Part shown: positions 1-64,000 of the stretch, in pieces
Position numbering within the stretch: the first letter of the stretch is position 1
Layout of the letters: every line of letters starts with the position of its first letter
DNA from: a virus
IMG/VR virus record: IMGVR_UViG_3300023717_000163
Strand: one strand, 5' to 3'
DNA: 64,000 bases
Notes under the pieces: generated by a model
The model's input: the letters and a program-made list of their open reading frames with translations, nothing else
Databases searched by the model: none
Told to the model about the DNA's origin: nothing
Translations under genes and position numbers: made by a program

Positions 1-360
1 CTGCGCCCGGTATGGCATCGAAAGCATCAGAGGCCCATTTCTTAAATTTACCGCCGCCGCTGGCCGTTTCCAGTGCATCAATCTCTTTTGTCAACCGGGA
101 AATCTCTTTGTTGTATTCCCGGATCGCTGGCAAATTATCCGCCGGTATCCATTCCTTTTCAGATTGAAGGGCATCGACTTTCATTTTAAGCGAACCGATA
201 GTCTTACCCGTATCTTTGCATACGGCATCGACGGAAGAAACTTTTTCGCGTACACCGGTAAGAGCCGTTATCGTTTTATCGGACGTGGCAGTAATGCCGC
301 CCAATTTAGCGGAAATCTTATCTTGTAGGGAAAATATGTATTCTATTTTGTTCGCCATAA
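1..360 (-). CDS. Tail protein, 5' partial (coiled-coil; possible tape-measure N-terminus); continues beyond the window start
   Basis: ATG at 358-360 on the minus strand. The frame translated by hand is open to position 1 (MANKIEYIFSLQDKISAKLGG...). Coiled-coil-like composition; position downstream of the sheath/tube-like genes. Confidence 0.45.
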
Positions 361-515
361 ATTAGTTATTAAATCCTGTTTCACCCATTCGGCCATCGCT
401 GTTTGATGCGCCCATTCTTCATCCGTAAGTTCTTCGGGGTTTATGTGCAGATAAGCCCGGATAAGGGTATCGGCTAAAAACATCCATCCGGGCTTCTCTG
501 CTATGTTTGTTCGGC

Positions 516-818
516 TTATAATTTTTTTAGTTCGGCCTCTTTCACTTCAATAAGATCGGCCAGCTTTGCAGATACGCCCAAAAATAAAGCGTCGTCTTTC
601 TTTATTTCTTCGTCACCGGCAATCCAACAGTTGTTCAGAAGTATTTCGTTATACTTCATCGGATCGGACTTACCAATGACCGCGGCCGCACCGAGAGCCT
701 TACGGTCGGGCTTATGCAGATAAGCCGTTTTTCCTTCAACTGTTACCTGAAACACATCGCCGTGTTTCTTTTTCCATTCCTCAATCTGTTCGACCGTTGC
801 TTTGTTTTCTTCGTTCAT
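516..818 (-). CDS. Hypothetical phage protein (tail assembly chaperone position)
   Basis: 100-aa ORF between the tube-like gene and the partial tail gene. Confidence 0.4.
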   Translation of the reverse strand: MNEENKATVEQIEEWKKKHGDVFQVTVEGKTAYLHKPDRKALGAAAVIGKSDPMKYNEILLNNCWIAGDEEIKKDDALFLGVSAKLADLIEVKEAELKKL

Positions 819-832
819 CGTTTTTAAGTTTA

Positions 833-1258
833 TTAAATTACATTCGGTTCCATATCACAGGCGATAAAAGGCAAGGCATGTTCCTGCTGCAAATCACCTT
901 CCTTAATCGCATAGGGGGCTTCCGTTATGGAAAGGTTGATAATCTTATCCGTTTGGATAACTCCGCTTTCAGGCAGATAAGACACAATAGCGTCAAATTC
1001 CAAATCGGTAATATCATCATGTCCTTTTGCCTTTGCGGCGGCCTGTAAGGCTATCAGTTCAGACTGGAGCAACGTAATAGTACCTTCATACTCCTTTTTA
1101 CCTAACTGAATGCCGCGTGCCTTCTTTCCGGTTGCAAAAAGGCATTCTTTTTGCCTTTTCATTTTGTACTCAATACCACGAAGCCCGGTTACTTCCTTGC
1201 CCAACATGACGAGTTTTACGTCAATCCAAGCATATTCTTTCGTATTAAAACTGCTCAT
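833..1258 (-). CDS. Putative tail tube-like protein
   Basis: 141-aa ORF directly after the 397-aa structural gene, with an ATGA overlap. Assigned on size and position only. Confidence 0.35.
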   Translation of the reverse strand: MSSFNTKEYAWIDVKLVMLGKEVTGLRGIEYKMKRQKECLFATGKKARGIQLGKKEYEGTITLLQSELIALQAAAKAKGHDDITDLEFDAIVSYLPESGVIQTDKIINLSITEAPYAIKEGDLQQEHALPFIACDMEPNVI

Positions 1259-2451
1259 TATTCACTTGTATTATAGGGGTTACTAAATGACAAATCCACA
1301 TCTATTTCTTTAAGCAGCGCAGTAGGTACAATCTTGCATTGAACCTTTAGAGAGCCGGTAGAAATCAAATTCTGATCCGGGTTGATATAAGCCTTAAAGC
1401 CGCTTATCTCACCGTCCATATTCGTATTAATGGAACGGATGATTGATTGCTCGAAAGACTTGCAGACAGGCTGCGATAACTGGCCGGTATCGGCATCAAC
1501 CATGATGCTATCTAAAATTTCGTCGATATACGTTTTATAGCAGATAACAACGGCTTTCTGTATAACACGGATAAGACAAAGGCGGTGGTAGTCGTCCGTT
1601 GTTGCAATGGCCGTGGCATCATCATTCAGGTAATAACCGTTTTTTCCGATATAAGTACGGTAAAAGATATAACCGGCATCGTGCAGGATATTCCAAAGGT
1701 TGTAATCTTCTTCCGGTTTCTTTCCGTCCGTCAAATAACCGTCAGCGGCAATACTACCATCTTTCACGCGACCGATAGAGATATTAACCGCACAAGTGGC
1801 AGCACGGCCGAGAACCTGACCGATGGCGGCAGAATATAATTTACTACCACCATAAAGGCCGTCAGAAGCAAGTACGACGCTAACACTATTCTGTGATCCT
1901 TCGCGCGGCTGGTAAAGACTATCTGTTTCGCCACTCCAAGCGATGGCCGGAAGCAAAACTACAAACGGGGCGATTTTAGTCATATATGTTTTAACGACTG
2001 ATTGAGCAGCGGCAATGGCAGTAACTACATCTTTGTCGATACATTTTTCAATCGTAGGAGCATAAGAAGCCGGGGCATTACGGTTCACACCGACAAGACG
2101 AATACGCCCAGCCGCGGAATCTATCAAAACTTGCAAAGGCGATCCGGCTTCGGCAGAACAAATTTGTGTCAATGTGGTAGCCTCACTAACTACCAGCAAA
2201 TGAAGTTCCGCGCCATCACCGGCAGTTGTGTAGAAGGCCGACACGTCTTTATAAACTAAGGGGTTGCTTTCTTTGTCAATACCCAGCTTTGACAGGTCAT
2301 TACTGGAAGAAAGTACATACACTTTGTTAAGAGCGAGTTTTCCTTCTACGGCTGATCCGGTCAAAATAAGCCCGGCAATACCATCATCCGAAAGGGTTAC
2401 AGTTCCGATGTTACCGTTACCCAGCGTAATATTTACATTTGGTAAACTCAT
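1258..2451 (-). CDS. Phage structural protein (tail sheath-like by position and size)
   Basis: 397-aa ORF. Its position matches the sheath-tube-chaperone-tape measure order of myophage-like tails. Confidence 0.35.
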   Translation of the reverse strand: MSLPNVNITLGNGNIGTVTLSDDGIAGLILTGSAVEGKLALNKVYVLSSSNDLSKLGIDKESNPLVYKDVSAFYTTAGDGAELHLLVVSEATTLTQICSAEAGSPLQVLIDSAAGRIRLVGVNRNAPASYAPTIEKCIDKDVVTAIAAAQSVVKTYMTKIAPFVVLLPAIAWSGETDSLYQPREGSQNSVSVVLASDGLYGGSKLYSAAIGQVLGRAATCAVNISIGRVKDGSIAADGYLTDGKKPEEDYNLWNILHDAGYIFYRTYIGKNGYYLNDDATAIATTDDYHRLCLIRVIQKAVVICYKTYIDEILDSIMVDADTGQLSQPVCKSFEQSIIRSINTNMDGEISGFKAYINPDQNLISTGSLKVQCKIVPTALLKEIDVDLSFSNPYNTSE

Positions 2452-2461
2452 GTTTTATTAA

Positions 2462-2665
2462 TTAATAGGTTTTTAATTCACCCTTTCCACATCTTTTTTG
2501 ATGGGAAACGGCCTTATCGTGTTCATGTCCGAGAAAAACCAAGTTATCACCGGTAACATGAAAGTTTAAACTATCCGGGTAGGCTTCCCGGTATTGAGCC
2601 AAAAAGGCAGGTTCATTAGCCGGTACGATAACCGGGGTTTCTTCTGTATGCTTTTCTTTTGCCAT
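2462..2665 (-). CDS. Hypothetical protein
   Basis: 67-aa ORF, tightly packed between neighbours. Confidence 0.35.
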   Translation of the reverse strand: MAKEKHTEETPVIVPANEPAFLAQYREAYPDSLNFHVTGDNLVFLGHEHDKAVSHQKRCGKGELKTY

Positions 2666-2666
2666 T

Positions 2667-3197
2667 CTAACGACGTTTTAATAGTTTTAAAATAACCTTC
2701 CAAATTGAAGGCAAATATTTAATCAAAAGGACAACCGCAAGCAATCGGCAAAGGTAAATTTGAGCCTGTTGCCACCATGTAAGCCGGTTAATATAGACCG
2801 TTTCACCGGGGACTGGCGTAGGCACGTAAATAATAGAATCTTTTGCCGGTATATAAATCGTGTCATGCTTGGCGTTAGCCTTGTAGTCCAGCTTCCCGTT
2901 ATCAAAAGAAAGGCTGCTTTCAACCCCAGCACTTTTCAATTCGTTATAAGCCTTCATTACAACCTGATTACTGCTGTCACATTCAAACAAGGCTGTTAGA
3001 AGTACCGAATCAGGCGACAGGTAAACAGGCACAAGGCGTTCCGTTGCTATATTAGCCGGTGGGTTCGCGGGCGTGCCCTTCGCATTTTTCAGCCCGCCGC
3101 AACTCGTCACGTACAGGACAAGAAGTATCAGCGTGAGGGCAGGTATTGACTTTTTCAACAGCCCGGCGAAGCCGTTCCAATTCTTTTCGTATTGCAT
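2667..3197 (-). CDS. o-spanin-like lipoprotein (Rz1-like); overlaps the 3' end of the i-spanin-like gene in another frame
   Basis: N-terminal signal with a lipobox (LVLYVTSCGG), followed by a Pro-rich segment. Overlaps 3052..3426 by 146 nt. Confidence 0.45.
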   Translation of the reverse strand: MQYEKNWNGFAGLLKKSIPALTLILLVLYVTSCGGLKNAKGTPANPPANIATERLVPVYLSPDSVLLTALFECDSSNQVVMKAYNELKSAGVESSLSFDNGKLDYKANAKHDTIYIPAKDSIIYVPTPVPGETVYINRLTWWQQAQIYLCRLLAVVLLIKYLPSIWKVILKLLKRR

Positions 3198-3426
3198 AAA
3201 TCTCCTTTTTTAGCGGTTCGACCACCTGTTCCATCAGGATGGCCATTGCCTTTTTAACATTATCCAGTTCGTCGCCGCGTGTGTCCGTCTTGGAGGCTTC
3301 CACTTGCGCCCGGAGCCCGTCGACTTCTGCGTCGTACTTCCTGCGTAGCAGTACAGCTGTAAGCCACGCGCTTAACGGTGCGGATATGATTGCGGCTACC
3401 AGCGATATTATTTCAGACAATTCCAT
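3052..3426 (-). CDS. i-spanin-like protein (Rz-like): N-terminal transmembrane helix plus coiled coil
   Basis: N-terminal TM segment (IISLVAAIISAPLSAWLTAVLL) followed by a charged coiled-coil region. Adjacent to the endolysin-like gene. Confidence 0.45.
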   Translation of the reverse strand: MELSEIISLVAAIISAPLSAWLTAVLLRRKYDAEVDGLRAQVEASKTDTRGDELDNVKKAMAILMEQVVEPLKKEIYAIRKELERLRRAVEKVNTCPHADTSCPVRDELRRAEKCEGHAREPTG

Positions 3427-3440
3427 CCTGACTTCTTAGG

Positions 3441-3842
3441 TTATTTGTTCAGCAACTCCCAGCCGGAATATATGTCAGCCATGACGGCGGGAACGCCGTT
3501 TTCCACTTGACTGATAGCCGCCGCAAAATTGCACATGGTCACTTTGTCGTTCACATCCGGCACATAGGTCGTTGGTACTTGCATTTCGCGGCAAACTCTT
3601 TGTATATATCCGGCGGTGTTATTCTCTATCTTTGGAGCATAGCGGTTGATAAAATCCGCTATCGTCTGGCATTTGTGTAATTTGCGATAGTTCTGCAAAG
3701 TACGGATCAGGGCACGATAACCATGTGCCATTGTCTCAAACTGGAAAAACGCCTTGTCCGTCTGCACCGCCCGAAGCCCCTGCCATTTATCTTTCGACAA
3801 ACGGAGATTGCCGGGGTTATTGTTTCTTAATCCGCGCGTCAT
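3441..3842 (-). CDS. Putative endolysin / lysis protein; conserved RNNNPGN-motif family with a paralog at 38700..39116
   Basis: 133 aa beginning MTRGLRNNNPGNLR. The N-terminus is about 70% identical to the ORF that follows the holin-like gene in region B. Lies upstream of the spanin-like pair. Confidence 0.45.
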   Translation of the reverse strand: MTRGLRNNNPGNLRLSKDKWQGLRAVQTDKAFFQFETMAHGYRALIRTLQNYRKLHKCQTIADFINRYAPKIENNTAGYIQRVCREMQVPTTYVPDVNDKVTMCNFAAAISQVENGVPAVMADIYSGWELLNK

Positions 3843-5170
3843 GCTTTAGGCTGGGTTAAAGTGATTGTAGCGGTTTTTGTCACATCTTCGGCAAGCGTCA
3901 GGGTAATAACGCCTTCTTTTGCGGCGTCACCGGCCGAATTATCCAAAGCAGTTACCAATAAAACTTTATCCTGTTTTACAACCTTAAAGCCTTCCGGTTC
4001 TGTATATGCGTAGTCAGACGAAGCGCTTACCGCAAATTGCTTTGTTCCACCGTTAACCGGGTAAGCGATTGTTTTCGGGGTAACTGATATTTCAGGCACA
4101 TAAGCCGAACTGACAATTGCGCCGATAGCTTCCATCTTTTTCGGTAATACGATAAAGTAATGACGGAAGTTAATCAAACTTTCCTGTGTTTGCGGACTTT
4201 TTTCGGCTTCCGAATAATACATTTTAGTCTTGCCCGAAGCCTTAAACATACGTTTTACATAGAAAGCAACCGAAGCCTGATTTGTGCCTTCCAAAGCCGT
4301 TTCGCCGAATTTCTTTTTTACTCCGTTAGTAGTGAATGACGGGCAACTAACATACTCGTAAACTTCAAATCCGTACAGGTTGGCAATCTTACCGGTCGTG
4401 TAATTATAGTATTGCTTTTCAAACTTCTGGTCGCAAAGCAGCAAATCGTTGACGTGATCCGAACACAACACAAGGCGGCGGCCCTCTGTGGGAACTTCCA
4501 TTTTATCGAATTTATCTTTCAATGCAACAATATCCTTTGTTGTAATCCTGCGGCGGCCGTTATCGTTCGCCCCGGTGGTAAGAACTACCGGTGTCAAATC
4601 AGAGTTCTTTTGAGGAGCAAGGGCATGAATTGCTTTCTTGAATTTGTTCACCAAGATGGATTCACCGTGACGTTCTTTGTGGCTTGCCATCTTTTCATAA
4701 GAACAGGCATAAAGTTCATCATCCGTGACACGGGTAGCCTTTGTTTGGTATTTATCCAAACTGATAGCAACGTCGCCATCTTCCAAATCTTGGATAGGAA
4801 TAGGATAAGTTGTATTGTTGATTAAAACGTCAGGATCACCGCCCACGTCGATAAGGTGAATAATATCGTTTTCGGCTTTATCGGAATAGTCGGGAATACC
4901 ATCCAGCCATGTAGCCGTAATTCCGGCACGCAATTTCTTAATTAATTCACCCGTCCAAATTTCCGTATATACACCAGCACAAGCCGAACCATTCGGCAGA
5001 AAGTTGCCCGAAACAATCGACGCACCTACAACGACCGCCGCACCGGCAGAAGCCGGAACGCCAACTGCGACGGCAAGAAAAAGCCCCATCATTGCATTAA
5101 TAAGCAACCGGGAAAAGAGTTTAAATCCTGTTTTCATTTTTACCTGTTTTAAAATTAGTAGTTGGGACAA
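3839..5170 (-). CDS. Putative major capsid protein with a C-terminal Ig-like (Big_2-like) domain
   Basis: 443 aa. Sits between the protease/scaffold gene and the lysis genes. The C-terminal ~80 aa are beta-rich and Ig-like. The Gly/Ala-rich hydrophobic N-terminus is unusual. Confidence 0.5.
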   Translation of the reverse strand: MSQLLILKQVKMKTGFKLFSRLLINAMMGLFLAVAVGVPASAGAAVVVGASIVSGNFLPNGSACAGVYTEIWTGELIKKLRAGITATWLDGIPDYSDKAENDIIHLIDVGGDPDVLINNTTYPIPIQDLEDGDVAISLDKYQTKATRVTDDELYACSYEKMASHKERHGESILVNKFKKAIHALAPQKNSDLTPVVLTTGANDNGRRRITTKDIVALKDKFDKMEVPTEGRRLVLCSDHVNDLLLCDQKFEKQYYNYTTGKIANLYGFEVYEYVSCPSFTTNGVKKKFGETALEGTNQASVAFYVKRMFKASGKTKMYYSEAEKSPQTQESLINFRHYFIVLPKKMEAIGAIVSSAYVPEISVTPKTIAYPVNGGTKQFAVSASSDYAYTEPEGFKVVKQDKVLLVTALDNSAGDAAKEGVITLTLAEDVTKTATITLTQPKA

Positions 5171-6108
5171 TCCACACCATATTCGGCCTTAAATAGCTTC
5201 ATATAGGTATTTTTGTCATTTTCTTTTAAATTTGCCATCTGATCCGCCGGAACATCAGACAGTTTTTTCCAGTCTAAAGCCATAGAACCGGAACCGCTGG
5301 GCTGGTTTATCAAATTCATCGGCTTTTGTATCGGTGTCATGGAATCAAAAGTCAACTTAAGACTTTCAATACCTACCTTTTTACCCAATTCGATAAAATG
5401 CGCTTCCTTTTCCGGCATAATCAAGCGTTTGCCTGTGGCTTCTTTTACCGCTTGCGTAATGGCAGACAATTGCATCTGTTCTTTCTCCTGTTGTAATTGC
5501 TGGTTAGCCAACTTATAGCCGTTCAGCACTTCAATAGAAGAAAGAATTTCATTTTCTCCGGCCGTTTCCGGCAACCCCAATTTCAGGGCGATAGCTTTGT
5601 AATCCATCTTTTCTTCGTCTTTTTGATTGTTGATATTAGTGAGTAATGGCAGACCGTCCGAATTTTCACCGGCCGCCAGTTTTAGTTCCTGACCTTTAAA
5701 AGTGAGTACCAGCGGCAAAGCGTTGTCATTTCCGCCTATGTCAACCATACTTATTTCAATTAACTTGCTTCGTGTAGCAGTAGCCCGGTATTGGCCCGGC
5801 TTTATCAGTTCCGGCGCGTCGCTGGTTTCTGTTACCTCAAAATTAGCGGAAGCCATTTTTAACGTACCCTTATCCCATTGCTGCTTTGCAAGTTTACTTT
5901 CATCGCGTACTTCATCAAAGTAAGGTTCGCCGGTGATTTTATCGCCTTCCTTTTTTATATCTTTGATACAGCCGATAATAATACCGCGCCAGTGCATCCA
6001 CAACAACACAGGATTGCGTTCGTATTGCGAAATATCAACGCCATCGGTTTTAACCCACGTTCCGTAACAGTTTACGGACTCATCACTTATAATTATTCGC
6101 TTTGCCAT
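5155..6108 (-). CDS. Prohead protease / scaffold fusion (Mu gpI-like)
   Basis: 317 aa. N-terminal ~120 aa look protease-like. The C-terminal half is Gln/Glu/Lys-rich and coiled-coil, scaffold-like. Divergent from the terminase operon. Confidence 0.45.
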   Translation of the reverse strand: MAKRIIISDESVNCYGTWVKTDGVDISQYERNPVLLWMHWRGIIIGCIKDIKKEGDKITGEPYFDEVRDESKLAKQQWDKGTLKMASANFEVTETSDAPELIKPGQYRATATRSKLIEISMVDIGGNDNALPLVLTFKGQELKLAAGENSDGLPLLTNINNQKDEEKMDYKAIALKLGLPETAGENEILSSIEVLNGYKLANQQLQQEKEQMQLSAITQAVKEATGKRLIMPEKEAHFIELGKKVGIESLKLTFDSMTPIQKPMNLINQPSGSGSMALDWKKLSDVPADQMANLKENDKNTYMKLFKAEYGVDCPNY

Positions 6109-6288
6109 TTACTACATGTTACATCGTTTTTATTACTGCATTTCTGCGCTTTATCCGGTGCAAACATAACCCCCTAAAATAGTCCGCACAAAAAAGTGTG
6201 TAACCGTTACGCGCTTGTGTGAAAGCATTTTATAATAGATGGAAAGCGTTTCACCCTTAATTGCCTCGCCCACCTATACTTTACAATT

Positions 6289-6756
6289 TTGCCAAAAAGT
6301 AAAGCGATAATTATGTCTAAAAAGGAAATAGAAAAGAGCAAGGAATTAGCACGCATGTACTACCTGAATGGCGAAACACAAAAACTTGTGGCCGAAAAGG
6401 TAGGGGTTAGCCGCGTAACGATTAACAAGTGGGTAGCCGATGGCGGTTGGGACACTATGCGCGTAGCGAAAACCATCACCCGGAAAGAAATCATTACTAA
6501 AATGATGCAGGAGGCTAACAAAAAGTTGGAAGAAGGGAAAATGTCTTTTGATGAAATGTCAAAGTTGGCCGCATCTATTGAAAAAATAGACAAGCAAACA
6601 AACGCAATTACTATTTACGAGGTAATGACCGTTTACAACGAATGGCTGATAGTTCGCACGAGTGTGGATAAAGAACTTACAACTGACCTGATTAAGACAA
6701 TGAACCACTACCAAGATATATTCCTGAGTGAACAGGTAGGCAAAAGCAAGTTCTAA
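6289..6756 (+). CDS. terS: Terminase small subunit
   Basis: 155 aa with an HTH (ELARMYYLNGETQKLVAEKVGVSRVTINKWV). Directly precedes the large terminase, abutting it with no gap. Confidence 0.55.
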   Translation: MPKSKAIIMSKKEIEKSKELARMYYLNGETQKLVAEKVGVSRVTINKWVADGGWDTMRVAKTITRKEIITKMMQEANKKLEEGKMSFDEMSKLAASIEKIDKQTNAITIYEVMTVYNEWLIVRTSVDKELTTDLIKTMNHYQDIFLSEQVGKSKF

Positions 6757-8291
6757 TGGTCGGAAATACTTTAAAACAAGCACAAGAGAGGTGGAAACAG
6801 TTATCGGAAACGATACAAAATATGTCCACCGTCAACGTAGCTGAAACGAAAGCTGCGCAATTAGAACGTATTGAACGCGCCCGGAAAGATTATGCCTATT
6901 TCGTGGAATACTACTATCCGCATTATTGCACGGACAAAGTAACCGGCGAAGTAACACCGTCGGCAAAGTTCCATATTGAAGCGGCAAAAAAAATACTTCA
7001 AAACAGGGATATAAAAGCCGTATTCAAGTGGGCGCGCGGCCACGCCAAATCTACCCACATGGACGTAATGATACCAATGTGGCTAATGTGCCAAAAACAA
7101 CGACAAATCAACGTCATGGTATTGGTCGGAAAGTCCGAAGATAGCGCACAAACTTTGCTGGGTGACATACAAGCCGAATTGCAATATAACAAACGGTACA
7201 TTCACGACTTCGGGGCGCAATACAATTCAGGAAACTGGCAGGATGGCGAATTTGTCACCAGTACCGGGATCGCCTTCTTTGCACGTGGGCGTGGGCAATC
7301 TCCGCGCGGTCTAAGATATAGAAACCGCCGCCCGGACTACATAGTCATTGACGACTTGGACGACGACGAATTGTGTGAAAACGATACCCGTGTCAGAAAG
7401 ATAACCGAATGGGTGAAAGAAGCCTTGTTCGGGGCTTTCGGGGCGGAAGGCGGCCGTTTTATCATGGTTGGTAATCTTATCAGCAAGTGCAGCGTATTGG
7501 CTAATATAGCCGCGTCAAAAGGTGTATTCGTTAGTCAGGTGGACGTATTGGATAAAAAAGGCAAACCGTCGTGGCCCGAATACTGGACTATGCAGCGCAT
7601 TCAGGCCAAACGCGAATTTATGGGCTACCGGGCCTTTGAAAAGGAATACATGAACAATCCTATCAAAGAAGGGACGGTATTTCGTAAAGACTGGATTCGC
7701 TGGAAGAAAATGTTTTCACTTGACCGGTACGAAAAGATTGTGGCTTATTGCGATCCATCCTTTAAAGGCAGCACGCAAAACGACTATAAGGCGATTAAGG
7801 TTTGGGGAAAGATCGGAACAGAGTTGCACCACATAGCCGCCTTTGTCCGGCAATGTTCGGTTAGCGAAATGGTGCGCTGGTTCTACGATCTCCACGAGCG
7901 TATGCCGGAAGGCGTGATATGCGAATACTATATAGAGGCTAATTTCCTTCAAGATATTCTTTTGGATGAATTTACAACGGAAGGAAAACTACGGGGCTAC
8001 CAATTGCCCATACAGGCCGACAAACGCAAAAAGCCCGATAAATTCGCCCGTATTGAAGCCGTTTCGCCATTATGGGAGCGCGGCTTTGTCTTCTACAATG
8101 AAAGGCTGCAAAATGATCCTGATATGTTGGCCGGGATAGAACAAACCCTTTCAATCGAAAAAGGAAGCCGGACGCACGACGACGCGCCGGATGCCGACGA
8201 AGGGGCTATTTATATCCTTCAAAAATACACAAGAATACAAGAGTATCAACCCAGCTTTGGCATGCGCCAAAGCCCTAAAAATTCATGGTAA
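6756..8291 (+). CDS. terL: Terminase large subunit
   Basis: 511 aa. Walker A-like WARGHAKST. Conserved gene order terS-terL-portal. Confidence 0.7.
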   Translation: MVGNTLKQAQERWKQLSETIQNMSTVNVAETKAAQLERIERARKDYAYFVEYYYPHYCTDKVTGEVTPSAKFHIEAAKKILQNRDIKAVFKWARGHAKSTHMDVMIPMWLMCQKQRQINVMVLVGKSEDSAQTLLGDIQAELQYNKRYIHDFGAQYNSGNWQDGEFVTSTGIAFFARGRGQSPRGLRYRNRRPDYIVIDDLDDDELCENDTRVRKITEWVKEALFGAFGAEGGRFIMVGNLISKCSVLANIAASKGVFVSQVDVLDKKGKPSWPEYWTMQRIQAKREFMGYRAFEKEYMNNPIKEGTVFRKDWIRWKKMFSLDRYEKIVAYCDPSFKGSTQNDYKAIKVWGKIGTELHHIAAFVRQCSVSEMVRWFYDLHERMPEGVICEYYIEANFLQDILLDEFTTEGKLRGYQLPIQADKRKKPDKFARIEAVSPLWERGFVFYNERLQNDPDMLAGIEQTLSIEKGSRTHDDAPDADEGAIYILQKYTRIQEYQPSFGMRQSPKNSW

Positions 8292-8292
8292 T

Positions 8293-8523
8293 ATGATTAA
8301 GTTATTCAAAGAATTTATTCTGAATTACAGAGTAAAAAGAGCCGTTAAGATGGCAAAAGAATTATCGGAAGTGAGCAAACGCAAGTACATCGTTTTGATG
8401 GTGGCCGGTGTTCCCAAAGTCTATTCCAAACAGGAATTAAAGAACCTGATTCAAAGACGTGTATTCAAGAAAGGCACGACTATTCAGGACTTGGAAAAAC
8501 GGGCAATCCTTATAACCGCATAG
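8293..8523 (+). CDS. Hypothetical protein (start moved to the internal ATG after the terL stop)
   Basis: The ORF-track start at 8191 lies inside terL. ATG at 8293 (MIKLFKEF...) follows the terL stop. Confidence 0.3.
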   Translation: MIKLFKEFILNYRVKRAVKMAKELSEVSKRKYIVLMVAGVPKVYSKQELKNLIQRRVFKKGTTIQDLEKRAILITA

Positions 8524-8526
8524 CCT

Positions 8527-8946
8527 ATGTTTCTGACTGAAAACGACTATATCGTGGCTTCGGCAGATGCGTTGACAATCTTTTCACAAAGCACGCCGGA
8601 AAAGCGCGAAAAGGCCGAAAAAATGGCTATTGAGGAAATCGCCGGTTATCTGCGTAGCCGATACGATACCGGGCTTATTTTTTCGGCCGTTGGTGACAAT
8701 CGTAACGATGTCATAGTTATGCACACCTGTGATATAACGCTGTATCACCTTGTTTCATGGCTTCCCGGAAAAATGGGACGTGAAATAAGGAAAGAGCGTT
8801 ACGAACGGGCGATTAAATGGCTGGAAGAAGTTCAAGCCGGAAAGGTTACGCCGAATTTGCCAACCTGCACCGGTGAGGATGGAGAGGTAGATATAAACAA
8901 CCCCGTAAAGTGGGGTTCGGGAAAAAGCAACACTTATATTTGGTAA
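8527..8946 (+). CDS. Hypothetical phage head-module protein
   Basis: 139-aa ORF between the terminase and portal genes. Confidence 0.45.
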   Translation: MFLTENDYIVASADALTIFSQSTPEKREKAEKMAIEEIAGYLRSRYDTGLIFSAVGDNRNDVIVMHTCDITLYHLVSWLPGKMGREIRKERYERAIKWLEEVQAGKVTPNLPTCTGEDGEVDINNPVKWGSGKSNTYIW

Positions 8947-8947
8947 G

Positions 8948-10183
8948 ATGGGTAACAAAAAACGCATAAGTAACGACCTGTGTGTAGGTGGGTTTAACCT
9001 TGCCAAAGAGAGCGACCGGAAACGGCTTAGTTCCATGATGGTAGAATTGAAGCTACAAGCGGATGCACTTACACAAAAAGACCTGAAAAATTGGCGGCAA
9101 GCGTGGCAAATGGCGTTGAACATAGAAAATCCGCGCCGCGGCCCTCTGTATGATATTTATACGGATATAGATGCAGATTTACACCTGACCGGCTGTGTCG
9201 GCCAGCGGAAAGGCTTTGTTTTGAAAAAAAGTTTCAAGCTGGTAGATGCCAAAGAAAAAGAGAACGAAGAGGCAACCAAACTATTTGAAACCGGATGGTT
9301 CAAAGATTTGATAGGCTATATCTTGGATAGTCGGTATTGGGGACACTCGCTTATTCAGTTAGGCGATGTTGTATCCGTTGACGGAAAGATGCGGTATAAA
9401 GACGTTGAGTTGATTCCACGCAAGCATGTAATTCCTGAATACGGCGTTATAGTTAGAGAACAGGCCGACGAATGGAAGCAAGGGTATGATTACAGGAATA
9501 CCCCCTTATCCGATTGGGTAATCGAAGCCGGAAAGCCGAAAGACCTCGGTCTATTCCTGAAGGCGGCACATCAGGCTATACCCAAAAAGAACATGCTGGC
9601 TTTTTGGGATCAGTTCGGGGAAATATTCGGTATGCCTATCAGAATCGCCAAGTCAACAGCCCGCGATCCTAAAGACCGGTCACGCATTGAAAACATGCTG
9701 GCTTCTATGGGGGCGGCCGCATGGGGATTATTCCCGGAAGGGACGGAAATTGATATTAAGGAGACAACAAGGGGCGACGCTTTTAATGTGTATGATAAGC
9801 GCATTGATCGTGCAAACAGTGAAATAAGCAAAGGCCTGCTTAACCAAACAATGACTATTGACAACGGTAGTAGTCTGTCACAATCGGAAGTGCATCTTGA
9901 AGTTTTTGAAAACGTAATTGAAAGCGATGCCGACTTAGTTAAGGATATAGTAAACGACCAACTGATTCCACGGATGATTAAGCACGGCTTCCCACTTAAA
10001 GACTTACGTTTTGTTTATGACGAAAGTATAGACTACACGCCGGAACAGCAGGTTGCATTTGAAACAATGATTGTTGACCGCTACGAAGTTGATCCAAAAT
10101 ATTTCATAGACAAGTACAATATTCCGATTATCGGGGAAAAGAAGGTACAAGCACAACAACTTTCAAGACCTTTTTTCGACTAA
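8948..10183 (+). CDS. Portal protein (Mu gp29 / DUF935-like)
   Basis: 411 aa, immediately upstream of the MuF-like gene. Matches the Mu-type order terminase-portal-F-G. Confidence 0.6.
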   Translation: MGNKKRISNDLCVGGFNLAKESDRKRLSSMMVELKLQADALTQKDLKNWRQAWQMALNIENPRRGPLYDIYTDIDADLHLTGCVGQRKGFVLKKSFKLVDAKEKENEEATKLFETGWFKDLIGYILDSRYWGHSLIQLGDVVSVDGKMRYKDVELIPRKHVIPEYGVIVREQADEWKQGYDYRNTPLSDWVIEAGKPKDLGLFLKAAHQAIPKKNMLAFWDQFGEIFGMPIRIAKSTARDPKDRSRIENMLASMGAAAWGLFPEGTEIDIKETTRGDAFNVYDKRIDRANSEISKGLLNQTMTIDNGSSLSQSEVHLEVFENVIESDADLVKDIVNDQLIPRMIKHGFPLKDLRFVYDESIDYTPEQQVAFETMIVDRYEVDPKYFIDKYNIPIIGEKKVQAQQLSRPFFD

Positions 10184-10281
10184 GCCCCGATATATATACG
10201 GGGCTGCACAAAAGGGCGGCAGAATTATACGGAGATAGCAACCTGATATTATCCGCTGATAATTACCCGGACACTTCGGGC

Positions 10282-11541
10282 GTGGAAGCTGCTTTCAACA
10301 AAGCGGCAAAATGGTTACATGATAACCGCACATTCGGAACGGCAATGCTTCGGGAAGATGTTGTTGTTGGGTTGATTGAAGAAACGGCTTCCTTCTTATC
10401 CAAAGGCATAGAACGGGGTTTGGAAGAATGTTCGCCATCGGAAACAATGGTGAGCAGCCTGCGCGAAAGTGTAGGGGTATTTTCCGGCTTCAAAACCTTT
10501 CACGAAATGAAAGAAGCCGCCGGAATGCTCTTAGATGAAAGCGGCAATATAAAACCATTCGAACAGTATTATAAAGACGTTCAAATCCTGAACGAAACTT
10601 ATAATAAGTTCTACCTAAAAACCGAATATGATTTCACCGTCGCCAGCAGCGAGGCAGCCGCGCGGTGGGAAGATCAGCAAGACGACGGGGAAGGCCGGTA
10701 TCTGCTGCAATACAGAACGGCCGGGGATAACAAGGTAAGAAAGGCACACCGGGAACTGGAAGGAATAACCCTACCGGTTTCCGATCCTTTTTGGGATAGC
10801 TATTATCCGCCTAATGGCTGGCGTTGTCGTTGTACGGTTGTGAAGGTACGGGCCGCCAAATACCCGGCAACAAACAGCAAAGAAGCCATTGAAGCCGGAA
10901 GCAAGGCAACGGCTGGGAAATACGCCGAAATGTTCCGCTTTAACCCCGGAAAGCAAAAGGCCGCTTATCCGGCTTACAATTCGTACACTATTTCAAAATG
11001 CAATGTGTGTTCCAAGAATGATTTAAAACTGGCAAAGAAGCCCAGCAATGAACTTTGTGCCGCTTGTAAGATTATCAGGGAACAGGCAAAGTTTATTCCT
11101 GAACACACCGAAAAAGGAGAATTACGGGTACATCTTGCACATGGGGAAGGTGAACGGGCCGAAAACATAAGGATCGCCCGGTATTTTACGGATAGATACG
11201 GCCAAGAAATAGACCTGTTACCAAGAAGCAACACCGAAAAATGCGCGGACGCTTATAACCGGACACTTAAACAGTTGCAGGAATATAAGCAGAACAGCAC
11301 ACCGACAAAGAACGCCATTGACGCGGCGTTAAGGGATGCTAACCAAAAGGCGGATCATGCCGTTTTACTGGTTTCCTCTGATATTTCGGAAAGCGATTTG
11401 ACGCGAGGTATCAAGGGGCGAATGTTACAGGCTAAAAGGTTACAAACAGTCACCATCGTAAAAGACGGCAAAGATGTTGTTTACACCAAAGAACAGATAT
11501 TGCAAAAGGGCTTTAAAGCAAGCTGGGCCGACTTGAAATAA
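10282..11541 (+). CDS. Phage head morphogenesis protein (Mu F / SPP1 gp7 family)
   Basis: 419 aa with YYPPNGWRCRCTV, matching the PxxHPNCRC motif of the MuF family. Confidence 0.65.
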   Translation: MEAAFNKAAKWLHDNRTFGTAMLREDVVVGLIEETASFLSKGIERGLEECSPSETMVSSLRESVGVFSGFKTFHEMKEAAGMLLDESGNIKPFEQYYKDVQILNETYNKFYLKTEYDFTVASSEAAARWEDQQDDGEGRYLLQYRTAGDNKVRKAHRELEGITLPVSDPFWDSYYPPNGWRCRCTVVKVRAAKYPATNSKEAIEAGSKATAGKYAEMFRFNPGKQKAAYPAYNSYTISKCNVCSKNDLKLAKKPSNELCAACKIIREQAKFIPEHTEKGELRVHLAHGEGERAENIRIARYFTDRYGQEIDLLPRSNTEKCADAYNRTLKQLQEYKQNSTPTKNAIDAALRDANQKADHAVLLVSSDISESDLTRGIKGRMLQAKRLQTVTIVKDGKDVVYTKEQILQKGFKASWADLK

Positions 11542-11630
11542 TCAAGTCAGCCCAGCAAGGGAGGCCGGGGGAATATTGCGATTCCCTCAACCGACACAAA
11601 GATAGGAATAATTAATTAATTTACAAAGGT

Positions 11631-12188
11631 ATGGACGGGAATTTCAAGAAAGAAGTTATTGACCGGTCGTTAGATGATATAAAGGTCGAATTAGACGAAG
11701 AATTTGACCGCAACTTTGAACGTAAGTCTTTCTTTAACGAAAAGGAATGGCCGGAAAGAAAGTTCGACGACGGTGTCGGATCACTTATGCAGCGAAGCGG
11801 CGGACTAAGGGGAAGCATCCGTTCCCGGAAACGAGGCGTTGAACTTGCCTATTCTTCATCCAAGCCATACGGACGCATACATAACGAAGGTGGAGAAATA
11901 AAAGTTACCCGGAAGATGAAAGGCTATTTTTTTGCCCGGTTAAAAGAGATAAAAGGGAAATATACCTATAAAAAAGATGGGGAAAAGAGAAACAACAAGC
12001 GGAACCGACAGCTTTCGGACAAAGAGCAATTTTACCGGGCTATGGCATTAAAGAAGGTCGGTTCAACAATTACCATGCCGGAACGCCGGTTCATCGGAAA
12101 CGGTAAGGCAACAGATAAAATCATCCGTGAAATAGCGGAACAGAATATTGAGGAATATTTTAAAAAACATAATATTATAACTCCATGA
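11631..12188 (+). CDS. Virion morphogenesis protein (Mu gpG-like)
   Basis: SLMQRSGGLRGSIRS...SSSKPYGRIHNEGGEI matches the gpG-family signature. Follows the F-like gene. Confidence 0.55.
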   Translation: MDGNFKKEVIDRSLDDIKVELDEEFDRNFERKSFFNEKEWPERKFDDGVGSLMQRSGGLRGSIRSRKRGVELAYSSSKPYGRIHNEGGEIKVTRKMKGYFFARLKEIKGKYTYKKDGEKRNNKRNRQLSDKEQFYRAMALKKVGSTITMPERRFIGNGKATDKIIREIAEQNIEEYFKKHNIITP

Positions 12189-12727
12189 GAAAAGAGGTTT
12201 ATCAAATTCTAAAAAAAAGGCTTCAACAGCTAATTACCGATGAAGAAAGTAATATTTGCTTTGTCTCTGAACGCCAGCTTCAGGAAATAGCCGAAAAGGG
12301 GAAAACGCCAACTTACGCAATTAAACATATAGGACTATGGAATAGGCAGGTTGAATTTATAGAGGAAGAAACGCCGTTTCTTATGCCAGCTATATTTGTG
12401 GAGTTCGGGAAAATAGATTGGAGAAGCCAATCAAACGGATTGCAAGATGCCAACCTGACAATAGGACTACACGTGCTTACAAATGCCATTCCCGAAGGCT
12501 ACGACGGAGAAATGTTTCATCTTGATTTATTGGATAAGATAAATTATTGCTTGCACGGCTTTAATAGCGGAAGTATGGGAACATTAACACGTGTAACCTC
12601 TATTCCCTGCCACGACCACGAAGAAATATTGGATAATACGGAAATATTCAAATGCTTAGTACAGGATGATACAGCCGTAAAAAAACAGGTTAAGATACCA
12701 GCAAAGCCCAATATTACCGTTACCTAA
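12185..12727 (+). CDS. Hypothetical protein
   Basis: 180-aa ORF overlapping the previous stop by ATGA. Confidence 0.45.
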   Translation: MRKEVYQILKKRLQQLITDEESNICFVSERQLQEIAEKGKTPTYAIKHIGLWNRQVEFIEEETPFLMPAIFVEFGKIDWRSQSNGLQDANLTIGLHVLTNAIPEGYDGEMFHLDLLDKINYCLHGFNSGSMGTLTRVTSIPCHDHEEILDNTEIFKCLVQDDTAVKKQVKIPAKPNITVT

Positions 12728-12942
12728 AAAAATGAAAGTTGCAAGGCTTCTTGTTTGGCTATTACGTCAGGATTGGCCGCCGCATTGATATAGTTATAGA
12801 AAGTCTTTTCCGATATGCCATATATCGGCCAAATATAACGCTTCCAAATAGCCCGGTTGGACAAACCGGTCTTTGCATATTCGTCATATATTGCATTGAC
12901 TTCTTTAACACGCTTAACGTATGAACAACCTTCTAAAGCCAT
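12724..12942 (-). CDS. Small HTH-like regulator (Mor-like position at the early/late junction)
   Basis: 72 aa with a helix-turn-helix-like segment (LSNRAIWKRYIWPIYGISEKTFYNYI). Last gene of the leftward early operon. Confidence 0.4.
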   Translation of the reverse strand: MALEGCSYVKRVKEVNAIYDEYAKTGLSNRAIWKRYIWPIYGISEKTFYNYINAAANPDVIAKQEALQLSFF

Positions 12943-12995
12943 TTTTTATTAATCGGGATTTATAATAAGTGCAAAACTACCAAAAAGTTACAGGA

Positions 12996-13036
12996 CTACA
13001 AAAGAAAAGCGGGCTAAATTTACTTAACCCGCTTTT
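12996..13036 (-). terminator. Rho-independent terminator candidate for the minus-strand operon
   Basis: 7-bp GC stem (AAGCGGG/CCCGCTT) with a T-run on the minus strand, immediately downstream of 13066..13350. Confidence 0.45.
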
Positions 13037-13065
13037 AGTAAAGCAACAAACCTATTTTTTTCCTA

Positions 13066-13350
13066 TCATTCGATATAATAGGTTTGTAGCATCATTCCGT
13101 TTCGTTTGATAAACAATACCGTCTTTCCTTCATCTGTGCGAATCTCCGTTGTTACTTCGCTACGGGTGATTGTCTTATTTTCTTTAAGGCTGATTATTGC
13201 AGCATCAATAAAGAATTTAAGTGCATCAAAATTGCTTTCATTATTTTGAACTATCAGGCCGTTATACTGCTTATCTACCCACGTTTGAATGATTTTCAAC
13301 CAACCCGGTTTGTTGTTGGGTATGATGGATTTATATTTCAGTTCCGCCAT
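13066..13350 (-). CDS. Hypothetical protein (94 aa; ORF trimmed to the internal ATG MAELKY)
   Basis: The N-terminal 120 codons of the 214-aa track ORF overlap the membrane-protein gene in another frame and look non-coding. The C-terminal 94 aa have ordinary composition. Confidence 0.35.
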   Translation of the reverse strand: MAELKYKSIIPNNKPGWLKIIQTWVDKQYNGLIVQNNESNFDALKFFIDAAIISLKENKTITRSEVTTEIRTDEGKTVLFIKRNGMMLQTYYIE

Positions 13351-13352
13351 GA

Positions 13353-13838
13353 TTAGAATGCCATTATAACCGAAATATAAGTTGCCGTGATTGCCGCCAC
13401 TTCTATCCAGAACATCCAATTCTTTTTTTTGCTGAATCCAGCCACACACAGGAAGAAAACAAAGGAAAGTAAAGATACCAGCCAAAAGCCAGCCATAATG
13501 CACCAAATTTGAGAAAACAGGCAACAAATAACGGCCGCTGTGTAGTGTACTGTATTGGTTAGACTTTCCTTGAATTGTGCAGCCGTTCCAACAAAGGCCA
13601 GCCCGGCAACGGAAAGAAAACAGGTATATTGATAGCTTTCCGGTGTCATATTCAGCCAACCGGGTAGCAAGAAACCACCAACACCGTAGCAAAACACAGT
13701 AAACAGCCACCCCAACCCCTTACGCTTTTCTTCTAAAAGGTAATATGTATTACTGATAGACCACGGGATATTAAACAAACAAACCACACAGATAATGTAT
13801 AGTATAAATATTGCTATTGATATGATAATTAAGTTCAT
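13353..13838 (-). CDS. Multi-pass membrane protein
   Basis: 161 aa with four or five hydrophobic helices. Confidence 0.5.
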   Translation of the reverse strand: MNLIIISIAIFILYIICVVCLFNIPWSISNTYYLLEEKRKGLGWLFTVFCYGVGGFLLPGWLNMTPESYQYTCFLSVAGLAFVGTAAQFKESLTNTVHYTAAVICCLFSQIWCIMAGFWLVSLLSFVFFLCVAGFSKKKNWMFWIEVAAITATYISVIMAF

Positions 13839-13842
13839 AAGA

Positions 13843-14601
13843 TTATTCTTCTATTGCTTTGTTGATATTGATATTCTTTCCATCACGATAACCATTGCAA
13901 AAAGCCTCTGCAATATCTTTCTTTTTCGTTTTGGGGGCTTTTCTCTCTACGGTTGAATAGTTACTCATGTAGTCGTTTATTAGTTGATTATGGCAAACTA
14001 CAAGTGATTTTTCCTGCACTTCGTTTGCTGCCGCTTCAAGTTTTAGCTTTGCTTTCAGACCATAAGCACAACCATTCAAGTAGGAAGCAATGTATTTGCG
14101 TTTATACTTTTCAGTTCGTGCAGCCCCACGTTTCCCCTTTGCAAATTCTTCATATCTGACCGGTGCTAACTTTCTGAATGTACTACGCAACATATCATAC
14201 AAGTAAATCACCGTTGAAGTGTTTGCCTCCGTTCCGACTACAATCATATTCGTTTGCCCGGAAATAAGGAATGTTTTGCAATAGTTAAATTCACAAAGAA
14301 CATTCATAAGCGAGCGTTTCCAAAGGCCGTATGTGTCTTTAAAACTAATATGGCCGGTTCTCTGTATCTGCATAGTTTCCTTTCTTTCTTCGGGATCAAT
14401 ATCCATCAATGAAAGATTGTATTGTGTCAACAAGCGGCTGATCGCGGCGGCCGCTGCATTTGCTTCACCTTCTGAACCAATCTTTTTTGCACCTTCCTGA
14501 AGGCGCATTAACTTTTTCAGTTTCTCTACTATTTTATCGGGTACTTCTGTTTCCATCTTAACTTTATTCATCTTTAAGTAAATTACTAAAGGCAATAGCA
14601 C
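13843..14601 (-). CDS. DUF2786-like phage protein
   Basis: N-terminal LKKLMRLQEGA...EGEANAAAAAISRLLTQYNLS resembles the DUF2786 signature common in prophage early regions. Confidence 0.5.
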   Translation of the reverse strand: MLLPLVIYLKMNKVKMETEVPDKIVEKLKKLMRLQEGAKKIGSEGEANAAAAAISRLLTQYNLSLMDIDPEERKETMQIQRTGHISFKDTYGLWKRSLMNVLCEFNYCKTFLISGQTNMIVVGTEANTSTVIYLYDMLRSTFRKLAPVRYEEFAKGKRGAARTEKYKRKYIASYLNGCAYGLKAKLKLEAAANEVQEKSLVVCHNQLINDYMSNYSTVERKAPKTKKKDIAEAFCNGYRDGKNININKAIEE

Positions 14602-14773
14602 TAAACATCAACTTCATTTGCACGACTTGATCTTCCATATCTTCATCACGCATTGTATATTCCTTGCCTTTCATTTTAGCCCACTGTTCATCGGACAACT
14701 TACTACCAACCAGTCGTACCATCACCGACACATCATCACGATCTAATTCTATTTTAACTACTACTTTTTCCAT
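14564..14773 (-). CDS. Hypothetical protein
   Basis: 69-aa ORF. Confidence 0.35.
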   Translation of the reverse strand: MEKVVVKIELDRDDVSVMVRLVGSKLSDEQWAKMKGKEYTMRDEDMEDQVVQMKLMFSAIAFSNLLKDE

Positions 14774-14793
14774 TTTATTCGTTTTTAAATTGA

Positions 14794-15225
14794 TTATACT
14801 CCAATTATCTCATCATTGATACGAAATATGCTATCACTCACAAAATCGTATATCTTATACATAAGTTCCGGTTCTTCTTTTTTCGGAGAATAAACCATCA
14901 CCTTTTTACCTGCACCTTTCATCCAGCCAGCTTCCGTATTAGCTGACCGACCACAAGGAAGAACCATAACACAGACATCCGCCCACTTCATGCCGTTAAA
15001 ATCTGAATCAAATCCTTTTTGTGCAATCGGATGATTAAGAGCTTCACGATATTGCTCTGTTGTCCAGTTCTGCCAATCAGGATCTATATCAGACCATTGG
15101 AAGCCACCATTACCATGAGGGGGATTCTTAAAATCGTAAACCTCATGTCCTAAATCACGGAGAATAGCTACAACGTCCTGTTGAAATACATTTCTCCAAC
15201 TACTTGCTACATAAATCTTTGCCAT
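14794..15225 (-). CDS. Nucleoside 2-deoxyribosyltransferase-like (NDT/SLOG fold) protein
   Basis: IYVASSWRN near the N-terminus and a VLPCGRSANTEAGWMKGAGKKV block resembling the NDT catalytic-Glu region. Confidence 0.4.
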   Translation of the reverse strand: MAKIYVASSWRNVFQQDVVAILRDLGHEVYDFKNPPHGNGGFQWSDIDPDWQNWTTEQYREALNHPIAQKGFDSDFNGMKWADVCVMVLPCGRSANTEAGWMKGAGKKVMVYSPKKEEPELMYKIYDFVSDSIFRINDEIIGV

Positions 15226-15371
15226 AATATTCTTTTTATAATTTTACTTTTGTATTTTTGTCACAGCATTTGTGACTGTGGAAGGGAGCGCCTGACAAAC
15301 GCTCTGTGGGTTCAAATCCCTGCCAAGTGTTAGGCGATTTTGCCGACATAACAATTAAAACTTAAAGAGTC

Positions 15372-15524
15372 ATGATTACATTTATATTATTATATATAAT
15401 CTTACCGATTATAATAAATGTTATATCCGATTGGATATATGACTCTATCAAAGAGAAAATGCGTTATCAAAATACAGTGTCGCCGACACAAGAAGCTGCC
15501 TCCGGGCGGCTTCTTCCGTTTTAG
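15372..15524 (+). CDS. Small hydrophobic peptide (50 aa, one TM helix), opposite in orientation to the flanking early operon
   Basis: ATG preceded by AAAGAG. MITFILLYIILPIIINVISDWIY... The stop lies inside a strong terminator hairpin. Not in the ORF track because it is under 60 aa. Confidence 0.3.
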   Translation: MITFILLYIILPIIINVISDWIYDSIKEKMRYQNTVSPTQEAASGRLLPF

Positions 15525-15530
15525 TATTTT
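15488..15530 (+). terminator. Rho-independent terminator
   Basis: GAAGCTGCC-TCCG-GGCGGCTTC hairpin followed by TTCCGTTTTAGTATTTTC. Confidence 0.5.
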
Positions 15531-15576
15531 CATTTGATTCATACTTGTTTTATCTCGAATAATTTTTCACCTCCAA

Positions 15577-15867
15577 TTAATAGCTTAAAAAAGCATACAT
15601 ACCTGCATTACACAAAGTAGCAATAATTAATTCCCGATCACCTTGCGCCGGGCCTATATTCAGACTATCGCTTTTTCCAGTTCCAACCGATACCGTTTCT
15701 TCCGTTCCGATTAGACAAAAACCAGCGGAAACAACCTTTGTTCCTTCTATCTTCACACTGCTGTGTGTTATGTGATCGGGAAAAAGAACCGGCATTTTTA
15801 AGCCGGTCTTTTCTTGTTCAAATACAACGTATTTCATACATACAGTATTAAAGCGTTTCAGGCGCAT
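15577..15867 (-). CDS. Hypothetical protein
   Basis: 96-aa ORF in the early operon. Confidence 0.4.
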   Translation of the reverse strand: MRLKRFNTVCMKYVVFEQEKTGLKMPVLFPDHITHSSVKIEGTKVVSAGFCLIGTEETVSVGTGKSDSLNIGPAQGDRELIIATLCNAGMYAFLSY

Positions 15868-16072
15868 AGGCCATTACATAGGTCGTTACATCACAGGTAA
15901 CTATCACACGGCCGGAACCCTTGCATTGCTCGCAAATATGCCCGTCTATACTGCCGCTACCTTCACAGACCTTGCACGCCACCACATGGGGCGGAATAGT
16001 CTTTGTTCTTTTTACGCCTTTGGGTTCTTGCGTTTCCTTTGGCTTTCTAAATCTGTCTAAAATGTTTCCCAT
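15848..16072 (-). CDS. Small Cys-rich zinc-finger protein
   Basis: CKVCEGSGSIDGHICEQCKGSG (CxxC...CxxC). Confidence 0.4.
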   Translation of the reverse strand: MGNILDRFRKPKETQEPKGVKRTKTIPPHVVACKVCEGSGSIDGHICEQCKGSGRVIVTCDVTTYVMAYAPETL

Positions 16073-16096
16073 ATCGTTTTATTACTTTAAATATTA

Positions 16097-16366
16097 CTAT
16101 TTACTTTCATCAGCTACCCAGTTGATTGTTACAACCGCTTTTAATTTCTTATGTCCCTTACAAACCGGGCATTCTACCTCTACACGTTCATGTGTCAGTT
16201 CATCCATTCCCCAAAACCAGCCGTTGCCGTGGCAATAGCCGCAAGGCACGCCGCCAAACTCCGTTTGTTCAACCGGGTGTTCCTTCGGGAATAATGGCGG
16301 CGAGATTAATAACATTGGTTGCTTCTTGCTCATGCTTCTGTCATACCTAAAGGAACACATACCCAC
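16097..16366 (-). CDS. Zinc-ribbon protein
   Basis: CGYCHGNG...CPVCKGHKK. Confidence 0.4.
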   Translation of the reverse strand: MGMCSFRYDRSMSKKQPMLLISPPLFPKEHPVEQTEFGGVPCGYCHGNGWFWGMDELTHERVEVECPVCKGHKKLKAVVTINWVADESK

Positions 16367-16992
16367 GCACCATTCTCGCTTTTCACTTCTGCACGAATAA
16401 ACTGCTTGCTAATTGCTGGCTGATAGGCTTCTTCGATTATTTGAACGCCTTCCATAAAGCGGTCACTTTTTGTTTCTTCGGCAATCTTACGGAGTTGCAC
16501 TACACGGCTGGCCTTTAATGTGCCTTTCGCATCGCGGGCCAGTAAGCGAAGTACCATTTTAACAAGTGCCTTTGTTTTTTCATCACTGGCAAGCCCTTCA
16601 ATATATTCTTTTACAATGGCAATACCATCTTCAACCGTATCACGATAACCGTCTGTTGTATAAACCCCTATGGTTATACGCTTATCACCTTTTGAGTTGG
16701 TAAATGTGTCACTACGTTGGCCATCCTTTTTTAGTTTCAGTACATCGGCTTTCATGTCGATAACATTTCTAAAATCATTCAAAACCGAAGACTTTGTGTC
16801 CTTAATACCTTGACTAAGGCACATCAAAGCCGGAACCGTTCTTTCAATGGTTTCATCTACAAGGTCACGATAAGCGTCGCGATCTTGTTTAGCCTTTACT
16901 TTTGCATTTTCTTCGGCCTGTTTAGCCTTAAACGCTTCAAACTGTCTCAATTCTTCGCTGTTCATTTCAACGACTTTCTTTTCTTCTTCCAT
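16330..16992 (-). CDS. Phage early protein (DUF3164-like?)
   Basis: 220 aa with a charged coiled-coil N-terminus. Position in the Mu-like early region. The family call is tentative. Confidence 0.4.
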   Translation of the reverse strand: MEEEKKVVEMNSEELRQFEAFKAKQAEENAKVKAKQDRDAYRDLVDETIERTVPALMCLSQGIKDTKSSVLNDFRNVIDMKADVLKLKKDGQRSDTFTNSKGDKRITIGVYTTDGYRDTVEDGIAIVKEYIEGLASDEKTKALVKMVLRLLARDAKGTLKASRVVQLRKIAEETKSDRFMEGVQIIEEAYQPAISKQFIRAEVKSENGAWVCVPLGMTEA

Positions 16993-16999
16993 GATGTTG

Positions 17000-17425
17000 T
17001 TAATTTAATTGTGAGTAATCAGTATTTTTATTGCCTTTCCGCTGTATCATCCTTATCTTGATACACAGTAGGTCTAATTCTTCGGTAGTCAATTTCCCAA
17101 ACTCCTTACCGGATATTCGCGGGTTCTTACAGAAGGCATTAACACTATTCCAATCTGTTGTATCAATGCCGTGTTTTTGCAGAAGATGAAGGGCGGCGGA
17201 TCGCTTGCGCCTTAATTCCTCGCGTGCTATCTCACGGGCCTTATAACCATTTGATTGCCGTTGCATCCCGTCACACATAGCATCATATTCTTTGTCGGTC
17301 ATTTCCTTTAAAGAATCCGTTCTATTGTTGGTATATTGCCTGACTAATTCGACTTTCAATTCATCTTTATCTATTGTCGGCATACGGCCAAGAAGGGCGT
17401 AAAACCGTGAATAATTTCGTTTCAT
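17000..17425 (-). CDS. Hypothetical protein
   Basis: 141-aa ORF. Confidence 0.45.
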   Translation of the reverse strand: MKRNYSRFYALLGRMPTIDKDELKVELVRQYTNNRTDSLKEMTDKEYDAMCDGMQRQSNGYKAREIAREELRRKRSAALHLLQKHGIDTTDWNSVNAFCKNPRISGKEFGKLTTEELDLLCIKIRMIQRKGNKNTDYSQLN

Positions 17426-17591
17426 ACAAAGTCCTCCTCTTTCATACCATATTCGGCCATTAGAGCATCATGCGAAAGACGTGTAAGTCGTTCCGCTAAT
17501 TCGCTAAAGATAAAAGACTGCTCATCATAGGAAAAGCCCCCGGCCTTCTTGATGATACTGTTTAAAATCACTTCAATTGCTTCATCCATAA
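17423..17591 (-). CDS. Small hypothetical protein (56 aa)
   Basis: Translated by hand (MDEAIEVILNSIIKKAGGFSYDE...). Its stop overlaps the downstream gene's start (ATGA overlap). Absent from the ORF track because of its size. Confidence 0.25.
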
Positions 17592-17612
17592 CTATTTCTT
17601 TTGATTTATTTA

Positions 17613-18233
17613 TTACTCATTCCAGTATTGCGCTGCTCCTTCGGCCCATATCGTATAATGATTACCCGGCTTTGTTATAAAGCGTCCTTTACAAATAGCC
17701 CGGAAACCCTGCACGAATATTTTCACATCAGCGTCATAAGCTACTTTTTTCGCGGCCCGGCCTTCGGGCTTAATACCTTCCGCATGGCTTATAAATATTA
17801 AAAGTTTATTTCTGTGCTTTTCCTTTAGTGCCTTATAGGTCGCATAGTTTAAACCTGAATACTGAAAACTGTCAATTATTACGGCTTCGGGGCTTCTACG
17901 TTTAGATAATCGCTCGCTTAAATCGGTCATACTTTCACGATCCAATATTATAAAGCGTTTGTTCACCTCGTCCATGCGGTAACGCTCAATATTATTTTTA
18001 AGTGAAAGGCTTGTACTTTCTTCCAAACTGTCATAAGCTACCTTGTTAAAAAACTGACACAAATACTTTGCAAGCTGCATAACAAAAGCCGTTTTTCCGT
18101 TACCGGAGTCCCCCCAAACAATCCACACGCCTGTACGTCCGGGAGTTCCAAAAGCAATTTCCCATTTGTCCGTAAAAGGAAGACTGGCAATGTTCATTGA
18201 TTGTATTTCTTTAGGGGAATAAGCGCGTTTCAT
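17613..18233 (-). CDS. RecA-like P-loop NTPase (KaiC/DnaB/Sak4-like)
   Basis: Walker A GDSGNGKTAF and Walker B-like IIDSFQ. 206 aa. Confidence 0.5.
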   Translation of the reverse strand: MKRAYSPKEIQSMNIASLPFTDKWEIAFGTPGRTGVWIVWGDSGNGKTAFVMQLAKYLCQFFNKVAYDSLEESTSLSLKNNIERYRMDEVNKRFIILDRESMTDLSERLSKRRSPEAVIIDSFQYSGLNYATYKALKEKHRNKLLIFISHAEGIKPEGRAAKKVAYDADVKIFVQGFRAICKGRFITKPGNHYTIWAEGAAQYWNE

Positions 18234-18442
18234 GATTTTACTTCTTTTACGGCTACCTTACAACGGGTAGCGGTTACTATTTTATTAGCCAACTCCAAAT
18301 TATCAAGTTCAATAACTATTAACCCTTCCGTTCTTGCGCGGCGTACTCGGATATCGCAAGGGTATTCACCTTCACCCCATAAAAGCAGAACATGCGCGGC
18401 GTATTGGGCTTCCATGCCAAGTTGATAGACCTTTTTCAACAT
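18230..18442 (-). CDS. Hypothetical protein
   Basis: 70-aa ORF, ATGA-coupled to the upstream gene. Confidence 0.4.
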   Translation of the reverse strand: MLKKVYQLGMEAQYAAHVLLLWGEGEYPCDIRVRRARTEGLIVIELDNLELANKIVTATRCKVAVKEVKS

Positions 18443-18443
18443 A

Positions 18444-19322
18444 TCAAGCCCCCTTTCTTAATTTTTCAATCTCCGTATATACCCGGCGAAGGCTTCCGCC
18501 TGTGCGGTTTACCACTTTCATAACCTCCGTACCTTCCGGGGCGTTTAGTTTCGCCACCATTGCCGCTTGTGCCTTTAGGAATGCTTCGCGCTCTTTTCCG
18601 TCGTCCGGGGTTACTTTGCTGTATTTATCACCATAACGGGAGAACATTTCGGTATATCCTACCTTTTTGCATTCAATAGACCGGTTCATCTTTTCTTTTA
18701 GGCCGTCCGCCCCCATCATATACCAAGCGCAACAACGTTCCGTCGCATTCCAAAGAGCTTTTAATTCTAAAAAGGCTTCATATTGCAGGTCGCCGCCTTC
18801 GTCAAGAATAATCAAAGGGCGTTCCAGCGTTTTCAGGTAGAAACAAAGGTCGTCGTAAACATCACAATACCTACCGTTGGAATTAACCCCAAATTCTTTT
18901 GCTATATAGCGGATCAGGCGTTGTTTGCTTTTAACCTGTGAGCAATCCACATAAATAGCGTTCTTGTGCATCTTTACATAAATCCGAGCCGTGAACGTCT
19001 TTCCTATATTTGCCATATCACATAATACGGCGGAAACGCTACTTTCCTGACACATTGCCAACTGTTCGGTTATATAGACAAAAGTCGGGGTTTCGGCCGC
19101 TTGCCACTGAATTTCATTATTCAGCGATACATTCAAGCGACGGGCAAGGCAAATCCAATTTGTATCGCTAACCTGTTTGTCAATTTTCCCTTTTTTCAGG
19201 ACGTTGTACACGCTGGCCGAAATGCCAAGTGCGGCGGCGTGCTTGTTATCCGAAGGGTAATTTTCCCGGTTTACCGTAATGGCTTCGAGAATACGTTGTT
19301 TAATATCGTTCGTTACTTCCAT
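18444..19322 (-). CDS. MuB-like DNA transposition ATPase
   Basis: N-terminal HTH-like segment, P-loop MANIGKTF and Walker B LIILDEGGD. Immediately downstream of the putative transposase. Confidence 0.55.
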   Translation of the reverse strand: MEVTNDIKQRILEAITVNRENYPSDNKHAAALGISASVYNVLKKGKIDKQVSDTNWICLARRLNVSLNNEIQWQAAETPTFVYITEQLAMCQESSVSAVLCDMANIGKTFTARIYVKMHKNAIYVDCSQVKSKQRLIRYIAKEFGVNSNGRYCDVYDDLCFYLKTLERPLIILDEGGDLQYEAFLELKALWNATERCCAWYMMGADGLKEKMNRSIECKKVGYTEMFSRYGDKYSKVTPDDGKEREAFLKAQAAMVAKLNAPEGTEVMKVVNRTGGSLRRVYTEIEKLRKGA

Positions 19323-19356
19323 GTTATAATAATGTTTTAATGTTATTCTAATACTG

Positions 19357-21414
19357 TTATATACTTGCTACGCCCCGGCCTTTATAATCGCTGAATTGGG
19401 CTATCAGGCTATCGGCATCTATTTCTGTATTTTCAACCTGTATCGGCTTTGCCGTTGCCTTCGCTATCCTTTTGGCGGTTTCTGCTTTTAGAACTACTAC
19501 CGGGGCGATGGCCTCTTTCTTAGTCATTGCGTCGAACTGGCTGATTAACTTATTTTGGTTTGTCATTATCAGTTTATCCGCTTCTGTCTGTTCGGCTTCG
19601 GCCGTATTGAAAGTTCCGACGTTACTTAACTTATCAAGCAATACGCCATTTTGGTAGATATAAACATCCCCCATGTTTCCTTCTTCATCAGGAAGGTAGT
19701 AGGCATCCACTTGATTATTATTCGGGGCAAGGCGGTCGAGAACTTCCGGGCTGCTCAACCAAAGATCGGTATAGTTTACGCGGCAATAACTGTTTCGCTT
19801 AATGCTCGTTTCCACATGTTCACCAATGAAACGGTACAAAATAGCCTTATCAACCGGTTGCAAAGTCGGGTTCATATTGCTTTCAAGAACCTGCCAACGC
19901 GTCATGCCGGGGTATTTCTTTTGATTAGGGTGTAGGGAGTGGTTGAACTCGTGAACGTCGTTCATATCTTCCTGAATAAGCTGTTCCCACGTGTAATACT
20001 GCTTTTCCTCGTAGGTATCGTTATATTCGTCACTTATCTTTTTGCTTTCGGCGCGGTATTTTTCATTTTTCGCGTAGAAGCGGCCTATTCCTAAATGATT
20101 TTTATGTTCAACACTGCGTTTTTTCGCACCGTTCAAGGGTTCTGCAAACTTTTCCTGTGAGTTTAATGGGGCGCAGAAGCGAACAAAAGGAAACATTGTA
20201 CCGGCTTTCAGAAAGCTATCTTTCCATTGACTCATAAGGTGGTTTTCCACTTCCACTTGTGCCGGGCAATTCCAACCGTTACGCTCCATCAGGCGGAACA
20301 TGTCGCGGAAACAATCCACCACTAAGTCAACGTTCTTGTTACGGTTGTAAGCAAAGCCGACTACGCATTGACTGGCTACGTCGTAGGCGTAATAAGCCTT
20401 TGGGCGTTGCTTGGTATCTTTCAGTTTACGCGGCAAATCCCGGTCGTCAAATGAAATCTTACTGAAAGAAAATTCCGGGGCGTGGCGGTGTACATGTGGG
20501 CGTTCATTGTGCATAAATGTGCTCCAACTCATAAGCCTGTGATTTATCAAAACTTGATTTTTCGGTTGGTTCAGATAGTTGTTTATAGTGGATTGACTAA
20601 GTTTGATCGGGTTGCCTTTCTTATCCACAAATTCCGCCGGGTTGAATATCTCGCCGGTTTCCGGGTTGCAAACAGTCAACTCACCGGCTATAAACATGTT
20701 GTACATTTCCCACACATTTTTATTCCACGGTTTATTCGGCTGTGTCGCCAAACTAAGCAGCAAATTTTCAATCTGTACGCTTACAAGCCTTGTATTCTGA
20801 TTACCAAACTTTTTGCTAATCAGGCTTATATAGCTATTTTCTTGAAAGTCCTTCACTTTCTTTTTGAAACGGTTTACCGAAAGCGGCAAACTGTGTCCGA
20901 ACTCTTTTTGAAAGAAGCTGATTGCACCGGCCATTTCTTCCCAGCGTATTTTGCTGCCTTGCATAACCGCCCGTTTCATCTTAACATCATTCATTAAGCG
21001 AATAACCGACTGCAAAGCAGAAGCATTCAAAGTATATTCCTGTTGTTGTTCCGGTTCTAAAGGCTTGCCGGATGCTAAACGGTAACGGGAATAAAAACTA
21101 CGAGCCGCGTCGTCCACCTCCCAATGCGAAGCGAACCAATTCCTTAAAATTTCAACATCCATACTTCCGTATTTTTGTTCAACTAATTTTTTATACTTAT
21201 CCGGAAGACTATCCACGGAAACAAGGGATTTTACCCCACGGCCTATACCTTTACAAACCACCTGTATTCTTTTACGATAAGCCAACTGATCGAAACAGCT
21301 AACTGTCATTATAGGAGCTTTCGTTACATCTAACTGATAGTCCCCTAAAAGTGGCCGGTCGTCACGCGTTAGGTCGTCTTTTGATATACACAATATTTTT
21401 CCGTAGTATTCCAT
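19357..21414 (-). CDS. Mu-like DDE transposase (MuA-like)
   Basis: 685 aa (Mu A is 663 aa). First large gene of the early operon, followed by a MuB-like ATPase, with a divergent repressor. The head module is Mu-type. DDE residues were not confidently placed. Confidence 0.5.
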   Translation of the reverse strand: MEYYGKILCISKDDLTRDDRPLLGDYQLDVTKAPIMTVSCFDQLAYRKRIQVVCKGIGRGVKSLVSVDSLPDKYKKLVEQKYGSMDVEILRNWFASHWEVDDAARSFYSRYRLASGKPLEPEQQQEYTLNASALQSVIRLMNDVKMKRAVMQGSKIRWEEMAGAISFFQKEFGHSLPLSVNRFKKKVKDFQENSYISLISKKFGNQNTRLVSVQIENLLLSLATQPNKPWNKNVWEMYNMFIAGELTVCNPETGEIFNPAEFVDKKGNPIKLSQSTINNYLNQPKNQVLINHRLMSWSTFMHNERPHVHRHAPEFSFSKISFDDRDLPRKLKDTKQRPKAYYAYDVASQCVVGFAYNRNKNVDLVVDCFRDMFRLMERNGWNCPAQVEVENHLMSQWKDSFLKAGTMFPFVRFCAPLNSQEKFAEPLNGAKKRSVEHKNHLGIGRFYAKNEKYRAESKKISDEYNDTYEEKQYYTWEQLIQEDMNDVHEFNHSLHPNQKKYPGMTRWQVLESNMNPTLQPVDKAILYRFIGEHVETSIKRNSYCRVNYTDLWLSSPEVLDRLAPNNNQVDAYYLPDEEGNMGDVYIYQNGVLLDKLSNVGTFNTAEAEQTEADKLIMTNQNKLISQFDAMTKKEAIAPVVVLKAETAKRIAKATAKPIQVENTEIDADSLIAQFSDYKGRGVASI

Positions 21415-21423
21415 AATGGTAAA

Positions 21424-21816
21424 CTATTGCAATTGGAGATCAGAAGCAATCTTTAATACTTCTTGCTGAAGGTTCATAAATTCGGAAACTGTCAAACCGT
21501 CCTCAATCTTTTTAACTTCACCATCAATTAATACGGCCGTCCGGTTCACATCCTTGTAAACAATGATTTTAACGCGATTGCTAAAAGTTTGCGTCATTGT
21601 ACCCTCCGATGTTTCATGTGTAGTTACCCAGTCCCTATAAACACCTTCACCCATTAATTCACCGCCTAACTCTTTGATGGCTGTATAGCGAATTTTGCGA
21701 GCCAATTCACTTTCACTCTCGAATGTTAAGGCTTTCCATACCATCACATCAGTACAATTAAATATCTGACGTAATTTGCCTTTGCTGGCTTTGTCTAAAT
21801 AAATGTGCTTTTTCAT
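21424..21816 (-). CDS. Hypothetical early protein
   Basis: 130-aa ORF. Confidence 0.45.
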   Translation of the reverse strand: MKKHIYLDKASKGKLRQIFNCTDVMVWKALTFESESELARKIRYTAIKELGGELMGEGVYRDWVTTHETSEGTMTQTFSNRVKIIVYKDVNRTAVLIDGEVKKIEDGLTVSEFMNLQQEVLKIASDLQLQ

Positions 21817-21823
21817 TGCTATA

Positions 21824-22033
21824 TTATTTTATAATTTCTATTGTACAATCATTCAACCGGCCTTCTATGACCGCCCTTGCATACGCCATTGCGCATTCGC
21901 CGGTAGCTGCTACTACAAATTCGGTTGCCCCCGTACCGGTCATGGCTATATCCTCGTGACCGTTCAACTTTTCCATCAGGTTCAGCATCTTAAACTGTTC
22001 CTGCTCATCAATAAACACTTTGATTGCTTTCAT
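21824..22033 (-). CDS. Small early protein (Ner-like position)
   Basis: 69 aa; first gene of the leftward early operon, divergent from the repressor. Confidence 0.35.
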   Translation of the reverse strand: MKAIKVFIDEQEQFKMLNLMEKLNGHEDIAMTGTGATEFVVAATGECAMAYARAVIEGRLNDCTIEIIK

Positions 22034-22172
22034 AATTCATTCTTTTAATCATTGAACTGTCGAGCGTTTTTCTTATATTTACCGCCCATTAATATCTTTA
22101 ACACGTTGCAAATATACAGTATTCTGTATTTTAAAGCAAGAAATAATAGAATTATTTTCAATATTCTGTATT

Positions 22173-22628
22173 ATGGATACAAAAAACGAAATATCGCACC
22201 GATTCATACAAGCGTATGAAGAATTACTGAAATGTGGATATGTTGCTGATAAAAAGGATTTTGCAAACAAGATAAATATCAGTGCATCAATGGTTACAGA
22301 AATTTCTAAGGGAAGAAGTAGTGTAGGTATATCTGCAATACAGAATATTGTATGTGTATTCGACATCTCAGCCGACTGGTTAATAACTGGTCGTGGTTCC
22401 ATGCTTTGTACAGAACAAAAACAGCCAGTATCTCAACCAGAAGTGCAGTCAGTTTTATCAACCGATGAATCTATTATATATAAAGAAATGTATAAGGAAA
22501 AAGATTTAGAAGTAAAAGACCTAATGGAAACTATTGGCTCATTGAAAGAACAGATCAGGCAACTGAAAAGGGAAAAGGGAAATTCTGTATCGGATGCAAC
22601 AGATTCGACACATGCAAGTGTAGGATAG
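22173..22628 (+). CDS. XRE-family HTH repressor (Mu c-like position)
   Basis: HTH (INISASMVTEISKGRSSVGISAIQNI) and a WLITGRG motif shared with two other HTH proteins at 62890 and 63662. Divergent from the transposase operon. Confidence 0.55.
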   Translation: MDTKNEISHRFIQAYEELLKCGYVADKKDFANKINISASMVTEISKGRSSVGISAIQNIVCVFDISADWLITGRGSMLCTEQKQPVSQPEVQSVLSTDESIIYKEMYKEKDLEVKDLMETIGSLKEQIRQLKREKGNSVSDATDSTHASVG

Positions 22629-22699
22629 AGTACGGACACACAATGTACATCAACAAGAAACTATAAAATTAAGCCACGCACGCGATTTATTCGCAGGTT

Positions 22700-22790
22700 A
22701 TAAACCAAACTGCTATCAATACATTGATTTTTAACTACTTACTCGCGTTTACGGATTGATTTTATTGATTAGCAATGTGGTAATTTCTAT
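22700..22790. repeat. Clustered short direct repeats (ATTGATT x3; CGCG(A)TTTA x2); candidate transposable-phage end or operator sites
   Basis: Seen directly: caatacATTGATTtttaac, cggATTGATTttATTGATTag, cgCGATTTATtcgc and cgCGTTTACgg, just past the repressor stop. Confidence 0.3.
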
Positions 22791-22984
22791 CTGTTTAAAC
22801 GTTTTTTTTTGTCAAAACAAGCCGTTTAATGTTGTTTTTATATATTTTACAAGCATTATATTACATTCTTTTGTAAGTCTTTTGTAAGTGTTTTAACATA
22901 TATTTTGTAGGTGTTTTATGTAGGTGTTTTTGTAAGGCATTCAAGTAAAACAAGATGTTAGAACACCAATAAAAAAGCCGTTAG

Positions 22985-23024
22985 AATACCATTTTAAAGG
23001 CATTCTAACGGCTTCTAATATCCA
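22985..23024. repeat. Perfect 13-bp inverted repeat (AAGCCGTTAGAAT..ATTCTAACGGCTT) with a 14-nt loop
   Basis: Seen directly. Preceded by a direct-repeat copy GTTAGAACACC. Terminator or operator candidate. Confidence 0.5.
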
Positions 23025-23037
23025 ATATAGCAATACT

Positions 23038-23256
23038 TTAACTTCCGCCTCTAATAAGGTGGGATTGCTTTATAATAGCCATTCTTGTAGGTATTGAAGT
23101 TCCATCGCATAACCCGGCATGTAAAAGAGTGCTTTTCTTTATGCCTATGCGTTCTTCGTCCAGCGTATTGAACACGGCGGATATGCTACCAAAGTAGAAA
23201 TCTCTTTTTTCAAATATCAGGTGTACATGTATCACCTTTGTTTCTGTCTTTCTCAT
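23038..23256 (-). CDS. Hypothetical protein
   Basis: 72-aa ORF in the gap between the two elements. Confidence 0.3.
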   Translation of the reverse strand: MRKTETKVIHVHLIFEKRDFYFGSISAVFNTLDEERIGIKKSTLLHAGLCDGTSIPTRMAIIKQSHLIRGGS

Positions 23257-23545
23257 GCGTATTTGGAAGTTTATTTTTGCAAAACTACCAAATAATAAGC
23301 ATTTGGAAGTTTTTATATCGTTAAACTACCAAAAAAGGAAAAATAAAAAACGACAAAAAAACAAGCCGCCGGAAGCCTCGTTTTGCGGCCCTATGACGGC
23401 TTTGTTTTTCGTATCGGGGAAATATAAGCAAAGTAAAGAGAAAAGTAAATGGCGGCCGGCGTTTGCTTTAATTAGATAACTTCAAGTGTAAAGCTAAAGC
23501 TAAGCAAGTGCAAAGCAAAAACCGTTTCGTTTTAAACCGGCGTTC

Positions 23546-23878
23546 GTGTCCTATCCTTCTGAAACGCCTATGAATAAAGGCTTTCCGTGTAGTTCTTCAC
23601 TATTCATATTTAAACCGCTTCGTTATGTGCCCCATAAATGTTCAGGCAAACTTTCTTTCGGTAAATTTACAGTTGTTACTCTCCATTTGCGGCATGATAG
23701 TGAATTGACTCTTGAAGTGGAGGATTGTGCCAAAGTTTTTGTAAGTGTATATGATCGGGCTAAACTACATGTAAGGCAAAGCGATGTGGCTAAAGTTTAT
23801 GTATATGTTCATGGTGGAAACTGTAAAGTTGAAACCGATGGCAATGTCATGGTAAGATATAAAATGAATGGGGATTAA
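23546..23878 (+). CDS. Hypothetical protein with an internally repeated beta-rich segment
   Basis: VFVSVYDRAKLHVRQSDVAKVYVYVHGGNCKV internal repetition. Confidence 0.3.
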   Translation: MSYPSETPMNKGFPCSSSLFIFKPLRYVPHKCSGKLSFGKFTVVTLHLRHDSELTLEVEDCAKVFVSVYDRAKLHVRQSDVAKVYVYVHGGNCKVETDGNVMVRYKMNGD

Positions 23879-24287
23879 CATGTGTTTTGCAACATCCTTA
23901 TTTATAGCCTTTTATATTCCTATATTATTTGAACGGTATCATAAATGACAATCAACATCTCGCCACAATACGGTAGATACGCGCATTATTTATATTATGT
24001 CTAAATTTTAGAGTAAATATAACTGTTTTTATTTACCGATTCTTACCGTTTGTTACTGATGTTTACCGAATTTATTTTATTGATTTTTAGGTTGTTGTAT
24101 GGTGAAAATATCGTCTTTATATTTGCGCTGGAAACAATGTTGTAAGGTTCATTACGTGGTTGTCATGAACTGGAGTAAAATATTATAGGGCATTCTCTTT
24201 GAGGCAGACAACCACATTAAGCTTCATCGGGATTTGCCCTTTCTCTTTACTATTATGTCAAGCGTGACTATTATATTAAGGAGGGTT

Positions 24288-24336
24288 CAGTAGGTACGAG
24301 TAATGGCGTATTGGGGTTCGATTCCCTGCCTACTAC
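24288..24336 (+). other. tRNA-like mini-element: acceptor-like stem, D-arm-like hairpin and T-arm (GGGGTTCGATTCCCTG), no anticodon arm
   Basis: agtagg/cctact 6-bp pairing, a tacg-AGTAATGG-cgta hairpin and a T-loop TTCGATT. The T-stem needs two wobble pairs. Confidence 0.3.
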
Positions 24337-24417
24337 AAGATCGGACAAAATAATTCCCCAAAAGCGGAGATGTCCGAGCCGCTGATGGGGAAAACATTAA
24401 CTTTATAGTGCAAAGAT

Positions 24418-24789
24418 ATGGAAAATTTTAATCAGTTAATACCTATTGATGAGGGAAAAGGTAAAAAAAGAACAATGACCTCCTTACAGATTGCAGAAAT
24501 TACGGGCAAAACTCATTCAAATGTAATGCGAGATATTCGCAATATCCTTGAACAACTGGAAGATAGACGACAATTCAGTTTTGAATTATCATCAAGACCT
24601 CAACCTATGCCAAACGGTGGAAGCAAAGAAGTGTCTTGTTACATTCTCACCAAAAAGGATTGTCTTCTTCTCGCAAGTGGTTATGATGCAAACTTACGAG
24701 CCAAAATTATTAATCGTTGGGAAGAACTTGAAGAAAACAAGCGTGAACTTTCCCGTAAAAGGGAGAAATCTTTGTTAAGTAAAATCTAA
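24418..24789 (+). CDS. Rha-family phage regulatory protein
   Basis: TMTSLQIAEITGKTHSNVMRDIRNILEQL matches the Phage_pRha signature. Confidence 0.6.
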   Translation: MENFNQLIPIDEGKGKKRTMTSLQIAEITGKTHSNVMRDIRNILEQLEDRRQFSFELSSRPQPMPNGGSKEVSCYILTKKDCLLLASGYDANLRAKIINRWEELEENKRELSRKREKSLLSKI

Positions 24790-24798
24790 ATTTATAAT

Positions 24799-25524
24799 AT
24801 GAAAACAAATCAAGAAATGGTGCGATACATTGATAGTTTTTCTGTGGTTCAGCGCACGAGTGATGGTTATTTTGACGGAACTGAATTGCTTCGGCAGTGG
24901 AATAATGTAGAAGGGAATCCGAGAAGGCAAATGAGTAAATTCTTAGAATCTGATAATACATCAGAGTTTTTGAAAGCTCTTGCAGAGGATGAAAGCCATA
25001 GAGCAAAAATGCTCATTGGTGAAAATCAACTACTTATAAAAGTTAAGGGTAGAAATACGAAAGAAGGCAAAACACCCGATAAAGTTTGGATGAATCCGCT
25101 TCTGTTTATCAAATTTGCTATGTGGATAAATCCGGCTTTTGAAGTCAAAGTATTACGGTTTGTGTACGATGAAATGATTCGCTATCGAAACGATGCCGGG
25201 GATGCTTACAAAGAACTTGGCTCTGCCGTTCAGAAGATAGTTCCTAAAGAGTTTATGCCGAAAGCAATGCAAAAGGTTGGGGAAGCATTGAATTGGGTTG
25301 TGTTTAACTCACATGAGAAAATGCTTCGCAACAAGCAGGGTGATGAAAGCAAACAACGCGAACTGTGGCAGCTTGAAAAGAAGGTGGCTGATTTAATCAA
25401 CGAGGGATTCATTACCAACTTCGATAATTTAATATCATACCTTAGAAAACAATATTCAAAAAGGAACTATCCTGCCGTGTTCCAATTACAGCAAGAAAAT
25501 ACAAATTTTATCCACTATAAATAA
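24799..25524 (+). CDS. KilA-N domain protein (antirepressor-like)
   Basis: N-terminal KilA-N-like region (SDGYFDGTELLRQWN) and WMNPLLFIKFAMWINPAFEVKV. Confidence 0.6.
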   Translation: MKTNQEMVRYIDSFSVVQRTSDGYFDGTELLRQWNNVEGNPRRQMSKFLESDNTSEFLKALAEDESHRAKMLIGENQLLIKVKGRNTKEGKTPDKVWMNPLLFIKFAMWINPAFEVKVLRFVYDEMIRYRNDAGDAYKELGSAVQKIVPKEFMPKAMQKVGEALNWVVFNSHEKMLRNKQGDESKQRELWQLEKKVADLINEGFITNFDNLISYLRKQYSKRNYPAVFQLQQENTNFIHYK

Positions 25525-25533
25525 TAAATCAAT

Positions 25534-25965
25534 ATGGAATTAGTAGAATTTATGAGCAACAAAGAATGCGTTGTAGAAACATTCAAAGTAAATGGTCTTA
25601 TTGCAAAAGACAATACGGTAACAGAGAAAGGTTTAATGGCTATACAGTTCTATTTAGATATGATAGAGCAAAAGAAGCCAGAATTAGAAAATTGTCAAAC
25701 GGCTTATATGTCATGTAGTGAGGTGGAGGAATGGGAAAAGAAAAACGCTGCGGCTTCGGTAAGTTTTGACAGCGGAGGGGTAGTCGAGTTTCTCCCGATA
25801 GAAATGTTCTCAAAAGATGCTAAAATAGAAAAGGGAGGTGGCATAAAAGGTATGCTTATTTCAATGTGCGATTGCGCATGTGAAGATGAAATATCCGAAA
25901 TAGTATCTTCAAATGATGAAATTCGTAAATTGAGAGATGCGCTTAACAAATATCTCGAAAGCTGA
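25534..25965 (+). CDS. Hypothetical acidic protein
   Basis: 143-aa ORF. Confidence 0.45.
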   Translation: MELVEFMSNKECVVETFKVNGLIAKDNTVTEKGLMAIQFYLDMIEQKKPELENCQTAYMSCSEVEEWEKKNAAASVSFDSGGVVEFLPIEMFSKDAKIEKGGGIKGMLISMCDCACEDEISEIVSSNDEIRKLRDALNKYLES

Positions 25966-26078
25966 ATACTTTTGGCTAAGAGTGGCAAAATGCACAAAAT
26001 AAAATTGGGCTGACTTTGGAGCCAGCCTAATTATAATTTATACGCGAAAACATTAGCCAGATTATGTTAGCTCAATAT

Positions 26079-26660
26079 TTAATGGTAGTCAGCGTTAAAA
26101 GACGTACTAATATCTTTATATTTAGAATATAATTTGATTTTATAGATATTATATGTTCCACGACCATTAAGTATAGACTTATCTACGCTTTTATTTGCGG
26201 ATTTAAATATAAAATAATAATTACCATAAGGGATTGTAGTTTTATATTTTCCCGTATTGTCAATCGTACAACTATATTTTACTTTATTTGATTTGAGAAT
26301 ATCAACCAAACATATAGCTAATTCACCTTCTCTCCTAATTTGTTCTTCAGCGGAAATGTAAAAGTCATATTCTTTTAATTTGGCTATTGCTTGTTCTTGC
26401 CCAACAAGTTCTTTCCATTTGATGTATTGTAACAAAGATTCATACCCCATTTGTATAGAGTCATTTTTTAATTCAATATCTTGTTTGAAATATTTACATG
26501 GTATAATATATAATTTTGCACCAATATCGGCTTTCGTACCTGAACCATTGTCGTAAGTTACAAGCCCATTTACAGATGAATAACTAATCTGTTTGTTCTG
26601 CGAATAGGAAGTAAAACACATAATAGTATAAAGCAAAAAGAATAATATATTTTTTTTCAT
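26079..26660 (-). CDS. Secreted protein (signal peptide) in an AT-rich island
   Basis: MKKNILFFLLYTIMCFTSYSQ signal. Local GC is much lower than in the flanks. Confidence 0.5.
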   Translation of the reverse strand: MKKNILFFLLYTIMCFTSYSQNKQISYSSVNGLVTYDNGSGTKADIGAKLYIIPCKYFKQDIELKNDSIQMGYESLLQYIKWKELVGQEQAIAKLKEYDFYISAEEQIRREGELAICLVDILKSNKVKYSCTIDNTGKYKTTIPYGNYYFIFKSANKSVDKSILNGRGTYNIYKIKLYSKYKDISTSFNADYH

Positions 26661-26863
26661 TTCTTATGTAATTTATTTAATAAATATTTTATGTCATTCT
26701 TGAATCTTTTTATATTAAAACGATTTTCGGGAAAATCGACATAGAAGAAAAATAGCAATGTTGAAAATGGTAGTATGACTACATAAAATATAATCCAATG
26801 CCACCCAGTAACACTAAAGCAGATCAGAAGAATCACTACTATCCAAACTAAAACTCCTAACAT
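26657..26863 (-). CDS. Small two-TM membrane protein
   Basis: 68 aa with two hydrophobic helices; ATGA-coupled to the secreted-protein gene. Confidence 0.45.
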   Translation of the reverse strand: MLGVLVWIVVILLICFSVTGWHWIIFYVVILPFSTLLFFFYVDFPENRFNIKRFKNDIKYLLNKLHKK

Positions 26864-27125
26864 ATAATAACCTCTTTTATAATTAAATACAAAAGTATTA
26901 ATAAATAAAATTATGACAAATGATATTTTTTATGTTTTTCAACATACACGTGGAAGCAAGTTAGGGGTTGAGTATAATAATCTACTAAAAAATACTTTTA
27001 TGGTATTATTTTCTATGATTATATAGAAAATACAATTATATTTGCGTTGAAATAAGATTAAAGTATAAGGCCATAGAGCTTGTTGTGGAGACTAAATATC
27101 TCTGCGGCAAGCTCTTTTTTTATAT

Positions 27126-27644
27126 GTGTATATGAACGAACCGTATTCTATTTTGATGCAGAAAACTACCGAGAATGCTCCGGTCAAAGACAGCTTGGTG
27201 CATTTTGGAATTGTGTGCACTGAATTTCCGTTCAAGCCGGGTGGGGAAACGAAAGATTTACCCAAACGGGATTGGCCGGATGAAGACGGTGAAGATACTT
27301 ACATACCCGATAAGCTGCTATTAAAGGCATACGACTTGGAAGCCGAGATGTGTTATAAGGGGGATTTGGGTACTGCATACGATAAAATTATGGCCTTTCA
27401 AAACTATCTCACGGGGGAGAATGGTGACGGTGCCACCTTGAAAATGTATAACTCGCACACGGGTATCGGGCGACAAGGACTTTACTTACTGGAGGTTGGA
27501 GATTTTGAATTTAACAAGTCCAATATGGATGAAGTCTTGACCTTCCCGGTAAAATTTAGAGTAACTGATCCTCGAACTCAAATAATCCCCTCGTATAGTG
27601 TTGCGGAACCGACAAAGATAGTTGCATTGGTTGAAAAAGTATAG
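27126..27644 (+). CDS. Phage tail-module protein
   Basis: 172-aa ORF opening the plus-strand tail block. Confidence 0.45.
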   Translation: MYMNEPYSILMQKTTENAPVKDSLVHFGIVCTEFPFKPGGETKDLPKRDWPDEDGEDTYIPDKLLLKAYDLEAEMCYKGDLGTAYDKIMAFQNYLTGENGDGATLKMYNSHTGIGRQGLYLLEVGDFEFNKSNMDEVLTFPVKFRVTDPRTQIIPSYSVAEPTKIVALVEKV

Positions 27645-30519
27645 CTGTATGGCATGGAAGGTTTATGATAAAACTGGCAATACGGTACGTTGTACGCTGA
27701 AAAGTTTGGAGTATAATGGTACATGGATGGGTGCATGTTTTGTGACAAGCACTCTGAAAAGTGCCGTGCCCATTCTTTTTGAGATAGGTGACTATGTTAT
27801 GTACCGTGGCGAGAAGTTTGAGATAAACTATGATCCTACGGCATTAAAAAAGGCGGCAAGAAAAACTTCGGGAGAAGCGTTTGTTTATGATAACATAAAG
27901 TTTAACTGGCCGGGAGATGAATTGACGCGATGTGATTTTCTTGATTATGTGAAAAGTGATAATCAGATACACTTCACTTCTTTGCCAAAGTTCAGTTTCT
28001 TCGCTTCGTCTATACAAGATTTGGCAGACCGTGTTCAAGTAAATCTTGACCGTATATATACCGGAGCACAAAAATGGACGGTTGTCGTACACCCTGAATA
28101 TGTGAGCACTACCAATGTAAACATTGATGTGAACAATATAAAGGTATGGGGTGCATTGGAGTTGCTCAATTCAAAATTTGGTGCGAACTTTGTTATTCGT
28201 GGCCGAACAATAACAATCGGTACTGCCGGTATTGCTGTGGGCAATATTTTCAAGTATGGACGTGGAAACGGTTTGTACGAAATTCAACGTACAGCCGATG
28301 CGGATCAACAGATTATTACGCGATTGCGTGCATACGGTAGTACAAGAAATATGCCTAACCGGTATTATAATAAGCTCTCAAACAGTTCTCTTACCAATTA
28401 TTTGCCGAATAACATGGCCGTGGAAAATCTGATGTTACCTGATTTTCCTAAGACAACGCTTGATCCATATATTGACAGCAAGAATATTGCTGTGCTTGGC
28501 ATTCGGGAAGGGAGTGTTTATTTTGACGGTACCGGTGATTTGGAAGAAATATGTCCTTCAATGGAAGGTATGACCGCCGAACAGTTGAAAGATGCAGGTA
28601 TTTATGTATCGTTGGATGCCGGGGATAATGGCAATCTTGACGAAGTGGCTGATGCCGAACAACTGACAGATGATGGTACAATGGATAGCCTGAAAGAAGG
28701 TGAAGATGTCCCACCTTTTACAATAACGCTAAAAGATGTTGGTTTCAATATAAACGATTACCTAACTTCTGAAACAGCCACCATTAGCATGAAAAACGGC
28801 ATGTGTGGTGGCCGGGATTTTGAAATAACCAAATGTGAGAAGAAGGGCAATAAATATGTGCTGACTTGTAACCGTGTATATGATGAAAGTCTGAAATTAT
28901 ATTTCCCATACAAGGATTACAATATAAAGTCCGGTGACAAGTTTGTCCTGCTTTATATTGATATGCCGGACGTTTATATTCAGGCCGCTTCACAACGGTT
29001 GCTTGCTACCGCGAAAAAATATCTTGCAAAGAATGACTATGTGCGCTATTCGTATGAACCGAAGGTGGATGATATTTTCATGGCACGCCAACATGATGAG
29101 GCTGTTGCAAGGGGGGAAGCAAGCATACATGATACTTTGAAAGAAGGGGACTTGATGCTATTCACTGATAGCGATCTTGGTATTGAAGGCAGCATCATTA
29201 TTGATACCCTTATTATCAAAGAGGGAGAAAATATGATACCGAAGTACACTATGACACTTCGGGAGGAAAAGGCTGTTGGATCGCTTGAAAAAATCCAAAA
29301 TCAGATAGACTCTATTGCAGGTGGTGGGCAGGGAACCGGTGGCTTGAATACCCAACAGATACAGTCTATCATCCGTTCACTGGGCAATCAGCTTTTTCTT
29401 TCGCGCACCCACAATGATACGGCAGCTGGGCTTATCGGCTTCTTAGCCGGTGCTATCTTTGGTGCAAGCGGTTTTGCAGAGGGTTTGACCGGCTTTGGGG
29501 CGAAAATAGACAGCATGGGACGTGGGTATATGGAAAGCCTCACGTTACGCAGGTTTTTAGAGGTGCCGGAATTGCGTTTTAACCGTGCTGAAATTGTGCT
29601 TGGTGACAAATGGCGTTCTCCCGGTGCTGGAATTATAGAGAGTGTTGAGCCTGATTATGATGCTGATGGTAACTTGCTACGTTCCGGGACAATAAGTTTG
29701 AAATTACAAGACGGTGAAATAGGTGCTGTGGCTGTGGATGATATTTGCATGGGGTATTTCCATGACTATGAAACGCCGGGGAATAATGCGGTATCTGATA
29801 TAGATGATAGCCGTGGCAACCGTATGTTTGCCGGTTTCTGTACAATCTATTTTCGTATTACAGAAATATTGGATGCCGGAACAAACAAAAGGTTTCGCTA
29901 TGTGCTTCGTGGTGTTTCTGATCGTTGGCAATATTCTTTCCATCCGTGTGAGGCTTTGCATTTTGTCGCTTATGGCAACTTTACAAACAAGGAACGCCAG
30001 ACTTCCGCTTATGAGACGAGGACATACCGCCGTTTCTTGGTAGGGGTAAATGACTGGGAGTTTACAAAGAGTATGGTTGCAATGCAGGATGGGGATTTGA
30101 GCAATCTCAACATCTTCGGGTTGGATATGACCGGTTATTCCGCTTATCTGAATAACATTTATATGACCGGCACAATCGAACAGTTACAGATAGATGCACC
30201 AGTACGCATTGAGATTGATACGCAAGGTGACAATTTTCTTGCTTATGGTGAATCAATGGAAATTACTTGCAAGGTCTTTAAAGGTTGGGAGGATATTACA
30301 GACACAGTTAGACAATGGGCTATCCGAAGGGATAGTGGAGATACCGCCGATGATGAAGCTTGGAATATCAAGCATAAAGATTTCAACGGTTCAATAACGA
30401 TACATAACACAAAGGAAATTAGTGATTTAGGAAATAATTCAGTAACAGTGGTAAGTACCTTGTTTACCATAACGGCAACAAATGATACTGCATCAGTAGA
30501 AGCAATTGTGACGATATGA
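27622..30519 (+). CDS. Large tail protein (965 aa)
   Basis: Size and position in a block of translationally coupled tail genes. Confidence 0.5.
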   Translation: MHWLKKYSCMAWKVYDKTGNTVRCTLKSLEYNGTWMGACFVTSTLKSAVPILFEIGDYVMYRGEKFEINYDPTALKKAARKTSGEAFVYDNIKFNWPGDELTRCDFLDYVKSDNQIHFTSLPKFSFFASSIQDLADRVQVNLDRIYTGAQKWTVVVHPEYVSTTNVNIDVNNIKVWGALELLNSKFGANFVIRGRTITIGTAGIAVGNIFKYGRGNGLYEIQRTADADQQIITRLRAYGSTRNMPNRYYNKLSNSSLTNYLPNNMAVENLMLPDFPKTTLDPYIDSKNIAVLGIREGSVYFDGTGDLEEICPSMEGMTAEQLKDAGIYVSLDAGDNGNLDEVADAEQLTDDGTMDSLKEGEDVPPFTITLKDVGFNINDYLTSETATISMKNGMCGGRDFEITKCEKKGNKYVLTCNRVYDESLKLYFPYKDYNIKSGDKFVLLYIDMPDVYIQAASQRLLATAKKYLAKNDYVRYSYEPKVDDIFMARQHDEAVARGEASIHDTLKEGDLMLFTDSDLGIEGSIIIDTLIIKEGENMIPKYTMTLREEKAVGSLEKIQNQIDSIAGGGQGTGGLNTQQIQSIIRSLGNQLFLSRTHNDTAAGLIGFLAGAIFGASGFAEGLTGFGAKIDSMGRGYMESLTLRRFLEVPELRFNRAEIVLGDKWRSPGAGIIESVEPDYDADGNLLRSGTISLKLQDGEIGAVAVDDICMGYFHDYETPGNNAVSDIDDSRGNRMFAGFCTIYFRITEILDAGTNKRFRYVLRGVSDRWQYSFHPCEALHFVAYGNFTNKERQTSAYETRTYRRFLVGVNDWEFTKSMVAMQDGDLSNLNIFGLDMTGYSAYLNNIYMTGTIEQLQIDAPVRIEIDTQGDNFLAYGESMEITCKVFKGWEDITDTVRQWAIRRDSGDTADDEAWNIKHKDFNGSITIHNTKEISDLGNNSVTVVSTLFTITATNDTASVEAIVTI

Positions 30520-31721
30520 TAGAGAGTGAAAAGAAAAGAATCAGAAAAGAGTTTCAACCGCTTACGATTGCAGTAAGCTTGAAGATAATGACACCGAACA
30601 GTCCGGCCAATCAGGTCTATAATCCGGTGGCAAATGAATATGATCCTGACCGTGGGGTTACTCCGCTGGTGATTTTACCGGAAGTCATAGCGAATGCCGC
30701 TGACGGTAGCTGGGATATGCCTTATGTTAATTCTTTGTTGGCAGAAATGAACTGGTTTGCTAATGGAGAGAATATTTCTGCAATCAGTTCATGGAATGGG
30801 AAGTACAGTATAGATACGGTTGGAGATACACGCGGTGCCATTACCATAAGCAGAAATGTGGCTCCGGGTGAAAGTTTTGAGTTGTATTTTGAAGGTCTGA
30901 TAGCTGATACCCGGCTTGGGGTGAATATTCCCGTTAAGACTGACTCTATCATGTTGACAACGGTAGATAAGAGTGAAGATACCTACGGTTTGTCTATTGG
31001 GGATAGTCAGATAATCCAGTACAATCCATTTCTTGACAAGCTTTTGTTGTATGATTACAAGGTAGCCAACAATTTGATTTCCGCATCTACGGCCAATAGG
31101 AATGCAGCTTTGGATGAAAATTCATACGAGCGCACCATTCCACTTATGGTAACAAAGGGAGTGAATAAAATAACTACCGGATATACAATTGAACTTTATC
31201 AGGTGAACAGCATATCAAGTCAAACAATGCTGACTACCGCAAACCATGAAATAGTGGCTTTGTCCTTAACCAGCCTGATAATGGACTTGCGTTTGGTCGA
31301 GAAGGGGGATTACTTGCTGTTGGTGAAGGTTGGTGGAAAGGAGGTTGCAAGACAGCAATTCTCCGTCAATCGTGTTTATCCAAAATTTACGTGCATACCG
31401 GCAAGTCAGGCTTCCATCAATCCTGATGAAATCCTGCATAGGAATATAGCTATGGTACAGTGGAATGGAGAAATTGTGCCGATACCGGCACCGATTATCC
31501 GCATGGTATGGTTTACGGACAGTGCAAATAAGACCGGGGTACAATGGCAGGAGGGGGAAAAAACTGTGATAATGTTGGATGGAACCGGTATTGGTGAAAC
31601 TTATCTTGACGATTGGTTGGACGTGTACATTAAGGCCGAGCAAAAAAAGGCTTTCTCTGTATTGACTGATGGGACAAATGAATATACGGACAGTAACGGG
31701 AACATATATATAAATAATTGA
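30516..31721 (+). CDS. Tail / baseplate-like protein
   Basis: 401 aa; ATGA overlap with the upstream gene. Confidence 0.5.
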   Translation: MIESEKKRIRKEFQPLTIAVSLKIMTPNSPANQVYNPVANEYDPDRGVTPLVILPEVIANAADGSWDMPYVNSLLAEMNWFANGENISAISSWNGKYSIDTVGDTRGAITISRNVAPGESFELYFEGLIADTRLGVNIPVKTDSIMLTTVDKSEDTYGLSIGDSQIIQYNPFLDKLLLYDYKVANNLISASTANRNAALDENSYERTIPLMVTKGVNKITTGYTIELYQVNSISSQTMLTTANHEIVALSLTSLIMDLRLVEKGDYLLLVKVGGKEVARQQFSVNRVYPKFTCIPASQASINPDEILHRNIAMVQWNGEIVPIPAPIIRMVWFTDSANKTGVQWQEGEKTVIMLDGTGIGETYLDDWLDVYIKAEQKKAFSVLTDGTNEYTDSNGNIYINN

Positions 31722-31722
31722 T

Positions 31723-31956
31723 ATGAGGTATGTTGTAGCAAATAAGGAAAAGGCTTTGGATGCCGGGGTTCTGTTGTTGGGGCACTTGGTAAAGGGAGAA
31801 TCCATCATCTTGAATGAAAAGGAGGTAATGTGCCTGCCTTCTCTTGATGGAGAACTGGAAGATAGAATACTGTTGTTGGACGGTATCGTTTATACTAATA
31901 CAAGCATGAATCAAATTATATCAGAAGGAGGTTGGGAATATGGCAGAAAATTATAG
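31723..31956 (+). CDS. Small hypothetical protein
   Basis: 77-aa ORF. Confidence 0.3.
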   Translation: MRYVVANKEKALDAGVLLLGHLVKGESIILNEKEVMCLPSLDGELEDRILLLDGIVYTNTSMNQIISEGGWEYGRKL

Positions 31957-32962
31957 TGCCCAAAATAGCATCACGATTAAACGTCTTCGTTCCAATGACA
32001 GCCTGATGCTGACTTTTGAAAATAATGGCATTCCATTGTTTCAGGCCGTAGATGAAGAAAGTGGGGCTGTCTCTCCTGATTGGAGTATAGCTGCGAATCA
32101 GCCGGTACGGACACCCAAAGTAACTTCGGCACGTGGGTTGGCGGTCAGTTTGTCTGGTCATAGTTGGGCTTACAATGGAGTGGCTTTAAATTTTAACGGT
32201 GCGGAAAGTGGAGGTTGGAAAAAAGACAGTACGGGCAAATTCTCTTTGAATACCAGTACCGGTGCCATTAAAATTGTCGGAAACTTGGCAAGCAAAACGA
32301 ATATTGCAGGAGATACATTGACTTATTCATGTGTCGCTTCTACGGCAGGTGTTGAGTATAATTTGACCGGGGAACTGCCTATTGCCATTCAGAATATGGG
32401 AGCCAGCTCTTACTATCTTGCTATTCTTGCAAGTACCGAACAGTTAACAAGCAAAGTAACAAGTTGTACTCTGACTACCAAGCTGTATGCCGGTGCCAAT
32501 GCCATTACCGATTACTATATAAAATGGTATAAGGACACGGCGGCTTGGACTGATAAGAACGGACAGAAAAGTGTAACTGTTACCCGTGGTGATGTGGACG
32601 GTACCCAGTTATTCATAGCAGAAGTTTATCAGTCTTCAAGTGCTTCACAACCGATAGCACGTGCCGGGGTACGTATCATTGATACGGCAGATGAATTTCA
32701 AATTGTATGTTATATAACTTCTTCCAACAAAGAGGTTGATACCGGACAACCCGTTACAGTAAGTGCCAAGATTGTAAATATGACTACGGGGTCAACTTAT
32801 ACTCCTACTTCCGCATCGTGGACTATGGATGTGATGGATAAGGAAAACTGGAAGAGTTTGAAACATTCTACAACAAATTCTATATCTGTAACAACAACGG
32901 AAACTGACAGAAACGGGACTCAATATGATGTTGATGTTTTGGCAGAATGTCATTTTAATTAA
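31940..32962 (+). CDS. Tail fibre-associated protein (beta-rich, Ig-like)
   Basis: 340 aa, Ser/Thr-rich and beta-rich. Confidence 0.45.
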   Translation: MAENYSAQNSITIKRLRSNDSLMLTFENNGIPLFQAVDEESGAVSPDWSIAANQPVRTPKVTSARGLAVSLSGHSWAYNGVALNFNGAESGGWKKDSTGKFSLNTSTGAIKIVGNLASKTNIAGDTLTYSCVASTAGVEYNLTGELPIAIQNMGASSYYLAILASTEQLTSKVTSCTLTTKLYAGANAITDYYIKWYKDTAAWTDKNGQKSVTVTRGDVDGTQLFIAEVYQSSSASQPIARAGVRIIDTADEFQIVCYITSSNKEVDTGQPVTVSAKIVNMTTGSTYTPTSASWTMDVMDKENWKSLKHSTTNSISVTTTETDRNGTQYDVDVLAECHFN

Positions 32963-32982
32963 CATAAAAACAAAATAATATT

Positions 32983-34302
32983 ATGGCAACTAAAGGATTA
33001 GGAAATGAAACATTGGTGACCTCCATTCTGCGTTCCAATACAGTATTGGTGGAAGTTGGTGGTAGTGTCAGACGCATTACCGTGGAAAACTTCATGAATG
33101 CTATTAATAATGGTGACGAACAAATGTTGAGGCAGGTGGCTTGGGGGATTCCAATCAAACAATCAACCCAAAGTAGCACGAACTATGGTGTGATAGGTAA
33201 TACAGCCGCATGGACAGAATACAAGTTGTATTGTGGCCGTTATCTCGTAACGAATGATGGAAGGGCTGCTAAAATGTCCCCTACCAATAGTGCGGTGTTT
33301 GCTGATGGTACTGCGGTGGATGAAACCAAAGGGCATGTGATGTGGATAGGGCCACGTTTGTATTATCGTGTACAGACTGACAGTGTAAGTGGTGTACCAG
33401 TCTTATGGCTCTCGATGCTACCTATTGGCGGTGAGTTTATTGGTGGGGCAAATGGTGGAATGTATAACTGTATCGGTGCATACAAAGGCTCCATGTCAGG
33501 TAGCGCACTTGTTTCACGTTCAGGAGTTGCACCGGCAGGCAGCAAGACAATCAACGCATTTTGGAATGCTGCACAAGTGAACGGTAAGGAATGGGGACTG
33601 ACCGATTACGATCAGAGAAAGCTTATTATGATGTTGGGGCTGTCCCAGTACGGAGATACCAATATTCAAGCCAAACTTGGTTATGGTGTGGGTGGTAGCT
33701 CCAGTAAAGACTTGTGGGCTGCTGCGGCAGCATTGCAAACTGGCGCAACAAAGAGTCTCGGTGACAATTGGGGCAAAATAGCTATTTCTGTGGTGAATGG
33801 AAGTAATACTGGAGTGGATTGTTCACGGGTGAACATGATGGGTATAGAAGATCCTTATGGGTGGCAGTGGGAATTTCTGCAAGGAGTATTTTGCGGTAGT
33901 TCCAACAATAGTGCTCAAAGTGGAACGGAAATTTTCATTTACAAAGGAAACCGTTTACCGACTACTGCTGAATTAGCTGCGCATCCAAATGGTGAATACA
34001 GACAAGCTACCCGTCAGACAGCTTCCGGTCAAGTGCAGGAAATAATTCTTGGGGAGCATTTTGATATTTTCCCGAAAAAGATTGGTGGAAACAGCACTTC
34101 TTATTGGGCTGATTATTCATGGGCAAACACTACTGGGCAGCTGGTTCTTTGGGGCGGTAATGCGTATGCCGGTGCGTATTGCGGCCTCGCTTATGCGGGC
34201 TCGGATAGCGCTTGGTCGAGCTCGCGTGCGGACTTCGGCTCTCGCCTTGCGTATTTTGGGAATTTAACATTTGTTAGCGGTGCATCTTTGATGGCTGCAT
34301 AA
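32983..34302 (+). CDS. DGR target protein 1 (tail-fibre/receptor-binding candidate) with the C-terminal variable repeat VR1
   Basis: 439 aa. The C-terminus LVLWGGNAYAGAYCGLAYAGSDSAWSSSRADFGSRLA matches the TR 120 bp downstream except at TR adenines. Confidence 0.7.
   Translation: MATKGLGNETLVTSILRSNTVLVEVGGSVRRITVENFMNAINNGDEQMLRQVAWGIPIKQSTQSSTNYGVIGNTAAWTEYKLYCGRYLVTNDGRAAKMSPTNSAVFADGTAVDETKGHVMWIGPRLYYRVQTDSVSGVPVLWLSMLPIGGEFIGGANGGMYNCIGAYKGSMSGSALVSRSGVAPAGSKTINAFWNAAQVNGKEWGLTDYDQRKLIMMLGLSQYGDTNIQAKLGYGVGGSSSKDLWAAAAALQTGATKSLGDNWGKIAISVVNGSNTGVDCSRVNMMGIEDPYGWQWEFLQGVFCGSSNNSAQSGTEIFIYKGNRLPTTAELAAHPNGEYRQATRQTASGQVQEIILGEHFDIFPKKIGGNSTSYWADYSWANTTGQLVLWGGNAYAGAYCGLAYAGSDSAWSSSRADFGSRLAYFGNLTFVSGASLMAA
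34139..34246 (+). repeat. DGR variable repeat VR1
   Basis: About 108-bp match to the TR. Of the 15 differences, 14 fall at TR adenine positions. Confidence 0.7.
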
Positions 34303-34425
34303 TAGATTTTGAAATATTAGTTCTTTGAATTTCAATTAATTAAAACCCGTCCACCTTCTCGTTTTACGGCAACGGATAACGGGACGAAAGCCGAAAGGCG
34401 TGGACGGTTGGCAGAGGGGAACAAG

Positions 34426-34532
34426 AGCTGGTTCTTTGGGGCGGTAATGCGAATAACGGTGCGAATTGCGGCCTCGCTTATGCGAACTCGAATAACGATT
34501 GGTCGAACTCGAATGCGAATATCGGCTCTCGC
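34426..34532 (+). repeat. DGR template repeat (TR)
   Basis: Non-coding copy rich in AAT/AAC triplets (reads LVLWGGNANNGANCGLAYANSNNDWSNSNANIGSR). Lies between the target gene and the RT. Confidence 0.7.
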
Positions 34533-34818
34533 CATACTTATTTATCGTAGAGTAATCTGCGAGTTCTCCGAGCCATGACCTTGCAGGATTTATATCGTTG
34601 CAACGTAGTAATCAATTGGTTACGATGTCAGAAAATCAAGAATGCGGAAAGGTTGCCCAATTTGCGAAAGGCAACAAGCGGTGTTAGTAGGTTGGTTCTC
34701 GAAAGCTCCGGGCGAATTATTCAAGCAAGTAAAAACAGCTTGCAGTTATCGGAATAATTAAAATAGTCTGAACAAGACAAAATTGGAAGTATGGTGTAAA
34801 TTTTAAAACAAAGCAGCA

Positions 34819-36362
34819 GTGAATATTGGAAGAAGTGATATTGATTGGAAGAGTCTATCGCATAATGAAATTGATAGAATTATAGCGGAAAGGATAGAGG
34901 CTGACAATAAACGGATAGAAGCAAACGGTGGAAAGAAATCTAAAAGAGCCGGGTATATTCTTGAACGTATAGCAGAGATAAATAATTTACGTGAAGCGGA
35001 CAAAGAAGCACAAGATGGGAAGGTTAAGAAAAACCGCTTTATCAGGCGGCATAATCTACACCCGGAAGAAGACCTCCGAGCTTTGCAGTTGATGATCCTG
35101 ACATTGGATTTTCCGGCACCGGATTATAGCGTAATGAGAGTAAAAAGTGATGCAGGAAAGGTTCGAGATATTGTCAAACAGAAATATTTCCCGTGGCGTA
35201 TATTGCACCATGCAATTATGAGGGTGATTGAAGAAGATGTTTATAGAAATTTGATTTATGATACAAGTGCGTGTATCAAGGGAAAGGGATTACATTTTGG
35301 AGTAAGGAGAATGAAACGTTTTCTTCACCGGTACCCGGAATACAAATGGTTCGTAAAGACTGATTTCAAAAAGTTCTATCAAAGTATTCTTCATGAGCTT
35401 ATTGTTGCTGCATTGAGAAGGAAATTCAAAGATGAACGATTTATTAAATTGATCGAGATAGCTGTTTTATCGTATGACAGCGGAACAGAGTTAGTTGACG
35501 TATTGGAGAATGAAGTTGAACGGAAGAAGAGGTGTTCCGATTGGAGCATTTACAAGCCAACCTATCGGGAATTTTGCGGCAAGCCGGATAGATCATACAA
35601 TGAAGGAGAAATATCGTGTCAAATGCCTGCATAGATATTGCGATGATAATGTTATGCTGGCTCGTTCTAAGGCCGAAGCGTTGTTTCTTATTCGTGCGTA
35701 TGAACGGGAAAGTGCAAAAGTTGGGTTGGTAGTTAAAGCAAACAGTTGTATTGCTCCGATAGGAACAGAAACAAAAAATGGGAACAAAAAGCATAGAAAG
35801 CGAAAACGTAGTAAGAGGAAGAAGGATTAACTTTTTGGGCTATTGCTTCACGAAAGATAATGTTCGGATGCGTAAAAATATGAAAAAGAACTTTGCCCGA
35901 AAGGTGAAACGAATAAAAAGCCGGAAACGTAACCGCGAGATACGAGCTTCATACTGGGGCTGGTGTAAGTGGGGAGATTGTAAGAATTTATGGAGAACAA
36001 TAACAAATAATGATATGAGTTTTGCAGATAAAGGTATCAAACAGAGTGGTAGAACAAAGGACGGAAAGAAGTTCTTCGATGTAAAAGAGACAAGATTGAT
36101 GGATATTCTCAATGTCCCTATAACAGTGGTGGACTTTGAAACGAATGTGAAGACAAAGCAAGGTGAAGGTAGATATTGTGTTCTTTTTGAACAGAACGGA
36201 CAACGTAGCAAATTCATAACGAACTGTTACAATCTGAAAGATGTGTTGGATCAGGCTCGCGAAGCGGAGAATAACGGTCAGAAGATTTTTCCAGTGGAAA
36301 ATGTGATTGTCAAGCGGCGTTCGTTAGGTGACGGGAAGAGTGCTTATTATTTTGAAGAATAA
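34819..36362 (+). CDS. DGR reverse transcriptase, interrupted by two apparent frameshifts (three ORF-track pieces)
   Basis: GTG start. Motif A VKTDFKKFYQSILHELI is in frame 1. Motifs B and C GVPIGAFTSQ and RYCDDNVMLA are in frame 2 (35495..35830). INFLGYCF is in frame 3 (35778..36362). The shifts fall at purine and A runs near 35515-35535 and 35770-35790. Confidence 0.7.
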
Positions 36363-36383
36363 TTATAAAAATGGAGGTAATTT

Positions 36384-36779
36384 ATGAAAAGTTATGGAAC
36401 TCTTGTAGGAGAACTGCCGACTGGTATTGAATTTGTAGTTGAAGGTGCGTTGCTACGCATTTACTTCGACTTTGAGAGAAGAGAAGCTGTTCAAAAGGCC
36501 GGTTCGGAAGATGTGGTGGTTGAAGACCAGTATGTCTGTGAAAACGTGGATGTTGAAGGGGAACATGATTATGACAGTATTGTAAGTGCCATTATCATGG
36601 AACGTTATGATGCGAATAAACGTGATGCCATTTTCGCCAACTTGGAAATGGCACGTGATATGGCTTCGGAACTTGACGAAGGTAAGCGTGCCGAATATCT
36701 GAAAGAATACACTGATTATCAGAGTTATCGTATCAAGGCTAAGGAGATCGCAAAAGAAGTATTAGCAAAATTGAAGTAA
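36384..36779 (+). CDS. Hypothetical acidic protein
   Basis: 131-aa ORF after the RT. Confidence 0.45.
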   Translation: MKSYGTLVGELPTGIEFVVEGALLRIYFDFERREAVQKAGSEDVVVEDQYVCENVDVEGEHDYDSIVSAIIMERYDANKRDAIFANLEMARDMASELDEGKRAEYLKEYTDYQSYRIKAKEIAKEVLAKLK

Positions 36780-36785
36780 TCCGGT

Positions 36786-37961
36786 ATGGAGGCGCAAGGG
36801 CATATATTAATACGAAGAAAGGCCAAAAATGGAATTGACGGTACTAATGGGGAACCGGGGAAAAACGGGCTGCAAGGCTGTATTCTCCGGCAATCCGAAT
36901 GGGCTAAAGGCATAGAGTATCGCAATGACGAGGCTTTGACTTCCGGTACCCGGTACTTGGATATTGCAATTGTGACTACCGGTGCTAATACGTTTAATGC
37001 GTATAAATGTCTGAAAACTCATACGTCCAGTGATTCCATTCCGGTGACAAATACAACTTATTGGCAGAAGTTTAATTCTTTGGTGCCAGTGTACACTCCG
37101 CTTATCATGGCTCAAAATGCTATTCTACGGTTCATGCAGGGTAATCAGCTTTTGATAATGAAGGGCGATAATAAAACGGTTGCAGCAGGTCTTGTTGGTG
37201 GTGACTATCCGTTATGGGTTGGAGCTACAACACCGACTGATGCGCCATATAAGGTGAGTATAGCAGGGAAACTCTATGCGGCTGGTGCGGTTATTTCAGG
37301 TGACAGCACTTTTGAAGGTACATTGAAAGGTGTATCAGGCTCTTTTACAAGGTTGAATTGCGTGAATGCTGCTGGTGATGCGGTTGGAGGAATCAGCTTT
37401 GGAAGTGATGGAAGAATGTGGTTTGATGGTGATATGTATCATCAAGGTACTAAGGATAACCGGTCATTACGTTTCTACACTTCTGACTTATGGTGTAGAG
37501 GCGTGTTTGGCGCAAGGGAAAGAAGCATTATGGTAGTTTACGGCTCCTATGCCTATGTGTACACAAAAGGTGCTGATAAAACCGGTACTTATATACCTTT
37601 GACTTCCGGGACTTCCTCTGCTAACGAAACTTATTATACAGTTCCTTGCTATTCGCCAAGATACGATTATAACGGTGAAACTTCGGGTTTTCCAGTTGAT
37701 ACGGTTATATTTAGAATAACATCGAATGTAACCTACCGTTATCTTTTGAGTCTTGCCGTCACCCAAAGGATATTCGTGGTTAATGCAAATGACAATTATA
37801 ATAATGTTCAGATATATGCGAATGGAACAAAGCAAACATTGAATGGCGGTTCCATGCACCATTGTATGCAGTTGGTGGATTTTATGTATCCGTCACCGAA
37901 CTCTGACTGGTTGGGAAGAGGACTGATGTTCGGTGCTTCAAATGATAATGATTGGAAGTGA
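36786..37961 (+). CDS. Tail fibre protein with a collagen-like N-terminal segment
   Basis: GIDGTNGEPGKNGLQG Gly-X-Y repeats near the N-terminus; 391 aa. Confidence 0.5.
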   Translation: MEAQGHILIRRKAKNGIDGTNGEPGKNGLQGCILRQSEWAKGIEYRNDEALTSGTRYLDIAIVTTGANTFNAYKCLKTHTSSDSIPVTNTTYWQKFNSLVPVYTPLIMAQNAILRFMQGNQLLIMKGDNKTVAAGLVGGDYPLWVGATTPTDAPYKVSIAGKLYAAGAVISGDSTFEGTLKGVSGSFTRLNCVNAAGDAVGGISFGSDGRMWFDGDMYHQGTKDNRSLRFYTSDLWCRGVFGARERSIMVVYGSYAYVYTKGADKTGTYIPLTSGTSSANETYYTVPCYSPRYDYNGETSGFPVDTVIFRITSNVTYRYLLSLAVTQRIFVVNANDNYNNVQIYANGTKQTLNGGSMHHCMQLVDFMYPSPNSDWLGRGLMFGASNDNDWK

Positions 37962-38227
37962 TTATGAAAAGGATAAATTTTGAAAGAATTGAGATATTTG
38001 TTGATATTGATAAGACGAGATGTTCCGTTGAGAACTACAAGAAGGATTTTGCCAATATCATTTATCAACTTGGCAGGGGAATAGAGGCTCATGCCCTCGC
38101 ATTTAAAATATTCAACTCCAATGGAGAAATTGAGTATAACGATGAAGAGTGTAATATGATTAAGGAATACGCAAGTTTATGTTCCCCAGCCTTTATTGAT
38201 GCTATCAACAAATTACTATTGGAATAA
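37952..38227 (+). CDS. Hypothetical protein
   Basis: 91-aa ORF. Confidence 0.4.
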   Translation: MEVIMKRINFERIEIFVDIDKTRCSVENYKKDFANIIYQLGRGIEAHALAFKIFNSNGEIEYNDEECNMIKEYASLCSPAFIDAINKLLLE

Positions 38228-38254
38228 AAATAATAAACGCAAACACAAAAGGAT

Positions 38255-38722
38255 ATGAACGACATTATTGAAACATTCATTCACGACCATTTGTTTTTAC
38301 ATTTGGTTTTGATAGCGGTAAGTATGACAGCTATCATAATCGCAATGGGGATAGATTTTATTTCGGGGATTCAGAAGGCCAAACAGCGTGGGGAACTTCG
38401 TACCTCGAAGAAGTACAAAATGACAGCGACAAAAGCGAAGAAATATTTTAATCCGTTTCTGACACTGGTTATGATTGACCTTATATGTTGCATCGTCATT
38501 CCATTTCCAGTATTCGCTATGTTATGGGCGGTTTATTGCGTTTTCTGTGAGTTCAAATCGGTACGTGAGAAATCATGGGAAAAGGCCGAGCTTCGGAAAG
38601 CGGAAAAGACCATGAGTATAATTATTGAGAATAAGGACGATATAGCACGACTGGCCGCACAAATATTGTTTGAAACACAAAAAGAAAAGGAGGATAAAAA
38701 TGACACGGGGACTACGGAATAA
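38255..38722 (+). CDS. Holin-like protein (three TM helices, charged C-terminus)
   Basis: Three hydrophobic helices followed by a Lys/Glu-rich tail. Directly upstream of the endolysin-like paralog. Confidence 0.5.
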   Translation: MNDIIETFIHDHLFLHLVLIAVSMTAIIIAMGIDFISGIQKAKQRGELRTSKKYKMTATKAKKYFNPFLTLVMIDLICCIVIPFPVFAMLWAVYCVFCEFKSVREKSWEKAELRKAEKTMSIIIENKDDIARLAAQILFETQKEKEDKNDTGTTE

Positions 38723-39116
38723 TAATCCGTTAAATATACGGAGAAATAATACGAAATGGCAGGGGTTGTCTGCAACACAGACAGATAAAAGTTTCTTTCA
38801 GTTTAAAACTATGGCATACGGTTATCGTGCTGCTTTTAAAACTCTTCAAACTTATATTCTTAATAAGTATGATACTGACAAAGACGGCACGGCCAATGAA
38901 CTTGAAGATGTTATTATGCGATGGGCACCGCCATGTGAGAACAATACTGAAGTGTATATTGCCACAGTCGAAAAGCGTTCAGGCATATCTCGTCATACAA
39001 TTCTGAACAGAAACAACCGGGAACAACTTATTGCGGTGGTGGCTGCAATGAGTTATGTTGAGAATGGTGTTCCTGCAAACATGGATGAGGTAAGGAAAGG
39101 TTGGGAGTTGATATAG
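38700..39116 (+). CDS. Putative endolysin / lysis protein, RNNNPGN family (paralog of 3441..3842)
   Basis: Start moved to the internal ATG MTRGLRNNNPLNIR, which aligns with the paralog's start. Overlaps the holin-like gene's end. Confidence 0.45.
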   Translation: MTRGLRNNNPLNIRRNNTKWQGLSATQTDKSFFQFKTMAYGYRAAFKTLQTYILNKYDTDKDGTANELEDVIMRWAPPCENNTEVYIATVEKRSGISRHTILNRNNREQLIAVVAAMSYVENGVPANMDEVRKGWELI

Positions 39117-39144
39117 GAAACAAACATATAAACACATAGAAGAT

Positions 39145-39852
39145 ATGGCAAACTTGAATTTTACTCTTAAAGAAGAGGATTGGTACGAAAGCCAACCTAT
39201 ACAGTTATCTACTGGGAAATTTGCTATTAGCATCAATTTTGGAGATGCAGCAAACAACAGAGTTGTTGTGTACAAAAGTTCTAATGGAAAGGATTATGTA
39301 CCTTACAAAACAGCACTTGGGGTTGGAGAGTTCTGTGATATGAATGTCGACGGGTTGATAGCCGGACAATATGTTATGGTAGGATGTAATGAACTTCCTA
39401 TTTCATCTTCATTTTTGGAAAGTTCTGATGGTAGCAGCAGTGCGAGCAAATCGGATATTTTAGCAGAAAGCGGACGTGCTCAACTGGCAGAGTCCCAACT
39501 GGAACAGTCCATAAATGCGGTGAAGACCGCTTTGGATGAATTGGTTGGTACTGTTGATGCGACTACGGCCATTGACACCTTCAATGAAATTGAAACCTTC
39601 CTTGCAGGAGTAACCAATGAAAAAACTCTGACTGGAATGTTGGCTGTTACTGATGGAAAGGCCGTGACCGCACAAACAACGGCTGATGCTGCAAAAAGTA
39701 CAGCTCAAACAGCTCTTAGCAAAGCCACTGCCAATGAAACAAAACTTAATACAATACCTGAAATGCCGGAGAATGACGGTAAGATATATGGTTTCTGTAA
39801 TGGTGCATGGGTAGTTATTGCGGAAGTTGGTAAAAATGTATATACAGATTGA
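39145..39852 (+). CDS. Fibre-like coiled-coil protein inside the lysis cassette
   Basis: 235 aa with an Ala/Thr/Gln-rich coiled-coil segment. Confidence 0.4.
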   Translation: MANLNFTLKEEDWYESQPIQLSTGKFAISINFGDAANNRVVVYKSSNGKDYVPYKTALGVGEFCDMNVDGLIAGQYVMVGCNELPISSSFLESSDGSSSASKSDILAESGRAQLAESQLEQSINAVKTALDELVGTVDATTAIDTFNEIETFLAGVTNEKTLTGMLAVTDGKAVTAQTTADAAKSTAQTALSKATANETKLNTIPEMPENDGKIYGFCNGAWVVIAEVGKNVYTD

Positions 39853-40412
39853 TTATGAGATTGAAGATAGGTATAGGAGTAATCTTTGTGTTACTCCTTG
39901 CGGCAACCTTTTTGATGTACCGGTTGTGGCAGGAAGAGAAGAAGGAAAGTGCCCGACTTTCAGATAATATGAAAAGTCTCTGTACTGGGCTTGAAGAATA
40001 TAAGATTAGGGATAGTCTAAATGTGGTTGAAAACCATGTTTTACGGCTTAACATAGAAGAATTGAAAGAGCTGCGGAGTGCGGATGCAAAACTAATAAAA
40101 GAATTGAATCTGCGTCCAAAAGAAGTCGAATATATCACAACCACAAAAGTTGTCACTAAAGACAGTATTGTATTTGTTCTGAAAGACAGCTGTTTCAATT
40201 ATTCAGATAAATGGGTGGATTTTTATGCAAATATTCCTGACAGCACATTTACTTATGAAGTGAGAGACAGTCTTTCAAGTGCGATAAGCCGGATATATAA
40301 ACACAGGTTCCTATGGTGGAGATGGGGGACAAAGGGGTATAAACAAACGATAGTCAATCATAACCCACGAAGCAAAATCGTTTATAATGAAATTGTAAAG
40401 GTGGAACATTAA
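39849..40412 (+). CDS. i-spanin-like protein (N-terminal TM plus coiled coil)
   Basis: LKIGIGVIFVLLLAATFLMYRLW followed by a charged coiled coil. Confidence 0.4.
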   Translation: MIMRLKIGIGVIFVLLLAATFLMYRLWQEEKKESARLSDNMKSLCTGLEEYKIRDSLNVVENHVLRLNIEELKELRSADAKLIKELNLRPKEVEYITTTKVVTKDSIVFVLKDSCFNYSDKWVDFYANIPDSTFTYEVRDSLSSAISRIYKHRFLWWRWGTKGYKQTIVNHNPRSKIVYNEIVKVEH

Positions 40413-40447
40413 TTAATAAGAAGGGAGCCGAAATGCTCCCTTCTCCT
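40412..40447 (+). terminator. Rho-independent terminator between convergent modules
   Basis: AGGGAGC-cgaaat-GCTCCCT hairpin followed by TTCTCCTTTTTCTTT. Confidence 0.5.
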
Positions 40448-40453
40448 TTTTCT

Positions 40454-40855
40454 TTAGAAAGGCAAATCGTCTTTTTGTTCCCCAAAATCCACTGGCGGTT
40501 GAGGTATGGCAGTTTGTACGGGTGCCGCGGTGGATGATGCCCCCTGATAATAAGTTTGGGGCTGTTGCGCTGCGGTAGGCTGTCCTGGATTACGGAGTGT
40601 TGCTTTCCAGCAAGTAATGGAGTTAAACCATTTTCCTTGCCATTCATTCGCATTAATATCTATTTCAATATCAACGTCTTGCCCGACTGCTAATCCAAAA
40701 TTCTGAATATTGCTATTCATTACTGAAAAAGCGACTTTTTTAGGGTATTGGCCGGGAATTTCCAAAACGAAATCTTGTCTTTGCCAGTTGTTACCATTTT
40801 TTGAGACACCCGATTGTATCGGTTGTGCCACAATAATTTTTCCTTCTAATTTCAT
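40454..40855 (-). CDS. ssb: Single-stranded DNA-binding protein
   Basis: OB-fold-like N-terminal domain, a Gln/Pro-rich linker and the C-terminal acidic tail DDLPF. Confidence 0.8.
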   Translation of the reverse strand: MKLEGKIIVAQPIQSGVSKNGNNWQRQDFVLEIPGQYPKKVAFSVMNSNIQNFGLAVGQDVDIEIDINANEWQGKWFNSITCWKATLRNPGQPTAAQQPQTYYQGASSTAAPVQTAIPQPPVDFGEQKDDLPF

Positions 40856-41041
40856 TGTTCGCTTATAAATAGTTAAACACTATATGCCCGGCCTTTTCAA
40901 GTTTACGGGCATAATCTAACATTCTTTCTTTAGTGCTGAAACTTTCATCATTCCACCAAATGCCAAATCTTTTAATCTGACACTGATAGCGTTTGTCTCC
41001 TAATAGATTCTCGGATATTCCTATACGATATTTTGCCATTT

Positions 41042-41707
41042 TTATTCATCATCCCCAGCCGGATTTAACTTGTCTGACTCATTGATTGCGCGGCTGATAA
41101 TATCACAATCAGTAAGTTTTCGTTGTATGATAGCCATCCCCCTTTTGCAATTATCACTTTGATTGAGGTCACAATACCCTCCCTTATATAAAATATCAGA
41201 AAGTTCGTCCAATACTTTAAGTGTGTCAGTGAGCCGGAGATATGTTATTCCGGTTACTTCTTTGTTGTATGGACGGACTTCTTCTATCCGTTTGTCAAGG
41301 GATAGACAAGCAAGCTCTGCCATACATCTTGTAAGTTCTACTTTGGCAAGTAAGGCACTGTTTTCAATCCGGCATTTGTCAAATTCCAGTTTAATGGAGT
41401 ATTCCATTTTAAGCAGATCAGGTTGTACTTCATCTGCAATATACTGGTTAGCATCAGCCATGAAAAAAGCCCGGTGTCCAGCTATTTTATTGATTTTCTT
41501 TTCATATTGAAGCATCAACTGTTCCAGTTTATTTCCTTGCTGCTTTACGCGGAAACGACAAAGCCTTGATTTACGTAATTCACTTAACATTTCTACAATT
41601 AAGGAACAAACTATGTCATTGGTGAACAATATGTTATATATTGCTGCCAGTGTGATATTTTCAGCTTTTAACTTCTTGTCTTTTATATCACCTATTTTTC
41701 TTTCCAT
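41042..41707 (-). CDS. Hypothetical protein
   Basis: 221-aa ORF. Confidence 0.45.
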   Translation of the reverse strand: MERKIGDIKDKKLKAENITLAAIYNILFTNDIVCSLIVEMLSELRKSRLCRFRVKQQGNKLEQLMLQYEKKINKIAGHRAFFMADANQYIADEVQPDLLKMEYSIKLEFDKCRIENSALLAKVELTRCMAELACLSLDKRIEEVRPYNKEVTGITYLRLTDTLKVLDELSDILYKGGYCDLNQSDNCKRGMAIIQRKLTDCDIISRAINESDKLNPAGDDE

Positions 41708-41797
41708 AAGTTCATGAAATCTTTATAGACACATGGTAGTGCAAAGATAAGGACAAACGTCTCAACAATCAACTTTATTAATTGTCCGGTTCCTATA

Positions 41798-42097
41798 TCA
41801 ATCCATTCTGTTTTTATTATAATTCATTTTGGCTTCAATGAGTGAATCAATGTCACATTTGAAATGATGTAGTGTACTTAGGGCAACAATGATTACATCT
41901 GCCAGTTCTTCTTCTACATCTAAATACTCTTTAATATGTGGAGATTTCTCACCCGTACACTCAAAGACTTCGGCAACTTCTTCAAGCAGATCGCGGTGAA
42001 GATTGTTGTTGCTATCATTGTCGGGATCAATCTTTCCACGTCTTACGGCACATTCATAAGCTTTCTGCGCGATCTCATTTAATTTTCCCATTATCAA
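41798..42097 (-). CDS. MazG-like nucleotide pyrophosphohydrolase
   Basis: EEVAEV...EELADVIIV motifs; 99 aa. Confidence 0.5.
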   Translation of the reverse strand: MIMGKLNEIAQKAYECAVRRGKIDPDNDSNNNLHRDLLEEVAEVFECTGEKSPHIKEYLDVEEELADVIIVALSTLHHFKCDIDSLIEAKMNYNKNRMD

Positions 42098-42476
42098 TAT
42101 GTTTTATCCAGTTATTATCTTTCTCCAAAAACCATTGCCAGCCATTTTGGGGCTTGATTTTTCGTTTTATATACCGGCGAACTGTGGCATAATTCAGATT
42201 TAGCTTTTGGGCGGCTTGGGTTATTGAATCGAATCTATACCATTTGCCTTCGGGAGTGATTGCGATACACGCAAAGGCATGGGCGTTTCCATTAGACCAA
42301 TATCTATGTCCTTTCAAAGCCTCGCTGTGTCTTTTTCTTATTTCAACAGCTCTCTCTTTGCCATAGTATTCTTCATAGGTTTTTCCTCTTAATCCGTGGT
42401 GATAGCCTTTATTGAAAACATTATGTCCGTTGACAACCCGTGTGACCGGTATTTCAGGGTCTAATCTTAATTCCAT
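42075..42476 (-). CDS. HNH-type endonuclease-like protein
   Basis: His/Asn-rich core (GHNVFNKGYHHG...H) and a C-terminal DNA-binding-like region. Confidence 0.4.
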   Translation of the reverse strand: MELRLDPEIPVTRVVNGHNVFNKGYHHGLRGKTYEEYYGKERAVEIRKRHSEALKGHRYWSNGNAHAFACIAITPEGKWYRFDSITQAAQKLNLNYATVRRYIKRKIKPQNGWQWFLEKDNNWIKHIDNGKIK

Positions 42477-42477
42477 A

Positions 42478-42993
42478 TTATTCCTTATTTTTGTAATTAT
42501 CTCTTCTCATTTGGTGATAGCGATAGTACATGGATAAGTCGAGTTTACGAATGAAATTATCATCCGCTTTCATGTCAGAAACTTTTTGGGCAGGCTTGAC
42601 TACCTCAAAGAAAATTCTCTTTACCGCATACCTTCCCTTTTCAAGAGAATAACATTGCACTGATCCTTCATAAGCATAAATAAGCCCGGCAAAATCAGGG
42701 ACTTCATCGGGCTTTATCAAACTTTTTGGTACTATATAATAAAAATAATTGGTACGTTGGCCGGAAGTGACAACATCAAACTTGTTCTTGCCATATTTAT
42801 CACTTTTCTTTTTATCCTTATGGAAATCACATCTGCTTACTTTTACTTCATATTCATAAGTCAGGCGTGACCGGGTAACTTCCAATAAGTCAGCTTCCCA
42901 TTTCCCGACAAAAATATTGGGAAAGATGCGGTTTCCTTTTTTATCACGAAAAACATGATCGCAAAAGCCTTGTATAATATCAAGTGTTTTCAT
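42478..42993 (-). CDS. Possible PD-(D/E)xK-type nuclease
   Basis: EADLLEV...EYEVKVS resembles a D-ExK motif. A weak call. Confidence 0.3.
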   Translation of the reverse strand: MKTLDIIQGFCDHVFRDKKGNRIFPNIFVGKWEADLLEVTRSRLTYEYEVKVSRCDFHKDKKKSDKYGKNKFDVVTSGQRTNYFYYIVPKSLIKPDEVPDFAGLIYAYEGSVQCYSLEKGRYAVKRIFFEVVKPAQKVSDMKADDNFIRKLDLSMYYRYHQMRRDNYKNKE

Positions 42994-43397
42994 TTGATCT
43001 TTCCATGTTCCTTATCCAGTTCATACTCAAAAAATCCTTTTGCCTTATCATAAAGTCCGTCCTTTATATCAGAGAAATACATAGCGGCATTAAAGGCTTT
43101 CAATGCTGCCACACGAGCTTTCTTCTTATAATAGTCTGCCCGTTTGATCGTATTTTCTTCTTTTCTACGTTCTTGCTGTTCCAAATATCGGTCAACCGCT
43201 TCTCGTCCCCAACGGAACATGTCTTCTTTGTCGGCAAAGGTGGCAGATTCTTCACGGATCAGCCTTTTCTCCGAGGAAATGACATAAGCTGATATTCCTT
43301 TGTATCTACGAATGGAAACGGCTATGTCGAAACCTTTATAATTTTGCTGTTCAACATAGCCGCCAAGAGTATATGGGAAGTCTGTCTTTTCTATCAT
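42990..43397 (-). CDS. Hypothetical protein
   Basis: 135-aa ORF, ATGA-coupled to rtcB. Confidence 0.45.
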   Translation of the reverse strand: MIEKTDFPYTLGGYVEQQNYKGFDIAVSIRRYKGISAYVISSEKRLIREESATFADKEDMFRWGREAVDRYLEQQERRKEENTIKRADYYKKKARVAALKAFNAAMYFSDIKDGLYDKAKGFFEYELDKEHGKIK

Positions 43398-44665
43398 ACA
43401 GCTTTGATATTGATTAGTGGCACAATTGTATCAATAATTTCTACCGTAGGTTCTATAAGCTCTTTTATTTCCTGAACATTTTTGTATGCCATAGGACTTT
43501 CATCCAATGTCCCTTCACATACGGAAGTGGAATACACTTTGCTCATTTGGGTTTTGAATGCGTCCATTGATAATCTTTCTTTAGCTTCGGAACGGGAGTA
43601 TAAGCGTCCTGCACCATGTGGTGCAGAATAGTTCCAGTCTTTGTTTCCCTTACCACGACAAAGAAGAATACCGTCTGCCATATTCATAGGAATCACAACG
43701 TAATCATTGGCGTATGCGGCAATAGCCCCTTTACGGATTATCATATCATCAAAGCTGATATAGTTATGGACTGTCTCAACGGATATTGTAGCGTTCCAGC
43801 TCAAAGTTCTGATTATACGCTGTATAATCAACTTGCGGTTGAATGCGGCATATCCTTGTGCGATCACCATGTCACATAAATAGTGGAGCATTGCTTCATT
43901 TGTGAGATACCCGGAATATTCGGCAAATTTTTCCTTCAAACGTAGTATTTCAGTTTGCATGAATTGTGGCTCAACAGTGGACTTCAAGCGTTGAATTTCA
44001 TTAGAAAAAGCCTTTTTATCAAATTTTGCTATTTCTGCATGGTATTTACAGACCTTCACACCAAAGTTGCGCGATCCGGTATGTATTGTAAGAAATATAT
44101 TATTGGTTGACTCGGCACGCCCCAGTTCTATAAAGTGGTTTCCACCTCCCAATGTACCTAAAGAGTTGTAGAATGTGCCTTCATTTATCCCCACCTTCTT
44201 ACAAAGTTGTGATACATATTCTTCATTAATAACTGGTTTGGTTAGTTGGTATTTAGAGCAGAACTGATCCATTCTGATAGATAAGAAGGTAAACAAATCT
44301 TCCTTTTCTTGTTTGGATAAGGGTTGTTGGTTAATCTCAAATCCCATAGGTATGATGGAACGGATTGCATGATTAATGTCCGGGAAAGAACCTTCTGTTA
44401 TTGCGTTTTCAATTTCTACACACAACATTCCACAACCAATATCCACTCCGATATGATTGGGGTTGACACGATCTGTAACTGGCATGGTGAATCCAATCAC
44501 TATATCTACTCCTTGATGGGTATCAGGCATAATACGAACCGGAACACCAGTCGTAACCGGATTGTTCAAAATGTTTTGTATCGTTCCAATAGCTTCATTT
44601 TCTATTGTATTTGCAAATATTTTACAATCTTTGCCGAATTTTCCTTGTAATTCAATCATAATCAA
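43394..44665 (-). CDS. rtcB: RtcB RNA-splicing ligase
   Basis: MPDTHQG, GVDIGCGM, LGTLGGGNHFIE, HNYI, SAPHGAGR and DESPMAYKNV all match RtcB active-site motifs. Confidence 0.85.
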   Translation of the reverse strand: MIMIELQGKFGKDCKIFANTIENEAIGTIQNILNNPVTTGVPVRIMPDTHQGVDIVIGFTMPVTDRVNPNHIGVDIGCGMLCVEIENAITEGSFPDINHAIRSIIPMGFEINQQPLSKQEKEDLFTFLSIRMDQFCSKYQLTKPVINEEYVSQLCKKVGINEGTFYNSLGTLGGGNHFIELGRAESTNNIFLTIHTGSRNFGVKVCKYHAEIAKFDKKAFSNEIQRLKSTVEPQFMQTEILRLKEKFAEYSGYLTNEAMLHYLCDMVIAQGYAAFNRKLIIQRIIRTLSWNATISVETVHNYISFDDMIIRKGAIAAYANDYVVIPMNMADGILLCRGKGNKDWNYSAPHGAGRLYSRSEAKERLSMDAFKTQMSKVYSTSVCEGTLDESPMAYKNVQEIKELIEPTVEIIDTIVPLINIKAV

Positions 44666-44871
44666 ATCTTTTCGTTAAGTTTTTCAAGAAGTTCATTCGC
44701 ACAGTTCTTTGCGTATTCTTCATCTTCATCATGAAAGGACTTGACTGTTATCCAAATCCCTGCAAATTTAACTTGCACTTTGTAATCAGGAAGAAGGTAT
44801 TTCTCTCTGTTTTCGCTGCGATTATCTTCTACGAAGGTAGTCGTTTTATTAATTCTGTACTGTTTCATCAT
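44662..44871 (-). CDS. Hypothetical protein
   Basis: 69-aa ORF. Confidence 0.4.
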   Translation of the reverse strand: MMKQYRINKTTTFVEDNRSENREKYLLPDYKVQVKFAGIWITVKSFHDEDEEYAKNCANELLEKLNEKI

Positions 44872-45124
44872 TATTTATTTCTTTAGAGTGGCAATTTCTA
44901 TCAAGTATCTCAATGCACTGTTTAATCCCAGTATCAAATCCTTCTTTATAGTCTTTGGTATGCTCACCTAAAACATATATAGTCATTGACAGCCAAAATA
45001 GAAGTATGCCAACGGATTTATACCAGCATGGTAAAGATATAGAAAAGGGTTTTAAGGTGATAGAGAAATCACCGATCCACAGAAGACCGGCAATGAGCAT
45101 GAGTAAATATAAGACTTTCATCAT
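44849..45124 (-). CDS. Small membrane protein
   Basis: 91 aa with two or three hydrophobic helices. Confidence 0.4.
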   Translation of the reverse strand: MMKVLYLLMLIAGLLWIGDFSITLKPFSISLPCWYKSVGILLFWLSMTIYVLGEHTKDYKEGFDTGIKQCIEILDRNCHSKEINNDETVQN

Positions 45125-45611
45125 TTATCATTGTTAAGTTCAACATATTTGCCTTGTAAAGAGCAGTTCCTTAAAATTTCGGCATTTTCCCGGCCAAATG
45201 CAATAAGAACACTACCGCAACCGGGGCTGTCCCCACGTGTTCCATCGGGACGGAAGAATTTTATTCGATTTCTCAAAAACATCATACCAGTTGCTTTCGT
45301 GAAGATGATGTCTTGAAACTTATTGCTGTCACACCGGTTAAAAAGTAGTGCTATACCGTTGCCGTGTTCTGCCAATTTCTCTACAAACTGCCATATAAGC
45401 GGTTTGGAGTACGGAGGGTTAAGCCAAATTCGCCCCCCCAATTTTGTACAAGACCATTGTCCTGCTTGTTGTACATGATTTTTGCAGTAGGCCAAAGAGG
45501 GTGCATGGGAGCACATGGATCAAGGTCAAATTCACCTAATGCTTCAATGATTTCTCGTGGTGTGTACCATTCATCGGAAGCATTTGCAGATCGTTCAAAA
45601 GATGTATTCAT
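45121..45611 (-). CDS. DNA N6-adenine methyltransferase (phage Dam, DEWYTP...NPPY type), frame broken at a G7/C7 homopolymer
   Basis: The N-terminal part (45381..45611) carries DEWYTPREIIEALGEFDLDP. The C-terminal part (45121..45516) carries WLNPPYS. The frames join only if the tract at 45433-45439 has 8 rather than 7 residues. Confidence 0.7.
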
Positions 45612-45844
45612 GTATTACTTACATTTAGGATTTTACGAATTTCTATATGATCACAATTTTCATCAGCCTTTTTCAGAATATAAGCAATCTCTTCTTCCTT
45701 ACTCATGTTCTGTGGACGTTTCGTTGCTTCTGCTCTCAATTCAGAAATAATTTTATCTACTTCGGGATTAGGAGTTTCATATAATTTTTTAAGTTCAGCG
45801 GCTCTACGTTTAATAAGTCGCTCTGTCTTTTTGTTTAATTTCAT
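45608..45844 (-). CDS. Hypothetical protein
   Basis: 78-aa ORF. Confidence 0.45.
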   Translation of the reverse strand: MKLNKKTERLIKRRAAELKKLYETPNPEVDKIISELRAEATKRPQNMSKEEEIAYILKKADENCDHIEIRKILNVSNT

Positions 45845-45845
45845 C

Positions 45846-46745
45846 TTACAACATTTTAAAGTATTCCTTGCATAAAAATCCTTTTCTTGGTGAAAAGTCT
45901 TTGAAGTCGCAACTCATGTATATTTCCTTCCTATCAGCCCAATGTGCCATATCTTTCTGCCACTGTGGAATAATTTGGTGTGGATTGTTCAGATCACGAA
46001 AGGGTTGACAATGTGGAAGAAAACGGCGGCTTTTAGATTTCCAGTAGTTGACGCGCGCAAACGATTCTTTAAAGTCCATAAGGATGCAATACAAGAAATA
46101 TTCCCCTTTATATCCATACTTGTCTATTAAAGCGGAAGCACGTTCAACTTCTGCAATCTGTCCCGGTGTATCGCATCCAAAGCGAATACGTTTAATCCAT
46201 TTTACTTTTGCAAGTAGCCGAGCGATTTCATCCGTGATTAAACGGGCATCCAGTCCTTGATTAAAATCCACTTTGATACCCAGTTTGATGATTTTCTCTA
46301 TTTGCTGCAAGCCATAGTTTGAGGCCAGTATATTATTATCCATAAGGATAGCTTTTTTCCGTCCGGCTGTTATTTCCTCAATATCCATATAAGGTGAGAT
46401 TTTTCCTTCTTTTTTAGGAACAACACACCATTTACACCGATTGGGACACCCACGTGTCAGAAATCCATAGGATAAATTGGAGTCAATATTGTAGATCGAG
46501 TAATCAGGTTGAAGACGATCAACCTCAACTGGAAGAACTTTTTCAATATCATATCCGGTACCACCTTTTTCTATTTGGTTAGTATTGATATAATAGTTAT
46601 AGTCGGGTGTGAAAGTGAAAACTTTAGCTGCATATACTTTATCATATTCACATAGTGGATTATACCATTCCACTTGATCGCCTCTTGCTTTGTGGTAAGC
46701 ACTGATCTTCATAAGTGCTAAATTGGGGGGGGGAATTGCTATCAA
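45846..46745 (-). CDS. Radical SAM protein
   Basis: GCPNRCKWC (CxxxCxxC). A G9/C9 tract lies 16-24 nt upstream of the ATG at 46709, or inside the gene if the TTG at 46745 is the start. Confidence 0.55.
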   Translation of the reverse strand: MIAIPPPNLALMKISAYHKARGDQVEWYNPLCEYDKVYAAKVFTFTPDYNYYINTNQIEKGGTGYDIEKVLPVEVDRLQPDYSIYNIDSNLSYGFLTRGCPNRCKWCVVPKKEGKISPYMDIEEITAGRKKAILMDNNILASNYGLQQIEKIIKLGIKVDFNQGLDARLITDEIARLLAKVKWIKRIRFGCDTPGQIAEVERASALIDKYGYKGEYFLYCILMDFKESFARVNYWKSKSRRFLPHCQPFRDLNNPHQIIPQWQKDMAHWADRKEIYMSCDFKDFSPRKGFLCKEYFKML

Positions 46746-46766
46746 CGGCTAAAATTCCAATATTCA

Positions 46767-47114
46767 TTATTCTTCAAATTTAGGTTTTGGCATCCATGCT
46801 ATCGGTTCCCATGACGGAGGTATGCTGCTCATTGAAGAGTAAATTGGGTTACCTTTGTACGTGTCATAGATATAACCATCCATGCAGAACCATACATTGT
46901 TGCTATATGTACCGTTAAAAATCGCACCATGTTTACATAGAATGATGATGTCTTCATTTTCATCCGGTAACCGTTCTTTCACTGATACCCACGGAGGTTG
47001 TTTTGTCTGCCATCTGGCTCCTTCTTTGAATCCTATTCTAAAACAAGTTATTTTATCCCAGTCAGGATGTACGCCTCCAATTTCATTTACGGCTTCTTCT
47101 AATGTCTGTTTCAT
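46767..47114 (-). CDS. DUF551-like phage protein
   Basis: PWVSVKERLPDENEDIIILCKHG matches the DUF551 signature. Confidence 0.5.
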   Translation of the reverse strand: MKQTLEEAVNEIGGVHPDWDKITCFRIGFKEGARWQTKQPPWVSVKERLPDENEDIIILCKHGAIFNGTYSNNVWFCMDGYIYDTYKGNPIYSSMSSIPPSWEPIAWMPKPKFEE

Positions 47115-47116
47115 AT

Positions 47117-47785
47117 CTATTTATCAAATAAATTAGTTTGAACCAACCTTCCTCTCTCTGTTTTTATCTCCCCAAAACATTCCCGGTGAAAACGTTCTTC
47201 TTGTGCTTCAAAGTATTCTTCATCTATTTCAGTTGCATAGAAATCGAATCCAAGTCCATAAGCAGCTATTCTGCTGCTTCCTGAACCTAAATGACTATCA
47301 AAAATTTTGTCTCCCTCTTTGGCGTTTTTTCTTAATATTTCAGCATATAATTTCACTGGCTTCTGACAACGATGGATATTTCCACCTCGTTCTCCAATTG
47401 TACACCGGTTTAGAGTTATGATCCGAAGAGCCTTGTCAAAACTACTCCATGCCAATTCACCGTCAGACATAGTTAATCCATGTTGTCCTTTATCCCAAAC
47501 AATCCAACCCATTTTGGGAGGAAGATAGGTAGTAAAGTAGTTACCACCAAAAATTATTTGATTCTTCGATACCCTGAATAGTTCCTCAAAATATTTCTTT
47601 CCGGGGGGGGACTTATCCCAATCCTTTCTTTTATATTGTTTAAAGCCTAAATGCTTCGGCATCCCACCTTTGTGCATTATGTCTATGCCATACTGGGGAT
47701 CGACTATCGCTAAATCAAAGAACTTATCAGGAATCCCCTTCATGTATTCCATACAGTCCATGTTATATACTTCGCTTATCGGCAT
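47117..47785 (-). CDS. DNA methyltransferase, beta-class (motif IV before motif I); N6A or N4C
   Basis: DLAIVDPQY upstream of FDSHLGSGSS. An in-frame G8 tract encodes SPPGK. Confidence 0.6.
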   Translation of the reverse strand: MPISEVYNMDCMEYMKGIPDKFFDLAIVDPQYGIDIMHKGGMPKHLGFKQYKRKDWDKSPPGKKYFEELFRVSKNQIIFGGNYFTTYLPPKMGWIVWDKGQHGLTMSDGELAWSSFDKALRIITLNRCTIGERGGNIHRCQKPVKLYAEILRKNAKEGDKIFDSHLGSGSSRIAAYGLGFDFYATEIDEEYFEAQEERFHRECFGEIKTERGRLVQTNLFDK

Positions 47786-47799
47786 TATTTATATCCTTT

Positions 47800-48033
47800 C
47801 TATTCTGTTATTATTAATTTCATGTGCATTCTTGAAATCATTTTCTCTTCTTCTTTCAACTTATGATAATAATCTATAGCTTCATCTTTAGTATTGAATG
47901 TACCAACACACGAATAATGCCAAGATCCGAAAGGATCTTTGAGGATATACAAGTTGTATGAACCTAAGACCGTTTTCGCCAAATAGTAAGGATCTCGTAT
48001 CATAATGTTCATTCCATTTTTATTTACTCGCAT
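47800..48033 (-). CDS. Hypothetical protein
   Basis: 77-aa ORF. Confidence 0.4.
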   Translation of the reverse strand: MRVNKNGMNIMIRDPYYLAKTVLGSYNLYILKDPFGSWHYSCVGTFNTKDEAIDYYHKLKEEEKMISRMHMKLIITE

Positions 48034-48875
48034 AGTCCATGAAACAGACTCATGCAGGCATATCCACCTTCCGGCTCGAACATATCAGGGGTATGTTCTT
48101 TAACGTACTCCAAAACTTCCTCTACATAAGGATATTGTTTGTTTTTACAGAATCTTTGAGGTATGTATAATGGAGGAAAGAAGGAATGTCCTACGCTTTT
48201 CTCTGCTTGAATTAGGCGTTGGCACATTTTAGGATCATTTTTGGCTATGAGTTCGATTTCTTTGTGCCGACACATGATACACGGGAAACATCCAACACGT
48301 GAGAATCCACGATAATACAATGGATTCGGTTTCTGCCCTGCATCCAGTATGCAATCTATAACTTGCTGTGCACTCCATTTGAAGATAGGTCTTAGAACAG
48401 AAGCGTCATATTGGGAACACCATTCTTTGACATCCTTACTTCGGTAGTTTTCAGTTCTTCCTTTCTTATTAGGTTGAAAATACGATTTGAAGTACATACA
48501 TTCCTCTTCCATTGCCGCACGTGCTGTACTTTCTCCGGCTCTGATACCTTGTATGATAATGCAGCTTTCTTTCAAAGAAAGTACATAATCAATCATTGGC
48601 TTCATTTTTAGTTCACTGGTACAAAATCGTGCATTCGTGGAAGGAAATCTTTTCTTATGAGCTGCCAAAGACACAAAATCATATTTTGATTTGAGAGTTA
48701 TAAGTCTTACACCCATTTGCAGACAAACATCATTCACATGTTTATATGTGTCAGGGTGTTCCCAACCGGTGTCACAAAACACAGCGGTTAAATTCCCCCC
48801 CCCATATTGTTTGAAGGCTTGGATTAAACATGCTTGTGAATCCTTACCACCTGAAAAACTTACTAATATTTTCAT
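48024..48875 (-). CDS. PP-loop ATP pyrophosphatase, PAPS-reductase/QueC superfamily
   Basis: SFSGGKDS P-loop and a C-terminal GCFPC...C Cys cluster. An in-frame C9 tract encodes YGGGN. Confidence 0.6.
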   Translation of the reverse strand: MKILVSFSGGKDSQACLIQAFKQYGGGNLTAVFCDTGWEHPDTYKHVNDVCLQMGVRLITLKSKYDFVSLAAHKKRFPSTNARFCTSELKMKPMIDYVLSLKESCIIIQGIRAGESTARAAMEEECMYFKSYFQPNKKGRTENYRSKDVKEWCSQYDASVLRPIFKWSAQQVIDCILDAGQKPNPLYYRGFSRVGCFPCIMCRHKEIELIAKNDPKMCQRLIQAEKSVGHSFFPPLYIPQRFCKNKQYPYVEEVLEYVKEHTPDMFEPEGGYACMSLFHGLCE

Positions 48876-48877
48876 TT

Positions 48878-49207
48878 TTATGCCATTTCAATTTTTACAT
48901 ATTCATTTTTATTAATCCCGGCACTACCTTTGGGAGAATACACTAATCGGCCTCCATTATCCAATATCTTTTGTACATCTTTCATAGCTTGGTATGCTTG
49001 GGTATAGTCTTTGTATTCTTGGTGGCCTATTGGATATTTGCAATATCTTCTACCACCGTCAGGCATGATGCTGATACCGAATACTGTTTCATAAGTTTTT
49101 CGGTTGAAATTCTGTTGAGTCCTTACTTTCATTTTTTTTGATACATTTTCCCAGTTTAAGTATAAATACACATTCGTTATCCGGTGCTCCCCAATTGGTG
49201 TTACCAA
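48878..49207 (-). CDS. Hypothetical protein
   Basis: 109-aa ORF. Its start may be the internal ATG, since it overlaps the next gene by 119 nt. Confidence 0.35.
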   Translation of the reverse strand: MVTPIGEHRITNVYLYLNWENVSKKMKVRTQQNFNRKTYETVFGISIMPDGGRRYCKYPIGHQEYKDYTQAYQAMKDVQKILDNGGRLVYSPKGSAGINKNEYVKIEMA

Positions 49208-49505
49208 CTCCGATGGTTATAGATTCAAGTTCAAAAAGCATTGTCCGTTTGGTGTAGCCAAAACGGAAGCGAACATGAGTGTATTCTTTGGGGTGAAAGC
49301 CGTTTCCACGTGTAATACAAGAAAAACAAATAGCTTTCTTACAATAGAAACCAGTCTTTTCATAGGAATTGCGACCTCCACATTTTGCTAATCTTCCGAT
49401 CCAGTATTTCTTGATCTCTCTGTATTCTTCTTTCTTATTTCCGGATTCGATCATTTCATACCATTTTGCTTTTAATGGCAGGTCAAGGATTTTCATATTA
49501 ACCAT
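49089..49505 (-). CDS. ASCH-domain protein
   Basis: SGNKKEEYR fits the GxKxxExR ASCH signature. Confidence 0.45.
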   Translation of the reverse strand: MVNMKILDLPLKAKWYEMIESGNKKEEYREIKKYWIGRLAKCGGRNSYEKTGFYCKKAICFSCITRGNGFHPKEYTHVRFRFGYTKRTMLFELESITIGVGNTNWGAPDNECVFILKLGKCIKKNESKDSTEFQPKNL

Positions 49506-49739
49506 AGTCTAAAAGAGTTGCGGATTCTGTTTGTCGTGAAGGATTTTTTGAACACGTTCAATTTCTTCATCTACTTCACGCTCAATTTGTTTACTTATTC
49601 GTAAATCTATCTGTCTCTTATTTTTTAAATATTCTTTTTGGCAACGGCGCATTTCCACCACTTTGTCGAAAAAATCTTTTGGAGTCATAGATTTAAAAGG
49701 TATGGAAAAGGCCGCTTTGATGCGGCCTCCCCAGTGTGA

Positions 49740-50324
49740 TTACTTTTTTCCAATCAGAAAGTCTTTCCACAATTCTTTGAATTGTTCTCCAAAGTAAATT
49801 GCGATTTCACTTGATTTTACAGCAAGGCGAGAGCCGATATACGCAGACGAGGACGACCAAGCGGAAGCCGAGTTCGCAGAAGCGAGGCCGCAAAACGCAC
49901 CGAAATTCGCAGAACCGCCCCAAAGAACCAGCCGATTACGATCCTCTTCGTCCATTTCATCAATTTCTTTTTGATTATAAAGATAAAACCACGGCGTATA
50001 ACGGTATTCATCTTTAGTAAATCGTGGAAAATCAGGATCGTTGTTTAACGCACGGGCAATAGTGTATAGTTTGATGTAGGCGAGGTGTGCAATATCAGCC
50101 ACTTCTTCTTTGTGTCCGTCTTCATCTTCAACAAGTAGGCGAACAATGGGTTTTACACCTATTGCTTCACAAGCATCTTCGTAGGTTTTAATATTGTGAT
50201 AATCTGTATAATCCGGCTTTTGCTTTCCGAATAGGGCTGTTAGAATACTAATTGCTTTAGGACAGTCGTTTGCTTCACTAAAAGCGGCTGTTACCTTTTC
50301 TTGTGTGATTTTAAGTTCTGACAT
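49740..50324 (-). CDS. DGR target protein 2 (194 aa) carrying the remote variable repeat VR2
   Basis: C-terminal LVLWGGSANFGAFCGLASANSASAWSSSSAYIGSRLA. All 17 nucleotide differences from the TR fall at TR adenines. Confidence 0.6.
   Translation of the reverse strand: MSELKITQEKVTAAFSEANDCPKAISILTALFGKQKPDYTDYHNIKTYEDACEAIGVKPIVRLLVEDEDGHKEEVADIAHLAYIKLYTIARALNNDPDFPRFTKDEYRYTPWFYLYNQKEIDEMDEEDRNRLVLWGGSANFGAFCGLASANSASAWSSSSAYIGSRLAVKSSEIAIYFGEQFKELWKDFLIGKK
49826..49933 (-). repeat. DGR variable repeat VR2 (about 15 kb from the TR, on the opposite strand)
   Basis: Reverse complement aligned to the TR by hand across its full ~108-bp length. The 17 mismatches are all A-to-N. Confidence 0.65.
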
Positions 50325-50332
50325 AATGTAAA

Positions 50333-51085
50333 TTATTTATTGTTAATACTATATCCGAATAATGCAAAATCTCCCCGGCACGGATCATCCGGGAAAATTG
50401 TTTTCATGTAATTGGTTACTTGTTGAACCATTTTCCAGTCCTCTGTTTTGCGTGTTGTTATCCCAAGCTGATGTGCCATTTTTGCAACATGCGCATCCAA
50501 TGGTATGTATAATTCTGTTGGATGAATAATAGTCCAAATACCTAAATCCACCGGCGATTTTCGTACTACCCACCGTAGAAACAGACAAATACGCTTGCAT
50601 GGAGAATCACGCTCCAATTTTGGAATACCTTTTACGCCACCAAAATCTGTTTGTATTTCACGGATAACATTGTTGTAACCCTCATAAAATACTTCCAAAT
50701 CATCCCATTCCTGATATATGTTGTACAACCGCTGGCAAATGCAGAAGAAGTCATGGTAGGTGAACATACGGTAGAAGGTATTTGTATTTTCTTTGTATTG
50801 TTCCCATACTTTGTTCATAATGAAGTCATAAGGAGAATTACCCATTAGATTATCCAAAATTTCTGCTTGCTGCATTATCAGTTTGCGATTCCCGAAAGCT
50901 ATCCATGAAGTAAGAAAGGCACTGATTTCTATGTCCTTTTTATCACTGTACTTATGTGGGAAGAATATAGGATCATCTTTTATAAAATCAGGTGTTTCAA
51001 ATTGTTTTGCCCAGTCAAGTAGTTTGTTTCTTAGTTCTTCCATAATATTCTTCTTTCCATTTTTTGAAAGCGGCTTCTTTATCAT
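50333..51085 (-). CDS. HhH-GPD superfamily-like protein (DNA glycosylase fold)
   Basis: IPLDAHVAKMAHQLGI resembles the vDTHvfRv.nRlgl helix-hairpin-helix motif of Nth/MutY-type enzymes. Confidence 0.4.
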   Translation of the reverse strand: MIKKPLSKNGKKNIMEELRNKLLDWAKQFETPDFIKDDPIFFPHKYSDKKDIEISAFLTSWIAFGNRKLIMQQAEILDNLMGNSPYDFIMNKVWEQYKENTNTFYRMFTYHDFFCICQRLYNIYQEWDDLEVFYEGYNNVIREIQTDFGGVKGIPKLERDSPCKRICLFLRWVVRKSPVDLGIWTIIHPTELYIPLDAHVAKMAHQLGITTRKTEDWKMVQQVTNYMKTIFPDDPCRGDFALFGYSINNK

Positions 51086-51698
51086 TTGATTTCATCCTTT
51101 GTATGAATGATTGATGGGATTCCAATAATTCTTTGGCCTCTTCATCTCCATTTTCCGATCTTTCAGTTAGATGTTTGATATATTCTCCGTAGAACATTCC
51201 AGTGCTGTTATTATTTTGTTCATGGGCTTCATTAATTGAAAGAGAAGAAACAATTTCATCACGCTGTACATCGTATTCATTTAACCAGCCGAGAATGATA
51301 TTACCGTCCAGTCTATCGTAAATCTTACCGGAAGCCATAGCATTACGGAAACACAATTTGATTTCCTCCAATTTGAGATAATAGAATCTGTCTATTATTA
51401 GATCAGCGGTAAGTGCCACTTGAACATCATTCATCGTTTTTCCAACATTGAAAAAAGACACAAGCTCGTTAATCGCAATTACCAGTATGGCTCTTGCGCC
51501 AGCCAATGTGATTTCTTTTCTTATAACGGAGAGTGGTAGGTTAGGAGTGTTGAGAACAGCTTCTTTAATCGAACTTACGTGCAATCCCTTGTAATACTCC
51601 GCTTGCAAGGTCAGCAAGTCTTTCAACGCTTTCTTTTCGGTTGCCGGGAGATTGCTGTTGACTTGAATTAAGTTGTTTCCCATACTTGTTAAAATCAT
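51015..51698 (-). CDS. Hypothetical protein
   Basis: 227-aa ORF. The likely start is the internal ATG (MGNNLIQ), given a 134-nt overlap with the upstream ORF. Confidence 0.4.
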   Translation of the reverse strand: MILTSMGNNLIQVNSNLPATEKKALKDLLTLQAEYYKGLHVSSIKEAVLNTPNLPLSVIRKEITLAGARAILVIAINELVSFFNVGKTMNDVQVALTADLIIDRFYYLKLEEIKLCFRNAMASGKIYDRLDGNIILGWLNEYDVQRDEIVSSLSINEAHEQNNNSTGMFYGEYIKHLTERSENGDEEAKELLESHQSFIQRMKSNDKEAAFKKWKEEYYGRTKKQTT

Positions 51699-51984
51699 TA
51701 TTAGACCATCTGACTAAACGTTTGGAAACTTCAAATGTACGTTCCTTCTCAAAGCGCATTTTCCGGCCTCCGCATTCAGTCCAATACTCAAAAAAGTCCT
51801 TCAACATATCATCAGGATATTTTCCTCTATACATGAGGACTTCACTTCTGAATTTGTCTTTCCTTGCAGAAAGAGAATCCTTATTCATATTCATCTTATG
51901 GCCTAATCCGGCCATGAATGCTTGTTCCAATGTTGCATCGGGATGATCCCGACACCATTGGGCTGCTAATTCTTCTGATTTCAT
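51565..51984 (-). CDS. Hypothetical protein
   Basis: 139-aa ORF. Its C-terminal ~45 aa overlap the next gene in another frame. Confidence 0.4.
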   Translation of the reverse strand: MKSEELAAQWCRDHPDATLEQAFMAGLGHKMNMNKDSLSARKDKFRSEVLMYRGKYPDDMLKDFFEYWTECGGRKMRFEKERTFEVSKRLVRWSNNDFNKYGKQLNSSQQQSPGNRKESVERLADLASGVLQGIARKFD

Positions 51985-51989
51985 TTGAT

Positions 51990-53095
51990 TTATAATTTAG
52001 ATAACCAATATTTCCATACTCGTGAGGCTACTTGTGCCATCATAACGGGTGGTACACTCATTCCACAGATATAATGTGGGGATTGGTTGAGGAAATGATA
52101 ATCTTGTGGAAATGTGGATATATTACATACTTCTGACCGTGATAAATATATAGGCTGCTTAAAAGGAATAATTGAGTCTGCATGAGTTGTTAGGGTGTAG
52201 CTTACTTTGTTCTCATATAGATATTGTTGATTAAAAAAGCCTCGTTTTCCAGTTTGTTTCTTATAGGCCTCTGCCAAAGCAATATCTCCTGCCACTCTCT
52301 GCTCAAATAACTTTCTCATTTTTACGCCAATAGGCTTTCCCTTGTAATCCGCATATTCCCCATAATATATTTCCGATTCATTAAATTCCATGTCGATGTA
52401 TGGCTCAACATTGAAGAGGTCTGAAACTTTTAGGAAATGGGCTCCCAAATCATGTCTGATACATATAAAGAATACACGTTCTCTTTTTTGAGGTACTCCC
52501 ATTTTAGAAGCATCAAGAAGAAAATGCTGACAGTAATAACCAGCTTCCTCAAAGCCTTTGTATATACGTCTGACATAATCAATCGCATTCCCTAAAAGAA
52601 GTCCTTTTACATTTTCAGCAATAACGACTTTAGGTTTTAAGCGTTTGGCAAGTGCAATAAAATCAAAAAAGAGCGTGTCTAAAACTTGTGTCTTTTGACC
52701 TTCCTTGAATTTCTTTTCTTTACCCCACGCATCTTCACGTAATCCCGACATGCTAAATGTACTGCAAGGTGGTGATCCGTCCAATATATCTAAATTGTAC
52801 AGTTCTTCGGGAAGATTATTCCTTTTCACTAAATCACGAATATCTTCCAAATAACTATACTGGGGATGATGGTTTGTTTCATAGCATTTCATCATTCGTG
52901 GATCAATCTCATTACAGCCAATAACATCGTAACCTGCTATTTTGTAACCCATAGTAGAGCCACCGCCACATGCAAAACAAGAAAATACCTTTCCCTTATC
53001 TTTAGTAAAAACAGCATCTTCTAAAGACCAGCGATAAGGATAGAGATGTTGTGTATGGGGGGGGTAATTACATCTTTCATCATTCCACCTCCCAT
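51990..53095 (-). CDS. DNA cytosine-5 methyltransferase whose N-terminus (motif I) is out of frame at a G8 tract
   Basis: PPCSTFSMSG and ENVKGLL lie in the annotated ORF. Motif I FSCFACGGG is upstream of the annotated ATG, in frame but with no start codon. The ATGs at about 53084-53095 join this frame only if the G8 tract (53057-53064) becomes G9. Confidence 0.7.
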
Positions 53096-53616
53096 AATTC
53101 AGCTACTCTTTTGAACTCTTCATCAGCTGGAACCGGGCAATCTTTGATCCATTGCATATCTTTTACTTTCCATAACGAAAGGTCTGTGTTGTCAGGAATA
53201 TGCTTTTTAATATCAGGAAAAAGATTGAGCCGAAGAGATTTACTTTCCATAAGTTCATCTTTGTAATCCAACAAAAAATTATTGGCCTCCAATAAACTAT
53301 GAACATCATTAACAGAATGTGGAGTGTAAACAACTCCATCGAAGTATCTGATATAATTGGGGAGCATATCAGCCAGTGCCGTATATAGAAATAATTTTCC
53401 TTTATTTCCATAGGCCAATTTTTGAACGGTTTTGATACTTTCAGCCAAATTTGCCAGTTTTTCAGGAAACAAAAGTGGTTCTCCACCAGTTATCATGATC
53501 TCTTTGTAATTAAAGTGCTCAACAACTGGTAATTTTGAAAAATCCCATGAGTTGTTGCAACACATAGGACATTTGTTCGGACATTTGGTTGTAACCAATA
53601 GACGTAACTTTTCCAT
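53080..53616 (-). CDS. Radical SAM protein, QueE/PflA-activase-like
   Basis: N-terminal CPNKCPMC (CxxxCxxC) and MITGGEPLL. Confidence 0.5.
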   Translation of the reverse strand: MEKLRLLVTTKCPNKCPMCCNNSWDFSKLPVVEHFNYKEIMITGGEPLLFPEKLANLAESIKTVQKLAYGNKGKLFLYTALADMLPNYIRYFDGVVYTPHSVNDVHSLLEANNFLLDYKDELMESKSLRLNLFPDIKKHIPDNTDLSLWKVKDMQWIKDCPVPADEEFKRVAELWEVE

Positions 53617-53892
53617 TTATAATGATATTGTTTGGGTGTATTTCAATTCTCCGGTATATCCACGTGCTTTCAATTCTGCGATAAGTTCCCGTGGAGAAAA
53701 TTTTGCCAATTCAGGATTGGAATATATTTTCTTCAAATTCCCCCCCCCCGGAGTTTTCTTACGGTTTCTGGCATAAACATTACCGCACTCTTTACAATAT
53801 GTCTGCAATCCATCTTCGGTTGAAGCATTTTTCCAAAACTCACTGACCGGAAGTTCCCGGCCACATTTGCTACATTTTTTTAATTTTTCCAT
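53617..53892 (-). CDS. Zinc-ribbon protein
   Basis: CSKCGRE...CKECGN. An in-frame C10 tract encodes PGGGN. Confidence 0.45.
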   Translation of the reverse strand: MEKLKKCSKCGRELPVSEFWKNASTEDGLQTYCKECGNVYARNRKKTPGGGNLKKIYSNPELAKFSPRELIAELKARGYTGELKYTQTISL

Positions 53893-54347
53893 TATTCCTT
53901 TTCTTTAATTCTACCATATTCACATATTAGTAAGGCATCCGAAGTTGCCAATGTAACTTTTGCATACGGGAACAGCTGTTGGGCTTTCTTCTTTAAGATG
54001 TTTTTCCATTCTGTCTTACCCAATTTGTCTGTATTTCGTAATCCTATAGTTTTTTGCCAAGTTTGTGGAGATACTGTTACTGTCGGAATCCCACAAGCTA
54101 TCAATCCCATAGTCAGCTGTCCGTAACTTTCTCCAAAAACAAAAGAGGCAGAAGCACTTTGTCCGGTCATGCCATTCACTCGTTCCAAATAACAAACGCT
54201 ATTTTCTTTGTATATGGAGAGAAAATCTAATAAGTCTTTGGGAGTTGGTGGCATTTTGATACACTCCAATAATTTGTTATTCTCGGTGTCGTACACTACA
54301 ATACCACCGTTTTTGCCAACATCTATACCTATGATCCTTCGTTTCAT
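53892..54347 (-). CDS. RuvC-like Holliday junction resolvase
   Basis: IIGIDVGKNGGIVVYD at the N-terminus and TSDALLICEYG near the C-terminus, matching the RuvC fold. Confidence 0.55.
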   Translation of the reverse strand: MKRRIIGIDVGKNGGIVVYDTENNKLLECIKMPPTPKDLLDFLSIYKENSVCYLERVNGMTGQSASASFVFGESYGQLTMGLIACGIPTVTVSPQTWQKTIGLRNTDKLGKTEWKNILKKKAQQLFPYAKVTLATSDALLICEYGRIKEKE

Positions 54348-54350
54348 AAA

Positions 54351-54518
54351 TTATACTTTTTTGTTTATAAATCTTTTGAGCTTAATTACATCTTTCTTTC
54401 CAAGCCTTAGTGCTTCACTGGTCTTGATGTCAGAAGGTGAAGCTTTACAATTCTCGGTTATCCTTTCAAAATGTCGGATAAAGGATTTTAGGAAATAGTC
54501 GGGAATTTCAACTTTCAT
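54351..54518 (-). CDS. Small hypothetical protein (ATG-initiated part of the track ORF)
   Basis: MKVEIPDYFLKSF... The track ORF's TTG-initiated extension covers the tRNA-like T-arm. Confidence 0.3.
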   Translation of the reverse strand: MKVEIPDYFLKSFIRHFERITENCKASPSDIKTSEALRLGKKDVIKLKRFINKKV

Positions 54519-54532
54519 AATGATTGATTTAT

Positions 54533-54697
54533 GAGAATAAGCCCGGACTCGAACCGGGAACTGTTGCAATCAGGATTTTCGTTTCTGCTTCCGTTTGTAC
54601 GTATGTCAAGTGTTAATAGCATGATTACCTGACTCGTGATGCTATTCGTGCATTTTTACCACAGAAACTAAGCGTCTTCCAATTCCGCCACTTATTC
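54533..54697 (-). other. tRNA-like RNA element with a 7-bp acceptor-like pairing and a canonical T-arm, about 165 nt long
   Basis: On the minus strand: 5' GAATAAG...U8...GG...cccggTTCGAGTccggg-CTTATTC-t. The T-stem is a perfect 5 bp. No canonical anticodon arm could be placed. Confidence 0.3.
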
Positions 54698-55096
54698 GTT
54701 TGCCTCCACAATAGAGGCATTCTTATATGAACAAAAAGACTCTTTGTAGTATCTACCGCCGTGGAGCGTATGCAGCGTACTCGGCTCGACTTGCAAAGAG
54801 AAGAAAAAAGGTGAGGCATGATAGTTCCCGGATAGGCGGCCAAGCCACACCGGGAGAAGCTGATTATTAATCGGGTTAATGATTATTGTTTTAAGAATTT
54901 AGCAAAAGTCTTGATTGAGCTTTCATTATTACTTTTTAAAGAGGCCAATTCTGTATTTTTAGAAGTTAGCGTAGAAATAACAGATTTATTCTTTTCGATT
55001 TCTGTATCAATATCACTATTAAGTGTTTCCAAATCGGCTTTTGCTTGTGTAAATTGAGACAATATTGTATCTCTTCTTTGTTGAAATGTCGGTATA

Positions 55097-55888
55097 CTAT
55101 TTTGTTATTTTTAGAAATTCAGGAGCAATACCATACAAAGGGCTTGTTCCATCCCATTTGTCAATGAACTGTTTATATAATATTTCTTTTGTCAGACCTC
55201 TTGACTGAATTAGAGCCTGCTCGGTTTTTAACTGTTCCAGTTCATTGCGCTTCTTCTGTTCCTCAATTTGTTGATCCAACACGGAGATATTGGTATTCAC
55301 TTCATTTCTACTATCAATTTTTTCGCGAACTTTATCGGAGAACTCCAACTGGGCAGAGAATGTGAGTAATTGCAGACCTCTTTTTTCAAACTCTTTGTCA
55401 ACTATCTGTTCCAATCGTTTCTCAAACACTAATGAACCTCCATCAGCCATTAAACTGTCAGTCTTATGTTTCCGACTTTCCTCTTTTATCAAATCATATA
55501 TACGTGGCTCCAAAATGTTATCTTCTAACGAAGACATGAAATCACTTCCACGGCCAATATGCTTGTTGTCAAAGACAACATCAATGGCACGGTTCTTGAT
55601 AACTTTATAGCTATATGTGGGACGTGCCTTGAACTCTGTATTATCGGCTGCTTTCAGTGTGACAGCTTCGGCAAATTCTCCACGCTGATCGAATAGCGGA
55701 ACTTGAAAAAGCTCTGTGCCTAATTCCCATGTAGATACCTTACCGGAAACGATTTTAAAATCTTCTTTTCCTTGTTTGCCGTAGTTCTCCATAAGGACAC
55801 CGGCATAATTGGGAGCAACTCTTTCGCATGAAGCAAACAAAACAACGGCAAATAATGCCACAATCAAAAAATCAATCTTTCTTTTCAT
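55097..55888 (-). CDS. Lipoprotein with coiled-coil regions
   Basis: Signal and lipobox (LFAVVLFASC); 263 aa. Confidence 0.5.
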   Translation of the reverse strand: MKRKIDFLIVALFAVVLFASCERVAPNYAGVLMENYGKQGKEDFKIVSGKVSTWELGTELFQVPLFDQRGEFAEAVTLKAADNTEFKARPTYSYKVIKNRAIDVVFDNKHIGRGSDFMSSLEDNILEPRIYDLIKEESRKHKTDSLMADGGSLVFEKRLEQIVDKEFEKRGLQLLTFSAQLEFSDKVREKIDSRNEVNTNISVLDQQIEEQKKRNELEQLKTEQALIQSRGLTKEILYKQFIDKWDGTSPLYGIAPEFLKITK

Positions 55889-56045
55889 TTTCTACTTTTT
55901 TAATGATATTATAAACTATAAATGCTACAGTCAGCATGATTATTGAAATTCCAAGCCACGCATTTATGTGATTGAATACGCGGTTGCCAATGAAGAAAGC
56001 CGATACGACAAGTACCGGCTTCCAGTATTTCTTTACAGACTTCAT
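55866..56045 (-). CDS. Small membrane protein (59 aa)
   Basis: Translated by hand (MKSVKKYWKPVLVVSAFFIGN...), with two hydrophobic helices. Overlaps both neighbours. Confidence 0.3.
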
Positions 56046-56047
56046 TG

Positions 56048-56791
56048 TTATTGTTCGATAATGGCAATATCCGGTGCCAATTTACGAATTAACAACAATT
56101 GCTCGTCAATGGCCTTATTACGCTCTTCTTCCACTATTACTTCTGCACCGGGAGAGCAAAGGGATAATCGAATGTTACGCCCATCCACATCTGCAATGAT
56201 TTCCACTTCAATTTCTTCTGCCGGGCGACCTTTGAAAATCGGAACAATAAGATTGAATGAGGCCGGAAGATTGGAGTTGACAACTTGGCTGTAATTGTCA
56301 GTGCGACTACCGTTGTCTTGTCGGGAGTTTTCCACTTTTGAGTCAATGCTGGCTTTGAAGTTCTTCAAGACTGTTACCAGTTCCATGTTGTATTGTGCAT
56401 CCTTGAAGAAGGCACGATTCATTTTGAAGAACTTTGAAAGCTGCACCGGTTCCCATGTCTTGCTTGTGTTAATACCAAATTCAAGAAACTTGGGATAGTA
56501 TTTCAACTCACCTCTTACAGTAGCTTTATTCCTACTGTCAGTTTCATTGGTGACAAGTTTAAGTGTCATTTTCTCCCGATCAACAAGAATATAGCAACGT
56601 TTCTGATTGATCTGCTCTTTTTCAGAGATTCTTTTCAAGAGAAATTCATGAACACTTCCAATTGTTCCGGCTAATTCTACCTTATCAGGCTCCAGTACCG
56701 GTAACTCATTTTCTTCGTGAAGTTCAATAACTCTAAGGGTTGCTTCGGTCATACCCGGAGCAAAGTTCACTTGCATCTTTTCGTTTCCCAT
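56048..56791 (-). CDS. Hypothetical protein
   Basis: 247-aa ORF. Confidence 0.5.
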   Translation of the reverse strand: MGNEKMQVNFAPGMTEATLRVIELHEENELPVLEPDKVELAGTIGSVHEFLLKRISEKEQINQKRCYILVDREKMTLKLVTNETDSRNKATVRGELKYYPKFLEFGINTSKTWEPVQLSKFFKMNRAFFKDAQYNMELVTVLKNFKASIDSKVENSRQDNGSRTDNYSQVVNSNLPASFNLIVPIFKGRPAEEIEVEIIADVDGRNIRLSLCSPGAEVIVEEERNKAIDEQLLLIRKLAPDIAIIEQ

Positions 56792-56797
56792 GCTGTT

Positions 56798-57076
56798 CTA
56801 CAAATTTTTAGTTCTGTTTTTAAATGATTTGGCAGGTTTGAAATGTGGAGTATAATGCTCCGCTATGACAATAGTCTCGTTTTTGTGTATGTTACGAGCA
56901 ACTTTTCGTTTATAGTGTTTGGGTGACAGTGTGCCAAAACCTCTGATATAAAGAGTCTTTCCATTAGCTACTGCATCCACGGTCTCTTTCAGTGCTGCCT
57001 CTATGACAGTTCGGACTTCACAAATAGCGATACCGGTTGATTCGGCTACTTGCTTGATAAGTTCTTCTTTCCTCAT
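56798..57076 (-). CDS. HU/IHF-family DNA-binding protein
   Basis: RGFGTLSPKHYKRKVARNIHKNETIVIAEHYTPHFKPAK matches the HU arm region. Confidence 0.7.
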   Translation of the reverse strand: MRKEELIKQVAESTGIAICEVRTVIEAALKETVDAVANGKTLYIRGFGTLSPKHYKRKVARNIHKNETIVIAEHYTPHFKPAKSFKNRTKNL

Positions 57077-57079
57077 AGC

Positions 57080-57508
57080 TTATCCCTCCGTACCAGTAGA
57101 TTCCATGTCCTCGAAGACTGTTTTCTGCATCTCTTGTGCTTCCATCGGACGTTCTTTAACCAAGTCACCATTACCATTGTAATATCCGGTAGTACGGGTG
57201 CTACGTTCCATGAACTTAAAGCATTCATCCGTAATTTCCTCATAACCACGCTTTATATCGGTAAGCAACGTTTTTTTACGCTCTTTTTTAGGTTTCATCT
57301 TGTCTTTGTATGCCTGCATGAAAGCTTTCTTTTCTTCTTCCAGTGCGGCCATATCAAGATCAATATTTGCCAACTCCGTTTTCCGTTCACCCATTTCTTC
57401 CTCACTGAAAGGAGAGGTATAGGTGATTCTTTCAACTGCTGCGCAATTGTCTTCCAACATTTGTCTGCGAAGCAATGGATTCTTGTCTTTAAATAGTTCT
57501 TTATCCAT
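57080..57508 (-). CDS. Hypothetical protein
   Basis: 142-aa ORF. Confidence 0.5.
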   Translation of the reverse strand: MDKELFKDKNPLLRRQMLEDNCAAVERITYTSPFSEEEMGERKTELANIDLDMAALEEEKKAFMQAYKDKMKPKKERKKTLLTDIKRGYEEITDECFKFMERSTRTTGYYNGNGDLVKERPMEAQEMQKTVFEDMESTGTEG

Positions 57509-57509
57509 A

Positions 57510-57812
57510 TCATAACGGTTTTAAGCCATATCGGGCAGAACCGACAAATGGCTGTGGGTTAGTCCTTATGTTTGCTTTGTGTATATCATCTGTACGATGA
57601 TTGAATAATCGGGGTAATCCCGTTATTTTGTCATATACAACCAGTTCAGACGATACATAACAAATAAAGCCTTTCAGTCGCTCTTTCAACCATGCGTTCT
57701 GATAGGCTCTGCGTTCACGATACTCTTGGTAGCTCATTCCTTTGGGACGAGCTGTGAGAAGGGGAGTGTAATTTCTCGCCCCCCCCGATTTAGATTTACT
57801 CTTTCCCATCAA
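57510..57812 (-). CDS. Hypothetical basic protein
   Basis: 100-aa ORF. An in-frame G8 tract encodes SKSGGARN. Confidence 0.45.
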   Translation of the reverse strand: MMGKSKSKSGGARNYTPLLTARPKGMSYQEYRERRAYQNAWLKERLKGFICYVSSELVVYDKITGLPRLFNHRTDDIHKANIRTNPQPFVGSARYGLKPL

Positions 57813-58410
57813 TCAAATTTTTATATTGTTTTTCTGAAACGAACTTGTCGCAGTTCTTATACCAAGTGCCATCATTTATTTTGTATGGGTTGCTCGTTTC
57901 ATCCACTTCATTCATAATACCGACTACCGCATTTTCTTTGTTGTTATCATCCCATACGATAACAATATCGCCGACAGTCGGGATATATTCAGGCTGTAAC
58001 TTCTCAAAATTGAAGGAGTAATGTTTTTCTTCCTTCATGGCGGCAAGCATCTTTGCCTTTTCCTCTTCTGTAGCTTTACGGAATCCCTTCATGCCTCCGA
58101 TACCAGCTTCGGGTGTGAGTTTTACAAAAACTCTGTCACCTTCATCGTTGGAAGGAACATAAGCGACAAGGCCGAAAGGTACTTTTATTGCTGGTAAAAA
58201 AGGAAGCGGCCTTTCTTCTCTAATTTCAGAGAGAATCATCATGCTGCCCCCTCCGCGATTTGGATTGATAATTACGTCACCGGGGATGAATGTCTCACCT
58301 TCAAACTCAAATTTACCCCCCCCCATAACTTTTTGGGTAGATTGCATACTTTCTTCTTTCACGATTTTTACCATGTGTCCTTCGGGCACTTCAACTGTTA
58401 CTGTTCTCAT
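57796..58410 (-). CDS. Hypothetical protein
   Basis: 204-aa ORF. An in-frame G9 tract encodes MGGGK. Confidence 0.5.
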   Translation of the reverse strand: MRTVTVEVPEGHMVKIVKEESMQSTQKVMGGGKFEFEGETFIPGDVIINPNRGGGSMMILSEIREERPLPFLPAIKVPFGLVAYVPSNDEGDRVFVKLTPEAGIGGMKGFRKATEEEKAKMLAAMKEEKHYSFNFEKLQPEYIPTVGDIVIVWDDNNKENAVVGIMNEVDETSNPYKINDGTWYKNCDKFVSEKQYKNLIDGKE

Positions 58411-58631
58411 TTTAATTTGATTTTAAACTGGTTATTGTATTCTATGTATTTTTTCGGGCAGGTTGTTTCTATAATTCCGTTCATTGTAGGAATACGAAAC
58501 AACTTGCCGGATTTATGAAGCTCTTTTTCAAGCTGTTTTGCTTTATGTAAAGCAGCCAAAGAACGTGTTTCATTTTCGATCAGTTCTTTAGCCGCTGTGA
58601 TACTGTTACTAATTTTTTCACATGAATCCAT
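58407..58631 (-). CDS. Hypothetical protein
   Basis: 74-aa ORF. Confidence 0.4.
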   Translation of the reverse strand: MDSCEKISNSITAAKELIENETRSLAALHKAKQLEKELHKSGKLFRIPTMNGIIETTCPKKYIEYNNQFKIKLK

Positions 58632-59539
58632 TACTTGACTTCTTCTGCGTATGGAGTATCGTCTTCCTCAAAATCGTCCGGTTTCTGACCTTGTGCCTTT
58701 CTCCAGTCTTCAAACATTTCATCATCCAACTGGCTCTCTGTTTCAAGAACTTTAATCATGGAATCTGAAATGCCGGTTTTGGGCAGGAATTTGAAAGCCC
58801 AGTTCACGATTGTTTTTCGAGCCATTTCTTCAAAGTCTGTGTCCCACGGGGATTGCTTGCCTTTCTTGACAGCCTCACTACGACTTTTTATTTCTTCAAT
58901 ACGTGCTTTGGGCATTGCATCGAATTTTACAACACCGGAAGTCAAGACTGCAAAATAGTAGCCTCCAAGAAGATCACCACGTTCTCCGAATACATTGGGT
59001 TTGTGGATGATAGTGCCACCGGTACCTTTTGTCATGCTGAACTCGTCATTAGCATAAACCAAATCAGAATAAATATCTTTTACAACACCGGTGCGGATCA
59101 AAATATCAACTTTACCCATGTATGAAGCTTGGAACTTCACTTTGCCTTTGTACGGTACAAGATACCCCAACCTTAGTTCAGGATTGAGCGTCAGACCGGT
59201 AAGAGAAACGTTTTTGATTGCTTCGACAAGATGATCGGGATATTGCCGGGCACAGTCAATCAAATAAGGATTATTCAACATTGCCTGCATAGCGAAATTG
59301 ACTTCACGGGCAAATTGCTGTTCTGTGCCACCAGCTGCTATAAATGCCTTTTTAGGGGAGATAAAACAGCTTTCCAATCCTTTCAGTTGTACTGGAAAGG
59401 CTGGTGGGGCAGAAGGAACGGGCGGTTGTGGTGTGGAAGGTGTTGGGGAGACCGGTTCTGTTTTTGTTGGTGAAGGAGCATTGTGTTGTTCCATTCCCAA
59501 GTTCCCTTGTTGGGGGGATTGATTCTCTGTTTTACTCAT
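58631..59539 (-). CDS. recT: RecT-family single-strand annealing protein
   Basis: LTGLTLNPELRLGYLVPYKGKVKFQASYMGKVDILIRTG matches the RecT core. Has a Pro-rich N-terminus. Confidence 0.65.
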   Translation of the reverse strand: MSKTENQSPQQGNLGMEQHNAPSPTKTEPVSPTPSTPQPPVPSAPPAFPVQLKGLESCFISPKKAFIAAGGTEQQFAREVNFAMQAMLNNPYLIDCARQYPDHLVEAIKNVSLTGLTLNPELRLGYLVPYKGKVKFQASYMGKVDILIRTGVVKDIYSDLVYANDEFSMTKGTGGTIIHKPNVFGERGDLLGGYYFAVLTSGVVKFDAMPKARIEEIKSRSEAVKKGKQSPWDTDFEEMARKTIVNWAFKFLPKTGISDSMIKVLETESQLDDEMFEDWRKAQGQKPDDFEEDDTPYAEEVK

Positions 59540-60504
59540 TGTTCTTGATTATTATAAAAGTTAAACATCTTGTTCTTTTCAAATGCAGGTGTGTCCGGCA
59601 CCATTATTCTTCGTCCTTTGAATCCCGGCTGAATAAATATCTGTGCACCGTCAAAATCATTGTTTTGTGTACAGTAAACATGCTGGTCTAACAATTTCTT
59701 GAATGCCAATGCGCTTGCCCCCATTTTCACAATTCCGTCTTCCAAATGGAAAGCCCAGTTAGCTGCACTGACAAATACTGCGTCATAGGGAGCTGTCTTT
59801 TGTTGCATAACCCAGTAGAACTCCTTCCATACTCCAGTACGTTCATGTTCAAAAAACTGATAGAAAGCTGCCGAAATACCATAATGAAATTTGGCAATAG
59901 TCCGGTTAACTGTTTCTTCATGAAGATCATCAACCGCCAATGTTTTCCAGTCAACAATTTTTTTGGCCGTTTCCACATCAGGGCGATATTTGAACTTGCA
60001 TCCTTCGTATTCAACGAAATGGCTAACTTCGGCTTTTCCCCATTTTAATATCTGCCTGATCTGTTTGGAGGTGTCCCGGCAATTATTAAGAAGCTCATAA
60101 ACCATTGTTTCAACCAATTGTATATCGGTTGTGCTTGTCAATGTTTTACCGGGATTTGATTCTTTGGACTCTATTAGTGCAATCTGATATTTTTGGGTGT
60201 CTCGTCCATACGGACAGCCGGTTTTAGGATTTATAGGCGGCTCAAATACAAGAAGGTTGTTTCGCCACTTGTCAAGTTTTCCAGTATTAACAAGGCTTTC
60301 CATTGCATCATGGTACAGTGAACCTTTTTCAGAGGCTTCAATACTTATCTCAAATAATTCTGGGTGCAATGCCTTGTATCGGGCAAACTTTGGGGACACC
60401 ATATAATCTTTAATCTGCGTACTACTTAGGAAATCTTTGAATCTTTCTCCACGGTGGTATTCTTCATTTGGCAGATCGTAAATTGTATCTTCTATATTAC
60501 TCAT
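59536..60504 (-). CDS. Recombination exonuclease partner (PD-(D/E)xK family, YqaJ-like)
   Basis: 322 aa, ATGA-coupled upstream of recT. N-terminal LPNEEYHRGERF...SPKFARYK. Confidence 0.5.
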   Translation of the reverse strand: MSNIEDTIYDLPNEEYHRGERFKDFLSSTQIKDYMVSPKFARYKALHPELFEISIEASEKGSLYHDAMESLVNTGKLDKWRNNLLVFEPPINPKTGCPYGRDTQKYQIALIESKESNPGKTLTSTTDIQLVETMVYELLNNCRDTSKQIRQILKWGKAEVSHFVEYEGCKFKYRPDVETAKKIVDWKTLAVDDLHEETVNRTIAKFHYGISAAFYQFFEHERTGVWKEFYWVMQQKTAPYDAVFVSAANWAFHLEDGIVKMGASALAFKKLLDQHVYCTQNNDFDGAQIFIQPGFKGRRIMVPDTPAFEKNKMFNFYNNQEQ

Positions 60505-60575
60505 ATAATGAATTTGGAGTTTTACAAAAAACTCCCTACTTTCGCAAGCAAGGAGCCAATAACTAACTAAAAAAC

Positions 60576-61277
60576 TTATTCATCACTTGTGGATAGTAAT
60601 TCTTTGTAATTCTGTAATATGTATTCTTTTTCTTTATCTGTAAAAGAATAGGCTTTAGCCATAAATTTCATTGCCATATCCTCATTGTGATCGGAAAGGG
60701 GATAATAGTCAGTAGCGAATTTGTAAGTAAGCCTATTCAATCGCTCATACTTAACTTTGACCTCCTTAACCCATCCGCTTATCTCCGAGATGATGCCGGA
60801 CGCTTCTTGCATCTTTTCGTCATATTCCTTTTGGTCTTTTGCTGCTTGTTCTTTCATAACCTTGTTCTGTGCGGCAAAGTTTGAAATCTTAGCATATAGT
60901 TCATCCGAATAAGCCCATCCTGAAATGATGTCAAAATCAGAGTTCCCATTAAACTTGTATCTCTCACTCTTTTTAAGGAACTTGTAATCACTCCCAAGTT
61001 TATTCCAATCGTAATCAACCTTTCGCAATGACTTCGCGCTTTTCAGAATTTCAGCAACCTTAGTCGCTTCATTAATGTCAGTAAACGCAAAACCATCCAA
61101 AAGCGGAATAGAGAAGTACTGAATATCAGCAGGCTCAATTTCAAATAATTCGGGAATTTTGGGTTTATCCATGATTTTGATACCTTCCTCCATCATGCGA
61201 AGTTTAATCATTTTCTGTACATCTTCCTCCGTTAACGCAAGAATCTCTTGCTCGGTCATTTCTGTAATTCCTTTCAT
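60576..61277 (-). CDS. Hypothetical protein
   Basis: 233-aa ORF. Confidence 0.5.
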   Translation of the reverse strand: MKGITEMTEQEILALTEEDVQKMIKLRMMEEGIKIMDKPKIPELFEIEPADIQYFSIPLLDGFAFTDINEATKVAEILKSAKSLRKVDYDWNKLGSDYKFLKKSERYKFNGNSDFDIISGWAYSDELYAKISNFAAQNKVMKEQAAKDQKEYDEKMQEASGIISEISGWVKEVKVKYERLNRLTYKFATDYYPLSDHNEDMAMKFMAKAYSFTDKEKEYILQNYKELLSTSDE

Positions 61278-61662
61278 ACTTTTAGCATTTAAAATGTGTT
61301 CCCGTCCGCGTTCCGATGGATTGTTGGCCGTAGCTTTTTAGCGGTGACCGCTTCTTGCGAAGCACGGGTATATATATCATTTAAAGTATCTATTCAGTTA
61401 AGAATGTATTTATAAACGCCCTACGTTTACTTTGTCATAATATAAGTCGTTTTTGATAACTTAGTGATTCGTGTGCTGCATCTTCTTATTGGCAGTCCGT
61501 ATTCACACTCTTTTCACTAATCCGCTTTGGCTACTTTGTCGGTCTATTTCGCCCTTTAGATAAGCAGTAAACCTTGTTTTAAGTCTTTAATTTGTTCAGA
61601 CTATACAATATGTCAAAGAACGTTTTGTTAGTTCCCGGAAAGACGGTCAAATCCGTCCGGGA

Positions 61663-61914
61663 TTATTTTCTTTCCATGAATTTTCTCAAAACTGATTTGG
61701 TAAAAATGAGACTCTTGCCATTTTTGGTGTGAGGAATATCATGTATTCGATTGTATAAGGTTTGCAACTTCCATCCGAGAAATACAGCTGCTTGTTTGGC
61801 ACTCAAATACTCTTCGGTTTCAGCAGTCGTTATTTCAGTTACAGCCTTTCTCACATCATTGCGAATAAACTTGTGCAGTTCTTCTGCAATCATTTTGGCT
61901 TCTGAACGGTTCAT
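61663..61914 (-). CDS. Excisionase-like HTH protein (HTH_17 type)
   Basis: LSAKQAAVFLGWKLQTLYNRIHDIPHTKNGKSLIFTKSVL. Confidence 0.5.
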   Translation of the reverse strand: MNRSEAKMIAEELHKFIRNDVRKAVTEITTAETEEYLSAKQAAVFLGWKLQTLYNRIHDIPHTKNGKSLIFTKSVLRKFMERK

Positions 61915-62159
61915 TTCTTTATCGCTTCGATAGTTATCTGATTTTTATCTTTGTCGATAGATGTTGAATATCTTTCAACGTCTTCACGGGGATCAGTAAA
62001 AGCTAATTGATAGGCATAGCTTCTTGCATTGACGCAATCCTTGTAAGAATCCAGTTGCATTACTTTGGAAGAACCAGCCTTAATGCTTAGAATATCTTTC
62101 TTTGTTACTTTCATATTATTTTCTATTTTATACTTAAATTTTCCACAAAAAATTTGCAT
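61911..62159 (-). CDS. Hypothetical protein
   Basis: 82-aa ORF, the first gene leftward of the immunity region. Confidence 0.4.
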   Translation of the reverse strand: MQIFCGKFKYKIENNMKVTKKDILSIKAGSSKVMQLDSYKDCVNARSYAYQLAFTDPREDVERYSTSIDKDKNQITIEAIKK

Positions 62160-62889
62160 AAAAGAAAGCTAACAACTACATTTGCCAATGAGATATGTAG
62201 TAAGTGGCTTTTGAAGTCGCCAGCTTTCTTATTGTTCAAACTTACACTCTTTGTTTGTTTGACGTTGCAAATATACTTCATATTTTCAGAAGTACAATAA
62301 AATACTTCATAAAATTTGTAGTACTTTGTATGTTATAAAACATATTTTTATGTAAGTTGTTGGTTTATAAAATGTTATGTAGGTAAGGCTCGCGTAAAAA
62401 AAGCTTTTTGAAAAAAAAAGTAATGTCGTTCTATTGTTATTGTAATAATTGAAGAAGTAAAAGACGATCTCATTCGGTAAGGTGCTGGATTGCTGCATAG
62501 TTAGCCCTTAGACGGTTTCCCGTTTTTGCTATATGCAGCATAAGAAATGTCTCGTTCGTATAAGTACGCCGTTCTTAGCTGGCCGGGCATTAACAAGTTA
62601 CCCGACTTCCCGGATTTTTCGCTTACTTGTAGCTGTGCAGGCATCCCGGTTTCGTTTGCCTCTCAATATCGCACGCCTTTCGCAGTATTGAGTTGTAAGA
62701 GTGTAACCCTCTGTCTCTCCGCTATGCGGCCTACCGCCGATTACACAATGTGGAGAAAAAGAAAATCCGCAAATAGGTAGCAGCTATTTACGGATTTCTA
62801 TATATAAACTCCAAATAGGATGTTTAATCAATTTATGTGGTAATACTGCTACTATTACGGATGCAAATATACTACTTAATTTGTGAAGT

Positions 62890-63660
62890 ATGCAAGAAGT
62901 TGACGATAAAAAATTGAGTGATCTCTCAAAAAGGTTTTTGCAAGCAATTTCATATTGTGGTTTGAGTGGGTATAAATTGAAGAAAGACAATATTATATCC
63001 AGTGAATCAACTCTTACCAGTATAAAAAAAGGGATTCAGTTACCAAGTAAAAAAACAATTGATGCTTTTTGTGAGAAGTATGATGTGAGCAGAGCATGGC
63101 TATATACTGGAGAAGGTTTGTTTGCAAAGACTCCATCAGGACAGATAGAACCTTCGGAGAAGGATATTAGGGATGCTCTGAAAAATGCGAGAATGCAATC
63201 AGACTCTACGATTAGTAAAGTAGCTCCTTATCTTCAAGATATTCTTGTAAAAGTAAAATATGTTCCGATAGATGCTGCGGCTTCATTTGTCGAAAGCTTA
63301 TATAACACAGCTTATGAAATTGATTCTTATGGTGTCATGCCGGAAGAAGGTGAAGTGCTTGATGATTCTTATATGGTCTTTCAAGTACGTGGTGACAGCA
63401 TGGAGCCAACTATACCGGACGGAGCTAAAATTCTTGCTCGCAAAATAGAAGAAGGTTTGTGGGAAAGCGCGTCAGGAGTTGTGAGTATTGTGTATGGGAA
63501 AACACTTTCAGTCAAGCGGATATTGAAAAACAGTCTTTTCTTGGATAATGTGCTGACTTTAAAGGCTGATAACCCCAAGCATGGCCAGTTAGATGTCGAG
63601 AGAAGAGAAATAAGGGGGATGTGGCAAGCATTACGCATAATAAGTCAAAAGATTATTTGA
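62890..63660 (+). CDS. CI/LexA-like repressor (XRE HTH plus S24 peptidase domain)
   Basis: N-terminal HTH with WLYTGEG. C-terminal VRGDSMEPTIPDGAKIL with a downstream Lys (Ser-Lys dyad). Confidence 0.7.
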   Translation: MQEVDDKKLSDLSKRFLQAISYCGLSGYKLKKDNIISSESTLTSIKKGIQLPSKKTIDAFCEKYDVSRAWLYTGEGLFAKTPSGQIEPSEKDIRDALKNARMQSDSTISKVAPYLQDILVKVKYVPIDAAASFVESLYNTAYEIDSYGVMPEEGEVLDDSYMVFQVRGDSMEPTIPDGAKILARKIEEGLWESASGVVSIVYGKTLSVKRILKNSLFLDNVLTLKADNPKHGQLDVERREIRGMWQALRIISQKII

Positions 63661-63661
63661 T

Positions 63662-64000
63662 ATGGAAGAAAGGGCTATTGACAGATTACGAAAATTTGCA
63701 AGGTATGCACGTGATAAGGGAGTTGTCAAAGGTGAGAACTCGTTTGAGGCTTATTGTGAATTATCAAATAGATACATTTATAATTCCATAAGGAACGGGA
63801 AGGGGGCTATTGGAACTGATATAATAGCTCGTATTGTGGATAAGTTCCCGGAATTGAATGTGAAGTGGCTTTGTACTGGCAAAGGGAATATGATTGAGAC
63901 GGATATTGATGCGAATGTCAACTACAAAGCAGCTTATGAAGGTGCGATGATGCAGATAGAAGCACTGCATAAAATTATAGAAGAAAATAAGCGGAGATGA
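63662..64000 (+). CDS. XRE-family HTH regulator (Cro/CII-like position)
   Basis: AIGTDIIARIVDKFPELNVKWLCTGKG. The stop codon is at the window end. Confidence 0.55.
   Translation: MEERAIDRLRKFARYARDKGVVKGENSFEAYCELSNRYIYNSIRNGKGAIGTDIIARIVDKFPELNVKWLCTGKGNMIETDIDANVNYKAAYEGAMMQIEALHKIIEENKRR

Follow-up and report, generated by a model that had tools for sequence, protein, structure and literature searches.

A Probable Slipped-Strand Switch in the Leader of a C5-Cytosine Methyltransferase Gene of a LoVEphage-Type Bacteroides Phage

The C5-Cytosine Methyltransferase Locus

The window, by which the whole analyzed stretch of 64 kb is meant, derives from a LoVEphage-type temperate Bacteroides phage and is 99.3–99.7% identical to BI-TP1 and OY725593. 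On its minus strand, the body of a C5-cytosine DNA methyltransferase (320 aa as called, 51990-52952) was recognized by motif, profile and structure matches. Motifs IV (PPCSTFS), VI (ENVKGL), VIII (QKRERVF) and X (GMSVPP) are all present and align to solved enzymes, and the target-recognition region (residues ~184-297) is variable. An earlier note on this DNA had stated that the called ORF lacks motif I. This is indeed the case: its ATG (52952-52950) lies downstream of FSCFACGGG. The AdoMet-binding FxGxG motif is found in the N-terminal coding segment HTQHLYPYRWSLEDAVFTKDKGKVFSCFACGGGST (52953-53057, minus strand), whose frame, ..PPHTQHLYPYRWSLEDAVFTKDKGKVFSCFACGGGSTMGYK.., continues into the called ORF.

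The segment begins at a homopolymer, GGGGGGGG (53057-53064), G8 on the plus strand and C8 on the coding minus strand, which occupies codons 7-9 of the methyltransferase leader. The start codons and the leader, ATG ATG AAA GAT GTA ATT A (MMKDVI.., 53065-53083, minus strand, with ATGATG at 53083-53078), precede the tract, and the methyltransferase segment is in the -1 frame relative to them. With eight cytosines, the frame opened by ATGATG reads MMKDVITPPIHNISILIAGL and closes after 20 codons at a TAG (53023-53021). The remainder of this dead-end frame (..IHNISILIAGL, 53021-53056, minus strand) overlaps the N-terminal coding segment in a different frame. One C more (C9), or a tract of C6 or C12, joins both frames into one, the trans-frame peptide across the tract being VITPPPHTQHLYPYR. 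The earlier note had described the G8 run with an ATG ATG upstream in another frame, joined to the methyltransferase frame at a length of nine; the sequence agrees with this on both points, and the full rule extends to multiples of three.

No start codon (ATG, GTG or TTG) occurs in the methyltransferase frame between the tract and motif I; the first one is the ATG at 52952-52950. An alternative start 3' of the tract was thus ruled out, and with it the non-ATG start restoring motif I by which the earlier note could have been refuted. The sole upstream candidate is a CTG immediately following a stop codon. Hence, with the C8 of the window, motif I lacks its own start codon and ATGATG lies in another frame, while in C9 relatives motif I is contiguous with the core. 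A second possible in-frame ATG lies further 5', at 53095-53093, and would give MGGGMMKD.

The gene upstream (53080-53616, minus strand) encodes a small radical-SAM-like protein of 178 aa with a CxxxCxxC motif, a weak match to PF04055 and membership in phrog_31524. Its TGA (53082-53080) overlaps the first ATG of ATGATG (the overlap being ATGA), which suggests co-transcription and translational coupling of the two genes. This small gene adjoins LoVE-type methyltransferase copies only. A conserved two-gene module was ruled out, as the gene is absent beside all distant homologues.

Family Assignment and Homologues

The reconstructed C9 protein matches PF00145 with E=2.7e-44 and 152.4 bits (cut-off 22), over profile positions 2-321 of 324. 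The methyltransferase also matches phrog_116 (E=2.9e-69) and the solved C5 methyltransferase PDB 8yf3_A (E=3.9e-45), the latter alignment starting at motif I. The N-terminal segment aligns to motif I of 8yf3_A and of the HaeIII and HhaI methyltransferases. M.HaeIII (1dct), M.HhaI (10mh) and 8yf3_A belong to the same fold family as the phage enzyme: motifs I, IV, VI and VIII align, and 37-45% of the sequence, in the target-recognition region, aligns weakly. The genes of these solved enzymes are contiguous and have no leader tract, whereas the phage gene carries one.

In genomes with C9, the full-length gene is annotated as a CDS of 1107 nt beginning MGGGMMKD. In 30 distant homologues (42-65% identity), the tract is absent, the start lies ~31-38 codons upstream of MGYK, and motif I is intact, contiguous with the start codon in the conserved segment M..HKFPYNWTLKDAxFTKDKGKVFSCFACGGGSTMGYK. 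The orthologue comparison proposed in the earlier note thus supports an N-terminal extension, the homologues starting ~35 codons upstream of the called ATG. In other lineages of the family, a different poly-G run (G7, G8 or G9) occurs within the motif I codons, in both ON and OFF states.

Tract Length Variation among Related Genomes

All tracts were surveyed with BLAST-anchored comparisons. In 108 related genomes, a number that may be inflated by partial redundancy of the metagenome, IMG/VR and GenBank sequences, the methyltransferase tract was C6 (one genome), C7 (10), C8 (38), C9 (42), C10 (13), C11 (three) or C12 (one). The tract brings the gene in frame only at lengths 6, 9 and 12, and 40 of the 108 genomes have it in frame (ON 37%). 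C9 is the common ON allele; C6 and C12 each provide a single in-frame case. Such an ON fraction is close to the one third expected for a random frame. It fits fast switching and, equally, a dispensable gene without selection for expression.

A difference in net length at 53057-53064 is seen in 82% of the relatives, and the leader DNA and the tract flanks are invariant among them. A comparison of the window with BI-TP1 across 14 kb gave 86 substitutions, with net indels at two tracts only. Behind the identical leader and tract, two target-recognition alleles occur, ~50% identical over residues 184-297. Both states of the tract are also encountered in isolate or induced-phage genomes.

Sister Tracts

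All G/C runs of at least 7 nt in the 64-kb window fall within 45433-58324. Besides the methyltransferase tract, there are seven further runs (7-10 nt): two in other methyltransferases, one each in a radical SAM and a PAPS-reductase-like gene, and three in small genes. All seven vary in length, as the methyltransferase tract does. Each of the eight runs lies within the first 60 codons of its gene, in 13 kb of a genome with 40% GC. For G/C 8-mers, 12 overlapping matches in seven tracts were counted in the window versus 0.77 expected from dinucleotide shuffles, and none of 100 shuffles reached 12; chance hence does not account for a run of eight G/C in this DNA. Immediately 5' of the C-run, AATT is present in six of the eight tracts (P about 1e-7). 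The G8 run of BI-TP1 at position 38800 has no counterpart in the window, where homologous sequence was not found.

The earlier note had described the C5 gene as a second methyltransferase in this cluster broken at a G homopolymer. It is broken, but the description is too narrow, as tracts are found in eight genes, three of which encode methyltransferases, each of a different class. A Dam-family N6-adenine methyltransferase (~45121-45611, minus strand; PF05869, phrog_111) is split by a C7 on the plus strand (45433-45439; G7 on the coding minus strand) into the frames ..NWGGEFG and GGRIWLNPPYS. It is OFF in the window and ON at a length of 8, at which it is annotated as one 492-nt CDS; relatives have 6-10. 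The N6/N4 (beta-class, DPQY) DNA methyltransferase (47117-47785, minus strand; PF01555, phrog_67) contains a C8 on the coding strand at codon 59 (47603-47610) and is in frame (ON) in the window. The commonest length in relatives is 9 (OFF), and in OY731444 the gene is represented by two CDS. Among 16 genomes, the three methyltransferases were encountered in six of the eight possible ON/OFF combinations; judged from this comparison, the three genes would be switched independently of one another.

In the radical SAM gene (~45846-46767, minus strand; phrog_9298, E=2.8e-125), a C9 on the coding strand at codon 12 (46725-46733) corresponds to GGGGA or G5 in relatives. The expansion shifts the frame in the window, and a TTG at 46745 could restart translation. 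The PAPS-reductase-like PP-loop gene (48024-48875, minus strand; PF01507, phrog_424) has a plus-strand C9 (G9 on the coding minus strand) at codon 25 (48795-48803), directly 3' of the SGGKDS motif; it is in frame in the window, and the commonest length in relatives is 10 (OFF). The remaining three tracts are also C-runs on the plus strand and in frame. A C10 (G10 on the coding strand; 53740-53749, lengths 6-11) lies at codon 48 of a 91-aa zinc-ribbon protein (53617-53892, minus strand; phrog_1035, phrog_5558), annotated elsewhere as Lar-like or HNH. A C8 (G8 on the coding strand; 57779-57786, 7-12 in relatives) lies at codon 8 of a 99-aa ORF (57510-57809, minus strand), and a C9 (G9 on the coding strand; 58316-58324, 7-11 in relatives) at codon 29 of a 204-aa ORF (57796-58410, minus strand).

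A Probable Contingency Locus and Its Alternatives

The methyltransferase tract is probably a slipped-strand contingency locus, OFF in the window sequence; on the sequence comparisons, a probability of about 0.85 is given to this reading. On this reading, a hypermutable poly-C tract, situated in a short, lineage-specific N-terminal leader, gates the C5 methyltransferase of the LoVEphage-type phage. Slipped-strand mispairing in DNA replication would lead to the gain or loss of a C. At C9, C6 or C12, translation from the overlapping ATG would continue past MMKDVITPPP to motif I and yield the complete enzyme (ON); at C8, it would stop after 20 codons (OFF). The C8 state is considered OFF since the sole downstream start gives a protein without the AdoMet-binding motif I, even if low-level expression may occur through RNA polymerase slippage. 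The features of a contingency locus are recognizable: the repeat is situated in the 5' coding region (C8 at codons 7-9) and is longer than composition predicts, its length is polymorphic among near-identical genomes with conserved flanks, and this length toggles an otherwise intact, selectively maintained ORF.

The variation between genomes suggests that genes within phage populations are switched often and reversibly. In combination with the seven sister tracts, two of them in other methyltransferases, such switching would produce progeny differing in DNA-modification state. This could be a form of bet-hedging, protection from host restriction-modification being weighed against exposure to modification-dependent restriction or the cost of methylating the lysogen.

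A different explanation would be a homopolymer miscall, the true sequence being C9 in the window and in the other seemingly OFF records. Homopolymers are error-prone on some platforms, and many of the surveyed metagenome contigs have only 1-5x coverage. Nevertheless, C8 is found in the independent records of BI-TP1, the LoVEphage reference MW660583 and the isolate B. acidifaciens DSM 15896 (53x). Among contigs at 22-484x coverage, six, including the latter isolate, have C8 and five have C9. The uniform nine, which according to the earlier note would speak against the switch, is therefore not encountered: lengths are mixed (38 C8 versus 42 C9), with both states at high coverage. Moreover, the tract ranges from 6 to 12, yet A/T runs of 6-7 in the same contigs are almost invariant. 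Net indel frequencies in relatives are 28-100% for G/C runs of at least 7 nt, 0-8% for coding A/T runs of 6-7 and 4% for a G6 run. OY731444 and OY725593 are also identical in length at every tract. After coverage stratification and comparison with the A/T control runs, an artefact of sequencing or assembly is judged very unlikely. Programmed recoding is hardly more plausible. In this case, C8 would be the normal genotype, and either slippage of RNA polymerase on the run or a -1 ribosomal frameshift on C CCC CCC would yield the full-length enzyme. The C8 allele, one of the two commonest, requires exactly a -1 shift on a formally slippery run of identical codons, and long homopolymers allow transcriptional slippage. 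The frame relation, however, is not conserved, relatives needing a shift of 0 (C9), -1 (C8/C11) or +1 (C7/C10); the spacer after the tract differs by 6 nt between two common alleles; a stable downstream RNA structure is not predicted (folding z=-0.83); and in-frame C9 genomes are as common as those with C8. The tract was hence rejected as a programmed -1 ribosomal frameshift site.

The tract could also be a mutational hotspot in a dispensable accessory gene on its way to becoming a pseudogene, with no adaptive switching. An ON fraction near one third would be expected under such decay, and Bacteroides prophages often acquire and lose accessory methyltransferases (PMC10333322). Furthermore, although 75 of 92 complete copies have an intact body, 17 carry a further frameshift or stop in it, one of them at 75x coverage, indicating that some lineages are losing the gene. 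Against this, the tract and the intact ORF behind it have persisted over a dS of ~0.5-0.6 with a dN/dS of 0.25-0.30, and no internal stops are present in the OFF genomes of the set used for this estimate. These substitution ratios show purifying selection on the methyltransferase body. Exchange of the target-recognition region has left leader and tract in place, a second tract evolved in the same gene family in unrelated lineages, and the clustering of eight 7-10 nt G/C runs in the first 60 codons of genes, within 13 kb of a 40% GC genome, is difficult to reconcile with simple decay. Loss of function as the whole explanation is therefore considered improbable, and slipped-strand switching remains the preferred reading.

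Implications for Gut Phages

LoVEphage-type phages occur in about 8% of gut viromes and have been induced from several Bacteroides and Phocaeicola species (PMC12629997); among the temperate phages found in the human gut, LoVEphage is one of the most prevalent. The restriction-modification repertoires of Bacteroides are very diverse and partly phase-variable (PMC10333322, PMC7641763). If the proposed switch is correct, a phage randomizing the expression of its own methyltransferases would be the phage-side counterpart of this variability, and slipped-strand contingency loci would operate in abundant gut phages, beyond Campylobacter and T-even phages. In five of the six GenBank records examined, the tract-bearing genes are truncated or split by gene callers; hence, functional catalogues of methyltransferases from gut phages, like predictions of methylomes, will be wrong unless the tract state is considered.

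A broader and more doubtful proposal is that at least seven G/C tracts of LoVEphage slip independently, placing the three methyltransferases (Dam-type, N6/N4-type and C5), the PAPS-reductase-like and zinc-ribbon proteins and others in combinatorial ON/OFF states, with mixed modification states per burst. If true, such a battery could help to explain the infection of several Bacteroides and Phocaeicola species and could serve in lysogens as a prophage-borne phasevarion. The AATT bias and the series G4A, G5, G9 at 46725 would then point to a sequence-specific origin or upkeep of the tracts.

Comparison with Known Switching Systems

The kind of switch is already known; for LoVEphage-type phages, a report of it was not found, and neither the papers on LoVEphage nor that on Bacteroides methylomes were found to mention the tracts. 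A close likeness is offered by the Fletchervirus phages of Campylobacter with their hypermutable polyG tracts (Sorensen et al. 2021, Cell Rep 35:109214; described in PMC12823448 and PMC12633550). According to these descriptions, several G/C homopolymers of 7-11 nt likewise lie in coding sequence, and a change in length shifts the frame and yields phenotypically mixed progeny. As described there, Fletchervirus phages are virulent and gate receptor-binding proteins, whereas the LoVEphage-type phage of Bacteroides is temperate, and its tracts would gate DNA-modification and accessory early genes.

In coliphages T2 and T4, contingency loci (agt, rIIA) also depend on homopolymer slippage, including in the DNA-modification gene agt, and a bet-hedging role in the face of host defence has been suggested for this slippage (Gomez, Barrick & Waters 2025, PMC12633550). 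Their runs, distributed over the genome, are in most cases short and composed of A/T (6 nt or more), in contrast to the 7-10 nt G/C runs of the LoVEphage-type phage, which are concentrated in one 13-kb module and greatly exceed the length expected from composition. In Bordetella phage BPP-1 (Liu et al. 2004, via PMC12633550), which is also temperate and possesses in addition a diversity-generating retroelement, a polyG tract lies within a DNA methylase gene. By that account, it is a single tract, noted but not studied, in a phage whose host belongs to another phylum.

The bacterial phasevarions (Mod of Type III and HsdM/S of Type I systems in Haemophilus, Neisseria, Helicobacter and Moraxella; PMC7394358, PMC6902483) similarly rely on a simple-sequence repeat in the 5' coding region that toggles a methyltransferase. 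Allelic target-recognition domains behind a conserved repeat are shared by phasevarions and the phage gene. Phasevarion enzymes are chromosomal N6-adenine methyltransferases that belong to restriction-modification systems, and their repeats are usually tetra- or pentanucleotides, whereas the C5-cytosine enzyme encoded by the phage is an orphan, resembles Type II enzymes and has a mononucleotide run; no restriction partner was found among its neighbour genes. The phage locus thus resembles a phasevarion in its repeat-gated methyltransferase with allelic target-recognition domains and differs from the chromosomal Type I/III systems with host expression change in being an orphan C5 enzyme of a phage early-gene module.

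Reading Frames and Identity of the C5 Methyltransferase

On the minus strand of the window, a small radical-SAM-like ORF (53080-53616) ends in a TGA overlapping the ATG at 53083-53081, which is immediately followed by a second ATG. The frame opened by this ATGATG reads ATG ATG AAA GAT GTA ATT ACC CCC CCC ATA ... and stops after 20 codons at a TAG (53023-53021). It crosses eight C (53064-53057; G8 on the plus strand), exactly where the earlier note had placed the tract. The -1 frame after the tract reads HTQHLYPYRWSLEDAVFTKDKGKVFSCFACGGGSTMGYK... and is open down to 51990. As that note had claimed, the ORF called for the methyltransferase (51990-52952) begins after motif I: the only start available to an ORF finder is the ATG of ..STMGYK (52952), and between the tract and motif I this frame has no ATG, GTG or TTG that could give an intact motif by another route. 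The claimed junction at nine bases also holds, as any tract length divisible by three (e.g., one C more) fuses ATGATG to the entire enzyme. The gene is OFF in the window sequence, one C short of ON, the state in which ATGATG is in frame with motif I (FSCFACGGG). Matches to G/C 8-mers number 12 in this 40% GC window against 0.77 expected from shuffles, 100 of which all stay below 12.

The C9-restored protein matches positions 2-321 of the 324 of Pfam PF00145 (C5-cytosine DNA methylase; E=2.7e-44), and motifs IV (PPCSTFS), VI (ENVKGL), VIII (QKRERVF) and X (GMSVPP) are all found. The protein of a naturally full-length relative matches phrog_116 and the solved cytosine methyltransferase 8yf3_A (E=3.9e-45), with an alignment starting at motif I; the next matches are M.HaeIII and M.HhaI. 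Comparison with orthologues bears out the N-terminal extension: all 30 distant homologues (42-65% identity; other Bacteroidota phages and prophages) start ~31-38 codons upstream of the MGYK methionine, with M..HKFPYNWTLKDAxFTKDKGKVFSCFACGGGSTMGYK, most without a homopolymer. Hence, the real N-terminus includes motif I. The LoVEphage lineage has gained a ~10-residue leader (MMKDVITPPP), within which the tract lies.

A different poly-G run, of G7, G8 or G9, sits inside the glycine codons of motif I in further lineages of this C5 family (50-63% identity; one is a Prevotella MAG), in both ON and OFF states; the family thus acquired 5' homopolymers more than once. In distant phages and prophages, this run (TGT GGG GGG GG.) lies at L030:8487, L064:8488, L081:8487, L032:48, L033:8486 and L054:8486. 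L030 (G8) and L064 (G7) differ nowhere else in the region, and neither is in frame.

Variation of the Tract Length

The tract is polymorphic between conserved flanks. Its length in six GenBank relatives is C8, C9, C8, C9, C8 and C10, and the six bases just 3' of it are missing in two. A full-length CDS (1107 nt, MGGGMMKD...) is annotated only in the two C9 genomes; the others have the methyltransferase annotated from an internal ATG. The survey was extended to IMG/VR contigs, GTDB genomes and metagenome contigs containing the leader sequence (108 genomes, window included, with possible redundancy between the pooled collections). Across these genomes, the tract is not uniformly nine bases long: C8 (38) is nearly as frequent as C9 (42), next to C6 (1), C7 (10), C10 (13), C11 (3) and C12 (1). 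The ATGATG frame reaches FSCFACGGG in 40 of the 108 (37%), the C6, C9 and C12 alleles.

A sequencing artefact is an unlikely source of this variation, since both lengths occur in well-covered sequences (C8 in six and C9 in five, counting contigs at 22-484x and an isolate genome at 53x) and control runs are nearly stable. Between 44 and 61.5 kb, net length changes occur in 28-100% of relatives at every G/C run of at least 7, against 0-8% for coding A/T runs of 6-7 and 4% for a G6 run. By these controls, the instability belongs specifically to long G/C runs, and assembly is not generally at fault. Intermediate values (about 30-36%) were obtained for a T8 run and two intergenic T6 runs. The T8 (49132-49139), which reads A8 on the coding strand and lies close to the 3' end of the ASCH-domain ORF 49089-49505, changed in 30%, far more than T6-T7 runs and less than most G/C tracts, although the 58316 tract is similar at 28%. 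The T6 runs (54357-54362 and 55896-55901; about 35%) lie around the region of annotated tRNA and small ORFs at 54.4-55.9 kb, in a stretch where conservation among LoVE-type genomes is poor. Between the window and BI-TP1, 86 substitutions were counted over 14 kb, and net indels only at two G/C tracts.

A Probable Contingency Locus

The C5 methyltransferase tract is very probably a contingency locus, to which a probability of about 85% is given, and slipped-strand mispairing is the best explanation. Such mispairing would change the tract length and produce heritable, reversible frameshifts, with the enzyme ON at C9 and OFF at C8, the window state. Programmed ribosomal frameshifting, by which the full-length enzyme would be made from the OFF allele, is not supported: the shift needed differs between genomes, alleles vary by 6 nt in the spacer after the tract, and a stable RNA structure is not predicted downstream (z=-0.83). 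RNA polymerase slippage might at most contribute a minor rescue of the OFF allele.

Simple decay of the gene would agree with an ON fraction near random and with occasional second lesions, but does not fit all observations. The tract and ORF are kept across substantial divergence: against relatives with a methyltransferase 77-80% identical, dS is 0.47-0.61 and dN/dS 0.25-0.30, the tract position is unchanged, and no internal stops were found in these relatives, OFF genomes included. The target-recognition region was exchanged behind the conserved tract, and the eight long tracts of the window cluster at gene 5' ends. The divergence is limited to residues ~184-297, between motifs VIII and X, residues 1-183 being 98% identical. 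Two target-recognition alleles exist (65 and 10 genomes), each in ON and OFF states; they are ~50% identical (window 51990-52400; relative L026:9050-9390), the rest of the protein being 96-98% identical. By their sequences, they would confer two methylation specificities on LoVE-type phages behind one leader tract, like bacterial phase-variable mod genes, in which allelic target-recognition domains follow a conserved repeat.

An extra frameshift or stop is present in 17 of 92 complete copies. At the position of window 52233-52238 (A6 on the plus strand, T6 on the coding strand), T6 became T5 in the related sequences L111 (75x) and L129. Other single-base deletions in short runs match methyltransferase nt 91 and 639: A3 to A2 in L109 and L162, C4 to C3 in L116 and L143. 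Metagenome copies with such second-site deletions look permanently inactivated; the gene is dispensable and sometimes lost.

Eight Tracts in the Window

All G/C runs of at least 7 in the window fall within 45433-58324, and all eight lie inside the first 60 codons of minus-strand genes. They begin at 45433 (length 7, Dam-type N6-adenine methyltransferase, OFF), 46725 (9, with 4-5 in relatives; radical SAM gene, shifted), 47603 (8, N6/N4 methyltransferase, ON), 48795 (9, PAPS-reductase-like PP-loop gene, ON), 53057 (8, C5 methyltransferase, OFF), 53740 (10, zinc-ribbon protein, ON), 57779 (8, a 99-aa ORF, ON) and 58316 (9, a 204-aa ORF, ON). The earlier view of the C5 gene as a second methyltransferase broken at a G homopolymer is too narrow, the set comprising eight tracts and three methyltransferases. 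Length varies among relatives at all eight. The three methyltransferases show six of the eight possible ON/OFF combinations among 16 genomes, and seven different patterns occur among the nine genomes in which seven tracts could be scored.

Site 46725-46733 is GGGGA in 19 relatives, G5 in three, including BI-TP1 (99.3% identical over the 14-kb region compared), and G9 in the window, an apparent birth of a new tract. With G9, the radical SAM gene (phrog_9298) is frameshifted in its first 12 codons; a restart at TTG 46745 is possible. The first 50 kb of BI-TP1 hold a single further G/C run of at least 7, a G8 (L076 38800-38807) in a GC-rich non-coding stretch with no counterpart in the window.

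When every tract is read as a C-run, AATT, mostly AAATT, occurs within 8 nt 5' of the run in six of the eight (45425-45447, 46717-46741, 48787-48803, 53057-53072, 53732-53749 and 58308-58324; background 4%, binomial P about 1e-7). It is also found 3' of tracts 45433 and 46725, forming short inverted repeats around the run, and has no orientation relative to transcription.

Beside the methyltransferases, 48024-51085 encodes a PAPS-reductase/PP-loop gene, an ASCH-domain gene and a DUF2400/TIGR02757 gene; two radical-SAM-like genes (45846-46767 and 53080-53616) are nearby. Together, they look like a putative DNA or RNA modification module.

Source Phage and Comparison with Known Systems

The window region is 99.7% identical to the Bacteroides phage LoVEphage records OY725593 and OY731444, 99.3-99.6% to BI-TP1, an induced phage of Bacteroides intestinalis, and 96-99% to MW660583 (the LoVEphage reference), OY731433 and Phocaeicola phage PV4-TP1. 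Genes for integrases, a repressor, a reverse transcriptase and an Mtd-like tail protein mark BI-TP1 as a temperate phage with a diversity-generating retroelement. The last two genes adjoin at L076 (BI-TP1) 5441-8092, probably window about 32983-35634. The phage may thus combine two hypervariation mechanisms, the retroelement and the tracts. PMC12629997 gives the frequency of LoVEphage among gut viromes as about 8% and reports its induction from B. thetaiotaomicron, P. dorei and P. vulgatus.

From what is known of such systems, the switch could serve bet-hedging: the phage would trade protection from restriction-modification systems against exposure to modification-dependent restriction, or against the cost that methylation imposes on a lysogen. 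The two papers describing LoVEphage make no mention of homopolymers, frameshifts or phase variation, and a literature search on homopolymers in Bacteroides phages returned nothing relevant. This kind of switch is already known, and we found no report of it for LoVEphage; its interest lies in how many tracts there are, in their being concentrated in DNA-modification genes, and in how prevalent the phage is. In comparison, PMC12823448 cites polyG tracts in receptor-binding genes of Campylobacter Fletchervirus (Sorensen 2021), contingency loci are described in T2 and T4 (PMC12633550), the same paper notes a polyG run in a BPP-1 methylase gene, and repeat-gated methyltransferases are known in bacteria (for example, PMC7394358).
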